Source: Candidatus Limnocylindrales bacterium (GTDB lineage Bacteria; Chloroflexota; Limnocylindria; Limnocylindrales; CSP1-4). Taken from it: DNA of 64,000 nucleotides. The notes under the pieces are model-generated. The model did not search any database and was not told the origin of the DNA. It saw only the letters and a program-made list of their open reading frames with translations. This document shows, in pieces, positions 1 through 64,000 of the stretch. The DNA is taken from NCBI GenBank assembly GCA_038915165.1, contig JBCLDE010000002.1:7154-71153 (forward strand), given 5' to 3'. Both the position numbers and the translations under genes were made by a program. Every line of letters begins with the position of its first letter. Positions within the stretch are counted from its first letter, which is position 1.

Positions 1-1233
1 CGGATCGACGCCCGTCTCGATGGCAAGGCGGCCGTGCTGCACCTGCATCCGGAATTCACCGTGCATCGGGATGAAGTGCTTGGGCTTGGTCAGCCCGAGC
101 ATGAGCTTCAACTCCTCCTGGCTGGCGTGCCCCGACACATGCGCGCGCTTGATCGCGTGGTAGTACACGTTCGCGCCGGCCTTGAACAGGTTATCGATGG
201 TCCGGGAGACGTACTCCTCGTTCCCGGGGATGGGGCTGGCGCTGACGATGACCGTGTCGCCGGGCTTGATCTCGACGAAACGATGGTCGCGATTGGCCAT
301 CCGGGCGAGGCCGGCCATCGGCTCGCCCTGGGCGCCGGTGGTGGCGATGACGAGCTTGGCGTCCGGGTGATCCTTGATCTTGTCCTTCGGCACGATCCGT
401 GACGGGTCGTACTTGAGGTAGCCCAGATCGGTCGCGATCCGGAAGTTCTGCTCCATGGATCGGCCGATGACCGAGACGCTGCGGTTCATGTCCGCCGCGG
501 CGTCGAGGACCTGCTGGATGCGGGCGATGTTGCTCGCGAAGGTCGCGACGATGACTCGCCCGGTGAGCGGCTCCATGATCTCGCGGAAGGCATCGCCGAC
601 CGTTCGCTCGGAAGGCGTGTAGCCCGGGTTCTCCGCCCGGGTCGAGTCGGAGAGGAGGCACAGGACGCCCTGCTCGCCGAGTCGAGCGAGGATGGCGAAG
701 TCCGACAGCTTGCCGTCGACCGGCGTGTGGTCGAACTTGAAGTCGCCGGTGTGGACGATCGTGCCGACCGGGGTCCGCAACGCGATGCCCATGGCGTCCG
801 GGATGGAATGGCCCACCCGGAAGGGCATGACATGAAACGCCCCGATGTCGATCTCGTCGCCGGGTTCCAGGGCGACGAGCGGGTTGTTGTGGAGCTTGTG
901 CTCCTTGATCTTGTTGCCGAGCAGGCCTCGGGCGAGTTTCGACGCGTAGACGGGCACCCCCGGGAATTCGGGCAGCACGTACGGAAGCGCGCCGACATGG
1001 TCCTCATGGGCGTGGGTGATGAGGAAGGCCTTGACCTTGGAGCGGTTCTCCTTGAGGTAGGTGATGTCCGGGATGACGAGGTCGATGCCGAACATCTCCT
1101 CGTCGGGAAACATCAGCCCGCAGTCGATGACGACGATCTCGTCGCGGTACTCGAAGACGTACATGTTCTTGCCGATCTCGCCCACCCCGCCGAGCGGGAT
1201 GATCCGGAGCGGGTGGTCGTCCGTAGTTTGCAT
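1..1233 (-). CDS. rnj: Ribonuclease J (metallo-beta-lactamase/beta-CASP RNase). Starts with ATG at 1233; the C-terminus runs off the window start.
   Basis: The minus-strand frame translates to MQTTDDHPLRIIPLGGVGEIGKNMYVFEY...HAHEDHVGALPY...GDFKFDHTP. This has the HxHxDH metallo-beta-lactamase motif and beta-CASP region typical of RNase J. It is absent from the ORF track because it is truncated by the window edge. Confidence 0.85.
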   Translation of the reverse strand, partial: MQTTDDHPLRIIPLGGVGEIGKNMYVFEYRDEIVVIDCGLMFPDEEMFGIDLVIPDITYLKENRSKVKAFLITHAHEDHVGALPYVLPEFPGVPVYASKLARGLLGNKIKEHKLHNNPLVALEPGDEIDIGAFHVMPFRVGHSIPDAMGIALRTPVGTIVHTGDFKFDHTPVDGKLSDFAILARLGEQGVLCLLSDSTRAENPGYTPSERTVGDAFREIMEPLTGRVIVATFASNIARIQQVLDAAADMNRSVSVIGRSMEQNFRIATDLGYLKYDPSRIVPKDKIKDHPDAKLVIATTGAQGEPMAGLARMANRDHRFVEIKPGDTVIVSASPIPGNEEYVSRTIDNLFKAGANVYYHAIKRAHVSGHASQEELKLMLGLTKPKHFIPMHGEFRMQVQHGRLAIETGVDP

Positions 1234-1253
1234 CAGGGTCCTTGGTACGGGTT

Positions 1254-2003
1254 CTAAAAGAGTGTCAGCTGTGGGGCCGGCTCGTGAGCCGGCTGCGTCG
1301 TGGCGTCGGGCGACGGTGTCGCGGTCTCGGCGGTCAGTGTCGCGGTCTCGGCGGATACGTCGGCGGGGCGCTCGGTCGCGACGACCACGGTCGACTGGAT
1401 GACGGCCGCGCGGCGTCGGCGCGCGTCGATGAGCGCTGCCGGAACGTGGCTGATGTCGTCGTAGCTGTCACGCTCGATGGCGGGGGTACGCAGCGCCGCG
1501 GCAGGATGGTACATGGCGAAGACTAGCGCGGAACGCGCGCCGGTGGCGGGGTCGGCCGGCCGGACCGTGCCGTGGGCGGACGAGATCCTGACGCCCGGCA
1601 TGAACTGAGCCATGGAGTACCGGCCAAGCGTGACGATGACGGCTGGGTCGAGGATCTCCAGCTGGCGCTGCAGATAGGGCGCGCAGGCAGCGATCTCGTC
1701 GGGTTGCGGGTCCCGGTTCTGCGGCGGCCGGCATTTCACGACGTTGGTGATGAAGACATCCTGGCGGCGCCAGCCGATCGACCCAAGCAGCTTGACCAGC
1801 AGGTCCCCGGCGCGACCGATGAATGGTCGGCCCTCGCGGTCCTCATTGAACCCTGGGCCCTCGCCGACAAAGACGACCTCCGTGTCCGGGTCGCCTTCGC
1901 CTGGGACGGCCCGCGTACGACCTTCGTGGAGACGACAGTTCGTGCAGACACGGACCTCGGCGGCGATCGCCTCGAGCGCCGCCCGGCGCTCGACCTGGGT
2001 CAC
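1254..2003 (-). CDS. Family 4 uracil-DNA glycosylase (SPO1 DNA-polymerase-related UDG) with a repetitive Thr/Ala-rich C-terminal tail
   Basis: The N-terminus reads CTNCRLHEGRTRAVPGEGDPDTEVVFVGEGPGFNEDREGRPFIGRAGDLL...VVKCRPPQNR, the characteristic Cys cluster and GEGPG motif of family 4 UDG. The start is GTG. The tail ...AETATLTAETATPSPDATT is encoded by a 21-22 nt tandem duplication at about 1315-1358. Confidence 0.8.
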   Translation of the reverse strand: MTQVERRAALEAIAAEVRVCTNCRLHEGRTRAVPGEGDPDTEVVFVGEGPGFNEDREGRPFIGRAGDLLVKLLGSIGWRRQDVFITNVVKCRPPQNRDPQPDEIAACAPYLQRQLEILDPAVIVTLGRYSMAQFMPGVRISSAHGTVRPADPATGARSALVFAMYHPAAALRTPAIERDSYDDISHVPAALIDARRRRAAVIQSTVVVATERPADVSAETATLTAETATPSPDATTQPAHEPAPQLTLF

Positions 2004-3088
2004 GGCGCGACCTCGACGGCTCCGGGGGCGCGATACGGGCGGGCGCCCCGTGCCGCGGCAGAGCGGACCCAGTCGCGCTCGCGCAGCAACTCGGCGAGCT
2101 CCACGGCGTTCGTGGCCGCACCTTTGCGCAGGTTGTCCGAAACGACCCAGAAGGCGAGACCCCGATCGTCCGCGACGGACACATCACGCCGGATCCGGCC
2201 GACGAAGATCTCGTCGCGGCCGGCCGCCTGGGTCGCCAGCGGGTAGCGATGTGTGGCCGGATCGTCCTGGACCACGACGCCGGGCACCGCGGCGAACAGC
2301 TGGCGGGCACGTTCCGGGCTGATGGGCCCGCGCGTCTCGACGTGGACGGCTTCGGAGTGGCTCACGAAGACCGGAACGCGGACGGCCGTGCACGAGATAC
2401 GGAGGTCCGGCATCCCCAGGATCTTGCGGTTCTCCGTGACGATCTTCCACTCTTCCTTGGTATAGCCATTGGGCAGAAAGTCGTCGATCTCGGGAAGCGC
2501 GTTGAAGGCGATCGGATGCGGATAGACCGAAGCCGTCTTGGCTTCACCGTTGACGTGGGCTCGGATCTGGCTCTCGAGCTCTGCCAGCGCGGCCGCCCCG
2601 GTTCCAGAGACAGACTGGTAGGTGTCAACCACCACACGCTCCAGACCGACGGTGTCGCGCAGGGCCATGAGGACAGGCGCAAGCTGCATCGTGGAGCAGT
2701 TCGGGTTAGCCACGATGCCCGGGTGACCCTCCATATCGTCGGGATTGACCTGCGATACGACGAGCGGGACGGTCGGGTCCATCCGCCAGGCCGAGGAGTT
2801 GTCGATGACCGTCGCACCGCGCGCGACGGCGGCGTGGGCCAACTCGAGCGAGACGTCACCACCGGCCGAGAAGAGCGCGATATCGACGCCGTCGAACGCA
2901 TCCGGCGTGGCCTCGCTGATCTCCAGCGTCCGACCATCGATGGAGACGGTCCGACCGGCCGAGCGGCCGGACGCGAGCAGACGCAACTCACCGACCGGGA
3001 ATCCCCGCTCGTTGAGGACTTGGATCATCGTCCGCCCGACGACGCCGGTGGCTCCGACGACGGCAACGGTAAGGGGTTGACGGTTCAT
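2000..3088 (-). CDS. asd: Aspartate-semialdehyde dehydrogenase
   Basis: The ORF track gives a 503-aa frame. The real start is the internal ATG at 3086-3088 (MNRQPLTVAVVGATGVVGR..., a Rossmann motif). The motif ...NPNCSTMQLAPVLMAL... carries the active-site Cys and QSVSGTG follows downstream. The N-terminal 141 codons of the track ORF are low-complexity read-through. Confidence 0.9.
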   Translation of the reverse strand: MNRQPLTVAVVGATGVVGRTMIQVLNERGFPVGELRLLASGRSAGRTVSIDGRTLEISEATPDAFDGVDIALFSAGGDVSLELAHAAVARGATVIDNSSAWRMDPTVPLVVSQVNPDDMEGHPGIVANPNCSTMQLAPVLMALRDTVGLERVVVDTYQSVSGTGAAALAELESQIRAHVNGEAKTASVYPHPIAFNALPEIDDFLPNGYTKEEWKIVTENRKILGMPDLRISCTAVRVPVFVSHSEAVHVETRGPISPERARQLFAAVPGVVVQDDPATHRYPLATQAAGRDEIFVGRIRRDVSVADDRGLAFWVVSDNLRKGAATNAVELAELLRERDWVRSAAARGARPYRAPGAVEVAP

Positions 3089-3200
3089 AAGGGCACGGCT
3101 CCGCTCGTCCTGTCGCAGGATCGGGCACGGCCCAAGTATAGCAGCGACCCTGATCCAGACCGCCATCGAGAACTTCGGGGCGAGGCCGAACACGAAGGAG

Positions 3201-3218
3201 CCGCCGGTCGTCCGGCGG
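3201..3218 (-). terminator. Candidate intrinsic terminator downstream of pnp: the palindrome ccgccgg-tcgt-ccggcgg followed on the minus transcript by a U-containing tract (cuccuucguguu)
   Basis: A 7-bp GC stem with a 4-nt loop sits 34 nt after the pnp stop. The U tract is imperfect, as is typical for high-GC genomes. Confidence 0.35.
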
Positions 3219-3251
3219 CTCGTCGCGAGTGGCGGTCGAGGGTTGCGGACC

Positions 3252-5834
3252 CTATGCCGGGTCCTTGGCCAGGTGACGCTGCATGGCGGCCTTGCGCGAC
3301 AGGTTGACTCGGCCCTGGCGGTCCACTTCGAGCACGACGACCATGATCTCGTCGCCGACGGACACGACGTCCTCGACGGTGGGAACGTGGTAGTCGGCCA
3401 GTTCGCCGATGCGGACCAGACCTTCCTTGCCGGGCATGATCTCCACGAAGGCACCGAAGCCCATGATCCGGGTGACCTTGCCCATGTACAGGGCACCCAC
3501 CTCGACCTCACGGGTCAGGCTGTTGATCCAGTCGATCGCCTTGCGAGCATTGTCGCCGGAAACGGCCGCGATCTCAACCGTGCCGTCGTCCTGGACATTG
3601 ATCTCCGTGGACGTCTCTTCCTGGATCTTTCGGATCATCGACCCACCCTTGCCGATGATCTCGCGGATCTTCTCGGGGTTGATCTTGATCGTCGTGATAC
3701 GCGGGGCGAAGTCGCTCATGTCCGAGCGGGCCTCCGGCATGACCTGGGTCATCTTGTCAAGGATCTCCAGGCGGGCCGCCAGCGCTTGCTTGAGACCGCC
3801 GCGGATGATCGCCTCGTTGATCCCCTGGACCTTGATGTCCATCTGCAGGGCGGTGATGCCGTCCCGCGTTCCGGTCACCTTGAAGTCCATGTCGCCGACG
3901 GAGTCCTCCTTGCCGAGGATGTCGGTCAGGACCACGAACCGGCCATCCGGTTCGCTGATCAGGCCCATCGCCACGCCGGCGACCGGCGCCTTGATCGGCA
4001 CGCCCGCGTCCATGAGGGCGAGCGTCGAGCCGCACGTCGAGGCCATCGATGTCGAGCCGTTGGAGGACAGGCACTCCGACACCAGCCGGATGACGTACGG
4101 GAACTCATCGTGGCTCGGCAGGACCGGGATGAGCGCCCGCTCGGCCAGATTGCCATGCCCGATATCGCGCCGGCTCGGCCCGCGCATCGGCTTGTTCTCG
4201 CCCGTCGAATAGGGCGGGAAGTTGTAATGGTGGAGGTAGCGCTTCTCTGTCCTGGGACTGATCGTGTCGATTCGCTGGACGTCGGAGGAAGAACCGAGCG
4301 TCGCGATCGTCAAGACCTGGGTCTCGCCACGGGTGAACAGACCGGAGCCGTGCGCCCGCGGCAGCAGCCCGACCTCGACCGAGATCTGGCGGAGCTCCGT
4401 CAGGCCGCGGCCGTCCATCCGGATCCCCTCGTCGAGGGCCAGTTGGCGGCAGGTCTTCTTGTAGACAAGGTTGAACAGGCTCTTGCTGACGCGCGCCTCC
4501 CGGCGAGCGGCCTCCAGCAGACCCTTGACGTCGCCGCCGGTCCTGTTGGCGCGGACCGAGTTCGCGACCCCTTCACGGAGGCCGGTGATCCGACCAGGCA
4601 AGTCATTGCCGAACCAGATCAGGAGGTTCGCCGTGGCCTCGGCATCGGGCAGTGCCCGATGGGCCTGCGCGAGTTCGATGCCGAAGAAGTGCGACAGTGT
4701 CGGGAGCTTGTAGTTCTCGAGGTCCGGATAGCCTTCGCGGGCGATCACCAGAGTGTCGAGATACCGGCCCTGCTCGAAATGGGTCCCATCGCCGAGGGCG
4801 GCCTCGAGGAAGCCCAGGTCAAACCCGACCGAATGGCCGACGACGAGCGAGTCGCCGATGAACTTGATGGCCTGCTTTGCGGCATCGACCGGCTTGGGGG
4901 CCTTCTTGACGTCCGCGTCCATGATGCCGTGCATCTGGTTGCCCAGGATCGGCCGGCCGGGATTCACGAGGGTTGACCAACGATCGACGATCTTCCCGCC
5001 CTTGACCCTGACCGCGGCGATCTCGACCAGATCCGCCATCTTCGGGTCCGTGCCGGTCGTTTCGACGTCGACGACGACGAACTCGCGACCATCGACGACG
5101 GCCTTGGTGAAGTCCAGGACCGAACCGGTGCCGGCCTCCAGGAATGGGGTGCTCTTCGCCTTGCCGACCGCCTTGCGGAGCTCGTCCTGGATGTCGATCA
5201 GCGGCTGGAGCGCGCGATGACCGAACAGGATCGCCTCGGCCATGACATCTTCAGGCAGGAGCTTGGCCCCGGCCTCGACCATCATGATCGCGTCGCGCGT
5301 GCCGGAAACGATCAGGTCGAGTTCCGATTCTGCGAGCTGGCTGAACGTCGGGTTGACGACGAATTCGCCGCCGATCCGGCCGATGCGCACGGCCCCGACC
5401 GGCCCCTGGAACGGGATTTCGCTGATGGTCAGCGCGGCAGACGCGGCGATCGTCCCGAGGACGTCCGGCTCGTTCTCCTGGTCCGTTGAGAGGATCGTGA
5501 TGACCAGCTGGATATCGTCCTTGTAGCCCTCGGGGAACAGTGGGCGGATCGGACGGTCGGTCAGGCGGGCGGCCAGGGTGGCAGCCTCCGAGGCTCGCGC
5601 CTCGCGCTTGATGAACCCGCCCGGGATCTTGCCGGCGGCGTACATCCGTTCCTCGAACTCCACCGTCAGAGGGAAGAAGTCGAGACCGGGACGAGGATCG
5701 GACCGGTTGGCCGTGCCGAGCACGAACGTGTCACCGTATCGAACGGTGACGGCGCCGCCGGCGAGCCGTGCAAGCTTGCCCGTCTCGATGGTCAGCGTGC
5801 GGCCACCGAGCTGCGTCTCGAACGTGTGAGTCAA
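3252..5834 (-). CDS. pnp: Polynucleotide phosphorylase (860 aa) carrying an inserted DEDDh 3'-5' exonuclease domain between RNase PH core 1 and core 2. The start codon is TTG.
   Basis: The N-terminal RNase PH core is MTHTFETQLGGRTLTIETGKLARLAGGAVTVRYGDTFVLGTA... The second core is ...GRGLTELRQISVEVGLLPRAHGSGLFTRGETQ... The KH domain (IREIIGKGGSMIRKIQEETS) and S1 domain (GALYMGKVTRIMGFGAFVEIMPGKEGLVRIGELAD) are present. Residues about 248-412 carry the inserted exonuclease. An AAGGAGG SD lies upstream of the TTG. Confidence 0.9.
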   Translation of the reverse strand: MTHTFETQLGGRTLTIETGKLARLAGGAVTVRYGDTFVLGTANRSDPRPGLDFFPLTVEFEERMYAAGKIPGGFIKREARASEAATLAARLTDRPIRPLFPEGYKDDIQLVITILSTDQENEPDVLGTIAASAALTISEIPFQGPVGAVRIGRIGGEFVVNPTFSQLAESELDLIVSGTRDAIMMVEAGAKLLPEDVMAEAILFGHRALQPLIDIQDELRKAVGKAKSTPFLEAGTGSVLDFTKAVVDGREFVVVDVETTGTDPKMADLVEIAAVRVKGGKIVDRWSTLVNPGRPILGNQMHGIMDADVKKAPKPVDAAKQAIKFIGDSLVVGHSVGFDLGFLEAALGDGTHFEQGRYLDTLVIAREGYPDLENYKLPTLSHFFGIELAQAHRALPDAEATANLLIWFGNDLPGRITGLREGVANSVRANRTGGDVKGLLEAARREARVSKSLFNLVYKKTCRQLALDEGIRMDGRGLTELRQISVEVGLLPRAHGSGLFTRGETQVLTIATLGSSSDVQRIDTISPRTEKRYLHHYNFPPYSTGENKPMRGPSRRDIGHGNLAERALIPVLPSHDEFPYVIRLVSECLSSNGSTSMASTCGSTLALMDAGVPIKAPVAGVAMGLISEPDGRFVVLTDILGKEDSVGDMDFKVTGTRDGITALQMDIKVQGINEAIIRGGLKQALAARLEILDKMTQVMPEARSDMSDFAPRITTIKINPEKIREIIGKGGSMIRKIQEETSTEINVQDDGTVEIAAVSGDNARKAIDWINSLTREVEVGALYMGKVTRIMGFGAFVEIMPGKEGLVRIGELADYHVPTVEDVVSVGDEIMVVVLEVDRQGRVNLSRKAAMQRHLAKDPA
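4599..5093 (-). other. DnaQ/RNase T-like DEDDh exonuclease domain embedded in PNPase, at the position of the alpha-helical domain
   Basis: Exo I motif is FVVVDVETTG (D, E). Exo II motif is LVVGHSVGFDLGFL (D). Exo III motif is YKLPTLSHFFGIELAQAHRALPDAEATANLL (H...D). All five catalytic residues of the DEDDh superfamily are present and in order. Confidence 0.7.
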
Positions 5835-5920
5835 GGGAACAGTTCCTCCTTGATCGTGGAGGAGGGCGACGACCTTTGAGCGGGTGGGCCGACTTCGCGG
5901 GCTGAGCGTCGAACGCGACG

Positions 5921-5945
5921 GGACCCCGGGCGATGCCCAGGGTCC
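5921..5945 (-). promoter_or_regulatory. GC-rich stem-loop (11 bp stem, 3 nt loop) in the rpsO-pnp intergenic/pnp leader. It is a candidate RNase III processing/autoregulatory hairpin. A second small hairpin (cctcct...aggagg, about 5845-5866) could sequester the pnp SD.
   Basis: The plus strand reads ggaccccgggc-gat-gcccagggtcc. No U tract follows, so it is unlikely to be a simple terminator. In other bacteria the pnp leader carries an RNase III-cleaved hairpin used for autoregulation. Confidence 0.35.
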
Positions 5946-5958
5946 AGGAGCGGCGGCG

Positions 5959-6228
5959 CTAGCGGCGGAGTCCGAGCCGTCCGATGACGACTCGGTAACG
6001 CGCGCTGTCCTTCTTCATGAGATACGCAAGAAGGCGGCGGCGCTGGCCGACGAGCTTGAGGAGGCCGCGGCGCGAATGATTGTCCTTGGGAAAGCTACGA
6101 AGATGCCCGGTCAGCTCCTTGATCCGCTCCGTCAGGAGCGCGACCTGGACCTCCGGCGACCCGGTGTCACCCTCTTTGGTGGCGAACCCGGTGATGATCT
6201 CCTGCTTCTCTTCCCGCGCGAGCGGCAC
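5959..6228 (-). CDS. rpsO: 30S ribosomal protein S15
   Basis: The frame gives (V)[72 protein letters not shown] start at 6226-6228 with GGAGG 5 nt upstream. The ORF-track start at 6330 adds 34 implausible residues. Confidence 0.9.
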
Positions 6229-6320
6229 TCGTTCCTCCGAACACGACGTGTTTACGTGATGTCTTCCATCTTTGACCGGCGGATCGTAGCAGGCTCCACC
6301 GGATGCGGCAAACGGCTGCA

Positions 6321-6374
6321 CGGCGGTCACGCGGCGGCGGTCACGCGGCGGCGGTCACGCGGCGGCGGTCACCG
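6321..6374. repeat. Tandem repeat, 14-nt unit (tcacgcggcggcgg) x about 3.8, in the rpsO/adenosyltransferase divergent spacer
   Basis: Direct reading of the sequence: cggcggtcacgcggcggcggtcacgcggcggcggtcacgcggcggcggtcacc. Confidence 0.9.
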
Positions 6375-6575
6375 GCCCTGCCGACCGGCCCGCGGCCATC
6401 GCCCGGGCCATTCGCGTGTTCCACCACGGAACGGTTTCGCGATGAATGCCTCGTGGATGGAAGCCGATGATGCGTCCCGCTGCAGTCTGGGTGAAGGATC
6501 ACGCTCAGCTGTGCGAAAACCGTTCCGGGGCGGAACACTTGGCTGATGCGGGGCCTCGTGCCGACCGTTGGCTCG

Positions 6576-6607
6576 CCCGCTCTTGCCCGCTCTTGCCCGC
6601 TCTTGCC
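6576..6607. repeat. Tandem repeat, 10-nt unit (tcttgcccgc) x about 3.5, immediately upstream of the adenosyltransferase start
   Basis: The sequence reads cccgctcttgcccgctcttgcccgctcttgcc. Confidence 0.9.
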
Positions 6608-6646
6608 ATGCCCCCGCCCACGTCTGGAGTGCAGCATAATGCGGCC

Positions 6647-7210
6647 ATGCCGCGCCTGACGAGGATCTACACGAAGACCGGTGATAAGGGGACGACCGGC
6701 CTGGGCGGTGGCGAGCGCGTCCCGAAGGATTCGCCCCGAGTGGCCGCCTACGGCACGGTCGACGAACTGAACTCGCAGCTCGGCCTCGCGTTGGCGACCG
6801 GACTGTGCGAGCGCCTTGCCGCGGTCCTGCCCGGAATCCAGAACGAGCTGTTCGACGTTGGCTCCGACTTGTGCTGGCCGTCCGAGGACCCACGCCGGTC
6901 GCGGATACCGACCGTGGAAGCCCGCCACGTCGAAGCGCTTGAGCGCCTCATCGACGAGCTCAACGAGGTCGTCGGACCGCTCGCGAACTTCCTCCTGCCG
7001 GGCGGATCGACGGGCGCGGCCCAGCTCCATGTCGCGCGGACGGTCTGCCGCCGTGCCGAGCGCGAGACCGTCGGCCTGGCCCGTGATGCGACGATCGGCG
7101 AGTTCGTCATCCCCTACCTCAACCGCCTTTCGGACGCGCTGTTCGTCATGGCTCGCTACGAGAACCACGAACGCGGCGTCGCTGAGCCGCTCTGGCGACC
7201 GGGGTTCTAG
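6647..7210 (+). CDS. PduO-type ATP:cob(I)alamin adenosyltransferase (MMAB family)
   Basis: The protein reads [48 protein letters not shown]...ELFDVGSDL..., the hallmark N-terminus of PduO-type ATR. The ORF track starts at 6446; the internal ATG at 6647 matches the family start. Confidence 0.8.
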
Positions 7211-7277
7211 CGCGGCGTCGGCCCGCGGTCAGAGCCGCCCAGCGGAACTCGGCGTCCGTCGGGCGTCGGCGCTGCGG

Positions 7278-8045
7278 TCACGCTCGAACGGCACCCGACC
7301 GCGACGGGACGAACCCGATCACGGCTCGTTCCGTGAGTGGCTGGCCGGGCACGTAGGCCACGCCGTCGCGGATCTCCAGGGTGCGCACGACTCCGAGGAG
7401 GTCGACCGGATAACGCCCATCCGGCGGCATCGCCATCGGCATGGCGAAACGCAGATGACCATCAGGGTCGATCGCACCGGTCAGGGTCAGTTGGCGCCCC
7501 AGCAGTTCGCGGGCCGCGTCGAGGTCGCCAACCGCGATCGCGTCGCGGATATCGGTACTGCGCACAGGCCGGCCATCGAGCATCAGTGGCGGCACGACGA
7601 CGACGTCGAACCCGTCACGAGCCCCGAGATCGCGTACGGCTTCCGGGGTCCCGCGCCGCTCGAAGCCGAAGGCGGCGTCCGGGGTCATGAGGAAGCCGGT
7701 GAGCACGAGCCGTGACCGGATGCGTTCGATGAAGACGTCGTATGGCGTTTGGCGAAGGGCAGCATCGAAGTGCTGCACCACGGTGACCTCGATCCCGGCG
7801 TCGGAGAGCCGCTCCAGGCGTTCCTGCGGGTCCAGGAGGAGCGGTGGCGCCAGGCCCATCAGCACCTCGTCGGGATGATGGTCGAAGGTGATGACGACGG
7901 GCTTCGCGCCCCGGCTGCCCGACTCTGCCACGAGCCGTTCGAGCAGGTAGCGATGACCGACGTGGAGCCCATCGAAGACGCCGACGACGACGAAGGCCGG
8001 CCCGTCATCCACCACCAGGGCGTCGATCCCCTGGACCACGTTCAT
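7278..8045 (-). CDS. ribF: FAD synthetase (FMN adenylyltransferase) of the RibF family with a truncated/degenerate C-terminal riboflavin-kinase domain
   Basis: The FMN adenylyltransferase region VVVGVFDGLHVGHRYLLERL...VVITFDHHP is intact. The C-terminal 65 aa (LTLTGAIDPDGHLRFAMPMAMPPDGRYPVDLLGV...) only loosely resemble the riboflavin-kinase fold. They lack the GRxLGFPTAN motif and the distal half of the domain. Start is ATG at 8045; the ORF-track N-terminal 111 codons are overlap junk. Confidence 0.75.
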   Translation of the reverse strand: MNVVQGIDALVVDDGPAFVVVGVFDGLHVGHRYLLERLVAESGSRGAKPVVITFDHHPDEVLMGLAPPLLLDPQERLERLSDAGIEVTVVQHFDAALRQTPYDVFIERIRSRLVLTGFLMTPDAAFGFERRGTPEAVRDLGARDGFDVVVVPPLMLDGRPVRSTDIRDAIAVGDLDAARELLGRQLTLTGAIDPDGHLRFAMPMAMPPDGRYPVDLLGVVRTLEIRDGVAYVPGQPLTERAVIGFVPSRSGAVRA

Positions 8046-8052
8046 CTGGTCT

Positions 8053-9015
8053 TCAGGCGACGGGTGCAGGCGCCGAACGCTCGGCCGGCGGCGGGGCGAC
8101 GAAGACCTTGTCCGGAGCGAGTCGACCGTCCTTCGCGGAGGCGATCGCGACGAGCGCCTCATCTGGCCCGACGAGCCGGTACCTCTCGGCCGGTGCCGGC
8201 AGGCCTGCGGCGGGCAGCACGTACTGGCCGCGGGCGACGGCGGCCACCTCGGCCGGCGTGAGCGCCACGATCGGGAAGGCGTCAAGGCCAGCATCCACGG
8301 GCCGGAGGAACGGCACCAGGCCCGCCGGACCGCCCGCCGCGGCCGCCCGCACGTCGTCGAGCGGCAGCGCCGCGTCAAGGACGAACGGTCCGGATACCGT
8401 CCGCGTCAGCGCGCCGAGGTAGGCGGCACTCCCCACCCGCTCTCCGAGATCCCGGGCGAGCGCGCGGATGTAGGTCCCGGCGGCACAGGTCACCTCGATG
8501 ATGGCGATCGGACGCTCCGAGTCGGTATCGTCCCAGTCGACCAGATCGATCGTCTTGATCGTCACCTCGCGTTCCGCGAGCACCACCGACTCGCCCGCGC
8601 GGGCCATCGCATACGCCCGTCGACCGCCGACCTTGATGGCGCTGTAGGCCGGCGGGCGCTGCGAGATCGTGCCGACGAACCCGGGCAGGGCCGCCAGAAC
8701 CGTGGCACGCCCAGGCGCCACACCGGCCGGCGTCAACTCACCCTCCAGGTCATCGGTCGTCGAGGTGGCACCGAAACACACGGTGGCGCGATAGCCCTTC
8801 GTGTCGCCGGCGTGGTACTCCACGACTCGGGTGGCCTGGCCCAGGAAGATCGGCAGGACGCCGTTCGCGAACGGGTCCAGCGTCCCGCCGTGGCCGACAC
8901 GCCTGGTGGCGGCCAGGCGGCGGACCAGCGCAACGACGTCGTGCGACGTCGGACCGGCCGGTTTGGCGACGATCAGGATGCCATCGAGCCCGGGACCCAG
9001 GGACGAGCGTGCCAC
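8053..9015 (-). CDS. truB: tRNA pseudouridine(55) synthase TruB
   Basis: The protein reads LDGILIVAKPAGPTSHDVVALVRRLAATRRVGHGGTLDPFANGVLPIFLG, with the catalytic Asp in the HGGTLDP motif. The GTG start at 9013-9015 lies 1 nt after the nrnA stop. Confidence 0.85.
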   Translation of the reverse strand: MARSSLGPGLDGILIVAKPAGPTSHDVVALVRRLAATRRVGHGGTLDPFANGVLPIFLGQATRVVEYHAGDTKGYRATVCFGATSTTDDLEGELTPAGVAPGRATVLAALPGFVGTISQRPPAYSAIKVGGRRAYAMARAGESVVLAEREVTIKTIDLVDWDDTDSERPIAIIEVTCAAGTYIRALARDLGERVGSAAYLGALTRTVSGPFVLDAALPLDDVRAAAAGGPAGLVPFLRPVDAGLDAFPIVALTPAEVAAVARGQYVLPAAGLPAPAERYRLVGPDEALVAIASAKDGRLAPDKVFVAPPPAERSAPAPVA

Positions 9016-9016
9016 G

Positions 9017-10036
9017 TCAGCGCCCGAGCGCGTCGACCAGGCGCGTGGCCTCGGCCAGGACCGCGGGCCGAGCTTCATCGAGTGGCGCCTCGACCGTCGC
9101 GCCAGCAGCTCGGGGGTGCCCGCCCCCACCGAACCGACCGGTCAGGACCGTGGCATCGACGCCGCCGGGCTTCGTCCGGACGCTGATCCGAGTGGACCGG
9201 CCGGCCTCCTTGAACAGGATGGCGACCTCGGCGGCCTCCGCCTGTGAGAGCAGGTCGATGATGCCCTCGGAGTGGGCGCGATCGGCACCCGTGGCAGTGA
9301 TGTCCGCTTCGGTCAGGCTGGACCAGACGATCCGGCCGTCATCCGCGCTTTCGAGTCGGTCCAGCACGCGACCGAAGAGGCGCAATTGGACGTCCGGCTT
9401 GGAGCGGTAGAGACGGCGCGAGATGTCCGACAACGGGGCGCCAGCCTCCAGCAGGGCGGCGGCCACCGTGAGCGTGCGCGGGGTCGCATTCGGATGGGCG
9501 AACGTGGCGGTGTCCATGACGATGCCAGCCATCAGGGTCGCGGCCAGCATCCCATCGCCGGCATCCAGCGGCACGCCGAGGCGCCCGGCGAGGAGCGTGA
9601 TCAGCTCACAGGTCGCGGCCGCCCTGGGGTCGATCCAGTCCGCTTCACCAGCCGACTCGTTGGAGGCGTGGTGATCGATGATGACCCGTGGCAACCGGGC
9701 GAAGAGGTCCGTGTGACGAGCGCCGACCTCCCCAACCCGCTCAAGCGAGCCGCAGTCGGAGATGACCAGCAGGTCGTATGCGGCATCGGCATCCGGATCT
9801 GTGCGGAAGCGATCCACGCCGGCGATGAAGCGGTACAGCGGCGGGACCGGATCCGTGCAGACCGCATCGGCCGACCCGCCGAGCGCCTCGACGAGATGCA
9901 CGACGCCGAGTGTCGCGCCAAGCGTGTCCGCGTCGGGATTCTCGTGGCTGACCGCCAGCACGCGCCGCGCCCCCCGCAGCCGCTCGACGACGAGCGCTGG
10001 GACGGCGTCCAGATACGGGCTGAGGTCGACGGTCAT
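9017..10036 (-). CDS. nrnA: DHH/DHHA1 phosphoesterase (NrnA-type oligoribonuclease / pAp phosphatase)
   Basis: The N-terminal DHH region reads RVLAVSHENPDADTLGATLGVVHLV...LVISDCGS...IDHHASN. The GGGH motif sits at the C-terminus (DHHA1). Confidence 0.8.
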   Translation of the reverse strand: MTVDLSPYLDAVPALVVERLRGARRVLAVSHENPDADTLGATLGVVHLVEALGGSADAVCTDPVPPLYRFIAGVDRFRTDPDADAAYDLLVISDCGSLERVGEVGARHTDLFARLPRVIIDHHASNESAGEADWIDPRAAATCELITLLAGRLGVPLDAGDGMLAATLMAGIVMDTATFAHPNATPRTLTVAAALLEAGAPLSDISRRLYRSKPDVQLRLFGRVLDRLESADDGRIVWSSLTEADITATGADRAHSEGIIDLLSQAEAAEVAILFKEAGRSTRISVRTKPGGVDATVLTGRFGGGGHPRAAGATVEAPLDEARPAVLAEATRLVDALGR

Positions 10037-10554
10037 CGGTGGCCTCGCTTGTACAGCGTCGTGCCCCGGCTCGTCTCACGGTGACGGCGGGGTCGTGCGG
10101 GGGTCGGTGCCGGGACGGCCGACGGTGGCTCCTGGGACAGGTCACCCGCCTGCGGTAGTCGACCGACGGGGGTGGGCAGGGATTCGCCGAGCGGGGCATC
10201 CGTATCGGGTATCGCGCCGGCCCCCAGCTCGTTCAGGATCTGCAGTAGTCGCGTGCCGCGTTCAGCCGTCTCGTCGAGGTTCACATGGAGAGCCGGGATG
10301 CGCTTGATGCGCAGCGTCTTGCCCAGTTCATGCCGGATGAACGGCATGGCATGGCGCAGTGCCGCGAGTGTAGCCTCGCGTTCCGCCGGCTGGCCGATCA
10401 GACTGACCCACACCTTCGCGTGGTACAGGTCGCGAGTCGTCTCGACCGACGTGATCGTGGCGAACCCGACCCGCGGGTCGGAGACGTCACGGGCGATGAT
10501 TCTACTGATCTCCTGGCGCAGGAGCTCATCGATGCGCTCAGTCCGCTGGCTCAT
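10033..10554 (-). CDS. rbfA: Ribosome-binding factor A with a Pro/Ala-rich C-terminal extension
   Basis: The protein reads MSQRTERIDELLRQEISRIIARDVSDPRVGFATITSVETTRDLYHAKVWVS. Confidence 0.85.
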   Translation of the reverse strand: MSQRTERIDELLRQEISRIIARDVSDPRVGFATITSVETTRDLYHAKVWVSLIGQPAEREATLAALRHAMPFIRHELGKTLRIKRIPALHVNLDETAERGTRLLQILNELGAGAIPDTDAPLGESLPTPVGRLPQAGDLSQEPPSAVPAPTPARPRRHRETSRGTTLYKRGHR

Positions 10555-10594
10555 CGGACAGCGCGCCGTCGCCTGGACGCCCCGGCATGGACCA

Positions 10595-12502
10595 CTACCC
10601 GGCCGAGACTCGACTCACGGACTGGGAGGTGAAGCACTCGATGATGTCGCCTTCCTGGATCTCGTGGAAGTTGGCCAGCTGGATGCCGCACTCGTAGTTC
10701 GCCAGGACTTCCCGAACGTCGTCGCGGAAGCGCCGCAGCGACTCGATCCGGTCCGTGGCGATGACCTTGGAGCTACGCCACACGCGGGCGTTGCCGCTGC
10801 GTACGATCCGACCGTCCGTGACGAACGAGCCGGCGATGACGGTGTTCTTGCCGACACGGATGATCTGGCGGACCTCCGCGCGACCCTCCACGACCTCCAC
10901 GATGACCGGCTCCAGCAGGCCCTTGAGCGCCGCATCGATGTCGTCGGTCAGCTTGTAGATGATGTCGTACAGCCGGACGTCGACGCGTTCCGTCTCGGCG
11001 GCGCGCCGAGCCGTATCGCTGATCCGCGTGTTGAAGCCGACGACGATCGCGTTCGAGGCGGCCGCCAGCATGATGTCGTTGTCGGTGATGTCGCCGGGGG
11101 CCTGGAGCAGGATGTTCAGGCGGATCTCTTCCTGGTCGAGTTGCTCCAGGGCGTGGGTGATGGCACCCAGTGAGCCCGACACGTCGGCCTTGAGGATGAT
11201 CCGCAGCTCCTTGGCCTGGCCGGCCTGGATCTGGCGGTAGAGGTCTTCCAGTGTCGCTCGACCGCTGGCCTCTCCCGTCTTGGCGGCCGATGCGGCCTTG
11301 CGGGCCTCGACCATCGCCCGGGCTTCCTTCTCGTCACCGACGACGCGCAGGATGTCGCCGGCCTGCGGCACCGCGCCCAGGCCGAGGATGACGACGGCGC
11401 TCGAAGGGCCAGCCGTGGTGACGCGCTTGCCCTTGTCGTTCTCGAGGGCCCGCACGCGACCGAACGTCTCACCGACGACGATGACGTCGCCGACCTTGAG
11501 CGTGCCGGTCTGGACCAGGGCGGTGGCGACTGCGCCGCGACCCTTGTCGAGCTCGGCTTCGACGATCGTCCCGACCGCGGCTCGCCTGGGGTTGGCCTTG
11601 AGCTCCTGTAGGTCCGCCACGAGCAGGATCATGTCGAGCAGCTCATCCAGACCAACGCGAGTCTTGGCTGAGACGGGCACGAGCGGCACGTCGCCGCCGT
11701 ACTCCTCGACGACGATGCCAGCCTCGGTCAGGTCGGTCTTCACACGCTCTGGATTGGCATCCGGCTTGTCGATCTTGTTGAGGGCGATGATGATCGGGAC
11801 CTTGGCTGCCTTGGCGTGGCTGATCGCCTCCAGCGTCTGGGGCATGACCCCATCGTCGGCGGCCACGACGACGATGGCGATGTCGGTGACGCGAGCTCCG
11901 CGGGCACGCATCGCCGTGAACGCCTCGTGACCAGGCGTGTCGAGGAAGACCACGCGCTTGCCGCCGTGGGTGACCTCGCTGGCGCCGATATGCTGGGTGA
12001 TCCCACCACGCTCCGCCGCAGCCACCTGGGTCGTCCGGATGGCGTCGAGGAGACTGGTCTTGCCGTGGTCGACGTGGCCCATGACCGTCACGATGGGCGC
12101 GCGCTGTTCGAGGAGGGACGGATCGTCCTCCTCGTACAGCTGCACCTTGGTCGCCTCGGCGACCTGGCCATCCGCCTCGCCTTCGATCCCGGCGGTACCG
12201 ACCGCTTCAGTCTCGGAGACCTCGTAGCCGAGCTCGCCCGCGACGAGGGCGGCGGTATCGCGGTCGACGAGCTGGTTGATCGTCGCGAAGATGCCGCTCT
12301 TGATCAGCTCGCGGATGATGTCCGCGGGATTCACGCCGAGGAGTTCGGCAAGCTCCTTGACGGTGATGGTCCCCGGCAGCTCGATCGCGCCACGTTCCCG
12401 CGGGTCAAGCGTCTGGACGCCGGATGCGTTGGATGTACCGTCGCGACGCGGCGGCTTGCGGGGCCCGCGACGGCCGCGCGTGCCGCTCCTACTTCTGGCC
12501 AC
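10595..12502 (-). CDS. infB: Translation initiation factor IF-2 (short form, 635 aa)
   Basis: G-domain motifs are [24 protein letters not shown] and NKIDK. The C-terminal beta-barrel domains are present. The N-terminus is Arg-rich. Confidence 0.9.
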
Positions 12503-12722
12503 GGGCCCCTCCTTCGATCGTCGTGTGCATGTCGGTCAGGCTCCCGATCAGCGCCTCGCGCAGATCCGCCGGGAGTTGGGTCTTGAGCGCCCGGCTGAGG
12601 ACACCCTTGGCGATGGCCTTGTCGAGGCATTCGATGGATCGGTCGACGTAGGCGCCGCGGCCGGCCAGGCGACCCGTGTCATCGATCGTCACGGACCCGT
12701 CCGGGGTCCGCACGATACGCAT
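12489..12722 (-). CDS. ylxR: YlxR/DUF448 family RNA-binding protein (nusA-infB operon protein)
   Basis: It is a 77-aa protein. The YlxR call rests only on its 77-aa size and its conserved position between nusA and infB; no family motif was matched. It overlaps the infB start by 14 nt. Confidence 0.6.
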   Translation of the reverse strand: MRIVRTPDGSVTIDDTGRLAGRGAYVDRSIECLDKAIAKGVLSRALKTQLPADLREALIGSLTDMHTTIEGGARGQK

Positions 12723-12817
12723 GAGTTCGAGCTTCGGCCGGACGGTCCGACAAGCGACGCACGATCGATTCGGGACGCGCCGTGGGGCGACGGCCCTGGC
12801 GGCCCTGGCGGCCCCGC

Positions 12818-14197
12818 CTACGACGCCACCTCCTTGGTGGCAACGCGTGCGGCGACGGCCTTGGTGGTCCGCTTGGGCTTGGCGACGGCGACCGATGCGC
12901 CCTCGACTGGGCTGGTCTGTTCGGCGGCCGCGCCTTCGGCGGCGGCTTTCTTGGTCGCGCGCTTCGGCTTGGCCGCGGGCTCCGCATCGGCGGCGGCTGC
13001 GGCTGCGGTCGCGGCGACGGCTGCGGCGGCGCTGTCGGTTTCGGCCGCCGTCATCTCCGATGCGGCCGCGTCGATGGAGGGCGCCGCGGCAACGGCAGCA
13101 TCAGCGGCGGCGCGAGCCTCCGCCACCGAGACGTCGCTGCGGATGTCGATGCGCCAGCCGGTCAGTCGCGCCGCAAGGCGGGCGTTCTGCCCCTCGCGGC
13201 CGATGGCCAACGAGAGCATCCGCTCCGGGACGGTGACGCTCGCGATCCGGTGGTCCTCGTCGATGTCGACCGAGATCACCTGGGCCGGACTGAGCGCGTT
13301 GGCCACAAAGACGCCGGCGTCGTCACTCCACGGGATGACGTCGATCTTCTCGCCGGCCAGCTCGGCCACGACGGCCTGGACCCGGGCGCCACGCTGCCCG
13401 ACGGTCGCCCCGACCGGATCGAGTCCCTCCTGCCGCGAGAAGACGGCGACCTTCGACCGGCTGCCGGCCTCGCGCGCGATCGCCTTGATCTCCACCGTTC
13501 CGTTGTGGATCTCCGGGACCTCCAGCTCGAACAGGCGCTTGAGGAACCCCTTGTGGGTCCGACTGACGAAGATCTGCGGCCCCCGCGGGGAGCGTCGAAC
13601 CTCCAGTACGAACGCCTTGACATTCTGGCCGATCCGGTAGTGCTCCAGAGCGCTCTGCTCCGTGGTGGCGAGGATCGCCTCCACGTTCTTGCCGACGTCC
13701 AGGATGATTGCCCGCGGTTCCACTCGATCCACCGTACCGGTCATGAGCTCGCCCTCGCGGCTGGCGAACTGGTCGAAGACCTGATCGCGTTCGACCTCGC
13801 GGATGCGCTGCAGGACGATCTGCTTGGCGGTCTGGGCGCCGATCCGACCAAAGACGTCGCCGTCGAGCTGCTCGGTCTCCACCAGGTCGCCGACCTCGGC
13901 ATTCGGATCGTAAGCGCGCGCCTGTTCGACGGTCATCTGGGCGATCTCGTCTTCCACCGCTTCGACGACGCGACGCGCGCGAAACACGCGGATCTTACCG
14001 GTCTCGGCATCGATCCGAACATGGATGTCCTCGTCGCCCGCGACACGCCGATAAGCCGACTGGATACCGTCCTCGACGGCACCGATCAGTTGCTCTCGCG
14101 AGATATGCTTCTCGGCGTTCAGTTGAAGGAGGGCACCAACGAAGTCTCGACTCACGATGACCTCCGTTCGCTGTGCATGGGTATATGCGCCGCTCAA
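12818..14197 (-). CDS. nusA: Transcription termination/antitermination factor NusA with an Ala-rich C-terminal tail
   Basis: The S1 and KH regions are ...GELMTGTVDRVEPRAIILDVG... and ...IKAIAREAGSRSKVAV...DPVGATVGQRGARVQAVV... Confidence 0.9.
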   Translation of the reverse strand: MSGAYTHAQRTEVIVSRDFVGALLQLNAEKHISREQLIGAVEDGIQSAYRRVAGDEDIHVRIDAETGKIRVFRARRVVEAVEDEIAQMTVEQARAYDPNAEVGDLVETEQLDGDVFGRIGAQTAKQIVLQRIREVERDQVFDQFASREGELMTGTVDRVEPRAIILDVGKNVEAILATTEQSALEHYRIGQNVKAFVLEVRRSPRGPQIFVSRTHKGFLKRLFELEVPEIHNGTVEIKAIAREAGSRSKVAVFSRQEGLDPVGATVGQRGARVQAVVAELAGEKIDVIPWSDDAGVFVANALSPAQVISVDIDEDHRIASVTVPERMLSLAIGREGQNARLAARLTGWRIDIRSDVSVAEARAAADAAVAAAPSIDAAASEMTAAETDSAAAAVAATAAAAAADAEPAAKPKRATKKAAAEGAAAEQTSPVEGASVAVAKPKRTTKAVAARVATKEVAS

Positions 14198-14350
14198 AAA
14201 GAAACGTGGGGGTCACCCACGTAACGGAGCGGCCGTTCAGTTGTGCGGAACTATACACCCGGGCGGGTGGACGCCTCAAACCGGGGCCACCGGGGCCGCG
14301 GATCGAATCGCGTCGCAGACTTCACAGGCGTGAGCTACGCGAGCGACTGC

Positions 14351-14674
14351 TCATGGGTCAGTGGCCTGCCGCCGGTACAGCAGCAGAGCCCCGAGGATGG
14401 CGACGATCGCAAGGACCACCAGTTCTGGCAACGATCCCGTCGGCCTTGAACGCAAGTCCTCATTCGTGTCCGTGTCAGCCGGCGCGAGGATTACCGTCAC
14501 GACGCCAATCCAAGCGTCGCCTAGACCAAGACCCGCCGACGTCGATGGATCTGCCGATGACCACTGCGCAAGGCGCAGCCCGAGTCGGATGGAATTCAAA
14601 CCACAGTGATGCGCGGACTGACGCCGGAAGGGCGGCAGCCAAGAGCCGCAACCATAACCCCAGACCGATCCCAC
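14351..14674 (-). CDS. Hypothetical small protein with a C-terminal hydrophobic segment followed by basic residues (...SLPELVVLAIVAILGALLLYRRQ). Weak call.
   Basis: It is the only ORF of length in the 668-nt nusA-ispG gap. I recognise no homology. The C-terminus resembles a sorting/anchor signal (PE-hydrophobic-RR). No convincing SD was found. Confidence 0.2.
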   Translation of the reverse strand: MGSVWGYGCGSWLPPFRRQSAHHCGLNSIRLGLRLAQWSSADPSTSAGLGLGDAWIGVVTVILAPADTDTNEDLRSRPTGSLPELVVLAIVAILGALLLYRRQATDP

Positions 14675-14801
14675 GCCGTGTCACGTCGTGGGCGAGAGCA
14701 TTGCCGTCAAGCGGGGACCGCCCAAACGCCGCCGCGCACGTCGGTGACAGTCGCGGGCCGGCCGCCGGCGCCGCACGTGTAGGCCACGCTCCGCCCGGCC
14801 G

Positions 14802-14843
14802 GGTCGGCATCATCGCCAGGGGTCGGCATCATCGCCAGGGGTC
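14802..14843. repeat. Tandem repeat, 20-nt unit (gtcggcatcatcgccagggg) x2, just 3' of ispG
   Basis: Direct reading of the sequence. Confidence 0.9.
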
Positions 14844-14865
14844 AGCCATGGGGCGGGGCCCGGGG

Positions 14866-16145
<1,280 letters not shown>

Positions 16146-16149
<4 letters not shown>

Positions 16150-17243
16150 GAGCCGCCGCTCAGGCCGCGGATGATGTCGAAGCCGGTGATCCAGATGAGG
16201 AAGGCGAACAGGAAGACGAAGCCGACCAGGTAGGTCAGACGCTCGGCGCGGAGGCTGATCCGTTCCCCGAAGATGCGCTTGAGGGTGATGACGAGCATCC
16301 GGCCACCATCAAGTGGCGGGAAGGGCAGGATGTTCACGACGGCCAGGTTGGCCGAGAGGATGCCCGCGACGTAGAGCGTCATGATCGGACCCAGCTGCCG
16401 GAAGACGTCGCCGATGGTGGTGGCGATACCGATCGGCCCGGAGACCGGCGGCGCTTCCGTGGGACGGTTGACGATCGACTCGGCGAGCAGCCCGAGCCCG
16501 CCGACGATGAACCCCAGCGCTTCGACCGTCCGCTGGGCGCCGATCTGGATCGCCTCGCCGATGCTGTAGTGGATGGCGGTAGAGGTGGTGGTCGCCGTCG
16601 GTGCCTCGATGCCGAGAGCACCATGCTGGGCGTCGATCTGGCTCGTCGGCCGGAGTGCGGCGCTGACCTGCTTGAGCGTCCCGTCGGGCCGTTCGATGCC
16701 GAGCGTCACCGTCTGCCCGGCGTTCACTCGAAGGTCCGCCAGCAGGGACGTCCCGCTGAACGCGCCGTAATAGGTGCCGTTGATGCTGACCACGGTGTCG
16801 CCCGGCTCCAGCCCGGCGGCCGCCGCCGGTGAAGCGGCCTGCACACCGCCGACCTTGAAGCCGATCGTCGGGTCACCCCCAAGGGCGATCCCGGTGAAGA
16901 TCGCGAAGGCCAGGCCGACGTTCATGACGACGCCCGCGACCAGGATGACCAGCTTCGTGCCAAGGCCCTGTGCGGAGAAGGAATGCGGATCGTCGGCGTC
17001 GTTGCCGTCCTCGCCCTCGAGCTTGACGAAGCCACCGATCGGCAGCCAGTTCAGGGTGTAGAGCGTCTCGCCCTTGGAGCGCAGGACCTTGGCCCGTGGC
17101 GGGAAGCCGATCCCAAACTCCAGGACGCGAACCTTGGCCAGGCGAGCCACAAGGAAGTGACCGAGTTCGTGGATGACCACCAGGCTGCCGAGGATGAAGA
17201 TGAACAGGATGATCGTGATGATCGATTGAACGAGTCCAGTCAA
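16146..17243 (-). CDS. rseP: RIP metalloprotease RseP (site-2 protease, M50 family)
   Basis: It has the HELGH zinc motif, multiple TM segments, a PDZ region ([13 protein letters not shown]) and the [11 protein letters not shown] motif. Confidence 0.9.
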
Positions 17244-18487
17244 GCGGGCTCTCCGGACGGGGTCGTGGCGAAGGCATCCCGGACGCTTCGGTCAAGATCG
17301 ACAAGGGCTTCAACGTCGGGCTCTCCCGGCTCCGACCCGAACCGCTCGATGGCGGCCTCGAGCAAACGCGGGATGCCCGGGAAGTCAAGGGTGCCGTCGA
17401 GGAACCGGCCGACCGCAACCTCATCGGCGGCGATCAGGGCCGCCGACGCCCAAGGGCCCTTGCGACCGGCTTCACGGGCGATCCGCAGGGCCGGGAACCG
17501 GGCGTCGTCGGGTGCCCGGAAGTCAAGCCGACCGACGGCGATGAGATCGGGTGGCGCAGCCGAGGAGGGCCGGCGGTCGGGGAAGGTCAGCGCGTACTGG
17601 ATGGGAAGTCTCATGTCGGGGGTGCCCAGCTGGGCCTTGATGGAACCATCGACGAAGCGGACGGCCGAGTGAACGATGCTCTGCGGGTGGATGAGCACCT
17701 CGACGGCGTCGTAGTCGACATCGTACAGCCAGTGCGCTTCGATGACCTCCAGCCCCTTGTTGGCGAGCGTCGCCGAGTCGATCGTGATCTTGGCTCCCAT
17801 GGACCACGTCGGGTGGCGCAGGGCCTGCTGCGGCGTGACGGTGGCCATGGCTTCGGCGCTCGCATCGAGGAAGGGGCCGCCGGACGCCGTCAGGATCAAC
17901 GCCGCGACGCCCGCCATGCGTTCGCCGACGAGGCACTGCCAGATGGCCGAGTGCTCTGAATCGATCGGGCGCAGCCAGGCCAGCGGGCTCGCATACGGAT
18001 CGGCTGGCTTTGTGGCCGCGACCTGTGCAGCCAACGCCCGGGCGAGCGGCATGACGAGGTGGCCGCCGGCCACCAGTGTCTCCTTGTTGGCCGTGGCGAC
18101 GACCTTGCCGGCCCGCAGCGCGGCCATGACCGGTCGGAGACTGACCATGCCGCCGGTGGCGACGATGACGAGGTCGACATCGTCGCGGCTCACCAGCGCC
18201 TCGAGGGCGTCGGGGCCACCGACTCGATCGGTGCCGGGCGGCAGGTCCAGGCCGCGCAGCGCGGCGCCATCGCCGAGGGCGACAGCTTTGGGTCGGAGGC
18301 GCGCCACCTGCTCGGCGAGCATGCCGACGTTGGAACCAGTCGCCAGTGCCACGACCTCAAAGGCGTCTGGATGCGACTCGAGGACATCGACGGCCTGGCG
18401 GCCGATGGAGCCGGTCGAGCCGAGGAGGGCGACCCGGCGTCGCCCCTCCCCTCCCCCGTCCCGCTCAGCGAAGGAAGGCGAGGACAT
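17240..18487 (-). CDS. dxr: 1-deoxy-D-xylulose 5-phosphate reductoisomerase
   Basis: The protein reads VALLGSTGSIGRQAVDVL...ANKETLV...DSEHSAIWQCL. Confidence 0.9.
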   Translation of the reverse strand: MSSPSFAERDGGGEGRRRVALLGSTGSIGRQAVDVLESHPDAFEVVALATGSNVGMLAEQVARLRPKAVALGDGAALRGLDLPPGTDRVGGPDALEALVSRDDVDLVIVATGGMVSLRPVMAALRAGKVVATANKETLVAGGHLVMPLARALAAQVAATKPADPYASPLAWLRPIDSEHSAIWQCLVGERMAGVAALILTASGGPFLDASAEAMATVTPQQALRHPTWSMGAKITIDSATLANKGLEVIEAHWLYDVDYDAVEVLIHPQSIVHSAVRFVDGSIKAQLGTPDMRLPIQYALTFPDRRPSSAAPPDLIAVGRLDFRAPDDARFPALRIAREAGRKGPWASAALIAADEVAVGRFLDGTLDFPGIPRLLEAAIERFGSEPGEPDVEALVDLDRSVRDAFATTPSGEPA

Positions 18488-19292
18488 ACAGGGTCACGAT
18501 CGGGGCGGCGAAGATGAACGAATCGGCGCGATCGAGGATGCCGCCGTGGCCCGGGATGAGCGTGCCCGAGTCCTTCGCCCCCGCGGCGCGCTTGAGACCC
18601 GACTCGGCGAGGTCGCCGGCCTGGGCCGCGAGGGCCGCCAGCGGGCCGAGGGCGAGCGCGTGCACCGGACCCTGGCCCAGGGCCCACAGCATGAGGCCGG
18701 TCACGATCGTGGTGGCCAGGACCCCGCCGATCAGTCCCTCGACCGTCTTGGATGGCGAGATATGCGTCAGGAACCTGGTCCGGCCGAGGCTCCTGCCCAC
18801 GAGGTAGGCCCCGGTGTCGTAGGACCAGACCGCCAGGATGAGGAGCAGGATCCACCCGCGTTCAGCACTCAGCGCGGCGAGCGGCGCGTTGGTGGGCACA
18901 TCCGGCGCCGCCTGGCCAAGGCGGATGAGGAACGACAGGAGCGAGACGTACAGCGCGCCGAAGATGGTCGCCATCCAGGTGGCGAGGCCGTCACGCGGAT
19001 CGACTTTGGTGAACGACGCCACGGCGACCAGAACGATGCCCACCGCACCGAGGAGCAGGCCGCTGCCTTCGAGGACCTGCGGGAACGCAGAGTCGAGCAC
19101 GACGACCAGAGCGAGCGCCGTGCCGAGCGCTGCGAAGGGCGCGTAGCCGGCGCCCCTCAGCAGGCGGAAGACCTCCCCGGCCGCGAGGATGGTCACGAGC
19201 GCGACGGCGGCCGCGAGGACCCATCCCCCGATGGCGAGCACGACCAGCAGGACCGGCACGAGCACGGCTGCACTGATCGCCCGCTGACGCAT
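18465..19292 (-). CDS. cdsA: Phosphatidate cytidylyltransferase
   Basis: It is a polytopic membrane protein with the C-terminal motif ...SPSKTVEGLIGGVL...GDLAESGLKRAAGAKDSGTLIPGHGGILDRADS. Start chosen at the internal ATG at 19292 (MRQRAIS...). Confidence 0.85.
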   Translation of the reverse strand: MRQRAISAAVLVPVLLVVLAIGGWVLAAAVALVTILAAGEVFRLLRGAGYAPFAALGTALALVVVLDSAFPQVLEGSGLLLGAVGIVLVAVASFTKVDPRDGLATWMATIFGALYVSLLSFLIRLGQAAPDVPTNAPLAALSAERGWILLLILAVWSYDTGAYLVGRSLGRTRFLTHISPSKTVEGLIGGVLATTIVTGLMLWALGQGPVHALALGPLAALAAQAGDLAESGLKRAAGAKDSGTLIPGHGGILDRADSFIFAAPIVTLYVLAFLR

Positions 19293-19312
19293 GGTCTGGT
19301 CGTCCGTTCCGG

Positions 19313-20116
19313 TCAGCGGCCGAAGCGACGGTGCCGGCCGGTGAACTCGCGTAGCGCGTTGTCGAACGCGTCGGGCCCGAAGTCCGGCCAAAGCGCCTCG
19401 CACGAGTAGAACTCCGCATAGGCGGACTGCCAGATGAGGAAGTTGGAGAGGCGCTGCTCCCCGCCGGTCCGGATGACGAGGTCGGGATCTGGGATTCCCG
19501 TCGTGTAGAGGGCAGCGCTGATAGCCCCCTCGTCGATCTGGTCGGCCGGGATGCCGCTTGCGGCCAGGCGACGGAAGGCGTCGACCAGCTCCGTTCTACC
19601 GGCGTAATTGAAGGCGATGTTCAGCAACAGTCGGTCGCCACCGGCGGTCGCCTCGACCGCCTCACCGATGGACGTACGGGTGGCCGCAGGCAGTTCGTCG
19701 AGGCGACCGATGAGTCGCACGCGGACGCCCTGGGCACGCAGCTCGTCCGTCTCACTGCGGATGGCGGCTTCCAGCAGCCCGAATAGCCCGGTCACCTCCT
19801 CGTCGGAGCGGGCCCAGTTCTCCCGGCTGAACGCATACAGCGTCATGACCGGGATGCCACGCCGAACGGCGTGTCGGAGGAGTTCGCGGATCGCCTCGAC
19901 CCCGGCCGCATGGCCATCCAGCTCAGGCAGATCGCGCAGGCGCGCCCAGCGCCGGTTGCCGTCCATGATGATCGCCACGTGACGCGGCAGGTCATCCGGT
20001 GGGAGGACGGGGGTCTCGCCCACCGGATGACCGGGGGCGGTGGCGGCCAGGTCGGGCACCGCCTCGTGCGCCACAGGCGGCGCGTCGGTCGGGCGGGCCA
20101 GGGGTACGCGCGCCAC
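19313..20116 (-). CDS. uppS: Undecaprenyl diphosphate synthase (cis-isoprenyl transferase)
   Basis: The protein reads HVAIIMDGNRRWA...NIAFNYAGR...RTGGEQRLSNFLIWQSAYAEF. The GTG start overlaps the frr stop by 1 nt (TAGTG). The N-terminal extension is uncertain. Confidence 0.8.
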   Translation of the reverse strand: MARVPLARPTDAPPVAHEAVPDLAATAPGHPVGETPVLPPDDLPRHVAIIMDGNRRWARLRDLPELDGHAAGVEAIRELLRHAVRRGIPVMTLYAFSRENWARSDEEVTGLFGLLEAAIRSETDELRAQGVRVRLIGRLDELPAATRTSIGEAVEATAGGDRLLLNIAFNYAGRTELVDAFRRLAASGIPADQIDEGAISAALYTTGIPDPDLVIRTGGEQRLSNFLIWQSAYAEFYSCEALWPDFGPDAFDNALREFTGRHRRFGR

Positions 20117-20673
20117 TAGACCTCGAGGACCTCCTGTTCCTTGGCTGCCCCGAGGCGATCGACATCGGCGGTGTGACGGTCGGTCGTTCGCTGGAGGGTC
20201 TCGAGCTGGCGATGCGCGTCGTCGGTCCCGACGGCACCGTCGCGCTCCTCTTTCTTGAGGAGATCCGCGGCATCGCGACGCAGGTTGCGGATTCCCACCT
20301 TGGCCTCTTCCATCCGCTTGTGGACGACTCGGACCAGGTCCTTGCGACGCTCCTCCGTCAGGGGCGGGATATTGAGCCGGACGACGGTCCCGTCCACGGT
20401 CGGCATCAGTCCGATGTCGCTCTTGGTGATGGCCTTCTCGATCGCGCCGAGCACGCCCCGGTCCCACGGCTGGATGACGATCTGATGAGGCTCAGGCACG
20501 CTGATCCCGGCCAGCTGGTTGAGTGGTGTCGACGTGCCGTAGTACTCCACGTGGATGCGCTCCACCAGGGCGGTCGATGCCCGGCCCGTGCGGATGCCCT
20601 GGAAGTCGCGTTCCATCGCCTCTACGGCGCGCGCCATCTTGTGGTCCGAATCGGCGATGACGTCGTTGCTCAT
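20116..20673 (-). CDS. frr: Ribosome recycling factor
   Basis: The protein reads [46 protein letters not shown]... Confidence 0.9.
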
Positions 20674-21449
20674 GTTGGCGCACCTCCGGCGGCGCTCGGA
20701 GCACCCGAGATGTGGGTCCCGACCGGCTCCCCGGTGGCGACCCGCGTGATGTTGTCAGGCTGGTTGAGATCGAACACGATGATCGGGAGGTCATTCTCCA
20801 TGCACAGGCTCACCGCCGTGGCATCGAGCACCTTCAGTTGGTCACGCAGCAGGTCCGAATACTGCAGGTGAGCGTAACGCCGCGCACCCTCATGTGTCAT
20901 CGGATCCTTGTCGTACACACCGTCGACCTTGGTGGCCTTGAGCAGGACCTCGGCGTTGATCTCGATCGCGCGGAGGGCGGCGGCCGTATCGGTCGTGAAG
21001 TAGGGATTGCCGGTGCCGGCCACGAACAAGGTGAGCCGTCCCTTCTCGAGGTGGCGGATAGCTCGTCGTCGGATGTACGGCTCCGCGACTTCGTTCATGG
21101 CGATCGCGGTCATGACCCGGGTCGGTACGCCGGCCCGTTCGAGGGCGTCCTGCAGGGCCAGACCGTTCATGACCGTCGCCAGCATCCCGATGTAATCGCC
21201 CGTCGCGCGATCCATGCCGCGGGCAGAGGCTGCCAGGCCGCGGAAGATGTTGCCGCCACCAACGACGATCCCGATCTGGACGCCAAGTCCGTGGATCTCC
21301 GCCACCTGCCGAGCGATGAATGTACAGACGGCCGGGTCCACGCCGTACTGGCGGTCGCCGAGCAGCGCCTCACCAGACAGTTTGAGCAAGATCCGCCGGT
21401 AGCGCAGCGGCCGGGTTACGGTATCCGTGGCGTCCCCGGAGTCCGTCAC
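20670..21449 (-). CDS. pyrH: UMP kinase
   Basis: The protein reads [12 protein letters not shown]...[16 protein letters not shown]. Confidence 0.9.
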
Positions 21450-22045
21450 AGCTCCTCCCCGAGCGCGTAGCGGGTGAATCGCCGGACGCGGATGTTCTCG
21501 CCGATCGTTGCGATCCGCTCGTTCACCAGCTCGCGGACCGTCCGATCCTCGTCCCGAAAGGGCTGCTCATACAGGACGACCTGCGAGTACCACTTCTTGA
21601 GCTGGCCCTCGACGATCTGCGGCCGGATGTTCTCCGGCTTCTTCTGGATCGACTCATCGGCCAGGAGCTCAGCCTGCTTCGCGGCGAGGACCTCGGCCGG
21701 GATCCGATCGATGTTGACGTACTGCGGCGCGAGCCCCGCGACCTGGACGGCGAGATCGCGCACGAGCTTCTGGAACTCATCGGTCCGGGCCACAAAGTCC
21801 GTCTCGCAATTGACCTCGATGAGCACGCCCACCCGGCCACCCGTGTGGATATAGCTGGAGACGAGGCCCTCGCGGGCATCCCGACCTGCCTTTTTCGCAG
21901 CAGCCGCGAGGCCCTTCTCGCGGAGCACGATGGTCGCCTTGTCGAGGTCCCCGTCGGACTCCATGAGCGCCCGCTTGCAATCCATGAATCCGGCGCCTGT
22001 CCGTTCGCGCAGCTCCTTGACGAGCTCCGCCGAGATATCCGCCAT
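21446..22045 (-). CDS. tsf: Elongation factor Ts
   Basis: The protein reads [27 protein letters not shown]...[12 protein letters not shown]. Start chosen at the internal ATG (MADIS); the ORF-track start is 22081. Confidence 0.85.
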
Positions 22046-22134
22046 ACCTGTTCGTTCTCCTGTCTGGCGGCGAGCCGGCATGGTCCGCCGCTGTCATATA
22101 TCGCTGGTTCGGTGCACCGGCTGGCCGGCCCGGA

Positions 22135-23106
22135 TCAGCCGGCTTTGCCGGTCTCGTCGGACTTCTCGGCCGCTTCCCGGGCGAGTTCGGCGGCGATCTC
22201 CTCGGGGGTCGCTTCGGGCGGCGCCTCGGTCAGTGCGGCCTGGGCACGGGCGATGCGGTCGCCGGGGAGCAGGTCGTCGTCATCGACGTCGGGCTCGAAG
22301 GAGAGGGCGGCCCCACCGGCCAGGGCCGCAACGAGTTCGTCGGTCGCGCCCGGCACTTCATCCTCCGCCTCAGGCATGGCCATCGCCTCGGCCTGCTCGG
22401 GCTCCGTGGCGCTCCGGGACGAGCGCTCGCGGGCACCTTCGATGGCGGCATCGGCCACCAGGCTGCAGAGCAGCCGGATGGCGCGGATCGCGTCGTCGTT
22501 GGCCGGGATGATGTAGTCGAGCTCGTCGGGGTCGACATTGGTGTCGCCGGTCCCGACGACGGGGATCTCGAGCTTGTTGGCCTCGGTCACGCCGATCCGC
22601 TCGCGGTGCGGGTCGACGATGAAGATCGCACCGGGTAGGCGCTTCATCTTGCGCATGCCGCCGAGGGTGCCCTGAAGCTTGTTCATCGCCTCGGTCAGCT
22701 TGGCCGCTTCCTTCTTGGTCATCCGCTCGAAGTCGCCGTTCTGCTGCCGGGCCTCGAGCTGCTCGAGCAGGCTGATGCGCTTCTTGATCGTGGTGAAGTT
22801 CGTCAGCATGCCACCGAGCCAGCGCTTGTTGACGTACGGCTGGCCGGCGCGGATCGCCTCCTCGGCGACCGGCTCCTGGGCCTGCTTCTTGGTGCCCACG
22901 AAGAGGACCTGGTCGCCCCGAGCAACGGTCTCGCGCACGAACTGAAGGGCGACGTCCAGGCGCTGGACGGTCTGGGCAAGATCGATGATGTGGATGCCGT
23001 TGCGCTCCGCGAAGATGAAGGGCTTCATCTTGGGATTCCAGCGGCGCGTCTGGTGTCCGAAGTGGACGCCTGCCTCAAGCAGCTGACGCATCGATACGGA
23101 TGGCAT
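22135..23106 (-). CDS. rpsB: 30S ribosomal protein S2 with an acidic C-terminal extension
   Basis: The protein reads [32 protein letters not shown]... Start at the internal ATG at 23106. Confidence 0.9.
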
Positions 23107-23305
23107 CGTGAGCAACCTCCTGTACGGTTCGTACCTCCGCGGATTCTCATCGCCAGGGGCCGGTCGGCCGTCTCCGGCCGAGTCCGGCACCGTCCTGGTC
23201 GGAACGGTCCGCGTGTGGGCTCCACGCCGTGCGGCGTGGGCGTCGTCATGTCACGGCTCGGGCGAACCCGGACCGGGCGGGAGTGTAGCACGGGTCGCGT
23301 GGGTG

Positions 23306-23368
23306 GCCGGTCCCCATCGTCGCCTCGCCGGTCCCCATCGTCGCCTCGCCGGTCCCCATCGTCGCCTC
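23306..23368. repeat. Tandem repeat, 21-nt unit (gccggtccccatcgtcgcctc) x3, in the rpsB upstream spacer
   Basis: Direct reading of the sequence. Confidence 0.9.
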
Positions 23369-23438
23369 ACAGTCGACGAACCGCGCGTGGCGCGCTCCGG
23401 CGACCGATCTGCAGCGACCGCGAGCAGCATCCGTCGCG

Positions 23439-23481
23439 CGTGAGCCGACGAACCGTGCGCGTGAGCCGACGAACCGTGCGC
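23439..23481. repeat. Tandem repeat, 21-nt unit (cgtgagccgacgaaccgtgcg) x2
   Basis: Direct reading of the sequence. Confidence 0.9.
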
Positions 23482-23542
23482 GGCGCGCTCCAGAGGGCTC
23501 CGGGATCGCCGTCAGACAGCTTTCGTCGACTCACCGGCGACA

Positions 23543-23589
23543 ACCCCGCATCCAACCCGCATCCAACCCGCATCCAACCCGCAGCGAAC
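23543..23589. repeat. Tandem repeat, 11-nt unit (ccgcatccaac) x about 4, immediately 3' of yraN
   Basis: Direct reading of the sequence. Confidence 0.9.
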
Positions 23590-23595
23590 GGCGCC

Positions 23596-23997
23596 TCACA
23601 TGGCGTGCCGGTGGTGCCGCACGCGGTCGCCCGGCTCCACCACGACCAGGTCCAACCGAAGAGAGAGCCGTGGGACCGGTGATCCGTCCGGCAGCGTGCC
23701 ACGGTCCAACAGCCCGTAGGCGGCGGCGCGAACCCGTGTCCGCTTGCGGTGATCGACGGTCTCCTCGGGCAACCCGAACGCGCGGCCGGCGCGCCAGCGG
23801 ACCTCGACGACCACCAGTGCGGCCGGAGGACCCGGGTCGATCGCCACGATGTCGAGCTCGTGCCGACCGACGTGGACATTCCTGGCCAGGACGGTCCAGC
23901 CTGCATCAACGAGGCGCTTGGCGACCAGCGTCTCGGCGGCATCACCCGCCTGCTGGGCTGCCGTTCGCGGTACGTCGCCGGGTACTGGATGCGCCAT
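23596..23997 (-). CDS. yraN: YraN/UPF0102 family endonuclease
   Basis: The protein reads GDAAETLVAKRLVDAGWTVLARNVHVGRHELDIVAID...VVVEVRWR. It sits in the conserved position next to rnhB. Confidence 0.75.
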   Translation of the reverse strand: MAHPVPGDVPRTAAQQAGDAAETLVAKRLVDAGWTVLARNVHVGRHELDIVAIDPGPPAALVVVEVRWRAGRAFGLPEETVDHRKRTRVRAAAYGLLDRGTLPDGSPVPRLSLRLDLVVVEPGDRVRHHRHAM

Positions 23998-24039
23998 CTC
24001 ACGATGGTCTCAGGGAGCGCTCATCTGCCACGTATCAGG

Positions 24040-24792
24040 TCAGGACCCGACCTGGGCGACGACCTCCAACGAGGCGGGATCCATGGCATCCACGAGTTCC
24101 CGGGCCAGCCACTCGTCCGTGTCATCGGAGACCGGGTCGGCACGCAGGTCCAGTTCGAGCTGGTCGCCTGCAAGCGTCCGCTGAAGGGCGAGGAACGAAC
24201 GCCGATGGAAGGGCGTCAACCCCAGCTCCCGGATCGCCATCCGGTGCTCGAGCGTCGCGTAGCCCTGGTTGCGCTCCCAGCCATAGCCGGGATAGCGAGC
24301 GGCCAGGAGGGTCATCATCCGGTCCCGCACGACCTTGGCGACGACGGATGCACAGGCGATCGAATAGATCTTGGCGTCGCCGGCGACGATGCTCGAATAG
24401 GGCCCCACCTGCGCCTCGAAGCCTGCGATCCGATTGCCATCGACCAGGACGTGATCGTGGCCGCCGACCCGCGCGATCGCCCGGCGCATGGCCAGGTGGG
24501 TGGCGTGGTAGATATTGAGCTGGTCGATCTCGCGCACGGACGCAGCGCCCACCCCGACCGCCAAAGCCCGCGACCGGATGACCGGCGCGAGGCGCTCGCG
24601 CTGGCCTGCCGAAAGCGTCTTGGAGTCGCGGACGCCGGGGATCCTGTGGCAGCCCGGCCGCATGATGACGGCCGCGGCGACGACCGCACCGCATGTCGGG
24701 GCGACACCGACTTCGTCCACCCCGACGACCCGGACGAAGCCGTCATTCCAGAGTCGGCGCTCGTAGCCAAGGGTCGGGACGGTGGGGGCCAT
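24040..24792 (-). CDS. rnhB: Ribonuclease HII
   Basis: The protein reads VVGVDEVGVAPTCGAVVAAAVI...DSKTLS...VDGN. Start at the internal ATG at 24792 (MAPTVPTLGYERRLW). Confidence 0.85.
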   Translation of the reverse strand: MAPTVPTLGYERRLWNDGFVRVVGVDEVGVAPTCGAVVAAAVIMRPGCHRIPGVRDSKTLSAGQRERLAPVIRSRALAVGVGAASVREIDQLNIYHATHLAMRRAIARVGGHDHVLVDGNRIAGFEAQVGPYSSIVAGDAKIYSIACASVVAKVVRDRMMTLLAARYPGYGWERNQGYATLEHRMAIRELGLTPFHRRSFLALQRTLAGDQLELDLRADPVSDDTDEWLARELVDAMDPASLEVVAQVGS

Positions 24793-24883
24793 CGGGCGAT
24801 AGCCTACCGGAATCGAACGACCCCACCGGATGGGTGAGGTCGAGCAGGAGTGACAGGTGTCGGCCGACGGCGAGCCAGCTGAG

Positions 24884-25234
24884 TCAGGCCTTGGTGCGTC
24901 GCTCGCGCAGGGTCGCGGCCTTGCCGACCCGATCGCGCAGGAAGTAGAGCTGGGCGCGCCGGGCCACGCCGTGACGCACGACCTCGATCTTCTCGATGCG
25001 CGGGCTGTTGATCTTGAACGTCCGCTCGACACCGACGCCGGAGGCGATGCGGCGGACGGTGATGGACCGCGTGATCCCGCCGCCGCGCAGGCGCATAACC
25101 GTCCCTTCGAAGACCTGGATGCGCTCGCGGGTTCCCTCGACGACCTTGGCCGACACCTTCACGGTGTCACCGGAGGCGAGTTCCGGGAGGTCGGTACGGA
25201 GCTGATCCTTGACGATCTCGTCGAGCACGGTCAC
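24884..25234 (-). CDS. rplS: 50S ribosomal protein L19
   Basis: The protein reads [57 protein letters not shown]. Confidence 0.9.
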
Positions 25235-25360
25235 GCGGCGGTTCCTGACTCAGCTGGGCAGCCATGGCTGCGAGGATGGCATCGGAAATCGGGCGCGATC
25301 CAGCGTCCGGCGGCGGATTATAGCACGGGACCACCCTCCGTCCGTCGAGCTCGTCATCGA

Positions 25361-26062
25361 TCAGTCGAGCGCGGCCGGACCCCCGCCACCTGCTTCGCCC
25401 AGCAGATCGGGTCGTCGCTCCCTCGTCCGGCGCACCGATTGCTCGTGGCGCCAGCGAGCCACCGCGCCGTGATCGCCCGACGCGAGGATCGCCGGGACGT
25501 CCATCCCTCGATAGGTCGCGGGTCGCGTGTACTGGGGATACTCGAGGAGGCCGGCCGCGAACGATTCCTCGGCCGTGGAGGCCGCCTCGATGGCGCCCGG
25601 CAGCAGTCGGATGACCGAATCGATGACGACAAGGGCTGGCAGCTCGCCGCCGGTCAGTACGTAGTCCCCGATCGACAGCTCGAGGTCCACCAGCGAACGG
25701 ATTCGCTCATCGATGCCCTCGTAGCGTGGACAGACGAAAATGAGATGCGATCGCTTGCTGAGGTCGGCGGCTCGCGCCTGGCGGAAGACCTCGCCGACCG
25801 GATCCATGAGGATGACCAGCGACTCCGGCCGGCGGAGCGCATCGAGAGCGTTGGCGACGGGTTCCGGGCGCAGGATCATGCCGGCTCCCCCGCCGTACGG
25901 GGCATCGTCCACTGAGCGGTGCCGGCCGATGCCCCACTCCCGCAGGTCGCGGGTCCGGATGGTCGCGAGGCCCTGCTCCTGGATCCGGCCCGGGATACTC
26001 TCCCTGAGCGGTCCCTCGATCATGGCCGGGAACAGGGTCAGGACATCGATCTCCATGGTCAT
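25361..26062 (-). CDS. trmD: tRNA (guanine37-N1)-methyltransferase
   Basis: The protein reads MEIDVLTLFPAM...YGGGAGMILRPEPV...ICPRYEGIDERI...LSIGDYVLTGGELPA. Confidence 0.9.
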   Translation of the reverse strand: MTMEIDVLTLFPAMIEGPLRESIPGRIQEQGLATIRTRDLREWGIGRHRSVDDAPYGGGAGMILRPEPVANALDALRRPESLVILMDPVGEVFRQARAADLSKRSHLIFVCPRYEGIDERIRSLVDLELSIGDYVLTGGELPALVVIDSVIRLLPGAIEAASTAEESFAAGLLEYPQYTRPATYRGMDVPAILASGDHGAVARWRHEQSVRRTRERRPDLLGEAGGGGPAALD

Positions 26063-26739
26063 GGTGCGCTCGCGGGCGGGTCGCCGGCGGCTGTGGGCGG
26101 CGATCCAGCCGTACGCTCATCGTCGGCCCCGGCCGGCGCCTCCGCGGTCGGGGCCGGGGTCGGGGTTAGCCTGGCCGCCTTGCTGCGCGTCCTTCGTCGG
26201 GGTGCCTTGGGGCGGTCCGGGTCCGGTTCGCGCGAGCGGACGGGCCGGAGGTCCAGCGACTCGGCGTCGACGACGATCTCGCCCCGCCGTGGGGCGAAGA
26301 TCCGGATGAACGCCCGGGCGGCTGGCACGTCGAAGCTGCCGAACGTCTCGCCGGCCACCACGAAGACCTCGGTCTCGCCGATCCGGTAGATGTCACGGAC
26401 CGTCCCGAGCTCCGCTCCGTCAATGCCGCGGACGGCGGTACCGATGACCTCGTGCCAGTAGTAGGCGCCGCGCGCGAGGTCCTCGTCGGCACTGACGACG
26501 GTTTCGAGGTAGGTGCCGCGCAGGGTGTCGGCGGCATCGCGCGTCGCGATCTCGTGGAATCGCAAACGCCAGCCCGGGCCGTCGGCGACGGCCTCCGCCG
26601 ACGCGATGGTCAACGGCCGGTCGTCGCCTTCACGGTGAAGGACGGCGCCAACCACGAATCGGTCGTCCGGTCGATCCGTCAGGACCTCCGCACGGACCGC
26701 CCCGTTGAGCCCGTGGACGCCCCGGACAAGGGCGACCAC
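26059..26739 (-). CDS. rimM: Ribosome maturation factor RimM with a Pro/Ala-rich C-terminal tail
   Basis: It has an N-terminal RimM barrel and a PRC-barrel C-region. Its position upstream of trmD is conserved. Confidence 0.8.
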   Translation of the reverse strand: MVALVRGVHGLNGAVRAEVLTDRPDDRFVVGAVLHREGDDRPLTIASAEAVADGPGWRLRFHEIATRDAADTLRGTYLETVVSADEDLARGAYYWHEVIGTAVRGIDGAELGTVRDIYRIGETEVFVVAGETFGSFDVPAARAFIRIFAPRRGEIVVDAESLDLRPVRSREPDPDRPKAPRRRTRSKAARLTPTPAPTAEAPAGADDERTAGSPPTAAGDPPASAP

Positions 26740-26756
26740 GAGCCGCTCCTCGATGC

Positions 26757-26990
26757 TCAGAGGATCTCGAGCTGGACCGGCGCGCCATCGCGGGCGGCGG
26801 TCACCTTGAGCAGGGTGCGCAGCGCCTTGGCGACGCTACCGTTGCGCCCGATGACCTTGCCCATGTCCTCCTCGGCGACGTGGAGCTCGATCACGGTCGC
26901 ACCATCCCCCTCCACGACGTCGACCGTGACGGCATCGGGATCATCCACCAGCGACTTCGCGACGTACTCGACCAGGTCCTTGGCTGACAT
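26757..26990 (-). CDS. KH-domain RNA-binding protein (YlqC/UPF0109 family)
   Basis: The protein reads ...VTVDVVEGDGATVIELHVAEEDMGKVIGRNGSVAKALRTLL. It sits between rpsP and rimM. Confidence 0.85.
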   Translation of the reverse strand: MSAKDLVEYVAKSLVDDPDAVTVDVVEGDGATVIELHVAEEDMGKVIGRNGSVAKALRTLLKVTAARDGAPVQLEIL

Positions 26991-27001
26991 CGTCGCGGCT
27001 C

Positions 27002-27256
27002 CTACTTGGCGACGGGCATGATGCCCGCCTGACGGAAGAGTCGGAGGACGGTGTCCGACGGCTGGGCGCCCTTGGCCAACCAGGCCTTCGCCTTGTCCGC
27101 GTCGACTTCGAAGGTCACCGGGTCCGTGCGGGGGTTGTAATGGCCGAGCGTTTCAATGGCGCGGCCGTCGCGGGCACTGCGACCGTCGGCGACGACGACA
27201 CGATAGGACGGTTGCTTGTGTGCGCCGATGCGCGTCAGCCTGATGCGGACTGCCAT
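27002..27256 (-). CDS. rpsP: 30S ribosomal protein S16
   Basis: The protein reads [42 protein letters not shown]. Confidence 0.9.
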
Positions 27257-27301
27257 GGGTTGTGGTGCTCCTCCTGTGTGGCCGGGACTGGACGCCCGGC
27301 C

Positions 27302-29125
27302 CTACTTGACGGTGATGAGGATGGTCGAACTGGTCAGGTCGCCACCGACCGAACTCGACGCGTACAGCGCGTCGAACGGTGCGAGGTACGGCTTGACGTC
27401 CTTCTCGTACGCCGCGAGCGCTGCCGGGCCGGCCCCGACGACGGCCTTCTCGATCAGGCCGCGGATCGCCGCGATGTCCACGAACGAGCTGACGCTCCCC
27501 GTGCCCGCCCGACCGGCGAGCGCCTTGTACCGGTCGTTCGAGGCCAGCGATGTGGCGCTGGTCGTGTCCAGCACGTGCCTGACGAACGCCGGCCCGGATC
27601 CGATGACGACGACCTTGTCCGTCACGGCGAATGCGATCTCCACGCGCCCGGTCGGGAGCGGGATGGCCGCGGCACCGGACCCCAGGCCGGCCATGCCGGC
27701 CAGCCCGGCTGCGTCGCCGAGGTCGACGATCGTGATGGTGGTGCCTGCATACGGCTCGTCACGGATCGTGACCCCGGCCTGTCCGCCGCCAAGGCCGATC
27801 AACGTGCGCAGGCTCGTGAACAGGCGTGTGGCAGCGTCCTTGTCGGTGGGCACGATGATGAGCCCGCCCTCCGGCGTCCCATCGGCGACGTTGATGACGA
27901 CCGCGGTATCGCCGATCCAGCCGATCGCCGCATCCGTCCCGCCGACGACGCCGGTCGCTTGTTCGAAGCGGTCGATCATCGGCTTGAGCGACGGGTCCGA
28001 CTTGAACAGGTCCAGCGTCTGGCCCAGGGTCTTGCCGGTGTCATGGGCCACGGCCGCCACGACGGCGCCGGCTGGGATGTGGTCGACCACGGGAGACGTC
28101 CGATCCTCCGTAGGGCCGATGGCCTTCGCGGGCTTGGGCGCCGTGGCCTGAAGGACGACCGCGTCGCCCTCGATCCGCAGCGAGAAGGCGCCCCAGTCGG
28201 GCAGGAACGAGACCATCGCAGCATTGATGGGGCTGCTGACGCCGCCCGGTACCGACTTGGCGACTTCCTGGGACCAGGCGACCAACGGCTTGATGGCGAG
28301 GTAGGCAAAGCCGATGTGGTCGCCGTCCGCGGAGGTCAGTGCCGCCTTCGGGTCGGCTTCCGCGGCAAACCCGCTTGAGCCCTTCGAGTCGATCGCCTCC
28401 TTGACGGAGGCGACGTCTCCGGCGACAGCCACCTTGCCGTCGATCACGGCGAAGGCGGCCTGTGGGCTGGTGCCCGCTCCGAACAGGGTGAGCGTGGCAC
28501 CGTTGTACGTCTCGGTGGTGGTCTTGGCCTGCGCCTTGCTGAACGCCTTGTCGAACCAGGCCTGTGCGCCCGCCTGGTCCTTGACCGACAGCAGGGCCAG
28601 GAACCGGACGCTGCCCAGCGAGGTCACCGGGTCTGCGCTCAGGCTCGTGGGATCCGGCAGGGGTCCGACGCTGAATGCCAGTTCACCGTCGAACCACGGC
28701 TTGATGTCGGCCGTGTAGGTCTGGTCGTCGTGCGTGGCGTCTTTGATGAGCCGGTCCAGGACTTCGTCGAGCTTGGTGTCCAGAGCCGCCTGATCGGCGA
28801 AGCCCGGGAACTTCGAGAGGAACGCACCGACCGAGCGTCGCTGGTCGCCTGGCAGGTCCAGACGGACCTCTGTGTAGATGATGGTCTTGTCCGGCACATA
28901 GCCCAGGACGGTCGCGGCGGGCGAGCGGCCGGTGATCAGGGCGGCGACCGCGGCCGACGCCCCGATGACCACGGCGACGATCGCGAGGCCGACGACCCAG
29001 CGGGGCCGACCCGCGCGGCGCGGCGCCCGTGGTGGCAGGACCGGGTCGACCGGGGCCAACCCAACGGCCGATTCGTAGGTCGAGGCGTTCGGTGTCGTCG
29101 TGGTCGTGCGATCGAATTCGTTCAT
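27302..29125 (-). CDS. Membrane-anchored protein of unknown function (about 607 aa; N-terminal TM helix then a large extracytoplasmic domain; DUF3352-like)
   Basis: Start at the internal ATG at 29125 (MNEFDRTTT...). TM segment WVVGLAIVAVVIGASAAVAALI. The protein is rich in Ala/Gly/Thr. AGGAGA lies upstream of the ATG. It is inserted between ffh and rpsP. Confidence 0.6.
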   Translation of the reverse strand: MNEFDRTTTTTPNASTYESAVGLAPVDPVLPPRAPRRAGRPRWVVGLAIVAVVIGASAAVAALITGRSPAATVLGYVPDKTIIYTEVRLDLPGDQRRSVGAFLSKFPGFADQAALDTKLDEVLDRLIKDATHDDQTYTADIKPWFDGELAFSVGPLPDPTSLSADPVTSLGSVRFLALLSVKDQAGAQAWFDKAFSKAQAKTTTETYNGATLTLFGAGTSPQAAFAVIDGKVAVAGDVASVKEAIDSKGSSGFAAEADPKAALTSADGDHIGFAYLAIKPLVAWSQEVAKSVPGGVSSPINAAMVSFLPDWGAFSLRIEGDAVVLQATAPKPAKAIGPTEDRTSPVVDHIPAGAVVAAVAHDTGKTLGQTLDLFKSDPSLKPMIDRFEQATGVVGGTDAAIGWIGDTAVVINVADGTPEGGLIIVPTDKDAATRLFTSLRTLIGLGGGQAGVTIRDEPYAGTTITIVDLGDAAGLAGMAGLGSGAAAIPLPTGRVEIAFAVTDKVVVIGSGPAFVRHVLDTTSATSLASNDRYKALAGRAGTGSVSSFVDIAAIRGLIEKAVVGAGPAALAAYEKDVKPYLAPFDALYASSSVGGDLTSSTILITVK

Positions 29126-29141
29126 CGTGCTCTCCTGCCTC

Positions 29142-30473
29142 TCAGCGCCGGCCCGACAGCATCCCCATGGCGGCGCGCTTGCCGCCACCGGAGAGCTGCT
29201 TCATGAGTTTCTGCATCTCGAGGAATTGCTTCACCAGCCGGTTCACGTCCGGCAAGGTCGTGCCGGAGCCGACGGCGATGCGCCGCCGACGGGAGCTGTT
29301 GAGGACATTCGGGTCGCGGCGCTCTCCCCGGGTCATCGCCCGGATGATCGCCTCGGTCCGTTTGAGATCGCCACGGTCGACGGCGGCCTGCGCCTCACCC
29401 GCGAGATTTCCCATCCCCGGGATCATCGACATGACCTGGCCGAGCGGCCCCATCTTCTGCATTTGCTGCATGGACTCGAGCATATCGTCAAGGGTGAAGC
29501 CGCCCTTGCGGAGCTTCTCCTCCAGCTTGGCCGCCTGTTTCTGGTCGACGACTTCCTGGGCGCGTTCGACGAGGGTCAGGATGTCGCCCATCCCAAGGAT
29601 CCGGCCGGCGAGCCGATCTGGGTGGAACACCTCCAGCGCATCGGTCTTCTCCCCGGTGCCCAGGAACTTGACCGGCATACCAGTGACGGCCGAGATGGAG
29701 AGTGCCGCACCGCCGCGAGCATCGCCATCGATCTTGGTGAGGATGAGGCCGGTCACCGGCACGGCCGCAGCGAAGGCCTGCGCGACGCCGACGGCCTCCT
29801 GGCCGGTCATCGCATCTACCACGAGGAGCGTCTCGACCGGCCTGACAGCCGCGTTGACAGCGGCGATCTCGGCCATCAGCGCCTCGTCGAGCGAAAGGCG
29901 GCCGGCGGTGTCGAGGATGACCACGTCGCAGACCTGTCGCTTCGCCTCCGCGACGCCACCGCGGGCGATGTCGACGACGGAGGTGCCGACCGGCGCGCGA
30001 TAGACCGGGATGTTGAGACTCTTGCCGAGCGTCTCGAGTTGCTCGGCCGCGGCCGGCCGATACGGGTCGGCGGCGACCAGGAGTGGGCGCCGTCCCAGCT
30101 TCACGACGTGGCGCGCGAGCTTGGCCGCGGAGGTGGTCTTGCCCGACCCCTGCAGGCCGACCATCGCCACGACCGCCGGGTTGCCCGACAGGTGGAAGGT
30201 CCGGTCGCCGGCCGACAAGAGCGCGACCAGCTCGTCGTTGACGATCTTGACCACCTGTTGACCAGCCGACAGGCTGCCCAGCACCTCGTGTCCGATGGCT
30301 CGTTCACGGACGCGTGCGATGAAGTCCTTGACGACCTTGAAGTTGACGTCCGCCTCGAGCAACGCCAGGCGGACCTCGCGCATCGCGGCATCGACATCGG
30401 CTTCGCTGATCCGGCCCCGGCCGGTCAGGTTGTCGAGGGTCTTGCGCAGCCTCTCGCTGAGGGTGTCGAACAT
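29142..30473 (-). CDS. ffh: Signal recognition particle protein Ffh
   Basis: The protein reads MFDTLSERL...MVGLQGSGKTTSAAKLA...DTAGR...M-domain (MGPLGQVMSMIPGMG). Start at the internal ATG at 30473. Confidence 0.9.
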   Translation of the reverse strand: MFDTLSERLRKTLDNLTGRGRISEADVDAAMREVRLALLEADVNFKVVKDFIARVRERAIGHEVLGSLSAGQQVVKIVNDELVALLSAGDRTFHLSGNPAVVAMVGLQGSGKTTSAAKLARHVVKLGRRPLLVAADPYRPAAAEQLETLGKSLNIPVYRAPVGTSVVDIARGGVAEAKRQVCDVVILDTAGRLSLDEALMAEIAAVNAAVRPVETLLVVDAMTGQEAVGVAQAFAAAVPVTGLILTKIDGDARGGAALSISAVTGMPVKFLGTGEKTDALEVFHPDRLAGRILGMGDILTLVERAQEVVDQKQAAKLEEKLRKGGFTLDDMLESMQQMQKMGPLGQVMSMIPGMGNLAGEAQAAVDRGDLKRTEAIIRAMTRGERRDPNVLNSSRRRRIAVGSGTTLPDVNRLVKQFLEMQKLMKQLSGGGKRAAMGMLSGRR

Positions 30474-30724
30474 GGTCCCGGTAGGACTCCGTGAGGTGGC
30501 AGACCGAGTCGGCGGCACGATCGCTCGCGGCCGACCCGGGTGGTGCGCGAGTTCTGACGCACCGAGGCAGGCGGAGTGTACCGCAGGGGCTCAAGGGCCG
30601 CCGGCGGTGGGGCACCGTCGCGGTCGTCGAAGGGTGGGTGTGCGGCGGCCGCGCGGAACCGAGCGCACGGTCGGGCCGACCATCATGGCCCTGCCCAGAA
30701 AGCCGCTCTTAACCTCGTGCAGAC

Positions 30725-30768
30725 TGGCCTGGGCTTCCTGGCCTGGGCTTCCTGGCCTGGGCTTCCTG
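30725..30768. repeat. Tandem repeat, 14-nt unit (tggcctgggcttcc) x3, in the ffh-ftsY spacer
   Basis: Direct reading of the sequence. Confidence 0.9.
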
Positions 30769-31243
30769 CCAAATGTGCATGTGGTGCGCCTTGGGCGACG
30801 CCTTGCGGTTGCATTGCGGAGGATCGCGAGCCCGACCACGCATAGTCACGCTCGCGAAACCCGCCGCCGGGCCAGTGATCGCCGCCTGGCGGCATTCGAA
30901 CCTGCCAACGGTGCACTCCATGCACACAAGCCAGAACATCAGCGGGCCCGTCGCGGCGACCTGCGCGGCTTCGGGCCCGAGCGCGGCCCTATGCTCCCAC
31001 CCGCATGCGCGATCCCTTTGCCTCCCCGCTGTGGCGCAACCCGACCTGCGTTCGTGTGTGGACCGCCGCGACTGTCTCGATCTTCGGCTTCAGCGGGAAC
31101 GCGTGGTCGACGCCAACGCCGCCCTGGCAGCGAGCGGCTCGGCGGCCGAGTTCATGGCCTGGATGGTCCTAGACCGCGGACCCCAGCCGAGATCGTCATC
31201 GACGTCGAACGCGACCAACCGGTCGGCTTCTGACTGATCCCGT

Positions 31244-32329
31244 TCAGGCGAACAGCGCCGCCACGAAAGCGTCCGAGTCGAAGGGCAGCAGGTCGCCGAC
31301 CGCCTCCCCCACTCCGACGAAGCGGACTGGCACCTTGAGGGCGTCCTCGATCGCGAAGACGATGCCGCCCTTGGCGGTCGAATCGAGCTTCGTGAGGACG
31401 ATCCCGGTCAGTCCGACTGCCTCATGGAAGGCTATGGCCTGGGCGAGGCCGTTCTGCCCGGTCGTCGCGTCGAGTACGAAGAGCGTCTCCGGTCGTGCCC
31501 CGGGCAGGCGCTTGTCGATGATCCGGCGGACCTTTGACAATTCGTCCATCAGGTTCGACTTCGTGTGCAGGCGTCCCGCCGTGTCCACGATCACGAGGTC
31601 CGCGCCACGGGCCACTGCGGCGTCGAGCGCGTCGTAGACGACGGCCCCGGGATCCGCGCCGGGGGCATGGGCGATGACCGGGACACCGGCCCGATCGGCC
31701 CAGATCCGCAGCTGGTCGATGGCGGCGGCGCGGAACGTGTCGGCGGCGGCCAGGATGATCGTCCGACCTTCGCCGACGTACAGGCTGGCCAGCTTGCCGA
31801 TCGTCGTCGTCTTGCCCGTGCCATTGACACCGACCACCAGCACGACCGCCGGGCCGCCCGCCACCGCCGATCGAGGGCTCCAGCCAAGGTCACGCGGAAC
31901 AAGCAGGGCCGCCAGCTCGGCCCGGATCGCGGCCTCGGGGCCAGCCGGGTCGCGCCGTTTGCGGGCCCGCTCGACGAGGTCCATCGCCAGCACCGCGCCG
32001 ACGTCGCCGGCGATGAGCGTCTCCTCCACGTCGTCCCACGACGGACCGGCGCCCGTCTCGCTCCCCAGGAAGCCGCGCAGGCGGAACATGAAGCCGCCGC
32101 GGGTCCGTTGAAGGCCGGCTGCGATGTTGCCCGGGGAGGCCGGTCCTGGTTCGGGTTCCGGTTCGGGTTCCGGCCCGACTCCGGCACTTGCCTCGGACAT
32201 GGGGTTGGCATCGGGCGGATCGTCGAAGTCGTGATCCGGCTCCCAGTCGGCTGGGACGGACTCGGGCTCGATGGCCTCGGGCGCCCCGATCTCGGCTGGT
32301 TCGTCTCCGCGTCGCCGCCAGAAGGGCAT
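31244..32329 (-). CDS. ftsY: Signal recognition particle receptor FtsY (with an acidic PE-repeat A-domain)
   Basis: The protein reads ...[20 protein letters not shown]...DTAGRLHTK...[10 protein letters not shown]. Start placed at the internal ATG (MPFWRRR...) 10 nt after the smc stop. The ORF-track start at 32431 would overlap smc. Confidence 0.85.
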
Positions 32330-32339
32330 CGGACTGCGC

Positions 32340-35300
32340 TTAGCCGGCCGTGGCCAGTTCGCCGCGATCGCGCGCCGCCAGAGCCTGCGCCTCGTCCAGC
32401 CGGAGGCTGATGACCCGGCTGACGGAGTCATCGCCGACGGTCACCCCGTAGAGCGCATCGGCCGCCTCGATCGTGCCCCGGTTATGGGTGATCACGATGA
32501 ACTGGGTCTGATGGGCCAGGCTGCGCAGGGCATCGGCGAAGCGCCCGATATTGGCTTCGTCAAGGGCCGCGTCGACCTCGTCGAGGACGCAGAACGGGAC
32601 CGGTCGAACTTCAAGCATCGCGAACAGGAGCGCGACCGCGGTCAACGCGCGTTCCCCGCCTGAGAGCATGGCGAGGGCCTGTGGCTTCTTGCCCGGTGGT
32701 TGCGCCACGATCTCCACGCCGGTCGAGCCGAGGTCCGTCGGGTCGGTCAGGGACAGCTTCGCGGAGCCTCCGCCGAAGAGCTGCTCGAACCGTGCCGCGA
32801 ACGCTGTCTCCAGGGCCCGGAACGTCGCCCGGAAGCGGTCCGCGATCATCGTGTCCAACTCGGCGATGAGATCACGTGTGCGCATGATGGCCGTCCGCAG
32901 GTCCGCGTCCTGGGCCTCGAGCGTTGCAAGCCGAATGCTGAGGGCCGTGTACTCATCGACGGCGTACGGGTTCACCGCGCCGAGCTCGTGGAAGCGTCGA
33001 CGGAGTTGGCCCAGGCGAGCCGAGCTGGGGGCTGGCAGGCTCGGTGGCTGCGCGGCCCAGACCGGCGCGGCCCGATCGATCGCGGTCTCGAGTGCCGCCA
33101 CTTCGTCCGATACGGCGCCGTCATCGGTCGTCGCGGGGCCGACACCGACCGGCGCGGGACCGGCGCCGACCGCCGTGGGGCCGACGCCGACCGCCGCGAG
33201 ACGTACGACACCCAGCTCCCCCAGCCCGGCGAGCTCGACGACGACCCCCTCGCGCAGTGCATCAAGCCCGAGGCGCGCCTCGAGGTCCGTGTGGTCGGCG
33301 GCGCGGAGTCGGGCGTCGGCGGCGCGGAGCCGCTCGCGGGCGGCGGTCGCGTCGCGTTCCGCGGCCGCAAGGCGATCTCGATCTGCTGCGTCAGCCGCAT
33401 GGACCTCCGCCAGGCCAGTCCGTGCGGCAACCTCGCGCTCGGCACTTACTGCGATCTCGGTCCGCAGGGCGTCACGCTCCTCGGCCAGCGCCCGTTCACG
33501 CGCCCCGAGCACAGCGATCTCCTGGTCGGCACGGGCCATCCGCTCCTCGGCCATCATCGTCGAGGCCTCCGCACGAGCCCGGCGATGCTCGGCCTCGCGG
33601 CGCGCAGCTTCTCCGGCGGTGGCCTCTTCGGCCAGGCGATCCCGTCGGGCGCGCAGGGCCGTCGCACGGGCTTCCCAGGCGGCGATCCCGGCGCCATCCT
33701 CCGGGCCGTCCGAGGGGGCCATGTCCGCGTCACCCGCTTCCGGCTCCACCGCCAACGCCGCTACGGCGGCCCGGCCACGCTCGAGTTCTGCCTGCAGGCG
33801 CTCCGTCTGGGCCTCATGCCAGGACGCTTCGCGGACGACCGTCTCCAGTCGACGTGCAGCGAGTCGTTCCGCTTCCTCGGTGGCACGACGCGCACTGCCG
33901 GCCCGGCTTTCCTCAGCTCGCGCGGCCTCCGCCGCCGCCTGTGCAGATCGCGCGGCCGACTCCGCCTCCGTGGCCGCCGCCCGCAGCTCCGCGACCCCCT
34001 GGTCGAGTCGCTCCAGTTCGCCGCTGAGGCGGGTCGCATCTGCCCGTCGCTCCAGTACCGATTCGGTCGCCCCGAAGGTGACCGCGAACTCCGTGACGGT
34101 CGCACTGCCGTCCCGCGGCACGGCGACCCAGCCCGGTGGCAGGACGGCCTGGATGGCGAGTGCGGCGGGAAGGTCCGGCAGCCAGGCGGCCCGGGCCAGC
34201 AATCGCCGGGCGGCACCCGTGGTATCCCGGCGCACGGCGCCATCCAGCGTGCCGCCGCCGGCCGCGGCCAGAGCCTCCCGGAACCGCCGCTCGCGAGCGT
34301 CATCGGGGCCGCCAGCGCCCAGGGCGCGTTCCGAGACGACGAGCGACCCGCGTTCGCCCGCCAGCGACGCGACGGCGTCCAGATTCACGATATAGGCGCG
34401 CGTCGCCTCGGCCAGTGCGGCTTCGGCGGCAGCCCGAAGCGGTGGATCGATGGCGAGATCCTCGTCGAGACGGCGGCCACCCACGCGGCGGGCGGCTCGA
34501 GCGATCCCACGGGCCTCCTCATCGGCAAGCCTGGCGGCGAGGCTGTCAACACGCGATCGGACGGCGGCCGCGACCGCACTGGCTGCCGCCGCGCGTTCCT
34601 GGGCGCCCGTTCGTTCGGCTTCCGCGGCACTGGCCAGCTCGCGGGACGATCCACGGCGATCCACGGCGGCGGCTTCGGCATCGACGGCCTCCGCGAGCGC
34701 CAGCCGAGCTGCGGCCAGGCCGGCATCGAGCACCGCTCGTCGTTCCAGGGACGCTTCGGCCTGACCGGCTTCCTCGGCAGTCCGGTGTTCCACCTCCGCC
34801 AGGCGGCGTCGGGCAGTCTCGGCTTCGGCCTGCCGCGCAGCGGCGGCGCGGCGCAGTGCAGCGAGCTCCTGGCCGTGTACCTGTCGGGCGCTGCGCAGAG
34901 CGGCCAGCTCAGCGAGGGCGTCAGCCAGCTCGCGTTCGGCTTCCCCGAGGCTCGCGCCGAGGTCCAGGTCCGGAGGTGGCACCGGGGCGGCGATCGATCG
35001 TCGGCCGGCCGCCATCTCCGCCTCCGCGGCGGCCCGCTCGGCGACGAGCCGACGTCGATCGCGATCCAGCGCATCGAGATCCGACGCCAGCCGGGCATCG
35101 CGCAGCTGCGCCGAGGTGGCCGCTGTCCGTGCGGCGTCGTGCGCCTCGCGCCGATCACGCTCCAGCGTCGCCCGGACGGCGAGCTCAGTCGAGAGTCCGG
35201 ACGCGGTCGTCTCGGCCTCGCCGAGATCTGTCATCGCCCGCTCGACCTCGGCCCGCACGCGGTCGCGCTCCCCCTGCGCCACGGCCAGCCGGGCGGCGGC

Positions 35301-36032
35301 CTCGTGCCAGCGGGCGTGCATGGCCAGGACCAATGCGTCGGCCAGTTCCGCCGCGGTGGTCTCACGTGATGCCTGCTGCTCGGCCTGGGATGCCAGCCGA
35401 CGGGCCTGCGGCCGCAGCTCTCCGAGGATGTCCTCGACACGAGCCAGGTTCGCCTCGGATTCGGTCAGTTGTTCTTCGGCCCGGCGACGTCGCCGCTCGT
35501 GCCGTCGGACCCCGGCCACCTCCTCGAACAACGGCCGTCGTTCCTCCGGGCGCAGCGCAAGCGCCTGATCGACCATCCCCTGGCCGATGAACAGGAAGGC
35601 GTTGTCGGCCAGATGGGCGGCGTCCAGCAGGTCGACCAGATCGCGCAGGCGGATCCGGCTCTTGTTCAGCAGGTACTCGTTCTCGCCTGAACGGTACAGG
35701 CGACGGCCAAGCTCCAACACCTGGTACTCGACCGGCAGTAGGCCGTCCCCGTTATCGAGGACGAGCGTGACATCGGCCATCCCCTGGGCGGCGCGCTTCT
35801 CCGAGCCCGCCCAGATGACATCCTCAGCCTTGCGCGAACGAAGCGCCCGGCCCTGCTCGCCGAGCGCCCAGCGCAACGCGTCCGCGAGGTTGCTCTTGCC
35901 CGAGCCATTCGGCCCGACGACCGCACTGATACCCGGCCCGAACTCCACGATGGTCCGCTCCGCGAACGACTTGAATCCTTGCAGGCGCAGGGCGAGCAGG
36001 CGCGGTTCGGTCCGGCGGCCGTCGTCGATCAC
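32340..36032 (-). CDS. smc: Chromosome partition protein SMC (1230 aa)
   Basis: The N-terminal Walker A is FGPGISAVVGPNGSGKSNLADAL. There are long Ala/Arg/Glu coiled coils. The C-terminal signature/Walker B is LSGGERALTAVALLFAM...VLDEVDAALD. Confidence 0.9.
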   Translation of the reverse strand: MIDDGRRTEPRLLALRLQGFKSFAERTIVEFGPGISAVVGPNGSGKSNLADALRWALGEQGRALRSRKAEDVIWAGSEKRAAQGMADVTLVLDNGDGLLPVEYQVLELGRRLYRSGENEYLLNKSRIRLRDLVDLLDAAHLADNAFLFIGQGMVDQALALRPEERRPLFEEVAGVRRHERRRRRAEEQLTESEANLARVEDILGELRPQARRLASQAEQQASRETTAAELADALVLAMHARWHEAAARLAVAQGERDRVRAEVERAMTDLGEAETTASGLSTELAVRATLERDRREAHDAARTAATSAQLRDARLASDLDALDRDRRRLVAERAAAEAEMAAGRRSIAAPVPPPDLDLGASLGEAERELADALAELAALRSARQVHGQELAALRRAAAARQAEAETARRRLAEVEHRTAEEAGQAEASLERRAVLDAGLAAARLALAEAVDAEAAAVDRRGSSRELASAAEAERTGAQERAAAASAVAAAVRSRVDSLAARLADEEARGIARAARRVGGRRLDEDLAIDPPLRAAAEAALAEATRAYIVNLDAVASLAGERGSLVVSERALGAGGPDDARERRFREALAAAGGGTLDGAVRRDTTGAARRLLARAAWLPDLPAALAIQAVLPPGWVAVPRDGSATVTEFAVTFGATESVLERRADATRLSGELERLDQGVAELRAAATEAESAARSAQAAAEAARAEESRAGSARRATEEAERLAARRLETVVREASWHEAQTERLQAELERGRAAVAALAVEPEAGDADMAPSDGPEDGAGIAAWEARATALRARRDRLAEEATAGEAARREAEHRRARAEASTMMAEERMARADQEIAVLGARERALAEERDALRTEIAVSAEREVAARTGLAEVHAADAADRDRLAAAERDATAARERLRAADARLRAADHTDLEARLGLDALREGVVVELAGLGELGVVRLAAVGVGPTAVGAGPAPVGVGPATTDDGAVSDEVAALETAIDRAAPVWAAQPPSLPAPSSARLGQLRRRFHELGAVNPYAVDEYTALSIRLATLEAQDADLRTAIMRTRDLIAELDTMIADRFRATFRALETAFAARFEQLFGGGSAKLSLTDPTDLGSTGVEIVAQPPGKKPQALAMLSGGERALTAVALLFAMLEVRPVPFCVLDEVDAALDEANIGRFADALRSLAHQTQFIVITHNRGTIEAADALYGVTVGDDSVSRVISLRLDEAQALAARDRGELATAG
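33136..33198. repeat. In-frame tandem repeat of about 21 nt x3 inside smc, encoding GVGPTAV-GAGPAPV-GVGPATT
   Basis: The sequence reads ggccgacaccgaccggcgcgggaccggcgccgaccgccgtggggccgacgccgaccgccgcg. Confidence 0.8.
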
Positions 36033-36742
36033 GTGATCGCACCGTCCCGTTCGCTCGCTCGAAGTCGCGTCAAGGCCTGCGCGGCAGCCGCCGTCTCAGC
36101 CGTGCGCCGGGAGGGGCCTTCGCCGGTCCCGACCAGCTCGTCGTCGACCCAGACCTCGATCCGGAACGACTTCTCGTGGTCGGGACCGGTCGTGTCGATG
36201 AGGCGGTAAGCGGGCCGATCTCCGGATCGGCGCTGGGTGAACTCCTGGAGTCGGCTCTTTGGGCTCTTGAGGACGCCGATGGGCGCCTCCGCAATCAGCT
36301 CTGGTTCGGCCAGGCCGATGATCCAATCGCGCACCGGGCCGAATCCCATGTCCAGATACAGCGCGCCAGCGACCGCTTCCAGGGTGGACGCCAGCAATGA
36401 TGGCCGGCGTCGGCCGCTGCGCCTGGATTCGCCCTCGCCGAGAAGCATGGCACTGCCGAGGTCGATCCGGCCGGCCAGCCGGGCGAGGCCGGTGGTCGAA
36501 ACGATGGCGGCTCGACGCGCGCTCAGATTCCCCTCGTCATCTGTCGGGTGACGGGCGTACAGCGCCTCGGACAACGCCAGGTTGACCACGGCGTCACCCA
36601 AGAACTCGAGACGCTCGTTGTGGCCGGCCGCGGCGTCGGGGTGCTCGTGATACCAACTCGAATGGACGAGGGCCTGCTCCAGCAGGCCCAGGTCGCTGAC
36701 GGGAAGACCGAGACGCGCCGCGAACGCTTCGGCGGGACGCAC
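36029..36742 (-). CDS. rnc: Ribonuclease III
   Basis: The signature is HNERLEFLGDAVV (ERLEFLGDA) and a C-terminal dsRBD. Confidence 0.9.
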   Translation of the reverse strand: MRPAEAFAARLGLPVSDLGLLEQALVHSSWYHEHPDAAAGHNERLEFLGDAVVNLALSEALYARHPTDDEGNLSARRAAIVSTTGLARLAGRIDLGSAMLLGEGESRRSGRRRPSLLASTLEAVAGALYLDMGFGPVRDWIIGLAEPELIAEAPIGVLKSPKSRLQEFTQRRSGDRPAYRLIDTTGPDHEKSFRIEVWVDDELVGTGEGPSRRTAETAAAAQALTRLRASERDGAIT

Positions 36743-36776
36743 GAGGACCGTGGTCCGGCCGACCGCTCGGTGGTGC

Positions 36777-37462
<686 letters not shown>

Positions 37463-37479
<17 letters not shown>

Positions 37480-37777
37480 CGACCAGCACGGTCACGCCAC
37501 CGAGCTCCAGGCCGAGGACACGTTCCACGGTGGCGGCGACCGTCACACGGATGTGGGCGGTCAGCGCGGCCAGTGACTGACCGGGGCGCGCGACGATGCA
37601 GAGACGCACCACGACACGGTCGTCGCGGAGCCGGACGGAGACCGCCGGACCGCCCAGCAAACGCCGCCAGATCGGCCCGCCTCGACCGACCTTCACCACG
37701 CCGGGAACCTCGAACGCGGCCAGACGGACGAGCTCGGCGATGACCCCATGCCCGACCGTCAGTCCCGGACTGGTCAT
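37463..37777 (-). CDS. Asp23/Gls24 family envelope-stress protein
   Basis: The protein reads MTSPGLTVGHGVIAELVRLAAFEVPGVVKV... The start ATG overlaps the plsX stop (ATGA). Confidence 0.7.
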
Positions 37778-38829
37778 CACGTCTCCTCCACGCCAGTGGC
37801 CACAGCCGACCCGAAAGCCGCCGCGATGAGCGCCGGGACGCCGGTCCGAGCGGACGTCGCGGCGACCTCGCAGGCATAGCCGACCATCCGGCGCCTGGCT
37901 CGACCGTGGGTGATGATGACCGTGCCGCGGACCCCCAGCAGTGGCGATCCGCCCATCCTCTCGTAGTCGAAGACACTCCGGATCCGATCGATCCCGGGCT
38001 GCATGAGCAGGGCCGCCAGCCGACCGCGCCACGATCCGCGGAACTCGGCCCGCCACAGGTCGGCCATGAACGTGGTCAGGCCCTCGAAGAACTTGATGAC
38101 GACGTTGCCGAGGACGGCATCGCAGACCACGACGTCCGCCAGGTGCCGGGTCAGGTCCTTGCCTTCGACGTTGCCCTCGAAGTGCAGGTCCGTCGCGTCG
38201 AGCAACTCGGTCGCACGTTGGATGCGGGCGTCGCCCTTGCCCTTCTCCTCGCCGATCGACAGGAGCGCCACACGCGGCTGTGCGACGCCCAGCACGCGCT
38301 CGGCGAAGATCGCGCCCATCCGTGCGTACTGGACAAGGTTCTCGGGTGTCGAATCAGGGTTCGCGCCGATATCCAGCAGGACCATCGGTCCGCTGTCGGT
38401 GATCATCTGGATGGCCAGCGCCGGTCGGTCCACGCCGGGCAGGCGGCCCAGCCGGAGGACCGCAGCGGCCATGCCCGCTCCGGTGTGACCGGCAGTGACG
38501 ACGGCGTCAGCCTCGCCGCGCTTGACCAGATCCATCGCGACAAGGATCGTCGAGTCCTTCTTACCGCGGAGGGCGAGCGCCGGATGCTCGTCCATGCCGA
38601 TGACCTGGCTGGCATGGACAATGGAAACGTTCGCCGGCAGGTCGCCGGCGATGGCTCGGACGACGGCCTCGTCTCCGACGAGGATGAGACGGTCGTCAGG
38701 ATGTGTTCGGGCGAAGTCGAGGGCGCCGGGGACGACTTCCGAAGGTCCGTGGTCGCCGCCCATGGCGTCCACCGCAACGCGGACCCCGGACCCGTCCGGG
38801 CGGGACGGGAGGGCCTGCGACTCCGTCAC
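37777..38829 (-). CDS. plsX: Phosphate acyltransferase PlsX
   Basis: The protein reads VRVAVDAMGGDHGPSEVVPG. The GTG start sits 2 nt after the rpmF stop. The ORF-track start at 39066 would overlap rpmF. Confidence 0.85.
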   Translation of the reverse strand: MTESQALPSRPDGSGVRVAVDAMGGDHGPSEVVPGALDFARTHPDDRLILVGDEAVVRAIAGDLPANVSIVHASQVIGMDEHPALALRGKKDSTILVAMDLVKRGEADAVVTAGHTGAGMAAAVLRLGRLPGVDRPALAIQMITDSGPMVLLDIGANPDSTPENLVQYARMGAIFAERVLGVAQPRVALLSIGEEKGKGDARIQRATELLDATDLHFEGNVEGKDLTRHLADVVVCDAVLGNVVIKFFEGLTTFMADLWRAEFRGSWRGRLAALLMQPGIDRIRSVFDYERMGGSPLLGVRGTVIITHGRARRRMVGYACEVAATSARTGVPALIAAAFGSAVATGVEET

Positions 38830-38833
38830 CGCG

Positions 38834-39034
38834 TCAGCGCGCGGCGTCGTCGGCGACTGGCTTGACCGGAATCGCCAGGCGGCCGTTGTAGTAGCCGCAA
38901 TGGGGGCAGACGTGATGCGGCAGCTTCTTCTCGTGGCAATGCGGGCACGCCTCGAGGGTCGGCAGGCTGATGGCGAGGTGCGCTCGCCGCTCGCCCTGGC
39001 GGGCATGCGAGACGCGTCGCTTGGGTACACCCAT
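38834..39034 (-). CDS. rpmF: 50S ribosomal protein L32 (Zn-ribbon form)
   Basis: The protein reads MGVPKRRVSHARQGERRAH...CPHCHEKKLPHHVCPHCGYY. Confidence 0.9.
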   Translation of the reverse strand: MGVPKRRVSHARQGERRAHLAISLPTLEACPHCHEKKLPHHVCPHCGYYNGRLAIPVKPVADDAAR

Positions 39035-39159
39035 GGGATCGCGGACTCCTTTGGATCATCGCCCATCGCGATGCGCTGGCTGGCTTTCTGGGCGTCCGCG
39101 AACCTCGAACTGGAGGTGCCGGACCGACGGCGGAGTGTAGCGCGATTCGGTCGCGGCTG

Positions 39160-39714
39160 TCAGGCGTCATCCGCCCGGAACCCTCGAAGCGCCGCCATAC
39201 GAGGATCGATGTCCTCAACGGGATGGTCATGCGGACCTTCGTCGAGCCGACCGCCGCAGACGATGCATAGACCCGCGCAATCCGGACGACAGCGCGGCGC
39301 GAACGGCTCCGCGAGCTGGATGGCTTCGCGGACCGGCGTTTCCAATCTCAACTCATGGTGATCGGTCAGGCGCGCGACATCGGGTTCCTCGTCGACCGGG
39401 AGCGGGCGGCCCGTGGCCATGTCGAGCGACGGCAGGTACTCCTCCTGCAGCCGAACGTCGACGGGATACGCGATCTCGCGCAGGCAGCGACTGCACGCGA
39501 GCGCCAGGGTGGTACGGAGGTCCGCTCCGGCCAGGATGCCGCGATTGGTCCGCAGCAGGCGCACTTGGCCGTCGATAGGTTCGGCCAGTCGCAGATCGTC
39601 GCCGAGGTCCATCGTGAGGCCGCTGAAAGGGTAGACCCGCTCCGCGCCCAGGTCATCCGTCAGCAGGCCTGAGACGTTCCAGGTGAGCGCCGCATCGAGA
39701 TGGCCGGCGCTCAC
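39160..39714 (-). CDS. yceD: YceD/DUF177 family protein (large-subunit rRNA accumulation factor)
   Basis: It has the C-terminal Cys cluster CSRCL...CRPDCAGLCIVCG. Its position upstream of rpmF is conserved. Confidence 0.75.
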   Translation of the reverse strand: MSAGHLDAALTWNVSGLLTDDLGAERVYPFSGLTMDLGDDLRLAEPIDGQVRLLRTNRGILAGADLRTTLALACSRCLREIAYPVDVRLQEEYLPSLDMATGRPLPVDEEPDVARLTDHHELRLETPVREAIQLAEPFAPRCRPDCAGLCIVCGGRLDEGPHDHPVEDIDPRMAALRGFRADDA

Positions 39715-40172
39715 CTGGAACGCTGAGACGGTTGGCCAGTCTCGTCCTCCCAGCGCTCGTCGGCTTCGTCTCCGGCAGCCTGGCCGTCGTCGAGCTGCAA
39801 CGAGGCGCGCCGCTCGTCGAGCAGGGCGATCCCCTTCTTGATGCTGTTGAGCGTCTGGACGACGTCGCCCTCCAGGCCGACCAGGACGCTCACGGCATAC
39901 TCATCCGCGCCGCGCCGGACCTCGTCGGCGTCACGGTGCGCCTCCGCGATGATCTGCCGGCTCTGCCCTTCGGCCGCCTGGGTCAGGCCTCGCTCATCGA
40001 TCAGGAAGGCTGCCTGCTCCTGCGCCCGGGCCACGATCCGTTCCGCTTCCTCCTGGGCCTTCTCGATGATGCGCTCGCCCTCAGCGTTGATGCGCTTGGC
40101 CGCACGGACCTCCTCGGGCACTGCGACGCGCAGTTCGTCGATCAGGCCAAGGGCCGCGTTCTGATCGACCAC
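39711..40172 (-). CDS. Hypothetical coiled-coil protein (ATP-synthase b/E-subunit-like heptads), function unknown
   Basis: The protein reads ...INAEGERIIEKAQEEAERIVARAQEQAAFL... There are no TM segments. It is translationally coupled to yceD. Confidence 0.5.
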   Translation of the reverse strand: MVDQNAALGLIDELRVAVPEEVRAAKRINAEGERIIEKAQEEAERIVARAQEQAAFLIDERGLTQAAEGQSRQIIAEAHRDADEVRRGADEYAVSVLVGLEGDVVQTLNSIKKGIALLDERRASLQLDDGQAAGDEADERWEDETGQPSQRSR

Positions 40173-40316
40173 GACACTGGTAGTGAGCGGCAGCTTCTTG
40201 CCATTGGCGATGAGCGATTCGAGGCGTTCGACGAGGAAGATGATGTCGATCGGAGTGTCCTCCTTGGACGGCCGGCCGGAGTCCGCTGAACGCGATTATG
40301 GCACGACGACCGCTGC

Positions 40317-40814
40317 TCAGCGCCTTGCCAGTGCCTCCCTGAGGGCGACCGCCGCGGCTGCCGGGATCATCGTCGCGACGTCCCCTCCGAACGAGGCGAT
40401 CTCTTTGACCAGGCTGGAGCTGACGTAGCCGTTGGACACGGAGGTCATGAAGAAGACGGTGTCCACGTCCGGCGCGAGGACACGGTTGTTGTGGGCCAGC
40501 TGCATTTCCGTCTCGAAATCGCTGATGGCGCGCAGACCACGGACGATCGCGCCCGCCCCACGTGCGCGAGCGAGGTCCACGGTCAGTCCGTCGAATGCCT
40601 CCACCTCGATCCGCTCGATCGGCAGGCCGCCATCGGCGAGCGCGCCGCGGATCGCCGTGATGCGATCGTCGACGCTCAGGAGGGGCGCCTTTCTGGGGTT
40701 CGCCAGGACCGCCACGATGACCCGGTCGAAGACACCCGCGGCCCGCCGGACGATGTCGAGGTGCCCGTTCGTGATCGGATCGAACGAGCCGGGATAGACC
40801 GCGACGGTATTCAT
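40317..40814 (-). CDS. coaD: Phosphopantetheine adenylyltransferase
   Basis: The protein reads MNTVAVYPGSFDPITNGHLDIVRRA. Confidence 0.9.
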   Translation of the reverse strand: MNTVAVYPGSFDPITNGHLDIVRRAAGVFDRVIVAVLANPRKAPLLSVDDRITAIRGALADGGLPIERIEVEAFDGLTVDLARARGAGAIVRGLRAISDFETEMQLAHNNRVLAPDVDTVFFMTSVSNGYVSSSLVKEIASFGGDVATMIPAAAAVALREALARR

Positions 40815-41383
40815 CGATCCTCCTGGTACCGGTAGAAGGTCAGCGTCGTGTCGCCGAAGCGGCGCTCGCGATCGGATGCTAGCAGCCCGACACGGGCTGG
40901 CGGGAGGTCGCGCCAGAAGTGCTTGGCGACGACCCGGGCGCCGGGCGCGAGGTTAGGTTCGACGGCCACGAGGGCATCGGCCAGGAGGGCCGTGTCCGCG
41001 TAGGGCGGATCGACGACGACGATATCGAAGGGACCGGCCGCTGCGGCATCTGGGCCGCGCAGCCAGAGGATCGCGTCCGCCCGAACGACCCGTGCCCGCT
41101 CGCCGCCGAGATGGGTCCGGGCCAGATTGAACGCCACGACACGTGCAGCCCCGCCATCGCGCTCCAGGAACGTCACGTGACCAGCCCCACGGGACAGCAT
41201 CTCGATACCCGCCGCGCCGGACCCCGCGAACAGATCCAGGGCGTTCGCACCGGCCAGGTCCGGCTCGAGGATGGCGAAGAGCGTCTGCTTCACACGGTCC
41301 GCGAGTGGCCGCGTACCCGGACCAGGCGCCTCCAGGCGGATGCCCCTGGCGCTCCCCGCGACGACGCGGCCAGCGTCAGGCAC
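40811..41383 (-). CDS. rsmD: 16S rRNA (guanine966-N2)-methyltransferase RsmD
   Basis: The protein reads ...LDLFAGSGAAGIEMLSRGA...VVVDPPY. Confidence 0.85.
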   Translation of the reverse strand: MPDAGRVVAGSARGIRLEAPGPGTRPLADRVKQTLFAILEPDLAGANALDLFAGSGAAGIEMLSRGAGHVTFLERDGGAARVVAFNLARTHLGGERARVVRADAILWLRGPDAAAAGPFDIVVVDPPYADTALLADALVAVEPNLAPGARVVAKHFWRDLPPARVGLLASDRERRFGDTTLTFYRYQEDR

Positions 41384-41440
41384 CGGACCCTCCGTGCCAT
41401 CGCGGCCGATCCGCGCCGGAACTGCGTCGCCCGCCGCTCA

Positions 41441-43615
41441 TCACGTGCCGCTGGCGGGCTCGGCGGCCGCCACGCGCCGCAACCAGCCCGACTCCAGCTC
41501 CGCCGAGAGTGCCGGTCGCGGCGGTTCCATCCGACCGTCCTGATCCAGCAACCGTTCCGCCTGGGCCCTCGCCCGAACGGCCGACTCGCGATGGGCCGCC
41601 ACCTGGAGCGACGCGACACGCAACCGCGGGAACCCGCTCTGGGCCAGCCCCAGGACGTCACCCTCCCTCCGCAGTTCGAAATCCTTCTCCGCCAGTTCGA
41701 ACCCGTCATGGGTCTCCGTGACGACCTTGAGGCGCGCCTGCGCGATCTCGTCCGTGGAGTCCGAAACGAGGACACAGAACGACTCGACGGAGCCCCGGCC
41801 AACGCGACCGCGGAGCTGATGGAGCTGCGCGAGCCCGAACCGATCCGCCCCCTGTATGACCATCACGGTGGCTTCCGGGACGTCCACGCCAACCTCCACC
41901 ACGGTGGTCCCGACCAGGACGTCCAGATCGCCGTCGCGGAAGCGGGCCATCTCAGCGTCCCGTTCCGTCGCCTTGAGACGGCCGTGGACCATCCCGACCC
42001 GCAGCGGATCGAGCAACGCGCTCAGGCGGACCGCCTCGGTCTCGGCCGCCACGGTCCCGGCGATCTCGTCGACGCCCTCCTCGATGAGCGGGACCACAAC
42101 GAACGTTCGATGGCCCAGCGCGGCCTCCTCCCGCACCTTTTGCCACGTCCCCTCGAGCTCGTTCGGTCGGCGGATCCCGGTCCGGATGGTGACCCGTCCG
42201 GCAGGCGGCGTGCGCAGATCGGACACGTCCAGATCGGCATACAGGACCTGGGCGAGGGTCCGCGGGATCGGCGTGGCGGTCATCAGCAACACGTGCGGGG
42301 AGCGGCCGCCGGCCTTGGCCTCAAGCTGACCTCGCTGGTCGACACCGAATCGATGCTGCTCGTCGATGACGACGAGGCCCAGATCGGAGAACGACACCGC
42401 GTCCTGGATGAGGGCGTGCGTGCCCACCACGACGAGTGCCTGCCCGGACGCGATCGTCTCGAGCGCCTTCGCCTTCACCTCCGCCTTGAGCGAGCCGGTC
42501 AGCAGGGTCACGCCGATCCCCAGACCCTCGAGCAGGGCTCCGACCGTCTCCAGATGCTGGCGCGCCAGCAGGTCCGTGGGGGCCAGCAGCGCTCCCTGGA
42601 GGCCAGCCCGGGCGGTCGCGGCGAGGGCATAACTGGCGACCGCGGTCTTGCCCGACCCGACGTCGCCCTGCAGCAGGCGCAGCATCGGTGTCGGTCGCGC
42701 GAGGTCGTCCCGGATCGCAGTCATTGCGGCGATCTGGTCGGTCGTGAGCTGGACCGGTCGCCCGACCCACCCACTCAGTGCCTCCACGAGTGCGCGGCGG
42801 ACGGCTGCGTCTGACGCTTCTTCCAGGGTCACTACGGGTGCGGCGTCCCGGACGCGCTGGCGACGTCGCTGGACCATCCCGATCTGGAGGGCAAGCAGTT
42901 CGTCGAAGGCGAGTCGGTCCAGCGCCGCATCACGTGCTTCGAAGGAGTCCGGGTAGTGGGCCTCCTCGATCGCCTGCGCGATCGGCATCAGGCCTTCCTC
43001 GGCCACGATGGAAGCAGGCAGGTATTCCGGATAGGCGTGGCCGGCCTTGTCGAGCGCCTCGCGGATGGCGCTCCGGAGCCGGGCCGCGGTGAGGCCCGAC
43101 GTCAACGGGTAGACCGGCACGATCCGACCGGCGTGGAGGACCTCCGTCTCCCCGGTGAGAACCTGGAACTCCGGGTTGTCGAGGGTCAGCCGGCGTCCGA
43201 AATGCTTGACCTTGCCGGAAACCACGACCTCACCACCCACTGGCAGGCGGCGTTCGATAAACCGTCGCCCGAACCACGTGGCATCGATGCTGCCTGTGTC
43301 GTCCTCGAGCCGCGCGATCGTGCGCTGGATCCGCCCTCGGAAGCCGGGCTCCACCCGGACATCGCCGACACGCGCCTGGACCGATACGACCGTGCCGTCC
43401 TGCTCCATGAAGAGCTCGCCCAGCTTGCGCATCTCGCGCAGGTCGTCGTACCGCCGTGGGAGGTGGAAGAGCAGGTCTCGGACCGTATAGAAGTCGAGCC
43501 GGATCCCGGCCCGGCGCAACTGCGATCCTGCCGTCAGCCCGGACTGGGCGAGGGGCGTCGACAGGAGCTCGACCGGGTCGGTCGGCACAGTCGCCGGGCT
43601 CGTTGCCTTCGTCAC
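41441..43615 (-). CDS. recG: ATP-dependent DNA helicase RecG
   Basis: It has a wedge/OB N-domain and helicase motifs LLQGDVGSGKTAVA, DEQHRFG and the C-terminal TRG. Confidence 0.9.
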   Translation of the reverse strand: MTKATSPATVPTDPVELLSTPLAQSGLTAGSQLRRAGIRLDFYTVRDLLFHLPRRYDDLREMRKLGELFMEQDGTVVSVQARVGDVRVEPGFRGRIQRTIARLEDDTGSIDATWFGRRFIERRLPVGGEVVVSGKVKHFGRRLTLDNPEFQVLTGETEVLHAGRIVPVYPLTSGLTAARLRSAIREALDKAGHAYPEYLPASIVAEEGLMPIAQAIEEAHYPDSFEARDAALDRLAFDELLALQIGMVQRRRQRVRDAAPVVTLEEASDAAVRRALVEALSGWVGRPVQLTTDQIAAMTAIRDDLARPTPMLRLLQGDVGSGKTAVASYALAATARAGLQGALLAPTDLLARQHLETVGALLEGLGIGVTLLTGSLKAEVKAKALETIASGQALVVVGTHALIQDAVSFSDLGLVVIDEQHRFGVDQRGQLEAKAGGRSPHVLLMTATPIPRTLAQVLYADLDVSDLRTPPAGRVTIRTGIRRPNELEGTWQKVREEAALGHRTFVVVPLIEEGVDEIAGTVAAETEAVRLSALLDPLRVGMVHGRLKATERDAEMARFRDGDLDVLVGTTVVEVGVDVPEATVMVIQGADRFGLAQLHQLRGRVGRGSVESFCVLVSDSTDEIAQARLKVVTETHDGFELAEKDFELRREGDVLGLAQSGFPRLRVASLQVAAHRESAVRARAQAERLLDQDGRMEPPRPALSAELESGWLRRVAAAEPASGT

Positions 43616-43616
43616 C

Positions 43617-45305
43617 CTATTCAGCGGAGATCAGGTACCGGTAGAACGGCTGGCCGCCGCGGCGGACCTCGACCTCCACGCCGGGCAGGATGGCACCCAC
43701 CCGGCGGGCCATCGCCTCCGTCTCCGCCAGGTCGGCGCCGTCACCGTAGAACAGTGTCACCAGCTCGAAGCCTGGCTGGAGTGAGGCTATCGCGGCCAGT
43801 ACGGCCTCCTCGCGGTCGCCAGCGACTGCCACCAGTCCGTCGTCCGGATCGAGCGCGATCGTCTGGCCGCGTTTGACCTTGCGGCCGCCGATCGTGGCGT
43901 CGCGGACCGCCTGGGTGACGACGAGCGTCTGGATCGCGCGTCCGGCCGCCGTCATGACGGCCGCATTGGCCGTCGCGTCAAGGCTCGGGTCCATCGAGAG
44001 CAGGGCCGCAAAGCCTTCGGCGGCGTTGCGCGTGGGGACGACAACGACCGGACGCGACGACATCGATGCGACCTGTCGGGCGGCCAGGACGACGTTCGGG
44101 TTGTTTGGCAGCACGATGATCTCGCGGCCCGCCACGGCCTCGATCGCGTTGAGGAGTTCGCCCGTACTCGGGTTGGCCGACTGGCCGCCCTGCACGACGG
44201 CCGCCACCCCGAAGTCGCGGAAGATCGCCGCGAGGCCGTCGCCGGCGACGACCGCGACGACGGCCAGGGGCGGTTCCAGCGCGCTGCCCATTCCGCCGGT
44301 CCTCTCACCGACCGCCGACACCGACTCCGCGCCGTCGCTCGTGAAGGCCGCGGCGCGGATCTCGCGAACGTCGCGGGCCTGGTTGTCGAGGTTCTCCACA
44401 CTGATCCGACTCAGCGCGCCGATGGTCAGTCCGTAACCGATGACCAGGTCCGGGCGTTCGTTGTGGACGTGGACCTTGAGGGCACGCGAGTCGCCGGCCA
44501 CCAGCACGGAGTCGCCGATCGACGCGAGGTGGTCGCGGATGGCGTCGACATCGAGCGAGCCCGAGTCGTTCGGCTGAAGCAGGAACATCGTCTCGTAGCC
44601 GAACCCCTCGTCGGCGTGAGCGACGAGCGTGGACGCCTTGACGCCGACCCCGGCATGGGCCCGATCCCGGGCGGCTCCGGCGGGCGATCCCGCGACGAGA
44701 TGGAGGAGCGCGCCCTGGAACAGCCGGTAGAGGCCCTGGCCACCCGCGTCGACGACACCCGACTCGCGCAGGATGGCCAGCAGGGTCGGGGTGCGGGCCA
44801 CCGACTTCTCGGCGGCGTCGAGCGTCGCGGTGAGCACGGTCTCGAGATCGTTGTCGCGTTCCGCGGCGGTGACCGCGCCGGCTGCCGCCTCGCGGATGAC
44901 CGTCAGGATCGTGCCTTCGACCGGCTTGGCGACCGCGCCATACGCCGTCCTGGCCCCTTCCGACAGGGCATGCGCGAGGTCCAGGCCGTTGAACCGACTC
45001 TTGCCGTCGAGGGCCTCGGCCATCCCCCGGAAGATCTGGCTGGTGATGACGCCGGAATTGCCGCGGGCGCCCATCAGCGCCCCGAAGCTGATCGCCGCGG
45101 CGACCCGATGGGCCGGTTGGCCGGCGACGCCTTCCGCCTCCTCGAGGGCCGCCCGGACCGTGGCCAGCATATTGGACCCCGTGTCTCCGTCGGGGACCGG
45201 GTAGACGTTCAGCGCGTTGATCTCATCGACGTGCGCTTCCAGATTCGCGACCGCCGCCCGGAAGGTGTCGAGCAGCCCGGCGCCATCACAGGCACGTCGG
45301 GCCAT
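43617..45305 (-). CDS. DAK2 domain fusion protein YloV
   Basis: The protein reads ...NVYPVPDGDTGSNM... (Dak2) plus a DegV-like C-half. Its position upstream of recG is conserved. Confidence 0.85.
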   Translation of the reverse strand: MARRACDGAGLLDTFRAAVANLEAHVDEINALNVYPVPDGDTGSNMLATVRAALEEAEGVAGQPAHRVAAAISFGALMGARGNSGVITSQIFRGMAEALDGKSRFNGLDLAHALSEGARTAYGAVAKPVEGTILTVIREAAAGAVTAAERDNDLETVLTATLDAAEKSVARTPTLLAILRESGVVDAGGQGLYRLFQGALLHLVAGSPAGAARDRAHAGVGVKASTLVAHADEGFGYETMFLLQPNDSGSLDVDAIRDHLASIGDSVLVAGDSRALKVHVHNERPDLVIGYGLTIGALSRISVENLDNQARDVREIRAAAFTSDGAESVSAVGERTGGMGSALEPPLAVVAVVAGDGLAAIFRDFGVAAVVQGGQSANPSTGELLNAIEAVAGREIIVLPNNPNVVLAARQVASMSSRPVVVVPTRNAAEGFAALLSMDPSLDATANAAVMTAAGRAIQTLVVTQAVRDATIGGRKVKRGQTIALDPDDGLVAVAGDREEAVLAAIASLQPGFELVTLFYGDGADLAETEAMARRVGAILPGVEVEVRRGGQPFYRYLISAE

Positions 45306-45727
45306 CAGGCCACGTCCGTGCCACTGTCGGCGAGATCACGCGGCCGGATCGCCTCCGGATCCGCGTGGACGACGGCCGGCGGCGCACCGACCGGCCCGAA
45401 ACGCAGCCCGCCGATATGGATCGTCAGCCGGCGGATCTCCCGACCCAGGGCATGCTGGACGGCATAGCGGACCGCCGACTCGACCTGGCGGGCGACCTCT
45501 GCGATCGGCACACCGTAGACCACGGTCAGGTCCAGCTCGATATCGAGTCCATGGTGGAGTCGCAGGACGATCCCGGGCTGGACGAGCCCCAGCCTGCCAA
45601 GGGCGAGCTGGAAGGGGTTGCCAGCGAACCCGCTTACGCCATATGACCCGAGCGTGGCCGTCCGGACGATGTCGACGACGGCGCGGCGCGTCACCAACGT
45701 TCGGCCGGGCGTGGGCTGGGTTGGCAT
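45305..45727 (-). CDS. Asp23/Gls24 family protein (YloU-like)
   Basis: The protein reads ...VVDIVRTATLGSYGVSGFAG... The ORF track begins at 45775; the internal ATG at 45727 is chosen. Confidence 0.7.
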   Translation of the reverse strand: MPTQPTPGRTLVTRRAVVDIVRTATLGSYGVSGFAGNPFQLALGRLGLVQPGIVLRLHHGLDIELDLTVVYGVPIAEVARQVESAVRYAVQHALGREIRRLTIHIGGLRFGPVGAPPAVVHADPEAIRPRDLADSGTDVA

Positions 45728-45790
45728 GCGGGCGACGTCCTCCTCGCGAGCGCGGGTCGGGCGGCGTCCGGGCACGGATGCCGGAGGCCG

Positions 45791-45803
45791 TGTGCTATTC
45801 TAC
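45791..45803 (+). promoter_or_regulatory. Candidate extended -10 promoter element (TGcTATTCT) for rpmB, in the yloU/rpmB divergent spacer
   Basis: gtgTGcTATTCTacc lies about 60 nt upstream of the rpmB ATG. AGAGGA (SD) sits 8-13 nt before the ATG. No clear -35 was found. Confidence 0.25.
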
Positions 45804-45862
45804 CGCTCCCTTCGGGCCCGACCGGGTCCGTCCCCCTGACCCGACCTTCCAGAGGACCACGC

Positions 45863-46060
45863 ATGTCCCGCCAGTGCGCGCTCTGCGGCAAGACTTCGAT
45901 GGGCGGCTTCAATCCCCAGTCTTCTGGGATGAACCGTGTTCGAGCTCATCGCCGGATGCAACCGAACCTCCAGCCGCTCGTGATCACCCAGAAGGGCAGC
46001 CCCACCAAGGCTCTCGTCTGCACGCGCTGCCGCCGCACCCTGCTCAAGCCGGCCAAGTAG
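45863..46060 (+). CDS. rpmB: 50S ribosomal protein L28
   Basis: The protein reads MSRQCALCGKTSMGGFNPQSSGMNRVRAHRRMQPNLQ. Confidence 0.9.
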   Translation: MSRQCALCGKTSMGGFNPQSSGMNRVRAHRRMQPNLQPLVITQKGSPTKALVCTRCRRTLLKPAK

Positions 46061-46088
46061 CCGGGGCAGAGCCGGCCGTCCCCCTCCC

Positions 46089-46535
46089 CTACCGTTCGGC
46101 GCTGTCGAGCCAGATCGTGAATGGACCGTCGTTGACGAGCTCGACCGCCATCTCGGCACCGAACCGGCCGGTTGCCACGGTGACACCAAAGCCTCGAAGC
46201 GCGTCGGCAAATCGCTCGTAGAGGCGTTCCGCCTCATCGGGCAGGGCCCCACCGGTAAAGCCTGGACGACGTCCCCGCCGCGTATCCGCATAGAGCGTGA
46301 ACTGCGATACGACGAGCGCGGCTCCGCCAGTGTCCAGCAGCGAACGGTTCGCGCGGCCGTCGTCGTCCCGAAAGATGCGCAGCTCGGCCGACTTGCGCGC
46401 CATCTCCGCGGCGGTCGCCTCCGTGTCCCCTGGTCCGACGCCGACCAGGATGACCAACCCGCCGGCGATCGCGCCGACGACCTCCCCAGCCACGCGAACG
46501 GTCGCGCCGCTTGTCCGCTGCAGGAGCGCCCTCAC
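46089..46535 (-). CDS. dtd: D-aminoacyl-tRNA deacylase
   Basis: The protein reads [15 protein letters not shown]...SQFTLYAD...GPFT. Confidence 0.85.
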
Positions 46536-47527
46536 GGGTAGCTGGGTGGCGGGATGACGCCATGCTCGGTGATGAACGCCTCTCGCCAGGCCGCGGCCTC
46601 GCGTTCGTGGACGAGCCGGGCCGACGCGTGTCGCTCGATGACCAGTGCCTCCACGCTGGCGGGCACAAGCAGGTCGTAGTCGCGCACTCCATCGGGGTTC
46701 ATCTGTCCGTCGCCACGGAGCATGACGACCGGGATCCCGCCTCCCCCGATCTCATCGAGGAAGGTGTGGGCAAGGTGCTTCGGCAACGACGCGAACGTCA
46801 CCATCCGGTCGCGCGGGATCGGCGGGACGCCACCGTTGATGTCGTACTGGAAGCCCTCGTCGGCGAGAGCGCGGATGAGCCGGATCTCGCGCCCCATGTC
46901 GTGGCCCTTGATGAACAGCGCGGACCCGACGACCAGGACGTCGACGCCGAGCCCACCGGCGAATTCGGCGGTCTCGCGGTTGATGCCGCCATCCACATGG
47001 ACCTCACCGCCGAATGCCCGGTGACTGAGCAGTGCACGGGCAGCCATGAGCTTCTCCCTGGCAACCTCGCGCATGAACGTCTGACCGCCGAAGCCGGGCT
47101 CCACGGTCATGACCAGCACGATGTCGAGCAGGTCGCGATACGGCTCCAGAGCCGATAGCGGCGTGGCCGGCTTGACCGCCAGCCCGGCCGCCCGTCCGGC
47201 CGCCCGGATGCGCCGGAGCGTCGGAGCGATCTCCTCCTGGATCTCGACATGGAAGGTGATCGAGTCGCAGCCTGCCTCGAGGAAACCGTCGAGATGGCGA
47301 CCCGGTTCGTCGATCATCAGGTGCGCATCGAACGGCAGTTCCGTCCTCCGGCGGAGGTGCTTGATCGTCTTGGCGCCGAACGTCAGGTTCGGCACAAAGT
47401 GGCCGTCCATGACATCGAGATGGATCCGGTCGGCCGCGGCCCCCTCGACGCGCCGGACGGCGTGGGCCAGATTGGAGAGGTCGGCGTCGAGGATGCTGGC
47501 CGCGACCCGCGCCCGCCCGCCGGCCAA
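46532..47527 (-). CDS. rpe: Ribulose-phosphate 3-epimerase with a C-terminal extension of about 106 aa and unknown function
   Basis: The Rpe core is [11 protein letters not shown]...[16 protein letters not shown]...DAHLMI... ending near VVGSALF. Residues 226-331 ([47 protein letters not shown]...) have no counterpart in standard Rpe. Confidence 0.8.
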
Positions 47528-47529
47528 GA

Positions 47530-48708
47530 CTAGTCCCCCACTCCGGCCGGCGCCGGATCGTGGCTGCGCTCACCGAGCAGGGCGGCGGCGCTCTCCGCCA
47601 CGAGACGAGCCCGTCGGCGGGCCACGGCCGGCGCGGGCGGTTCGCCACCCCGCTCGGCGGCAAGCTGGCCGCAGGCCGCGCCGATCTCCTGGCCGCGGTT
47701 GCGTCGGATCGTCGTTTGGATGCCGGCCCCTTGAAGGGTTGCCGCGAAGGCCTCGATGACCGGCATCGGGCTGGCGGTCCACGGTGTGTGCGCGACAGGA
47801 TTCATCGGGATGAGGTTGACGTGGGCGTGATCGCCGCGCAAGAGCTCCGCCATCGCGATCGCATCCATCTCGGTGTCGTTGATCCCGCCGATCATCGTCA
47901 CCTCGTAACTGACCCGCCGGCCCGTCGCCCGACTGTGATCCCGGGCCGCGGCGATCACCTCCGCCACCGGCCAGCGTCGGTTGAGTGGGACGAGGACATC
48001 GCGCAAAGGGTCTTGGGCGGCATGGAGGGAAACGGCCAGTGTGAACTGCGGTCCGAGGGCGGTCAGCCGCTGGATCCCGGGCACCACACCAGACGTGGAG
48101 ACCGTGATGTGCCGAGCGCCCAGGCCAAAGCGCCGCGGGTCGTTGAGCGCCTCGATGGCGGCCAGGACACGATCGAGGTTGAGGAGCGGCTCGCCCATCC
48201 CCATGAACACGATGTTGGTGAGCCGCCGACCGTCGGCCACCAGCCGCCGGGCCGCGAAGCGAACCTGGTCCACGATCTCGGCCGTCTCGAGGTCCCGTCC
48301 GAAGCCGAGTTCGCCGGTCGCGCAAAACGGACAGCCGACGGCACAGCCGGCCTGACTCGAGATGCACAACGTGTGCCGTTCGCGCGATTCGGATCTGGCC
48401 GGATAGTGCATCAGCACCGATTCGATGAGCGCGCCGTCGGCGAGGCGGTGGAGCGCCTTCTCAGTCAGCCCGCCATCGGCCTCGACCACGTCGGTCTCGC
48501 CGACCGTGTCGAAGCGGAACGAGGCATCGAGGGCGGTTCGGAGGTCGACTGGCAGCGTAAGTATCTCGTCGATCGAGGCGACCGTGTTGGCCCACACGGC
48601 GTCGGCGATCTGGCGGACCCGATAAGTCGGTTCCCCACGCTCGGCCAACCAGGCCTCCAGGTCCTCGAATGAGAGCCCGGACAGGCCGGGGCGGATCTCG
48701 TCAGTCAC
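47530..48708 (-). CDS. rlmN: 23S rRNA/tRNA (adenine-C2)-methyltransferase RlmN (radical SAM)
   Basis: The radical-SAM motif is CISSQAGCAVGCPFCATG, followed by ...GMGEPLLN. Confidence 0.9.
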   Translation of the reverse strand: MTDEIRPGLSGLSFEDLEAWLAERGEPTYRVRQIADAVWANTVASIDEILTLPVDLRTALDASFRFDTVGETDVVEADGGLTEKALHRLADGALIESVLMHYPARSESRERHTLCISSQAGCAVGCPFCATGELGFGRDLETAEIVDQVRFAARRLVADGRRLTNIVFMGMGEPLLNLDRVLAAIEALNDPRRFGLGARHITVSTSGVVPGIQRLTALGPQFTLAVSLHAAQDPLRDVLVPLNRRWPVAEVIAAARDHSRATGRRVSYEVTMIGGINDTEMDAIAMAELLRGDHAHVNLIPMNPVAHTPWTASPMPVIEAFAATLQGAGIQTTIRRNRGQEIGAACGQLAAERGGEPPAPAVARRRARLVAESAAALLGERSHDPAPAGVGD

Positions 48709-48730
48709 GCGTTGATGCTAGCGCAGCCCG

Positions 48731-49714
48731 TCACGGGCCCGGTACGACCGCACTGCCGACGAGGCCGGGGCGCCCGCGCAGGAAGTCGCGGCCGGTCATC
48801 GCCCGGCCGCCGGCGGGCTTGACGATGTGCAGGACGAGTCGGCCGTCAGCCGTCGTGAGGGCCAGTCCCTCGCCCTGCCGGACGATGCGGCCCGGGACGT
48901 CCCTCGGCTCGCCTTCGGCAAGGGAGGCAGCCAGGACGCTGAAGCGGCCGTCGTCCGTCTCGATGAACGTGCCGGGCCACGGCAGATAGGCACGGATCCA
49001 TCGCTCCAGCAGGACGGCTGGCACGGCGGGATCAAGCCGGCCGTCCTCGCGCCGGAGGGGGCGAGTCAACGTGGCGCCGGTCTCAGACTGCGGCCGGGGG
49101 TCCAGGTCGCCCCAGATCCACGGACCCAGGTTCCGATCCAGAAGGTGGTCCGCGACGATCTCCAGCGCCTCCTTCAGGCGTGGCGTGGTCCCGGTGTCGT
49201 CGATGGCGAATCGCTCCTGGGCGACGATCGGCCCGGTGTCCAGCCCTGCGTCCATCTTCATCAGGGTGACACCGGTCTCCGCGTCCCCGGCCAGGATCGC
49301 CGCGGGGATCGGGGTCGCGCCGCGATGGCGGGGAAGCAGCGATGGATGGAGATTCAGGGCGCCATACCTGAGATCGAGAAGCGCCGCCGGGACGATCTGC
49401 CCGTAGTCGGCGAGCACGAGGAGCTCCGGCTCCAAGGCCAGGACCGTCGCGATCGAGTCATGCGCGCGCAGGCGCTCCGGGGCAAGGATGGACTCGACAC
49501 CAAGCTCCCGGGCCGCGTCGTCGATGACCGAGCGCCTGAGTCGTTGATCGCGGCCGGCGGGGCGGGGTGCCGCAGTGACGACTCCCACCAATCGAACGTC
49601 GTCGCGCTGATCAAGCCGCAAGAGGCACCGTCGACCGAACCCGCCACTGCCCAGGAACACGGTCCGAACGCGCGAGTCGGCCGCGCGCGAGTCGGCCGCG
49701 CGCGCAACGGTCAC
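48731..49714 (-). CDS. fmt: Methionyl-tRNA formyltransferase
   Basis: The protein reads ...RTVFLGSGGFG...LNLHPSLLPRHRGATPI. The N-terminal AADSRAADSR is encoded by a 15-nt tandem duplication (about 49671-49705). Confidence 0.85.
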   Translation of the reverse strand: MTVARAADSRAADSRVRTVFLGSGGFGRRCLLRLDQRDDVRLVGVVTAAPRPAGRDQRLRRSVIDDAARELGVESILAPERLRAHDSIATVLALEPELLVLADYGQIVPAALLDLRYGALNLHPSLLPRHRGATPIPAAILAGDAETGVTLMKMDAGLDTGPIVAQERFAIDDTGTTPRLKEALEIVADHLLDRNLGPWIWGDLDPRPQSETGATLTRPLRREDGRLDPAVPAVLLERWIRAYLPWPGTFIETDDGRFSVLAASLAEGEPRDVPGRIVRQGEGLALTTADGRLVLHIVKPAGGRAMTGRDFLRGRPGLVGSAVVPGP

Positions 49715-50226
49715 GCCAGGGCGCTCGTCGCCTCGCGGACCTCCGCGTCGTCCTCGTTCCCGTCGTCGACGGCCATGAGTTCGTCCATGGAGTCCAGGTA
49801 ATCGATGTACAACTTGCCGTCGAGGTGATCCAGCTCGTGCTGTAACGCCCGGCCGAGCAGCCCCGACCCGGCGACCTTGATCTTCTTGCCGTGGCGATCC
49901 TGGGCGACGACCCAGACACGCTCACGCCGGGTCACGTACGCAACGTAACCAGGGATCGACAGGCAGCCCTCCAGGTCCCTGTCGTCTCCGCTGGAGCGCA
50001 CGATCCGCGGGTTGACCAGCTCATGGAGCTGATCCTCCACCTCGATGACGCATGCCTGCACGGCCTCGCCGAGCTGGGGCGCCGCGAGGCCGATGCCCGG
50101 CGCGTCCCGCATCGTGTGGGCGAGGTCGTCGAGCAGCTCGTGGAGGTACTTCCCGAAGCTGTCGACTGGAAGTCCCTTGAGGCGCAGGCGCGGGTCACCG
50201 AGGAGGACGATGGGGCGGACACTCAT
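49711..50226 (-). CDS. def: Peptide deformylase
   Basis: The motifs are GIGLAAPQLG, EGCLS and HELDHLDG. Confidence 0.9.
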   Translation of the reverse strand: MSVRPIVLLGDPRLRLKGLPVDSFGKYLHELLDDLAHTMRDAPGIGLAAPQLGEAVQACVIEVEDQLHELVNPRIVRSSGDDRDLEGCLSIPGYVAYVTRRERVWVVAQDRHGKKIKVAGSGLLGRALQHELDHLDGKLYIDYLDSMDELMAVDDGNEDDAEVREATSALA

Positions 50227-50251
50227 GGCGGGAGTATAGCGAAGGTCCCCC

Positions 50252-50815
50252 TCAGCCCGGACCGGACTTCTCGGGGCCGCCGGGCGCCTGTGGGTCGTTG
50301 GCGTCGTGCTCCGCCGCCGATGGACGCACGGGCGGCTCGTTGCCGGCCGCAGCCGTGGGCGTCGCGGCGGGATCGTCGGAGCTCAGCGACGAGCGCAGGT
50401 CCGCGGCCCAGTCACGTGATTTCGAGGCGAGCTTGCCACTCGCGTCGGCGGTCACCTCGCCGGCCCGCTTGACGAGCGGCGCGGCACGGTCCGCGGCGAC
50501 CGCCACCAGCTCGGCAGCCCGGGCCGAGAACTCGCGTACGGTCGGGGCGGCGCGGTCGGCGAGATCTTCCACGGCCTCGCGCAGGAATCCGAGGATCGCG
50601 GTCGCGCCGCTCACAACGGAAGAGGCCGCTCCCCCGGCCGCCTCAGCCGGCCTACCGTCGGCCTTGGGCACCTCGTTCGGATCAGTCCAGGTGAACGTCT
50701 CGTCGGGGGTGTTGTCGGCGCCGATCGCGTCATGGGCGGCTCCGGACGGGCGTTCGGGGTCGGTCGGGGTCTTGTGCTCGGTCATCGGAGTACTCCTCGT
50801 GCTGGTACGGGACAT
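50252..50815 (-). CDS. Hypothetical protein, low-complexity / amphipathic-helix rich, unknown function
   Basis: It is a 187-aa ORF between priA and def. I recognise no motif. The central region has Ala-rich helices. Confidence 0.4.
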   Translation of the reverse strand: MSRTSTRSTPMTEHKTPTDPERPSGAAHDAIGADNTPDETFTWTDPNEVPKADGRPAEAAGGAASSVVSGATAILGFLREAVEDLADRAAPTVREFSARAAELVAVAADRAAPLVKRAGEVTADASGKLASKSRDWAADLRSSLSSDDPAATPTAAAGNEPPVRPSAAEHDANDPQAPGGPEKSGPG

Positions 50816-50876
50816 GGTCGCACGAACCCGTCATCCATGAACCGTTCGGCGGCGGGGCCAGCCACCTGAAGAGCCG

Positions 50877-53417
50877 TCAGAGGAGCGAGTCGGGGTCAAC
50901 GTCCACCGACCAGGGCGCATCGAGTCCGCCGTCGAGGATGGCTGTCGGATCCGCCCCGCGCAGGACGATATTCCAACGCCAGCGGTCGGCCCGCCGGGCG
51001 ATGTAGGCAGGTGCCGGACCGACCACGGCCACCCTTCCGCCATGTTCCGCGGCCCGCTCGCGCAGGCGCTGGGCCATGGCCGTCGCCTCGCGCTCGGCCG
51101 CTGCCGGATCTGCAAGACCCACGGTCAACTTGACTAACCGTCCGAAAGGCGGCGAACCGAATCGCTCACGCAAGGCGAGCTCTGCCCGATAGAACGAGTC
51201 GCGATCGCCGCTGGCCACGGCCTGGATGGCTGGATGGTCCGGCTGGTAGCTCTGGATGATCGCGCGGCCTGGTCGAGTCCCACGCCCCGCCCGCCCGATC
51301 GCCTGGACCAGGAGCTGGTACGTCCGCTCGGCGGCGCGCTCGTCGGGAAGATTGAGGGCGACGTCGGACGAGATGATGCCGACCAGAGTCACTGACGGGA
51401 TATCGAGCCCCTTCGTCACCAGGCTGGTCCCGACCAGGACGTCGAGCCGGCCTTCCGCGAAGGCATCGATGACCCGCTCCGCCGCCCCCCGGTGCTCGAC
51501 CACGTCGCGATCCAGCCGGCCGACGCGCAGCCCCGGGAATCCTTCCTTCACTTCGCGCTCCACCCGCTCCGTGCCGCCGCCGAGGTAGCGGATGCGCGGC
51601 GAACCACAGGCCGGACAACGAGACGCCAGCGGGGTGGCGCGCCCGCAGTGGTGACAGCGCAGCGTCGTGCCCGCCTGGTGATAGACGAGCGGTCGCTCAC
51701 AGTCGGGGCAGGCCTGGACGTGCCCGCAGTCCCGGCACAGCACGACCGACGCCGTGCCGCGCCGGTTGAGGACGAGGATGGCCTGCTCACCTGTAGCCGG
51801 GTCGAGCGCGCCGAGGGCCGACGATAGCGCCCGGGACAGGAGGCCCCGCTGCCCAGCGGCCAGCTCTTCCCGCAGGTCCACGATCTCCACCATCGGCGCG
51901 GCTCCGACCGGCCGAGCCGGCAGGACGACCCGCGCGTATTCCTCGGCAAGGGCACGCCCGACACTCTCGACCGCCGGCGTAGCCGACCCGAGCACGACCG
52001 CGGCGCCGGCCAGGGCGCCCAGCCGGATCGCCATGTCGCGGGCCTGCAGGCGCGGCGTGCGGTCGCTCTTGTAGGCCGCGTCATGCTCCTCGTCGACGAT
52101 GACGACGCCGACATCGGTCAGCGGCGCGAGGACCGCCAGCCGGGTCCCCACCACGATGTCGACATCACCGGAGCGGATGCGGCGCCACTCGTCCGCTCGC
52201 TCGCCGTCGCCCAGCCCGGAATGGAGCAGCGCGACCCGGGTATCGAGGTCCGCCCGCAGCCGGTCGACAAGCGGCAGCGCCAGCGCGATCTCGGGAACGA
52301 GGACGAGTGCCGGCCGACCGGCATCCAGGGAGGCCGCGATAGCCTCCACGTAGATCGCGGTCTTGCCGCCGCCGGTGACGCCGTCGAGCAACAGCGGGCG
52401 TGGGTCGCGGCCGACGATGGCGGCTCGGATCAGGGCAACGGCCTCGGCCTGGGCCGGCGACAGCGGGCTGGCCGTCGGTCGACCACCTCGCGCGCCCACG
52501 GGTCGACTGGCGAGCGGTCGGCGGGGTCGTTCGCGAACCTCGGACTCGACGAGGCCACGGCGGACCAGTCCAGCCAGGGCGGCGTGGCCATGCCGATCGC
52601 CGAGATCCGCGGCCGGCAGCTCACCATCGGTCGCGGTCGCCAACTCGGCGAGGGCGGCTGCCTGGCGCGGCCCGAGCGGCCGGCCCTTGGGCTTCTCGTC
52701 GGTGGCGTGCACCGCCAGCAGCGCGCGTCCTTCCTCTCGCAACGCGATCCAGCGCTCGTAGCGTGGACCGGCGCCGGCCCGTATCAGCGTCCATTCAAGC
52801 GAGATCAATCCACTCGCCGCGAGGGCGCGCAACCGGCGCAGGAGACCGGCGCGACCGTCCGGCCCGGCAAGGTCGCGCACCGGACGCGGGCCGCGCTCCA
52901 GCTGCTGGAGCAGGTCGGCGTCGGCGGCATCCGTCTGCACGACGGGCGTGGGCGCCCCGGTCGCCCCGATCGCCCCGATCGCCCCGGTCGCCCCGGCGTC
53001 GACGCCCTCGGCCCATCGCGTCGGCCCGAGTTCCGCCACCAGCTCCAGTCGCTCCAGTAGACCGGGCGGCAGCATCGCGCGCAGGACGAGCGCCGGGGGC
53101 GCGAGGTACTGCTCCGCGATACTGCGGGCCAACGCCAGGCTGAGGGGCGGCAGGAGCGGTCCATCGGCCCGGACGCGCGCGACGATGGGGCGAGGCGTGG
53201 CGACCGGCGCCAGATCTGCCTCGGCCACGACGATCCCCAGCGCCTGGCGACGACCGAACTCGACCAGGACCGCCTCGCCCACGGCCAGATCGGTCAGCGT
53301 CTTCGGGACGAGGTAGGTGTATGTCTGGGACCGGCCGCCGGCGGCGTCCACTGCGACCTCGACGAGACGACCGGACGGCGAGGCGGCACCCCCGTCCTCA
53401 TCCAGTCCGAGCGTCAC
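50877..53417 (-). CDS. priA: Primosomal protein N' (PriA helicase)
   Basis: The motifs are LLLDGVTGGGKTAIY, the Zn-binding region CRDCGHVQACPDCERPLVYH...CHHCG...CPACGS, and the C-terminal helicase. An in-frame 9-nt repeat (gccccgatc x about 4, 52955-53000) encodes GATGAIGAIGATGAP. Confidence 0.9.
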   Translation of the reverse strand: MTLGLDEDGGAASPSGRLVEVAVDAAGGRSQTYTYLVPKTLTDLAVGEAVLVEFGRRQALGIVVAEADLAPVATPRPIVARVRADGPLLPPLSLALARSIAEQYLAPPALVLRAMLPPGLLERLELVAELGPTRWAEGVDAGATGAIGAIGATGAPTPVVQTDAADADLLQQLERGPRPVRDLAGPDGRAGLLRRLRALAASGLISLEWTLIRAGAGPRYERWIALREEGRALLAVHATDEKPKGRPLGPRQAAALAELATATDGELPAADLGDRHGHAALAGLVRRGLVESEVRERPRRPLASRPVGARGGRPTASPLSPAQAEAVALIRAAIVGRDPRPLLLDGVTGGGKTAIYVEAIAASLDAGRPALVLVPEIALALPLVDRLRADLDTRVALLHSGLGDGERADEWRRIRSGDVDIVVGTRLAVLAPLTDVGVVIVDEEHDAAYKSDRTPRLQARDMAIRLGALAGAAVVLGSATPAVESVGRALAEEYARVVLPARPVGAAPMVEIVDLREELAAGQRGLLSRALSSALGALDPATGEQAILVLNRRGTASVVLCRDCGHVQACPDCERPLVYHQAGTTLRCHHCGRATPLASRCPACGSPRIRYLGGGTERVEREVKEGFPGLRVGRLDRDVVEHRGAAERVIDAFAEGRLDVLVGTSLVTKGLDIPSVTLVGIISSDVALNLPDERAAERTYQLLVQAIGRAGRGTRPGRAIIQSYQPDHPAIQAVASGDRDSFYRAELALRERFGSPPFGRLVKLTVGLADPAAAEREATAMAQRLRERAAEHGGRVAVVGPAPAYIARRADRWRWNIVLRGADPTAILDGGLDAPWSVDVDPDSLL

Positions 53418-53427
53418 CGCCGGCGCC

Positions 53428-54042
53428 TCACAGTCGGACGAGTCGGTCCGGATGGCGACGGTGCTCGTCGGCGACGATCTCGTCGATGCGCTGCGCCGTC
53501 CGCTCCACCTGGCCCGTCTCGTTGGTCACGACGTAGTCATAGTCCTCCTGTCTGGCCAGCTCGATCGCGGCGTTGCGCTGGCGCAGCTCGAGTTCGTCCG
53601 CATTCTCCGTGGCCCGGTCGCGCAGCCGTCCGAACAGTGCCTCCAGCGATGGCGGCACGACGAACACGAGGAGCGCCTCCGGTACCCGTTCCTTGACCTG
53701 CTGGGCACCCTGGACGTCGATCTTGAGGATGACGTCGTGGCCCTCGGCGAGGGCCCGTTCGACTTGGGCCCGGGGCGTTCCGTACCAGTTGCCGTGGACT
53801 TCGTTGGCCTCCAGCAGCCCGCCCGCGTCGCGCAGCGCCAGGAATGCCTCCAGATGAAGGAAGTGGTAGCTCACCCCATCGCCCTCGCCGGGTCGCTGTG
53901 CCCGGGTCGTGCAGGTCACGACGTAGTGGTAGTCGGGATGGCGGGGCCGCCGCCGGAGGGCATCGATGATCGTGTCCTTCCCGACACCGCTGGGGCCCGA
54001 GATGATGATGAGCATCGCACCGGCCGCGCCCGACGAGCTCAT
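53428..54042 (-). CDS. gmk: Guanylate kinase
   Basis: The protein reads IIISGPSGVGKDT...TTRAQRPGEGDGVSYHF. Confidence 0.9.
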   Translation of the reverse strand: MSSSGAAGAMLIIISGPSGVGKDTIIDALRRRPRHPDYHYVVTCTTRAQRPGEGDGVSYHFLHLEAFLALRDAGGLLEANEVHGNWYGTPRAQVERALAEGHDVILKIDVQGAQQVKERVPEALLVFVVPPSLEALFGRLRDRATENADELELRQRNAAIELARQEDYDYVVTNETGQVERTAQRIDEIVADEHRRHPDRLVRL

Positions 54043-54088
54043 CGGACGTCATCCCCTTCCGTCGCCCCTTCCGTCGTCCCGGACTCCG

Positions 54089-55039
54089 TCATCTGACGAC
54101 CGCGCGCAGACCATCCAGCACGGATTCGAGTTCCGGTGGCAATGGTGCCGTGGCACGGATGAGGTGACCGTCCGTCGGCGACGTCAGTTCGAGGCGCCAG
54201 GCGTGCAGGAAGAGACGCTCGAGGCCATCCGGCCCCCGTCGGGACGTGCCCGTGCCATACACGGGATCGCCTGCGACCGGGTGGCCGATCGCCTGGAGGT
54301 GCACGCGGATCTGGTGCGTCCGACCTGTCACGAGATCGAGTTCGAGGAGCGTCCAGGCCGTGAACCGCTCGCGGACGCGATATCCGGTCACGGACGCGCG
54401 ACCGTCTTTGACGACGGCCATCCGCGTCCGGTGTTTCGGGTCGCGCCCGATCGGGGCCTCGATCCGCCCGACTGCTGCTGCGACACTACCCTGGACCAGC
54501 GCGAGGTACGTCTTCTTGATCCGGCGTGCCTTCAACTGGGCCATCAGCGAGGCCTGCGCCAAGTCGTGCCGGGCGACCATCAGCAGGCCGCTCGTGTCCC
54601 GATCGAGACGGTGGACGATACCCGGCCGCTGGACACCGGCGATCCCACCCCACGAGTCGCCGTCGCCGTGGGCCAGCAGCGCGTTGACCAGCGTGTCGTT
54701 GGCGTGCCCGGGCGCTGGGTGGACGACCAGCCCGGAGGGCTTGTCGATGATCAGCAGGTCGTCATCCTCGTAGACGACGTCGAAGGCGATGTCCGGCGCC
54801 GGCGTCAGGTCCAGCGCAACGGCCTCCGGCACATCCAGGCGCAGCTCCGTGCCGGCGCCGACGATCGAGTTGGCCTTGAGTGGCTCGCCCGCGACCGTCA
54901 ACCGGCCGTCGGAGATCAGCTTCTGGACGTAACTCCTCGAGAGCCCCGTCGCGTCGGCGACGTAGCGATCGACCCGGCCACCCGGCCCGTCGGGAACGCG
55001 CATGACGCGCACACCAGGGACGATCGACGGATCAGCCAT
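54089..55039 (-). CDS. rluD: 23S rRNA pseudouridine synthase, RluA family (RluD-like) with an N-terminal S4 domain
   Basis: The protein reads ...LLIIDKPSGLVVHPAPGH...GIVHRLDRDTSGLLMVA... Start placed at the internal ATG (MADPSIV). It overlaps the lspA stop by 8 nt. Confidence 0.8.
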   Translation of the reverse strand: MADPSIVPGVRVMRVPDGPGGRVDRYVADATGLSRSYVQKLISDGRLTVAGEPLKANSIVGAGTELRLDVPEAVALDLTPAPDIAFDVVYEDDDLLIIDKPSGLVVHPAPGHANDTLVNALLAHGDGDSWGGIAGVQRPGIVHRLDRDTSGLLMVARHDLAQASLMAQLKARRIKKTYLALVQGSVAAAVGRIEAPIGRDPKHRTRMAVVKDGRASVTGYRVRERFTAWTLLELDLVTGRTHQIRVHLQAIGHPVAGDPVYGTGTSRRGPDGLERLFLHAWRLELTSPTDGHLIRATAPLPPELESVLDGLRAVVR

Positions 55040-58000
55040 TCGACCTGCCTTCAGTCGTCCTGGACAGCCCGGGCACGATGGCGAGAAGGACGAGCATGAC
55101 GATCGCCGTGCTGATTGCCGCGTCCGCCACGTTGAACGTGGGCCAACGAAGTTCACCGATCCCGATGTCGACCCAGTCGACGACATAGCCCAGGCGCAGG
55201 CGGTCGGCCATATTGCCGAGCGCCCCGCCCAGGAGGAGGCCCAGTGCGATCGACAGGAAGCGGCTGCGTTCGGATCGCCCGTGATGCGCGACGATGAGCC
55301 CGACCACGCCGAGCGAGACCAGGCCGAACAGAAGGGCCTGGTCCTGGAACAGCCCGAACAGCGCCCCGGAGTTCTGACTGAACACGAGACGAACGAGATC
55401 GCCGGCGACCGTCATCACGTCGCCGGGCGAGATCGCCGAGACGAGCCACGCCTTCGACACCTGGTCGGCGACAAGGACGAGCACTGCCGTGCCGAGGAAG
55501 GCGGCCCGATCGGCGCCCGCCCGGACTCCCCCACCCATCAAATCTGAGCCGTCCACCGTCATGCCAGCCGACCCGCCCGTCGACTGGCGGCGCAATGCGA
55601 TCTCCACGGGACCGCCATCAAGCTCGACCGTGGCCCGACGGACGCCGCTCATCAGGCCGTGATCGGGAGCGGTCCCGGCGATGTCGGCAAGGGTGTCGCT
55701 GGTGACGGAAAGGAGGTGGGCCGCGACGGCGCCGGGCAGGTCGCCGACCCACAGGTCGATCCGGTCATCCAGCTGGAGCCCGGCGTCCTTGCGCAGATCC
55801 TGGATGGCGCGCTGGAGCTCACGTGCATCGCCCTCTGCGACCAGCTCCGGCGTCAACACCGTGTCCAGGACGACCACGAGGCCATCGTGATGGGCCACGG
55901 CCTTGCCCGGCCGGGGGGTGGCCTGGATCTCCACCTCATCCGCTGCCAGGGTCACGCCGGCCAGCGTCACGGAGCCGTCGTCCTCAAACCGGACGTCGCC
56001 CGCGCGTGCGGCGGCCATGACCGCCGGGATCGCGGAGCCGAGGCGTTTGCCGATCCGGGGCAGGAGCGGCTTGATCCGACGCTCGACGAGCTCCGAGTCG
56101 TCGTCGATCACCTGGACCCGCTTGACGTTGATCTCATCGGCGATGAGCCGCAAGAACGCCTGGTCGATGGTCAGGCCACGGTCCGGCAGGGCCAGCCACG
56201 CGGTGGCCAACGGCTGGCGGGTCTTGAGGTGGGCGGTGCTGCGCAGGGTGCGAACGAGTTCGACCGCGCCCTGCGCGATGGCCATCGAAGCTTCCAGCCC
56301 CTCGTCACGGTACGCGGCGAGATCGGCGCTCGGCCATCTCGTGAGATGGACGCTATCGGGCTCCTCGGGCAGGACGGTCGTGACCAGGTTCTGGTAGATC
56401 GCCTCGGCGAGGAATGGCAGGATCGGGCCCAGCATCCGTGCTGTGCTGACGAGCGCCTCATGAAGCGTGGCGAAGGCCGCCTGCCGATCAACCAGATCGT
56501 CGGAGCGTGAGAAACGGCGGCGTGACTGGCGCAGATACCACGTCGACAGGCCATCGAGGAACGCCGACAGGGCTTTCGCCGCGCCCATCGCGTCGACGTC
56601 CTGGAGGCGCTCCTCCATGACGGCGGCCGTACCGGCGGCACGAGACAGGATCCAACGGTCCAGAAGCGGGCGATCGGCGACCGGCGGGGCGGTCTCAGCC
56701 GGGGTCCAACCCGCGAGCCGGGCGTAGGTCGTGAAGAAGGCGTAGACGTTCCACAGGACCAGCAATTCGCGGCGCGTCTCGTCGGCGGCATGCCAGCCGA
56801 ACATGATGTTGTCCTCCGGCCGCGCCTTGACGAACATCCAGCGCATGACGTCGACGCCCATCCGATCGGCCGCCTCGTCGAAGTCGATCGCGTTGCCCCA
56901 GCTCTTGTGCATCGGCCGACCATCCTCGCCGTGGACGAGGGCGTAGCCGAAGAGCGTCTTGAACGGCTGTTCGCGGCGCAGCACCGTGGACATCGCGAGC
57001 ATGGAATAGAACCAGTTGCGGAACTGGCCGGGAAAGCTCTCGGTCACGAAGTCGGCCGGGAACCACTGCGCCCAGTACGCCGGATCCTCGCGCTGATGGA
57101 GCGTCGAAAAGGGCACGATGCCGGCATCGAGCCATGGGTTGCCGACGTCCCTGATGCGCTCGACCGGTGTCCCGCACTTGGGACAGTCGATGCGGACCGC
57201 ATCCACGAACGGCCGATGCGGGGTGTGACCCTCGAACGCTGCCCAGCCGTCGACGGCCCGTCGCTGCAATTCGTCGCGACCCCCGATGACCTCCACCGTC
57301 CCGCACGACGAGCAGTCATAGATCGGCAGCGCCAGGCCCCAGTAGCGCTTCTTGCTGATCATCCAGTCGTGCATGTTGTAGAGCCAGTCCAGCTCGCGCT
57401 CGTAGCCGAACTCCGGGATCCAGCGGATCTGGTCGACGCTTTCCATGATCTGGTAGCGGAGGCTGGCGTCGACCTGCTCGCGGGTCAGTGTCTCGCGCGG
57501 CTGGTCGTAGACCGGGCCCATGTTGATGTACCACTCGTCGACGAGGCGGAAGACGAGCGGTGTGTTGCACCGCCAGCAGTGCGGGTAGCGGTGCGTGATC
57601 GTCTCGAGGCGGTAGAAACGGCCTTCGCGCTTGAGATGCTCGATGATCGGTTCCGCCACGTCGCGGACATCACGGCCGGACAGCGCGCCGAACCCATCGA
57701 CGAAGACTCCTGATTCGTCGAGCGGTGCGATGACCGGTAGGCCCAGCTCACGGCCCAGCTGGAAGTCTTCCGCCCCGCAACCCGGGGCGACGTGGACGAT
57801 GCCCGTGCCTTCGTCCTCCCCGACCTCGGTCCAGGCCACGACCCGATGCTCGTACGGGTGCTCGGGGACGTCCCGGGTCCCCGCGGCGAACGCCTCGCGC
57901 ACAGCTGGCAGGTCGTCGAACTGGCCCTCGTAGCGCCAGCCGATCATCTCGGCGCCGGTCAGCTCGTCGAGTACCTCGTACGGCCCGGCGAGGGCCTGCT

Positions 58001-58946
58001 TGAGGGTGCCCTTGCCGAGCCAGAAGATATCGTCGCGCTGGCGGACGCGGACGTAACGCAGGGCGGAGCCGACGGCCGCCGCCACATTCGAGGTCAGCGT
58101 CCAGGGAGTGGTCGTCCAGACCAGGAGCGACTCGCCGGGTCGGTCCATGAGCGGGAACCGGACCGTCAGGCCGGGGTCCTCGCGGTCCTGGTAGCCCTCG
58201 TTCATCTCGGTCTGGGAAAGGCCGGTCCCGCAGCGGGCGCACCACGGCATCGTGTCGTGGCCCTTGTACAACCAGCCGCGCCGGTGCACCTCGGCCAGGA
58301 AGCCCCAGATCAGGTCGTTGTTCTCGTTGCTGAACGTGAAGTAGCTGCCGCCGATGTCCGGCATACCCAGACGCCCGACGAGCATCTCGACGGTGTCGGT
58401 GACCGGGCCGTCGGTGCCCGCGATGGTCGCGACTGCCGAGGGATCCGTGCCAAGCAGGTCGCCCAGACGGCGCAGCTCATCCGGATCGTTCCAGTCCATC
58501 CACATGCCCAGCCGGATGGATTGCTCCGTCTGGCGGGCGGCGTAGGTCAGGACGCGCTGCTTGCACAGGGTCACGAAGCGAGCGATCCCAAAGGCCTCGA
58601 TGTCCCGCTTGGACGCGAACGCCAGGTCGCGCTCGACATTGACCTCGACCCACAGGCCCTGGCAATCGAAGCCGTTCTGGTAGCGCTCGTCCTCACCGAG
58701 CATCGCGTGAAAGCGCTGGTAGAGGTCCTTGTAGGTCCGCCCCCAGGCGTGATGGACGCCCATCGGGTTGTTGGCCGTGATCGGGCCGTCGAGGAAGCTC
58801 CACCTGGGTCCGCCGGCGTTCTGGGCGCGCAACCGACTGAACGTCTGACGGTCGCGCCAGAGGGCCAGCATGGCGTGCTCCTGGGCGACGAAGTCGGGCT
58901 TCGAACTGACGGATAGGAACATTCGGCCTCGGGGTTGAGTGGGCAC
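55032..58946 (-). CDS. ileS: Isoleucyl-tRNA synthetase (type 2) continuing without a stop into lipoprotein signal peptidase: a single 1304-codon frame (ileS-lspA fusion or unresolved junction)
   Basis: The IleS N-terminus is ...DGPITANNPMGVHHAWGRTYKDLYQRF...KMSKS-class core. The last 176 codons are a complete LspA: ...LVLVADQVSKAWLV...VFSQNSGALFGLF...WPTFNVADAAI. Confidence 0.85.
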   Translation of the reverse strand: MPTQPRGRMFLSVSSKPDFVAQEHAMLALWRDRQTFSRLRAQNAGGPRWSFLDGPITANNPMGVHHAWGRTYKDLYQRFHAMLGEDERYQNGFDCQGLWVEVNVERDLAFASKRDIEAFGIARFVTLCKQRVLTYAARQTEQSIRLGMWMDWNDPDELRRLGDLLGTDPSAVATIAGTDGPVTDTVEMLVGRLGMPDIGGSYFTFSNENNDLIWGFLAEVHRRGWLYKGHDTMPWCARCGTGLSQTEMNEGYQDREDPGLTVRFPLMDRPGESLLVWTTTPWTLTSNVAAAVGSALRYVRVRQRDDIFWLGKGTLKQALAGPYEVLDELTGAEMIGWRYEGQFDDLPAVREAFAAGTRDVPEHPYEHRVVAWTEVGEDEGTGIVHVAPGCGAEDFQLGRELGLPVIAPLDESGVFVDGFGALSGRDVRDVAEPIIEHLKREGRFYRLETITHRYPHCWRCNTPLVFRLVDEWYINMGPVYDQPRETLTREQVDASLRYQIMESVDQIRWIPEFGYERELDWLYNMHDWMISKKRYWGLALPIYDCSSCGTVEVIGGRDELQRRAVDGWAAFEGHTPHRPFVDAVRIDCPKCGTPVERIRDVGNPWLDAGIVPFSTLHQREDPAYWAQWFPADFVTESFPGQFRNWFYSMLAMSTVLRREQPFKTLFGYALVHGEDGRPMHKSWGNAIDFDEAADRMGVDVMRWMFVKARPEDNIMFGWHAADETRRELLVLWNVYAFFTTYARLAGWTPAETAPPVADRPLLDRWILSRAAGTAAVMEERLQDVDAMGAAKALSAFLDGLSTWYLRQSRRRFSRSDDLVDRQAAFATLHEALVSTARMLGPILPFLAEAIYQNLVTTVLPEEPDSVHLTRWPSADLAAYRDEGLEASMAIAQGAVELVRTLRSTAHLKTRQPLATAWLALPDRGLTIDQAFLRLIADEINVKRVQVIDDDSELVERRIKPLLPRIGKRLGSAIPAVMAAARAGDVRFEDDGSVTLAGVTLAADEVEIQATPRPGKAVAHHDGLVVVLDTVLTPELVAEGDARELQRAIQDLRKDAGLQLDDRIDLWVGDLPGAVAAHLLSVTSDTLADIAGTAPDHGLMSGVRRATVELDGGPVEIALRRQSTGGSAGMTVDGSDLMGGGVRAGADRAAFLGTAVLVLVADQVSKAWLVSAISPGDVMTVAGDLVRLVFSQNSGALFGLFQDQALLFGLVSLGVVGLIVAHHGRSERSRFLSIALGLLLGGALGNMADRLRLGYVVDWVDIGIGELRWPTFNVADAAISTAIVMLVLLAIVPGLSRTTEGRSNG
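55035..55562 (-). CDS. lspA: Lipoprotein signal peptidase II (LspA) portion of the ileS frame. Candidate internal starts are MTVDG (55562) and MGGGV (55538).
   Basis: It has four TM segments and the catalytic Asp motifs (NSGALFG, FNVAD). No strong SD lies upstream of either internal ATG. It is in the same frame as ileS with no intervening stop. Confidence 0.7.
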
Positions 58947-59008
58947 GCCGTCCGGGTCAGACGGTCACCCGGACGCTCGTTTCGGCGGGTCCGAGTATCC
59001 TACCCGCG

Positions 59009-60832
59009 ATGCACGAATCGCAGGCCGCGCGCTTGCGCGCCCGCTCGCCGTTCACCGCGGCGTTCCTCTCCCTGATCTTTCCGGGCCTCGGGCACCTCTA
59101 TGCCGGCGCGCCGACCCGGGCACTCGCATTCGCGGCCGCCCCGATCCTGTTCGTCGCCCTCGTCGCGGGCGTGGCCCTGAGAATGGACCTGATCGAGCTC
59201 ATCGGCCTCGTCCTGGACCCGTTCGTCCTGAGCTCGGTGTTCGTGCTCAACCTGATCGTCCTGCTCTACCGACTCGTCGCCATCGTCGATGCCTACCGCG
59301 TCGCCGAGTACCTGAATGCCTATGCCGCGTCGGGCGATGGGCGGGCCGGCACCGCCCGGATCAGGCACAACCCGCTATCGGTCGCGGGCCTGCTGGCGAT
59401 CCTGCTCGTGATGGCCGGCAGTCACGTCGTCGTGGCTCGCTACGACCTGCTGGCGCTCGACGTCCTCCAGAGTGGCTGCATCTTCATCGGCGATACAAGC
59501 CAGGACTGTGCGCTCGACGCAGCGCCATCATCGGGTGCGTCAGGGAATCCCGGCGACAGGTCCTCCGCACGACCCACATCCTCCCCGGCTCCGGAGGCGA
59601 CAGCGATCGGCGGCGCCGTGCCTGACGTGTCCATCCCACCGTGGGACGGCAAGGAACGGTTGAACATCCTGTTGATCGGCTCGGACCAGCGCCCATCGGA
59701 GGGTTCGTACAACACGGACACGCTCATCGTGGTCTCGATCGACCCCGTCACGAAGCAGGTGTCCATGTTCGGCCTGCCGCGTGACACGGTCGACATCCCC
59801 GTCCCGCCCGGGCCGGCCCGGCGCGTCTTCGGTACGGCCTACCGGGGCAAGATCAATGGCTGGTTCACGGCGGTCCGCGATCGCAGCGACCTGTTCCCGG
59901 GCACGGACCGGACGCGTGGCTATAACGGCCTCAAGGCGATCATGGGCAACCTTTACGGCCTCGACATCAAGTACTTCGTGGAAGTCAACTTCGACGGCTT
60001 CAGGGCCGTCGTCGACTCCGTTGGCGGGGTGACGATCAACGTCCAGATCCCCGTCTCCGACGATCGGTACCCCAGCGTGAATGGCCGGCTCGAACGCGTC
60101 TACATCCCAAGTGGCATCCAGCACATGGATGGCACCCAGGCCCTTCGTTACGCCCGCTCGCGCCACGAGTCCTCAGACTTCGACCGCGGCCAGCGCCAGC
60201 AGCGCGTCCTGCTCTCGCTGCGCGAACAGGCCGACCCGCAGTCGCTCATCCCGCGGTTGCCCGACCTCGTGACCGCCTTGAAACGGGCCGTCCGGACGGA
60301 CGTACCGGTCGATCAGCTGGCGCCGCTCCTGGGCCTCGCGTCCCAGGTCGACACGAAGAACATCCGCTCGTACGTCTTCGCCCCGCCGCTCTACTCGAGC
60401 CATACCTGCGCGGATCCGCGCGGCTGCGTGGTGTACCCCAGGCTCGACAGGATCCGGGCCGCGGTGGATGCGGCCTTCTCCAGCGACCCGGCCGACGAGG
60501 TCCTGCGCGAGACATTGGCCCAGGAGGGGGCCGGCGTGTGGGTCCTCAACGGTATGGCCGATCGCGACCGAGGCACACGCCTGGCGGGCTACCTCGAGTA
60601 CCACGGGCTGGCCGCGTCGGCGCCCCGCCAGCGTCCGGAGGGTCCCGTCCCGGCCAAGACGAGGATCGTCGTCTACAACGGGGCCGAGGCCGATGCCGCA
60701 GCCACGATCGCCTACCTCGAGAAGACGTTCGGGGTGAAGGCGACCCTGAAGGTGGACAGCGCCATCCGGACCGACGTCATCGTCACGATCGGCAAGTCCA
60801 CCCCGGATCTCCAGGCGCCAGTCGGGCCCTAG
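59009..60832 (+). CDS. LytR-CpsA-Psr (LCP) family cell-envelope phosphotransferase with an N-terminal polytopic membrane region and a C-terminal LytR_C-like domain
   Basis: The LCP core is ...RLNILLIGSDQRPSEGSYNTDTLIVVSIDP...FGLPRDT...GYNGLKA... It has 3-4 N-terminal TM helices. Confidence 0.8.
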   Translation: MHESQAARLRARSPFTAAFLSLIFPGLGHLYAGAPTRALAFAAAPILFVALVAGVALRMDLIELIGLVLDPFVLSSVFVLNLIVLLYRLVAIVDAYRVAEYLNAYAASGDGRAGTARIRHNPLSVAGLLAILLVMAGSHVVVARYDLLALDVLQSGCIFIGDTSQDCALDAAPSSGASGNPGDRSSARPTSSPAPEATAIGGAVPDVSIPPWDGKERLNILLIGSDQRPSEGSYNTDTLIVVSIDPVTKQVSMFGLPRDTVDIPVPPGPARRVFGTAYRGKINGWFTAVRDRSDLFPGTDRTRGYNGLKAIMGNLYGLDIKYFVEVNFDGFRAVVDSVGGVTINVQIPVSDDRYPSVNGRLERVYIPSGIQHMDGTQALRYARSRHESSDFDRGQRQQRVLLSLREQADPQSLIPRLPDLVTALKRAVRTDVPVDQLAPLLGLASQVDTKNIRSYVFAPPLYSSHTCADPRGCVVYPRLDRIRAAVDAAFSSDPADEVLRETLAQEGAGVWVLNGMADRDRGTRLAGYLEYHGLAASAPRQRPEGPVPAKTRIVVYNGAEADAAATIAYLEKTFGVKATLKVDSAIRTDVIVTIGKSTPDLQAPVGP

Positions 60833-60873
60833 GCGGCCGGAACGGGCCTGGGTCTGGTCCGACGAGCCACCGG

Positions 60874-61854
60874 CTATTCGATCGGGGTCAGCCAGTGCTC
60901 GTATTCGGGCAGCCGGCCGCGCACCGCGTCGAAGTAGCGGTCCCGGACCAGGCGGCTGATCGGACCGACCTGACCCGACCCGACCGGTCGATGATCCACC
61001 TCCACGACCGGCGAGATCTGGACGCCCGTACCGCAAAGGAATATCTCGTCGGCGATGTATAGCTCGCTGCGATCGATGGAACGCGTCTCGACCGGGATCC
61101 CCTCGTTGGCCATGAGCTCCATGAGCGCCTTGCGGGTCACGCCCTCCAGCAGGTCGTCACTGACCGGTGGGGTGAGCGCGACGCCGTCGCGGACCACGAA
61201 GACGTTGGCAGCCGAGGCCTCGTTGACGTGCCCGTTTGCGGTGAGCACGATCGCCTCGTCAAAGCCGTTGAGCTCCGCCTCCGACTTCTGGAACGCCATG
61301 TTGACATAGCCGCCGACGATCTTGCCGCGGGCCGGCAACGCTTCATCCGCGTTGCGCCGCCAGGTCGACGTCATGACCCGGACGCCGATATCGGTGTCGA
61401 TGTAGTTGCCGAACGGGAGGGCCACGATGTACAGCTCGTTGTCGAGATCGTGCAAGCGCACGCCGATCGCCCGGGTCGACTTGTAGACGGACGGACGGAT
61501 GTAGGCGTCCTCGCGGAAATGGTTGCGCCGGACCGTTTCGACGATGAGCCGGGTCAATTCGTCGACCGGCGGTACGTCGGTCATCAACAGGATCCGGCAC
61601 GACTGCCGGATCCGTTCGACGTGTTCACGCACCTTGAGGCCGTACAGTCGGCCCTGCTCCGAGTTCCAGTAGGCGCGGATCCCCTCGAACGTCGCCGTCC
61701 CGTACATGAAGGCGTGGGTCATGACGCTGACCTTGGCATCGCGCATCGGGACCCAGTCGCCTTCGAAGTAGCAGATCAAGTCGTCGAGCGACGCGGCGGT
61801 CGGGGCATGGTGGGTGCTCGGCGTCGGCGGGGCCTCGGACTTCTCGGTCAACAT
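60874..61854 (-). CDS. ilvE: Branched-chain amino acid aminotransferase
   Basis: The protein reads ...HAFMYGTATFEGIRAY...IVGGYVNMAFQKSEA...EIFLCGTG. Confidence 0.85.
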   Translation of the reverse strand: MLTEKSEAPPTPSTHHAPTAASLDDLICYFEGDWVPMRDAKVSVMTHAFMYGTATFEGIRAYWNSEQGRLYGLKVREHVERIRQSCRILLMTDVPPVDELTRLIVETVRRNHFREDAYIRPSVYKSTRAIGVRLHDLDNELYIVALPFGNYIDTDIGVRVMTSTWRRNADEALPARGKIVGGYVNMAFQKSEAELNGFDEAIVLTANGHVNEASAANVFVVRDGVALTPPVSDDLLEGVTRKALMELMANEGIPVETRSIDRSELYIADEIFLCGTGVQISPVVEVDHRPVGSGQVGPISRLVRDRYFDAVRGRLPEYEHWLTPIE

Positions 61855-61951
61855 GCGGGCGACTCCTGCGATTCGGTCGGCCGAGTATATCAGCGGGTCG
61901 TCCAGCCTCAGCCGATGAGGCCGCTCACCACGGCGATGACGATGTCCAGGG

Positions 61952-62296
61952 TCAAACGGTCACAGCGAGCGCGCTTCCGACACCGATCGCGATGACGGCG
62001 AGGATGGCGATCGAGATCCCGACCATCAGCCGGTCCCCGTCCCGGGCGTAGGCGACCGCCGCCACGATGACCCGACCGATCGGGGCGGCGATGACAGCCA
62101 GCAGGCCGAGCCACAGGTACCCGGCCGGATCGAGCGAGAGCAACTGCGTCCCGAGCGTCGCCAGATCCAGGGGCGGCCCGCCCGCCAGCGGCGAGATCCC
62201 ATTCGTGAGCATGAGGACCATGCCGACAGCCAGCAGTCCGACCGATACGTACGTGACGGCGATCAGCAACCGGCCGATGAGCCGCTCGGCCGCCAT
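61952..62296 (-). CDS. DUF1634-like small membrane protein (partner of TauE/SafE)
   Basis: The C-terminal 114 aa of the track ORF read MAAERLIGRLLIAVTYVSVGLLAVGMVLML... with 3 TM helices. The upstream part of the track ORF is antisense junk over tauE. Confidence 0.6.
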   Translation of the reverse strand: MAAERLIGRLLIAVTYVSVGLLAVGMVLMLTNGISPLAGGPPLDLATLGTQLLSLDPAGYLWLGLLAVIAAPIGRVIVAAVAYARDGDRLMVGISIAILAVIAIGVGSALAVTV

Positions 62297-62319
62297 CGCC
62301 CGCGCGACGTGCGAGGCCG

Positions 62320-63144
62320 TCACTCGAAGACCCGCAGGAGCATCTGGACCGCGGTATAGCTCAGGACGACCACGAAGAGCAGGCGCAGGATCCGCAGGTC
62401 GACGCGGTGGGCCAGGCGCGAGCCGGCCGTCGCCCCCAGGAAGACCCCGATCGCAGTCGGGGCCGCGACGTACGGGTCGATGCCGCCACGGATCAAGTAG
62501 ATGACCGCGCTGGCAGCCGCCGTGATCCCGATCATCATGTTGCTCGTCGCCGTAGCGATGCGGAGCGGCACGCCCATCGACAGATGCATGAGGGGGACGT
62601 TGATGATGCCGCCGCCGATACCCAACAGCGCGGATACCACGCCCGCACCGGTCGCACCGACCACGCCGCGCCCGAGGTTGCGGACGCGGTAGCCCTCGCC
62701 CGACAGTCGGTCCATGGCGCTCGACGGCGACCGATCTGGGAGCACGCGGTCGTCCGCCACGGCGGCCAGCACCACCGGCGCGCGGCGACCCGCCCGGAAC
62801 ATCGTGATCGCCACGTAGATCAGCAACCCGGCGAAGAGCAACGAGAGCAGCCGTTCGTCGAGCAGGAACGCCACGGAGGCGCCGACCAATGCCCCGATCG
62901 CGGTGAACAGCTCCAGGGTCATGCCCAACCGCAGGTTGGCGACATGGCGCTCCAGGTAGACGCCTGCGGCCGCGCTGCTCGTCATGATCACGCACACCAG
63001 CGAGACCCCGACCGCTTCCCGCAGGGGCAGGCCGAAGCCGAACGTCAGCAGCGGCACGATGAGCACCCCGCCGCCAAGGCCCAGGAGCGACCCGAATGCA
63101 CCGGCTGCGGCGCCGCCCGCAAGCATCAACAGACCGACGACCAC
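62320..63144 (-). CDS. TauE/SafE family sulfite/anion exporter
   Basis: It is a polytopic membrane protein with an internally duplicated 4-TM repeat and the GIGGG motif (LLGLGGGVLIVPLL, LLGIGGGIINVPLM). Confidence 0.8.
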   Translation of the reverse strand: MVVGLLMLAGGAAAGAFGSLLGLGGGVLIVPLLTFGFGLPLREAVGVSLVCVIMTSSAAAGVYLERHVANLRLGMTLELFTAIGALVGASVAFLLDERLLSLLFAGLLIYVAITMFRAGRRAPVVLAAVADDRVLPDRSPSSAMDRLSGEGYRVRNLGRGVVGATGAGVVSALLGIGGGIINVPLMHLSMGVPLRIATATSNMMIGITAAASAVIYLIRGGIDPYVAAPTAIGVFLGATAGSRLAHRVDLRILRLLFVVVLSYTAVQMLLRVFE

Positions 63145-63200
63145 GTCAGCCGCCCGGCGATGGATGCGGCGCGCGAGGTAGCCCGGTCACCGGCGCCCGA

Positions 63201-63470
63201 CTACGGGCGAAGGTGCTGCGGCGCGTACGGGAGCAGGGCGACGTGGCGGGCGCGCTTGAGGGCGACCGACAGCTCACGCTGGTGTCCGGCGCAGGTGCCG
63301 GTCTTGCGACGCGGCTCGATCTTGGCCCGCTCAGAGAGGTATCGGCGGAGGCGGTTGACCTCCTTGTAGTCGATCTGGACGGTCTTGTCGGCGCAGAAGG
63401 CGCAGACCTTGCGGCGGCGCCGATCGCGATAGAAGTCGTCGCGCTTCTTGGCTCGAATGGGGGGAGGCAT
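63201..63470 (-). CDS. rpsR: 30S ribosomal protein S18
   Basis: The protein reads ...[45 protein letters not shown]. Confidence 0.9.
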
Positions 63471-63485
63471 GTGTCGATCTCCTGG

Positions 63486-63959
63486 TCAGAAAGGAAGGTC
63501 GTCGAGGCCGGTATCGTCGGCAGGTGGACGTGAGCCGCCACCGCCACCGCTACTACCGCCGCCGCCCGAGGAATGGCCACCGGAGCCAGACGCATCGCTG
63601 AAGCCGCCGCCGCCGTCCTCGTCGCGGCCCCGGCGTTCCAGGCTGATGACGTTGTCGGAGATCACGTCGAGTGACAGCCGCTTCTCGCCATCCTTGCCTT
63701 CGAACTCGCGGGTCTTGAAGCGACCCTCCACAAAGACCTTGTTGCCCTTGCGGAGTTGCTCAGCCGCACGCTCGGCACGATCGCCGAAGACGCTGATCCG
63801 ATACCAATCCGTGCCCTCATCGACCCAGCCGCCCTGGCCGTCCGGCTTGCTGTGGCTGACCGCGACGCTGAACTGGGTGACGGGCTTGCCGGCCGGGGTG
63901 TAGCGCATCTCCGGGTCTCGCCCGAGATTGCCGATGAGCATGATCTTGCAGAACGCCAT
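63486..63959 (-). CDS. ssb: Single-stranded DNA-binding protein
   Basis: It has an OB fold (MAFCKIMLIGNLGRDPEMRYTPAGKPV), a Gly-rich linker and a C-terminal acidic tip DDLPF. Confidence 0.9.
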   Translation of the reverse strand: MAFCKIMLIGNLGRDPEMRYTPAGKPVTQFSVAVSHSKPDGQGGWVDEGTDWYRISVFGDRAERAAEQLRKGNKVFVEGRFKTREFEGKDGEKRLSLDVISDNVISLERRGRDEDGGGGFSDASGSGGHSSGGGGSSGGGGGSRPPADDTGLDDLPF

Positions 63960-63973
63960 CGCCAGCCTCCCGT

Positions 63974-64000
63974 CAGTCGATGGCGGCCGGAGCCGCCTCG
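63974..64000 (-). CDS. 3' end of an upstream gene (probably rpsF by synteny), truncated by the window edge
   Basis: Stop codon TGA at 63974-63976 on the minus strand, 14 nt before the ssb ATG. GGGAGG SD lies between. Identity is inferred only from the conserved rpsF-ssb-rpsR order. Confidence 0.3.

Follow-up and report, generated by a model that had tools for sequence, protein, structure and literature searches.

A polynucleotide phosphorylase with a DEDDh exonuclease domain inserted in its helical linker in a group of uncultured Chloroflexota

Polynucleotide phosphorylase (PNPase) is one of the best-studied enzymes of RNA decay, and an architecture of five parts is regarded as universal for it, from bacteria to organelles. 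In the bacterial enzymes (E. coli, S. aureus, C. crescentus and Streptomyces PNPase/GPSI), a first RNase PH core is followed by a helical linker, a second RNase PH core, a KH domain and an S1 domain. The phosphorolytic active site of the E. coli enzyme, in core 2, is formed by R398/R399, the S437-S439 phosphate loop, D486, D492 and K494. In the E. coli crystal structures, the helical domain is found on the ring face opposite KH/S1 (PMC2723993). In several systems, such a ring acts alongside or ahead of hydrolytic exonucleases. The RNA degradosome of Caulobacter crescentus, composed of RNase E, PNPase, RhlB and RNase D, unites PNPase with a hydrolytic exonuclease of the DEDD family (PMC4245959); RNase D belongs to the DEDDy type and has HRDC domains. 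In human mitochondria, REXO2 works downstream of PNPase-SUV3 (PMC7261184). The eukaryotic RNA exosome, a ring of RNase PH fold with S1/KH domains, cooperates with hydrolytic exonucleases, among which Rrp6 is a DEDD-family enzyme, and the plant exosome ring retains phosphorolytic activity, with both chemistries in one machine (PMC5735172).

The pnp gene described here was found in a Ca. Limnocylindria-type Chloroflexota bacterium. All coordinates are positions in the window, i.e. the whole 64,000-nt stretch of DNA that was analysed, and the gene and its features are on the minus strand. It occupies 3252..5834 as one ORF of 860 codons plus stop, starts with TTG and encodes an 860-aa product in which RNase PH core 1, a DEDDh/RNase_T domain, RNase PH core 2, KH and S1 follow each other. 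An earlier note, made from the sequence alone, had claimed a single 860-codon pnp frame with PH1, PH2, KH and S1; this claim held with Pfam, NCBIfam and the ORF list. The TIGR03591 PNPase model (942 bits for a cutoff of 525) and the NF008805 equivalog (937 bits for a cutoff of 471) were both matched in two stretches, on either side of the insert. The product is the housekeeping PNPase of the organism. It shares with the described bacterial PNPases the module order, identical phosphorolytic residues and the rpsO-pnp operon, but differs by about 160 extra residues which form a complete DEDDh domain in the helical linker.

In Pfam, RNase_PH was matched in two stretches (E=3e-53), as was RNase_PH_C. 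On these matches and the alignment to solved PNPases, RNase PH core 1 with the first linker helices was assigned to aa 1-227 (5154..5834). Its channel loop F74-I-K-R77 (5604-5615), FFRR in E. coli, is invariant at three of its positions and almost invariant at F74. RNase PH core 2 (aa 453-700, 3735..4478), supported by Pfam, by alignment to the E. coli and S. aureus PNPases and by its invariant residues, contains the phosphorolytic site: R555/R556 (4167-4172), the loop G593-S-T-S596 (4047-4058) and D644, D650 and K652 (3879-3905) align with the SRR/GSSS/GDMDFK motifs of the solved PNPases and are invariant across 18 orthologues. The KH region (3510..3734, Pfam KH_1 match at aa 714-771) and the S1 region (3285..3509, Pfam match at aa 777-848) complete the protein.

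Upstream of the gene, the rpsO-pnp leader (5835..5958) has a minimum free energy fold with z=-2.4, including a GC-rich hairpin (5921-5945). In this fold, the Shine-Dalgarno sequence AAGGAGG (5845-5851), 10 nt upstream of the TTG start, is paired with the anti-SD CCUCCUCC (5858-5865), and both halves of the pairing are kept in most of the orthologous leaders (about 10 of 15). RNAalifold gave no consensus fold for the rpsO-pnp leaders, whose alignment is gappy, and no matches were obtained when the whole window was scanned for Rfam families and tRNAs.

The complete DEDDh (DnaQ/RNase_T) 3'-5' exonuclease domain covers aa 250-410 (4605..5087). It carries Exo I (VVDVETTG, D256/E258, 5061-5069), Exo II (VGHSVGFDLGFL, D339, 4818-4820) and Exo III (YKLPTLSHFFG...HRALPDAEA, H392...D397, 4644-4661), and it meets the criterion of an RNase H-like alpha/beta fold. 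The earlier note had listed these three motif strings, all of which are present with their catalytic D/E/D/H/D aligned, and had placed the insert at aa 248-412, correctly converted to nt 4599-5093. The HMM scans which it proposed as a check were run and gave strong DnaQ-like matches. RNase_T (PF00929) was matched by aa 253-405 over profile positions 1-164 of 164 with 96.4 bits for a cutoff of 24 (E=3e-27), and DEDD-exonuclease models of NCBIfam were matched with a best E-value of 1e-40.

The pentad D256, E258, D339, H392 and D397 is invariant in 18 full-length orthologues, as are T259, T260, H302-G303, G333-H334 and F338 around the motifs. It could be argued that the DEDDh part has lost catalysis and is merely a structural or RNA-binding module, as its dN/dS (about 0.41) is above that of the PH cores (about 0.2). 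This reading is very hard to sustain: neither the pentad nor the motif residues next to it have changed in a domain whose pairwise identity drops to about 44% among the sequences compared. The insert is under purifying selection, although it changes more quickly than the PH cores. Both catalytic centres of the fusion are intact and conserved; that the DEDDh domain is enzymatically active is inferred.

The fusion itself could have been an artefact, either a chimeric assembly or two neighbouring genes joined by a frameshift error. In favour of this view, none of the relatives listed in a word-indexed protein search was longer than 571 aa, and on some very long contigs the PH, exo and KH/S1 parts of a relative appear as separate genes. 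These split copies, however, are carried by long-read contigs full of indels, in which splits or fusions also affect RNase J, asd, ribF and rpsO, and tblastn recovered the 860 aa in full, colinear over the breaks in frame. At the pnp locus, a single stop-free frame was found in 22 of 24 species-representative genomes (Chloroflexota, Ca. Limnocylindria-type MAGs). In 17 of the 24, all independent, the whole of about 860 aa was covered at 69-92% identity, with short-read MEGAHIT/SPAdes contigs among them. Full-length fusion proteins of 860-882 aa are also recorded in JGI/IMG, and another one, P0137, has 864 aa. The GC content is even across the insert region, which contains no stop codon. The artefact is all but ruled out and was rejected on the colinear tblastn matches, the stop-free orthologous loci and the full-length database members. 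The PNPase-DEDDh fusion is genuine, encoded by one ORF and clade-wide in one group of uncultured Chloroflexota. As the orthologues reach down to 69% identity, the fusion is old. The earlier note had held that its claim would fall without a DnaQ-like hit, with catalytic residues failing to align, with a stop codon in the insert, or with relatives having pnp and a separate exonuclease gene. None of these was met, the relatives having one continuous gene whose apparent splits are long-read indel artefacts.

The position of the insert was defined by comparison with known structures. Solved PNPases in the PDB copy align only to aa 4-222/227 and 452/453-853; none has a DEDDh insert, all of them aligning in two blocks which omit aa 228-452. 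Where the E. coli and S. aureus PNPases have a helical segment of about 65-73 residues, this protein has 225, so that about 160 residues are gained in net terms. The proposal that the extra residues are found at the position of the helical domain held in a refined form: the DEDDh domain is placed within the helical linker domain, with helices retained on both sides, and does not replace it. On the N-side, the linker (aa 228-249, 5088..5153) contains a short helix predicted by AF2 at 238-247 and is the least constrained segment (dN/dS 0.55). On the C-side, the linker helices (aa 411-452, 4479..4604) are supported by invariant columns and by an AF2 helix at 394-432 seen in both models. The AF2-predicted helices of the region are 210-223, 238-247, 394-432, 436-447 and 451-469. 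PF03726, the all-helical domain linking the PH cores, was not matched by the native protein in Pfam. After in silico deletion of the exo domain, the only match to this profile was a weak one, below the cutoff (E=0.006-0.02): positions 52-80 of 81 aligned with the helix at about aa 448-475, the last one ahead of PH core 2.

In the AF2 prediction, the Exo III helix runs unbroken into the linker, to aa 432, suggesting a rigid mount and no flexible tether. The full-length AF2 model, built with an alignment of database fragments as input, is poor (mean pLDDT 57, below 50 in the C-terminal half), and for this reason no inter-domain docking is claimed. A location of the exonuclease site on the ring face opposite KH/S1, as the earlier note had put it, agrees with the E. 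coli crystal structures and is inferred for this protein.

The nearest kin of the inserted domain are exonucleases of the PolC, DinG and Pol III epsilon type; neither Orn/REXO2, by sequence and structure, nor RNase T was borne out as its closest relative within the DEDDh superfamily. The dnaQ-family domain model TIGR00573 was barely exceeded (72.3 bits for a cutoff of 71.5). This match accounts for the JGI label 'DNA polymerase III epsilon subunit family exonuclease', and its score is no evidence for a role in replication. A second, more distant PNPase-DEDDh fusion was not found among the 150 top-scoring of 49,491 profile hits; the long proteins with higher scores carried several DnaQ copies and were of the Cho-like, PolC, DinG and BRCT kinds.

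The kinship raises the possibility that the inserted domain is a DNA exonuclease. We consider this unlikely. The PolC proofreading domain, the DinG N-terminal exonuclease and Pol III epsilon have a DNA polymerase or helicase as host, whereas the host here is an RNA phosphorylase, a canonical RNA-decay enzyme in a canonical rpsO-pnp operon, whose KH/S1 RNA-binding domains and RNA channel loop are intact. In this subgroup, DEDDh enzymes frequently tolerate ribose as well as deoxyribose (DinG is one case, and RNase T was crystallised with DNA), so that relatedness leaves the substrate undecided, and the UDG linkage is possibly mere synteny.

The reading which we favour, with only a modest margin of confidence, is that the protein is a dual-chemistry 3'-5' exonuclease acting on RNA; its activity, substrate and docking are inferred. 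One polypeptide would combine phosphorolytic (NDP-releasing) and hydrolytic (NMP-releasing) chemistry. In the trimer, the inserted domains would form three hydrolytic sites, Mg2+-dependent and degrading 3' to 5', away from KH/S1 on the other face of the ring. Their base would be the helical domain; the E. coli counterpart of this domain borders a side pore through which the phosphorolytic site is reached. The DEDDh site would take RNA 3' ends poorly handled by phosphorolysis, the candidate substrates being short limit oligonucleotides left by PNPase, 3' ends where PNPase stalls, or RNA generally when phosphate is scarce. Orn/REXO2, DEDDh enzymes which finish the short oligoribonucleotides left by PNPase, provide the functional model for this hypothesis. 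An active hydrolytic exonuclease, RNA rather than DNA as its substrate and a cooperation of the two sites rest on inference only.

Alternatively, the DEDDh domain could work apart from the RNA path of PNPase, without hand-over between the sites, the trimer simply displaying three small exonucleases for tasks such as the clearance of dinucleotides or linearised cyclic dinucleotides, or the maturation of stable RNA 3' ends. In favour of independence, conservation is lowest in the linkers (dN/dS 0.55-0.60), no geometry connects the two sites and DEDDh domains are fused to many unrelated partners. Against it, the insertion point is the same in all orthologues, the predicted rigid helix and the invariant basic linker residues R415, R428, K451, K459 and R463 suggest a fixed geometry, and an internal insertion is costlier than an end fusion if only tethering is needed. 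Independence of the domain is judged improbable.

A bolder version of the dual-chemistry reading, which remains no more than a possibility, sees the protein as a bacterial equivalent of the exosome and its hydrolases, complete in itself. RNA would be taken in via KH/S1 and through the ring channel; the 3' end would be partitioned or passed between the phosphorolytic site and a rigidly mounted DEDDh site on the distal face. The resemblance to the exosome is convergent and the arrangement is not homologous: the exosome hydrolases are separate subunits (Rrp6, DEDDy; Rrp44, RNase II type), whereas here a DEDDh domain is covalently inserted. The C. crescentus degradosome differs likewise, its link being non-covalent via the RNase E scaffold.

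No earlier description of a PNPase-DEDDh fusion was found in the literature searched, out of whose reach were most subscription-journal papers. The statement of the earlier note that the architecture is undescribed holds within this scope; the sequences themselves are public, in hundreds, under generic names. Their automated labels are inconsistent (PNPase, 'exonuclease domain-containing protein', 'DNA polymerase III epsilon family exonuclease'), and the architecture has therefore been hidden in the databases. The fusion protein lends itself readily to expression, to mutagenesis at each of its sites and to cryo-EM. A clade-wide PNPase variant whose ring contains a second exonuclease site of different chemistry would be a natural experiment on how labour is split between phosphorolytic and hydrolytic decay. 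It would also bear on what the helical domain, still little understood, and its side pore do, and on how PH-ring machines, e.g. the eukaryotic exosome, came to depend on attached hydrolases. If the bolder reading were true, these oligotrophic soil and freshwater Chloroflexota could possess an RNA decay that runs to completion, past obstacles and independently of phosphate.

The pnp open reading frame (3252..5834, minus strand; 860 codons) begins with a TTG codon, and an AAGGAGG Shine-Dalgarno sequence is found 10 nt 5' of this start (5845-5851). Pfam analysis of the encoded protein revealed two RNase_PH and two RNase_PH_C domains, a KH_1 domain (aa 714-771), an S1 domain (aa 777-848) and a complete match to RNase_T/DEDDh PF00929 (aa 253-405, profile positions 1-164 of 164; 96.4 bits for a cutoff of 24, E=3e-27). 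In NCBIfam, the PNPase equivalog TIGR03591 was matched in two stretches (942 bits for a cutoff of 525), and the mid-protein region was recognized by DEDD-exonuclease, DinG, PolC and epsilon models with E-values down to 1e-40. Solved PNPases align in two blocks, aa 4-222/227 and then aa 452/453 to 853, which leaves 225 residues where the E. coli and S. aureus enzymes have a helical segment of 65-73 residues, and therefore indicates a net gain of about 160 residues. The GC content of the insert is flat, without any shift across the region. Judged by the defining features which were tested, the protein belongs to the PNPase family and the insert to the DnaQ-like DEDDh family; the insert belongs to neither the Orn nor the RNase T subfamily. 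The earlier note had described a pnp gene with a built-in DEDDh domain at aa 248-412 (nt 4599-5093): the observation held in the reading frame, Pfam, NCBIfam and structure alignments, the coordinates are correct and all quoted motif strings were found in the protein.

A fusion of this kind could be an assembly or frameshift artefact. When the insert and both junctions were used as query in a word-indexed search, RNase_T and PNPase domain combinations were found in about 100 of 120 relatives, with 571 aa as the greatest length even where the contig extended over hundreds of kilobases. On three such contigs, "PH + exo", "exo" and "KH + S1" appear as separate genes. The RNase J, asd, ribF and rpsO genes are likewise split or fused on these three contigs, and by tblastn the whole 860-aa protein is colinear on them across one to three frame changes (75-88% identity); given these observations, separate pnp and exonuclease genes were rejected in favour of long-read indel errors. 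In a scan of species-representative genomes, loci were required to match the whole insert and both junctions, and at least 24 were obtained. One stop-free frame spans everything held by the contig in 22 of the 24 and covers the whole protein of about 860 aa in 17 (69-92% identity); the stop-free loci include MEGAHIT (k141) and SPAdes (NODE) short-read contigs and also long-read contigs. The window protein is present in NCBI, in a 90%-identity cluster of 375 members which includes several full-length JGI entries of 860-882 aa. Furthermore, an exhaustive profile search returned a protein of 864 aa (P0137), 69% identical overall, in which the insert occupies the identical position. A chimeric or frameshifted origin of the fusion is ruled out, and almost nothing is left of the artefact explanation.

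In the long-read "contig_N" assemblies carrying the orthologous pnp loci L001, L002, L003, L014 and L024 (L001-L003 from ENA ERZ25039488-536), frequent indels split or fuse pnp, rnj, asd and ribF-rpsO. As a result of such assemblies, protein databases contain many spurious "exonuclease" or "PNPase" fragments of this family (180-570 aa), and surveys of domain architecture could be misled by them.

The DEDDh pentad (D256, E258, D339, H392 and D397) is invariant across 18 full-length orthologues, as are the typical motif neighbours T259, T260, H302-G303, G333-H334 and F338; a catalytically dead DEDDh domain is very unlikely. The phosphorolytic residues R555/R556, the phosphate loop G593-S-T-S596, D644, D650 and K652 are equally invariant. 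Rough Nei-Gojobori estimates (median over all 153 pairs) gave dN/dS values of 0.17 for PH1, the first RNase PH core, 0.21 for PH2, the second, 0.29 for KH, 0.11 for S1, 0.41 for the DEDDh domain, with 0.55 and 0.60 in the two linkers. For sequences this divergent and of this GC content, the absolute figures cannot be relied on, but their order is informative; on this rough estimate purifying selection acts on the insert, though with roughly twofold weaker constraint than on the PH cores.

The exonuclease appears to sit within the helical linker domain rather than in place of it, and might be rigidly mounted; only the last helix was recognized by Pfam as PNPase helical domain, below threshold. 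The full-length structure model (mean pLDDT 57) is poor in the C-terminal half, because the alignment there was shallow. The helical domain of E. coli PNPase occupies the torus face opposite KH/S1 and helps to form a pore, which offers another way into the active site (PMC2723993). By analogy, the same distal-face and pore placement is inferred for the window protein.

The named carriers are all Chloroflexota: "Candidatus Limnocylindrales" (placed in class Ca. Limnocylindria), "uncultured Chloroflexia" and "Chloroflexota bacterium" MAGs. A few small contigs (L008, L019, L020 and those of proteins P0001, P0007, P0008 and P0053) bear other bin labels, namely Verrucomicrobiia, Patescibacteria, Polarisedimenticolia, Saccharimonadia and Acidoferrum. 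Over the insert region their pnp shares 65-83% identity with that of the window, so they are probably mis-binned and are not evidence of a broader distribution. Outside the PNPase-DEDDh family, identity drops abruptly to 48% or less, over the exonuclease core alone, and the matching proteins are unrelated ones. They comprise PolC (about 1430-1455 aa), DinG-type exo-helicases (930-990 aa, several of them found in other Chloroflexota), small DnaQ-like proteins that stand alone, Cho-like triple-exo/GIY-YIG/UVR proteins, exo-BRCT proteins and a single FAN1-HTH/VRR-NUC/exo protein. The 150 best-scoring of the 49,491 profile hits contained no other PNPase fusion at a greater distance. Unusual fusions with the same exonuclease subfamily were also encountered (P0143, P0232 and P0155), comprising three tandem RNase_T with GIY-YIG and UVR (1045 aa), FAN1-HTH with VRR-NUC and RNase_T (736 aa), and a PolC with two exo domains (1631 aa).

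All close relatives of the insert belong to DNA-metabolism proteins, which makes action on DNA or R-loops the main rival to a role on RNA; it is considered less likely but remains possible. However, DinG, the closest characterised relative, also cuts RNA in hybrids, and single-stranded RNA with Mn2+ (PMC12525004), so relatedness leaves the substrate undecided.

The rpsO-pnp operon is canonical. Upstream of truB-ribF-rpsO-pnp lies an NrnA-like DHH/DHHA1 gene (9020-10036, minus strand); if it encodes a nanoRNase, the organism is already equipped for short oligoribonucleotides. Downstream are asd, UDG and RNase J (metallo-beta-lactamase, beta-CASP, RMMBL; 1-1230, minus strand, cut off by the window start), and this pnp-asd-udg-rnj order, kept in L002 and L003, places two major RNA-decay nucleases less than 5 kb apart. 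Between ribF and rpsO, the opposite strand carries a PduO-type cobalamin adenosyltransferase gene (6545-7207, plus strand). The slot just upstream of rpsO is variable among relatives: it holds an opposite-strand glycosyltransferase gene in L002, a same-strand GFO/IDH/MocA oxidoreductase gene in L001 and none in L003.

In the minimum-free-energy fold of the leader, CCUCCUCC (5858-5865, minus strand) pairs with the pnp Shine-Dalgarno sequence, and about 10 of 15 orthologous rpsO-pnp leaders retain both halves. The pairing resembles a Shine-Dalgarno-sequestering hairpin, a potential control point for pnp translation and perhaps a means of autoregulation. A GC-rich hairpin, GGACCCUGGGC-AUC-GCCCGGGGUCC (5921-5945, minus strand), starts 14 nt past the rpsO stop codon without a U-tract and is kept with sequence variation in closer relatives; like the hairpin of the E. 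coli pnp leader, it may have a role in processing or stability. On a gappy leader alignment, RNAalifold returned no consensus for it. Neither tRNA/tmRNA genes nor Rfam families at gathering threshold were detected in the whole 64-kb window (1-64000).

The architecture is real and clade-wide, and apparently unremarked. The full-text literature searched, which left out most subscription-journal papers, yielded no account of a PNPase into which a DEDD exonuclease is inserted, and the earlier claim that it is undescribed held within that limit. The sequences themselves are already public, as "polyribonucleotide nucleotidyltransferase", "DNA polymerase III epsilon subunit family exonuclease" or "exonuclease domain-containing protein". 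The interpretation of a hydrolytic nuclease grafted onto a phosphorolytic one is supported as far as sequence analysis reaches, the function and mechanism being only inferred.

One polypeptide carries two intact, conserved nuclease centres of different chemistry, with a fixed insertion point. In the trimer, three sites of hydrolytic 3'-5' exonuclease action would lie close to the distal face and the side pore; that these share a trimer without any coupling, the domain being only tethered, is considered unlikely. Phosphorolysis requires phosphate, and PNPase leaves short oligonucleotides that resist its further action, while lesions such as 8-oxo-G cause it to stall (PMC11572968). We lean towards a DEDDh site which handles RNA 3' ends poorly processed by phosphorolysis, its activity and substrate being inferred. 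The NrnA-like gene, if a nanoRNase, weighs against the "built-in nanoRNase" version of this hypothesis. As a working model we take the Orn/REXO2 step which comes after PNPase or, alternatively, the plant exosome, where hydrolytic exonucleases work alongside a phosphorolytic PH ring (PMC5735172).

Follow-up and report, generated by a model that had tools for sequence, protein, structure and literature searches.

In a stretch of 64,000 nucleotides from a Candidatus Limnocylindrales genome, called the window below, the genes ileS and lspA lie in one uninterrupted reading frame, and this fusion is due to a single A-to-C difference at position 55570 (C on the minus strand, G on the plus strand), which turns the ileS stop codon TAG of related genomes into TCG. 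We consider it probable that this is a real and recent stop-loss variant of ileS, specific to the lineage or strain, rather than an error in the consensus sequence.

The fused reading frame and its junction

The features of the fused locus are as follows.
55032 to 58946, minus strand: uninterrupted open reading frame of 1304 codons from GTG 58946, with the stop codon TGA at 55032 to 55034
55572 to 58922, minus strand: type-2 isoleucyl-tRNA synthetase (IleRS2) portion of 1117 aa, identified by Pfam and NCBIfam and of the same length as the closest homolog, P0391 (94% identity)
55569 to 55571, minus strand: codon TCG (Ser1126 counted from GTG, Ser1118 from ATG), homologous to the ileS stop codon TAG of relatives according to DNA alignments and the junction survey
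55506 to 55586, minus strand: Gly/Ser-rich linker of 27 residues, QSTGGSAGMTVDGSDLMGGGVRAGADR, between the IleRS motif IALRR and LspA TM1
55032 to 55562, minus strand: lspA as bounded in relatives (P0121–P0126), 176 aa from ATG 55562, with the alternative starts GTG 55556 and ATG 55538
54089 to 55039, minus strand: rluD, 316 aa, with Pfam domains PseudoU_synth_2 and S4; its ATG at 55037 to 55039 overlaps the end of lspA (ATGGCTGA)

The likelier start of the frame is ATG 58922, which has GAGG upstream and gives a fused product of 1296 aa (about 144 kDa). Pfam matches to tRNA-synt_1 (E 6e-71), Anticodon_1 and DUF5915 at residues 190–1090 and to Peptidase_A8 (E 2.8e-33) at residues 1154–1289 are all in this same frame. 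Two strong domain matches sharing one frame exclude that it is open merely by chance in a genome with 69% G+C. No in-frame stop codon separates ileS from lspA in the window, and LspA is not encoded there as a free-standing polypeptide of about 150–210 aa with its own start. The statement of a first-pass annotation that a type-2 IleRS frame runs without a stop into a full LspA was borne out by the list of open reading frames, Pfam and NCBIfam, which place a full IleRS and a full LspA in one open frame, and its labels "type-2 IleRS" and "ileS-lspA-rluD arrangement" agreed with NCBIfam, the Pfam matches of rluD and the PDB matches. The gene order ileS-lspA-rluD-gmk is common to the window and all relatives, and rluD has the same length of 316 aa in L161–L165. 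The genome containing the window is that of a soil-type member of the Chloroflexota, from a poorly known, uncultured lineage.

The junction reads GGGTCGGCTGGCATG in the window, without indels, and GGGTAGGCTGACATG in the six closest relatives, except for L164, which has AGGTAGGCTGAGATG. Written in codons, GGC GGG TCG GCT GGC ATG in the window stands against GGT GGG TAG GCT GAC ATG in L001, L161–L163 and L165. The closest relative, L165, shares 92% nucleotide identity, aligns without gaps across the whole of ileS-lspA-rluD and is unfused. Among the 35 relatives that bear TAGGCT in one junction-survey set, 34 likewise end ileS with TAG at this position, and the top IleRS homolog P0391 terminates exactly at the position of the window's TCG. 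Because lspA lies in the ileS frame, 6 nt downstream, in the sub-lineage of the window, the loss of this single stop merges both genes into one 1296-codon frame. A second substitution (GAC to GGC) lies 5 nt from the changed stop base and the linker is 84% identical to that of L165, which indicates ordinary divergence of this region. The linker corresponds to the ileS tail, the 6-nt spacer and the LspA N-terminus of relatives, and residues within the linker-spanning region of the fused frame read ...IALRRQSTGGSAGMTVDGSDLMGGGVR.

Properties of the two halves

Three sequence motifs characterize the synthetase and peptidase parts.
58749 to 58760, minus strand: non-canonical class I signature GVHH (GXHH type of IleRS2), residues 63–66, aligned to GVHH of 8C8W
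55167 to 55184, minus strand: catalytic-Asp motif VVDWVD, aligned to the corresponding motif of 5DIR and 6RYO
55122 to 55136, minus strand: catalytic-Asp motif FNVAD, likewise aligned to 5DIR and 6RYO

The synthetase part scored 634.5 bits against TIGR00392 (cutoff 621.4), which identifies it as an ileS equivalog, and its top PDB matches were PmIleRS2 (8C8W) and the T. thermophilus enzyme (1ILE), with IleRS matches reaching E 1e-174. The G/AXHH signature has been defined as the IleRS2-specific variant of HXGH (Brkic et al. 2023, PMC10485003; structures 8C8U–8C9D). In the KMSKS loop, PMHKS aligned to the KMSKS of PmIleRS2, with the second Lys and the Ser retained and the first Lys lost. The C-terminal organization is that of type 2, as PF19302 (DUF5915) covers residues 934–1090 and the alignment to PmIleRS2 reaches residue 1059; the type-2 scheme consists of ARD2, INS and ARD3 without a zinc-binding domain, and ARD3, at the C-terminus, is the domain that reads the anticodon (bioRxiv 10.64898/2026.02.03.703510). 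A membrane tether about 30 residues past ARD3 could interfere with IleRS2.

The LspA part belongs to its family by the scores against PF01252 (115.6 bits, cutoff 25) and TIGR00077 (lspA, 93 bits, cutoff 73.95), and its full length, from TM1 to TM4, aligns to LspA as solved in 5DIR and 6RYO. The hydrophobic segments of the fused protein are confined to residues 1154–1298, where both catalytic Asp motifs and four TM segments were found. The motif NSGALFG (55353–55373) was present as claimed by the first-pass annotation, as was FNVAD. The proteins P0121–P0126 are separate LspA proteins of 176 aa with 83–87% identity to the LspA of the window. Compared to L165, dN/dS amounted to 0.13 for ileS and 0.20 for lspA, and with these values and the catalytic motifs in place both halves look functional.

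Rarity of the fusion among related genomes

We compared 125 related ileS-lspA junctions, comprising 80 GTDB species representatives, about 40 metagenome loci with both genes, and L161–L165. In 124 of them, an ileS stop codon follows 2–11 codons past the IleRS motif IALRR (42 codons in one case); it is present in 79 of the 80 GTDB representatives, in all of the roughly 40 metagenome loci and in all of L161–L165. In about 40 relatives lspA shares the frame of ileS, and not one of these has lost the stop. Peptidase_A8 was absent from all 120 nearest full-length IleRS homologs (77–94% identity, 1031–1120 aa), and the 120 nearest LspA homologs were all separate proteins of 154–210 aa. The case of the window is therefore not a conserved fusion architecture. 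Exact look-ups of the fused protein (with either start) and of RluD in an assembly index, a metagenome scan and homolog searches did not recover the TCG allele in a second, independent assembly; the closest relative returned by the metagenome scan was no nearer than 68% identity.

The sole other fused relative was the GTDB locus L006, which comes from an error-prone long-read MAG. It was rejected as good evidence of a real fusion, since its GTGA stop/start overlap is one base out of register and its ileS frame is broken a second time. Broken ileS frames occur in about 12 of the 80 GTDB loci, nearly all of them in long-read MFD MAGs. Some ten proteins with DUF5915 and Peptidase_A8 from the first homolog search were discarded as indel artefacts because of their out-of-frame Arg-rich stretches, as were junction-spanning matches in a representative-protein search, which were out of frame as well; the longest protein returned by the latter search had at most 813 aa, so that distant full-length fusions lay outside its reach. 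In the window itself, all 48 genes checked across 64 kb gave full-length, single-frame Pfam matches with no frameshift.

A putative internal lspA promoter at the ileS stop

The changed base is part of an element that may act as a promoter, for which two sites of the window are relevant.
55566 to 55595, minus strand: putative internal lspA promoter, with TTGCGC at 55590 to 55595, an 18-nt spacer and TCGGCT at 55566 to 55571
58997 to 59003, minus strand: GTAGGAT upstream of ileS, putative −10 element of an ileS promoter

The hexamer TAGGCT was found in 40 of the 125 relatives, and the base that differs in the window is invariant in these 40 and in the six nearest relatives; in the window, C replaces the A at position 2. 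Within one junction-survey set, 32 of the 35 motif-bearing relatives show a spacing of exactly 18 nt after TTGCG[CT], and 33 of these 35 use TTG, a rare Leu codon, versus 8 of 86 junctions without the motif (counts uncorrected for phylogeny). In relatives, −35-like and −10-like hexamers, at a spacing within the 17–18 nt expected of a sigma-70-type promoter, are conserved beyond coding needs. L056 and L164 keep TAGGCT out of frame, where it does not serve as a stop, and the GCT, which is non-coding, shows no variation. What follows the hexamer is N8-9-GTG or N14-27-GGAGG-N7-8-CTG, a pattern that fits a −10 element rather than a Shine-Dalgarno sequence. Reading GGTAGG as the Shine-Dalgarno sequence of lspA was rejected, as it lies anywhere from 0 to 11 nt before the start and long-linker relatives carry a perfect GGAGG 7–8 nt before a conserved in-frame downstream CTG. 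We infer from this conservation that TTGCGY and TAGGCT probably form an internal lspA promoter in relatives, giving a leaderless or short-leader mRNA. The same data suggest that the −10 hexamer of this putative promoter doubles as the ileS stop in relatives and that lspA may be initiated at CTG in some of them. Relatives lacking TAGGCT have ATGA or GTGA stop-start overlaps at ileS/lspA.

Only two GTAGGNT sites occur in the window, both intergenic, one upstream of ileS and the other 8 nt before the rnhB ATG. The element fits the E. coli promoter consensus only weakly (6 of 12 positions), and a promoter and terminator scan based on the E. coli consensus predicted no promoter in L001 or the window. 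Scanning the window with Rfam models and for tRNAs gave no match, so ileS carries neither a T-box nor another such RNA element.

Origin and consequences of the stop loss

Our preferred reading, a real stop-loss variant, starts from an ordinary ileS-lspA-rluD-gmk operon of Limnocylindria-type Chloroflexota, in which the ileS stop would have changed from TAG to TCG by one substitution. If the base is taken as real, every ribosome completing ileS would run through the 27-residue linker into LspA, and the product would be an IleRS2 of about 144 kDa anchored in the membrane via the four LspA helices. Such read-through, tethering IleRS to LspA, had been predicted by the first-pass annotation and follows directly from the sequence, provided that base 55570 is correct. 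The topology would be compatible, as the LspA N-terminus should be on the cytoplasmic side, which we take to be its location in 5DIR. The same mutation would also weaken the independent expression of lspA by altering position 2 of the putative −10 hexamer, and LspA would then come from the fusion and from internal initiation, itself weak, at ATG 55562 or GTG 55556. The candidate starts ATG 55562 and ATG 55538 are located where they had been proposed before, and the opinion that they lack a convincing Shine-Dalgarno sequence is roughly right: pairing with the anti-Shine-Dalgarno sequence before ATG 55562 has a calculated energy of −6.3 kcal/mol, and 11% of the codons inside ileS also attain values of −6 or below; the corresponding energies are −4.1 kcal/mol for GTG 55556 and −5.9 kcal/mol for the start of ileS itself. 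On this reading, the fusion would presumably be made and tolerated. It is conceivable, if doubtful, that TCG is real and fixed and that one mutation at once abolished the ileS stop and the lspA promoter, which would make the IleRS2-LspA fusion obligatory: an essential synthetase, anchored in the membrane and also providing signal peptidase II, at the very first step of gene-fusion evolution.

The invariance of the base in 40 relatives and the lack of stop loss in about 40 in-frame relatives suggest selection against this change and make an isolated deviation suspicious. A base-call, consensus or strain-mixing artefact would explain why the deviation consists of one base at just this position and why the TCG allele turned up in no second assembly; the true sequence would then be TAG, encoding a separate IleRS of 1117 aa and LspA of 176 aa, and the fusion would exist in the assembly only. 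It also fits this explanation that the lineage is known solely from MAGs and that all other proteins with DUF5915 and Peptidase_A8 found in public catalogues are assembly artefacts, and that L006 has an additional break in ileS. However, the known artefacts are indels, whereas the window shows a clean substitution outside homopolymers, and the absence of frameshifts from its 48 genes makes the assembly look accurate. Moreover, at a nucleotide divergence of 8% from the nearest relative, real substitutions per site should be orders of magnitude commoner than consensus errors in an assembly of this kind. We regard an artefact as possible but less likely. The first-pass annotation had named as grounds against a fusion that relatives carry a stop at the homologous codon and that the window differs by a single base in a homopolymer; the stop in relatives was indeed found, which essentially sustains the objection, but the difference consists of a substituted base outside any homopolymer and not of a homopolymer indel.

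The mutation may also be real and yet lead mainly to two separate proteins, through internal initiation at ATG 55562, GTG 55556 or ATG 55538 or through residual promoter activity, with the tail cleaved in the linker or the fusion turned over, so that the fusion itself would be a tolerated by-product. All start codons of the relatives are kept in the window, the anti-Shine-Dalgarno pairing before ATG 55562 is no worse than that of ileS, the linker is rich in Gly and Ser, and the −35-like TTGCGC is intact. Against this, the absence of a stop codon makes the read-through product obligatory for each completed translation of ileS, elongating ribosomes normally suppress internal initiation, sigma-70 promoters usually lose their activity when the A in second place of the −10 element is changed, and a cleavage site is not predictable; we consider this outcome rather improbable. 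Far less credible still is an established, selected fusion representing a new family of bifunctional proteins in which the synthesis of isoleucyl-tRNA is linked to the membrane or to the processing of lipoproteins. The intact fused frame with all catalytic motifs, the compatible topology expected from a cytoplasmic LspA N-terminus and the existence of bacterial fusions of aminoacyl-tRNA synthetases with membrane enzymes, such as mycobacterial LysX, would agree with it. It is largely refuted by the survey of 125 related junctions, with its single doubtful case, by the lack of any fusion in the 240 nearest homologs, by an unfused nearest relative at 92% nucleotide identity, and by internal starts and a −35 hexamer that are still in place and show no sign of age; the literature searched likewise contained nothing relevant on an IleRS-LspA fusion or an internal lsp promoter. 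Of the options raised by the first-pass annotation (a genuine fusion, unusual internal initiation, and a lost stop or sequencing error), the lost stop is upheld by the TAG of relatives and the one-base difference. A conserved or established fusion is not supported, given the stop present in 124 of 125 junctions and the unfused state of the nearest IleRS and LspA homologs.

Relation to known systems and meaning

In E. coli, the genes ribF-ileS-lspA-fkpB-ispH are reportedly cotranscribed, with an internal lsp promoter within the 3′ end of ileS, as Miller and Wu are said to have found in 1987. The locus of the window resembles this operon in having ileS followed by lspA at a tight junction, and the TAGGCT-bearing relatives share a putative internal promoter at the end of ileS. 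It differs in that the reading frames are merged and the ileS stop is missing in the window, and in that the putative −10 hexamer of relatives contains the ileS stop. Like the IleRS2 of structures 8C8U–8C9D, the synthetase has GVHH at the HXGH position and C-terminal DUF5915 domains, and its best PDB match extends over the whole synthetase; unlike these enzymes, it carries a C-terminal extension of 179 residues (linker and LspA) and has PMHKS as its KMSKS loop. The LspA part keeps the N-x-G-A-x-F, VVD(F/W) and FN(L/V)AD motifs of LspA from P. aeruginosa (5DIR) and S. aureus (6RYO) but, for want of a stop codon upstream, forms the C-terminal portion of the IleRS frame, in contrast to its 120 nearest homologs. 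Mycobacterial LysX, a LysRS-MprF protein, also joins an aminoacyl-tRNA synthetase covalently to a polytopic membrane enzyme; it is conserved, and its halves are coupled in function, with Lys-tRNA feeding lipid lysinylation, whereas the fusion of the window is a singleton, and IleRS and LspA are not known to be functionally linked.

If the base were erroneous, the locus would be a useful caution, as all other proteins of the type "IleRS C-terminus + LspA" found in metagenome catalogues are frameshift artefacts. If it is real, the locus would provide a natural snapshot of the origin of a bifunctional protein, in which one stop-codon substitution joins adjacent in-frame genes and ties an essential cytoplasmic synthetase to the membrane, and it would indicate that a polytopic membrane protein is tolerated at the C-terminus of IleRS2, just behind the anticodon-reading domain. 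Apart from the fusion, the relatives point to a compact arrangement, with the −10 hexamer of a putative internal lspA promoter also providing the stop codon of ileS.

The fused reading frame

According to the first-pass annotation, ileS and a complete lspA form one uninterrupted frame of 1304 codons with a type-2 IleRS, and both statements held when we compared the ORF listing with domain, equivalog and structure searches.

55032..58946, minus strand: ileS-lspA ORF, 1304 codons counted from GTG 58946
58749-58760, minus strand: GVHH class I signature in place of HXGH (alignment; non-canonical)

The likelier start is the ATG at 58922, which is preceded by GAGG and yields a product of 1296 aa (~144 kDa). 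The Pfam domains tRNA-synt_1, Anticodon_1 and DUF5915 (residues 190-1090) and Peptidase_A8 (residues 1154-1289) were matched in one common frame, and the NCBIfam equivalog models for ileS and lspA both scored above their cutoffs. The LspA part is standard and aligned with 5DIR and 6RYO across the four helices and the two catalytic-Asp motifs, and the synthetase part found its best structural matches in the IleRS2 of Priestia megaterium (8C8W, E 1e-174) and the IleRS of T. thermophilus (1ILE). Because both domain sets match within a single frame, the ORF is not a chance open frame, even in a genome of 69% G+C. The synthetase belongs to the GXHH subclass of type 2, and a GXHH-type variant in IleRS2 has been tied experimentally to mupirocin hyper-resistance (PMC10485003). 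Its KMSKS loop reads PMHKS (56898-56912 region).

Several other features of the window were recorded. The start codons of ileS (ATG 58922, minus strand) and of a divergent LytR-CpsA-Psr (LCP) gene (ATG 59009, plus strand) are 86 nt apart. The closest relative, L165, carries an S-adenosylhomocysteine hydrolase gene (2832-4070) between the class IV aminotransferase and LytR-CpsA-Psr genes; the corresponding spot of the window (~60832-60874) contains no such gene, just a gap of ~40 nt. The PNPase ORF (3255-6014, minus strand; RNase_PH twice, RNase_PH_C, KH, S1) shows, at residues 313-465 and thus flanked by the two PH domains, a strong RNase_T/DEDD exonuclease match (E 4e-27), which is an unusual PNPase insertion. 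Antisense to the SMC gene (32340-36095, minus strand) runs an open frame of 902 codons (32664-35369, plus strand) whose GC3 is high and which gave no Pfam match; this frame and the one opposite priA (51828-53060, plus strand) are most likely high-G+C shadow ORFs.

Junctions in relatives

We surveyed 80 loci of GTDB species representatives, 80 metagenome contigs and five loci around the closest database proteins (L161-L165) with a script that used the motif IALRR at the IleRS C-terminus and the first LspA helix (TM1) as anchors. The organisms behind the homologs are uncultured Chloroflexota and carry the label Limnocylindrales or Limnocylindria. In 79 of the 80 GTDB loci, ileS stops 2-11 codons past IALRR (one at 42), and no fusion occurred among the ~40 metagenome loci holding both genes or in L161-L165. 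The sole fused locus, L006, comes from a long-read MFD MAG and is likely the product of an indel error, given that its ileS frame is also broken upstream and the usual GTGA overlap is one base out of register.

At the protein level, Peptidase_A8 was absent from the best 120 homologs of the full-length query (77-94% identity, 1031-1120 aa), the best of which (P0391) has 1117 aa, exactly the length of the window IleRS up to the codon preceding TCG. The best 120 matches of the LspA part were all free-standing (154-210 aa), and the six closest (83-87% identity, 176 aa) start at an ATG homologous to window 55562. Tested against the relatives' junctions and the nearest homologs, a conserved IleRS-LspA fusion family failed, and we found no literature on such fusions; the arrangement is possibly a nascent fusion. 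Mycobacterial LysX, an aminoacyl-tRNA synthetase joined to a membrane enzyme, is its nearest conceptual precedent.

Origin of the fusion

In DNA alignments, the junction of L001, L161-L163 and L165 reads GGT GGG TAG GCT GAC ATG ACG GTG GAC, and that of the window GGC GGG TCG GCT GGC ATG ACG GTG GAC without any gap; compared with L165, the whole of ileS, lspA and rluD is gapless at 92% nucleotide identity. Because the window aligns gaplessly with unfused relatives and their TAG reads TCG, the fusion is, on these alignments, the outcome of a single A-to-C difference at 55570. Of the readings proposed earlier (fusion, internal initiation, lost stop or error), a lost stop is thus favored over a conserved fusion; relatives do have a stop at the homologous codon, and the difference is a single-base substitution that lies in no homopolymer. 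The layout is that of the well-known ileS-lspA operon, from which the window differs by one codon. In this sub-lineage, 6 nt separate ileS from lspA, and the two already share one frame. All of the ~40 relatives sharing this arrangement retain the stop, which suggests that fusion is normally selected against.

We consider it rather probable that TCG is a real variant. An artefact is less likely, although 40 relatives all have the same base at the position of 55570 and TCG turned up in no other assembly. Unlike the indel errors of long-read MAGs, the TCG change is a base substitution and touches no homopolymer, and all 48 genes scanned across the 64 kb gave full-length domain matches, each in a single frame. 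The linker, only 84% identical to that of L165, contains a further substitution at a distance of 5 nt, and at 8% divergence real substitutions per site should far outnumber consensus errors at such assembly quality.

Other public 'DUF5915 + Peptidase_A8' proteins were rejected as artefacts, since they change frame several times and include Arg-rich stretches read out of frame, which marks them as indel errors of long-read MAGs. The ileS frame is broken in many long-read (MFD) Limnocylindria MAGs (L005, L006, L009, L017, L025, L035, L045, L072, L076-L079), and public protein catalogues therefore list two kinds of artefact, ORFs that are chimeras of the type 'IleRS C-terminus + LspA' and IleRS tail fragments of 234-270 aa (P0001, P0002, P0004-P0006, P0008, P0039, P0055, P0059, P0079, P0243, P0244, P0258, P0364).

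The junction element

The relatives' stop TAG is part of a conserved TAGGCT, present in 40 of 125 junctions (including L001-L003, L007, L014 and L018) and located exactly 18 nt past TTGCG[CT] in 32 of 35 motif-bearing relatives.

55566-55595, minus strand: window counterpart of TTGCG[CT]-N18-TAGGCT, with TCGGCT (55566-55571) instead of TAGGCT
58997-59003, minus strand: GTAGGAT upstream of ileS, putative ileS -10, GTAGGNT match
24790-24807, minus strand: GTAGGCT, 8 nt ahead of ATG 24792 of the RNase HII gene (24040-24792), which follows rplS

The TTGCG[CT] hexamer is formed where the Leu of IALRR is encoded by TTG, a rare codon that occurs in 33 of 35 junctions with TAGGCT vs. 8 of 86 without (Fisher p 1e-19, phylogeny ignored). 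In most cases ileS ends at this TAG; L056 and L164 keep TAGGCT out of frame and stop at another codon. Short-linker relatives, including the group of the window, have a GTG 8-9 nt downstream of the hexamer. In long-linker relatives, GGAGG comes 14-27 nt past it, followed 7-8 nt on by a conserved CTG in the frame of lspA (L084 ~1645-1700, L085 ~1825-1880, L082 ~405-460; also L014, L022, L047, L056, L057, L062, L073). Because L084 and L085 contain no ATG, GTG or TTG between the upstream stop and TM1, leaving CTG as the sole possible start, lspA is probably initiated there at CTG.

E. coli is known to have an lsp promoter within ileS, and TAGGCT fits better as the TANNNT-type -10 of a putative internal lspA promoter than as a Shine-Dalgarno site; in relatives, it looks like a -10 doubling as the ileS stop codon. 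A scan with the E. coli promoter consensus gave no call in L001 or in the window. GTAGGNT occurs only twice in the window, vs. 5.6 copies expected from shuffles. The copy upstream of ileS is only a few bases away from where the LCP gene starts, and the other, only 8 nt ahead of its ATG, suggests a leaderless or near-leaderless RNase HII mRNA. The A at position 2 of the -10 hexamer is the most critical base of sigma-70 promoters; because the window has C at this position of the putative -10, we infer from the conservation that the same mutation would also reduce independent lspA transcription. The proposed promoter/stop overlap and the probable CTG start of lspA in relatives are minor by-products of the analysis that lend themselves to testing.

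Possible consequences of read-through

Without the stop, every completed IleRS would gain QSTGGSAGMTVDGSDLMGGGVRAGADR, followed by LspA. In crystal structures of LspA, the N-terminus lies on the cytoplasmic side, which makes the fusion topologically feasible. Internal lspA initiation is possible because ATG 55562, GTG 55556 and ATG 55538 are all kept; their computed SD-like pairing is weak, in line with the earlier remark that neither candidate internal ATG has a convincing SD. Low dN/dS values vs. L165 (ileS 0.13, lspA 0.20, rluD 0.08) indicate that purifying selection has acted on both halves, which is what one would expect if the event was very recent. The last IleRS2 domain, ARD3, reads the anticodon base G34 (bioRxiv 10.64898/2026.02.03.703510). 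With LspA tethered ~30 residues past ARD3, interference with anticodon reading may or may not follow.
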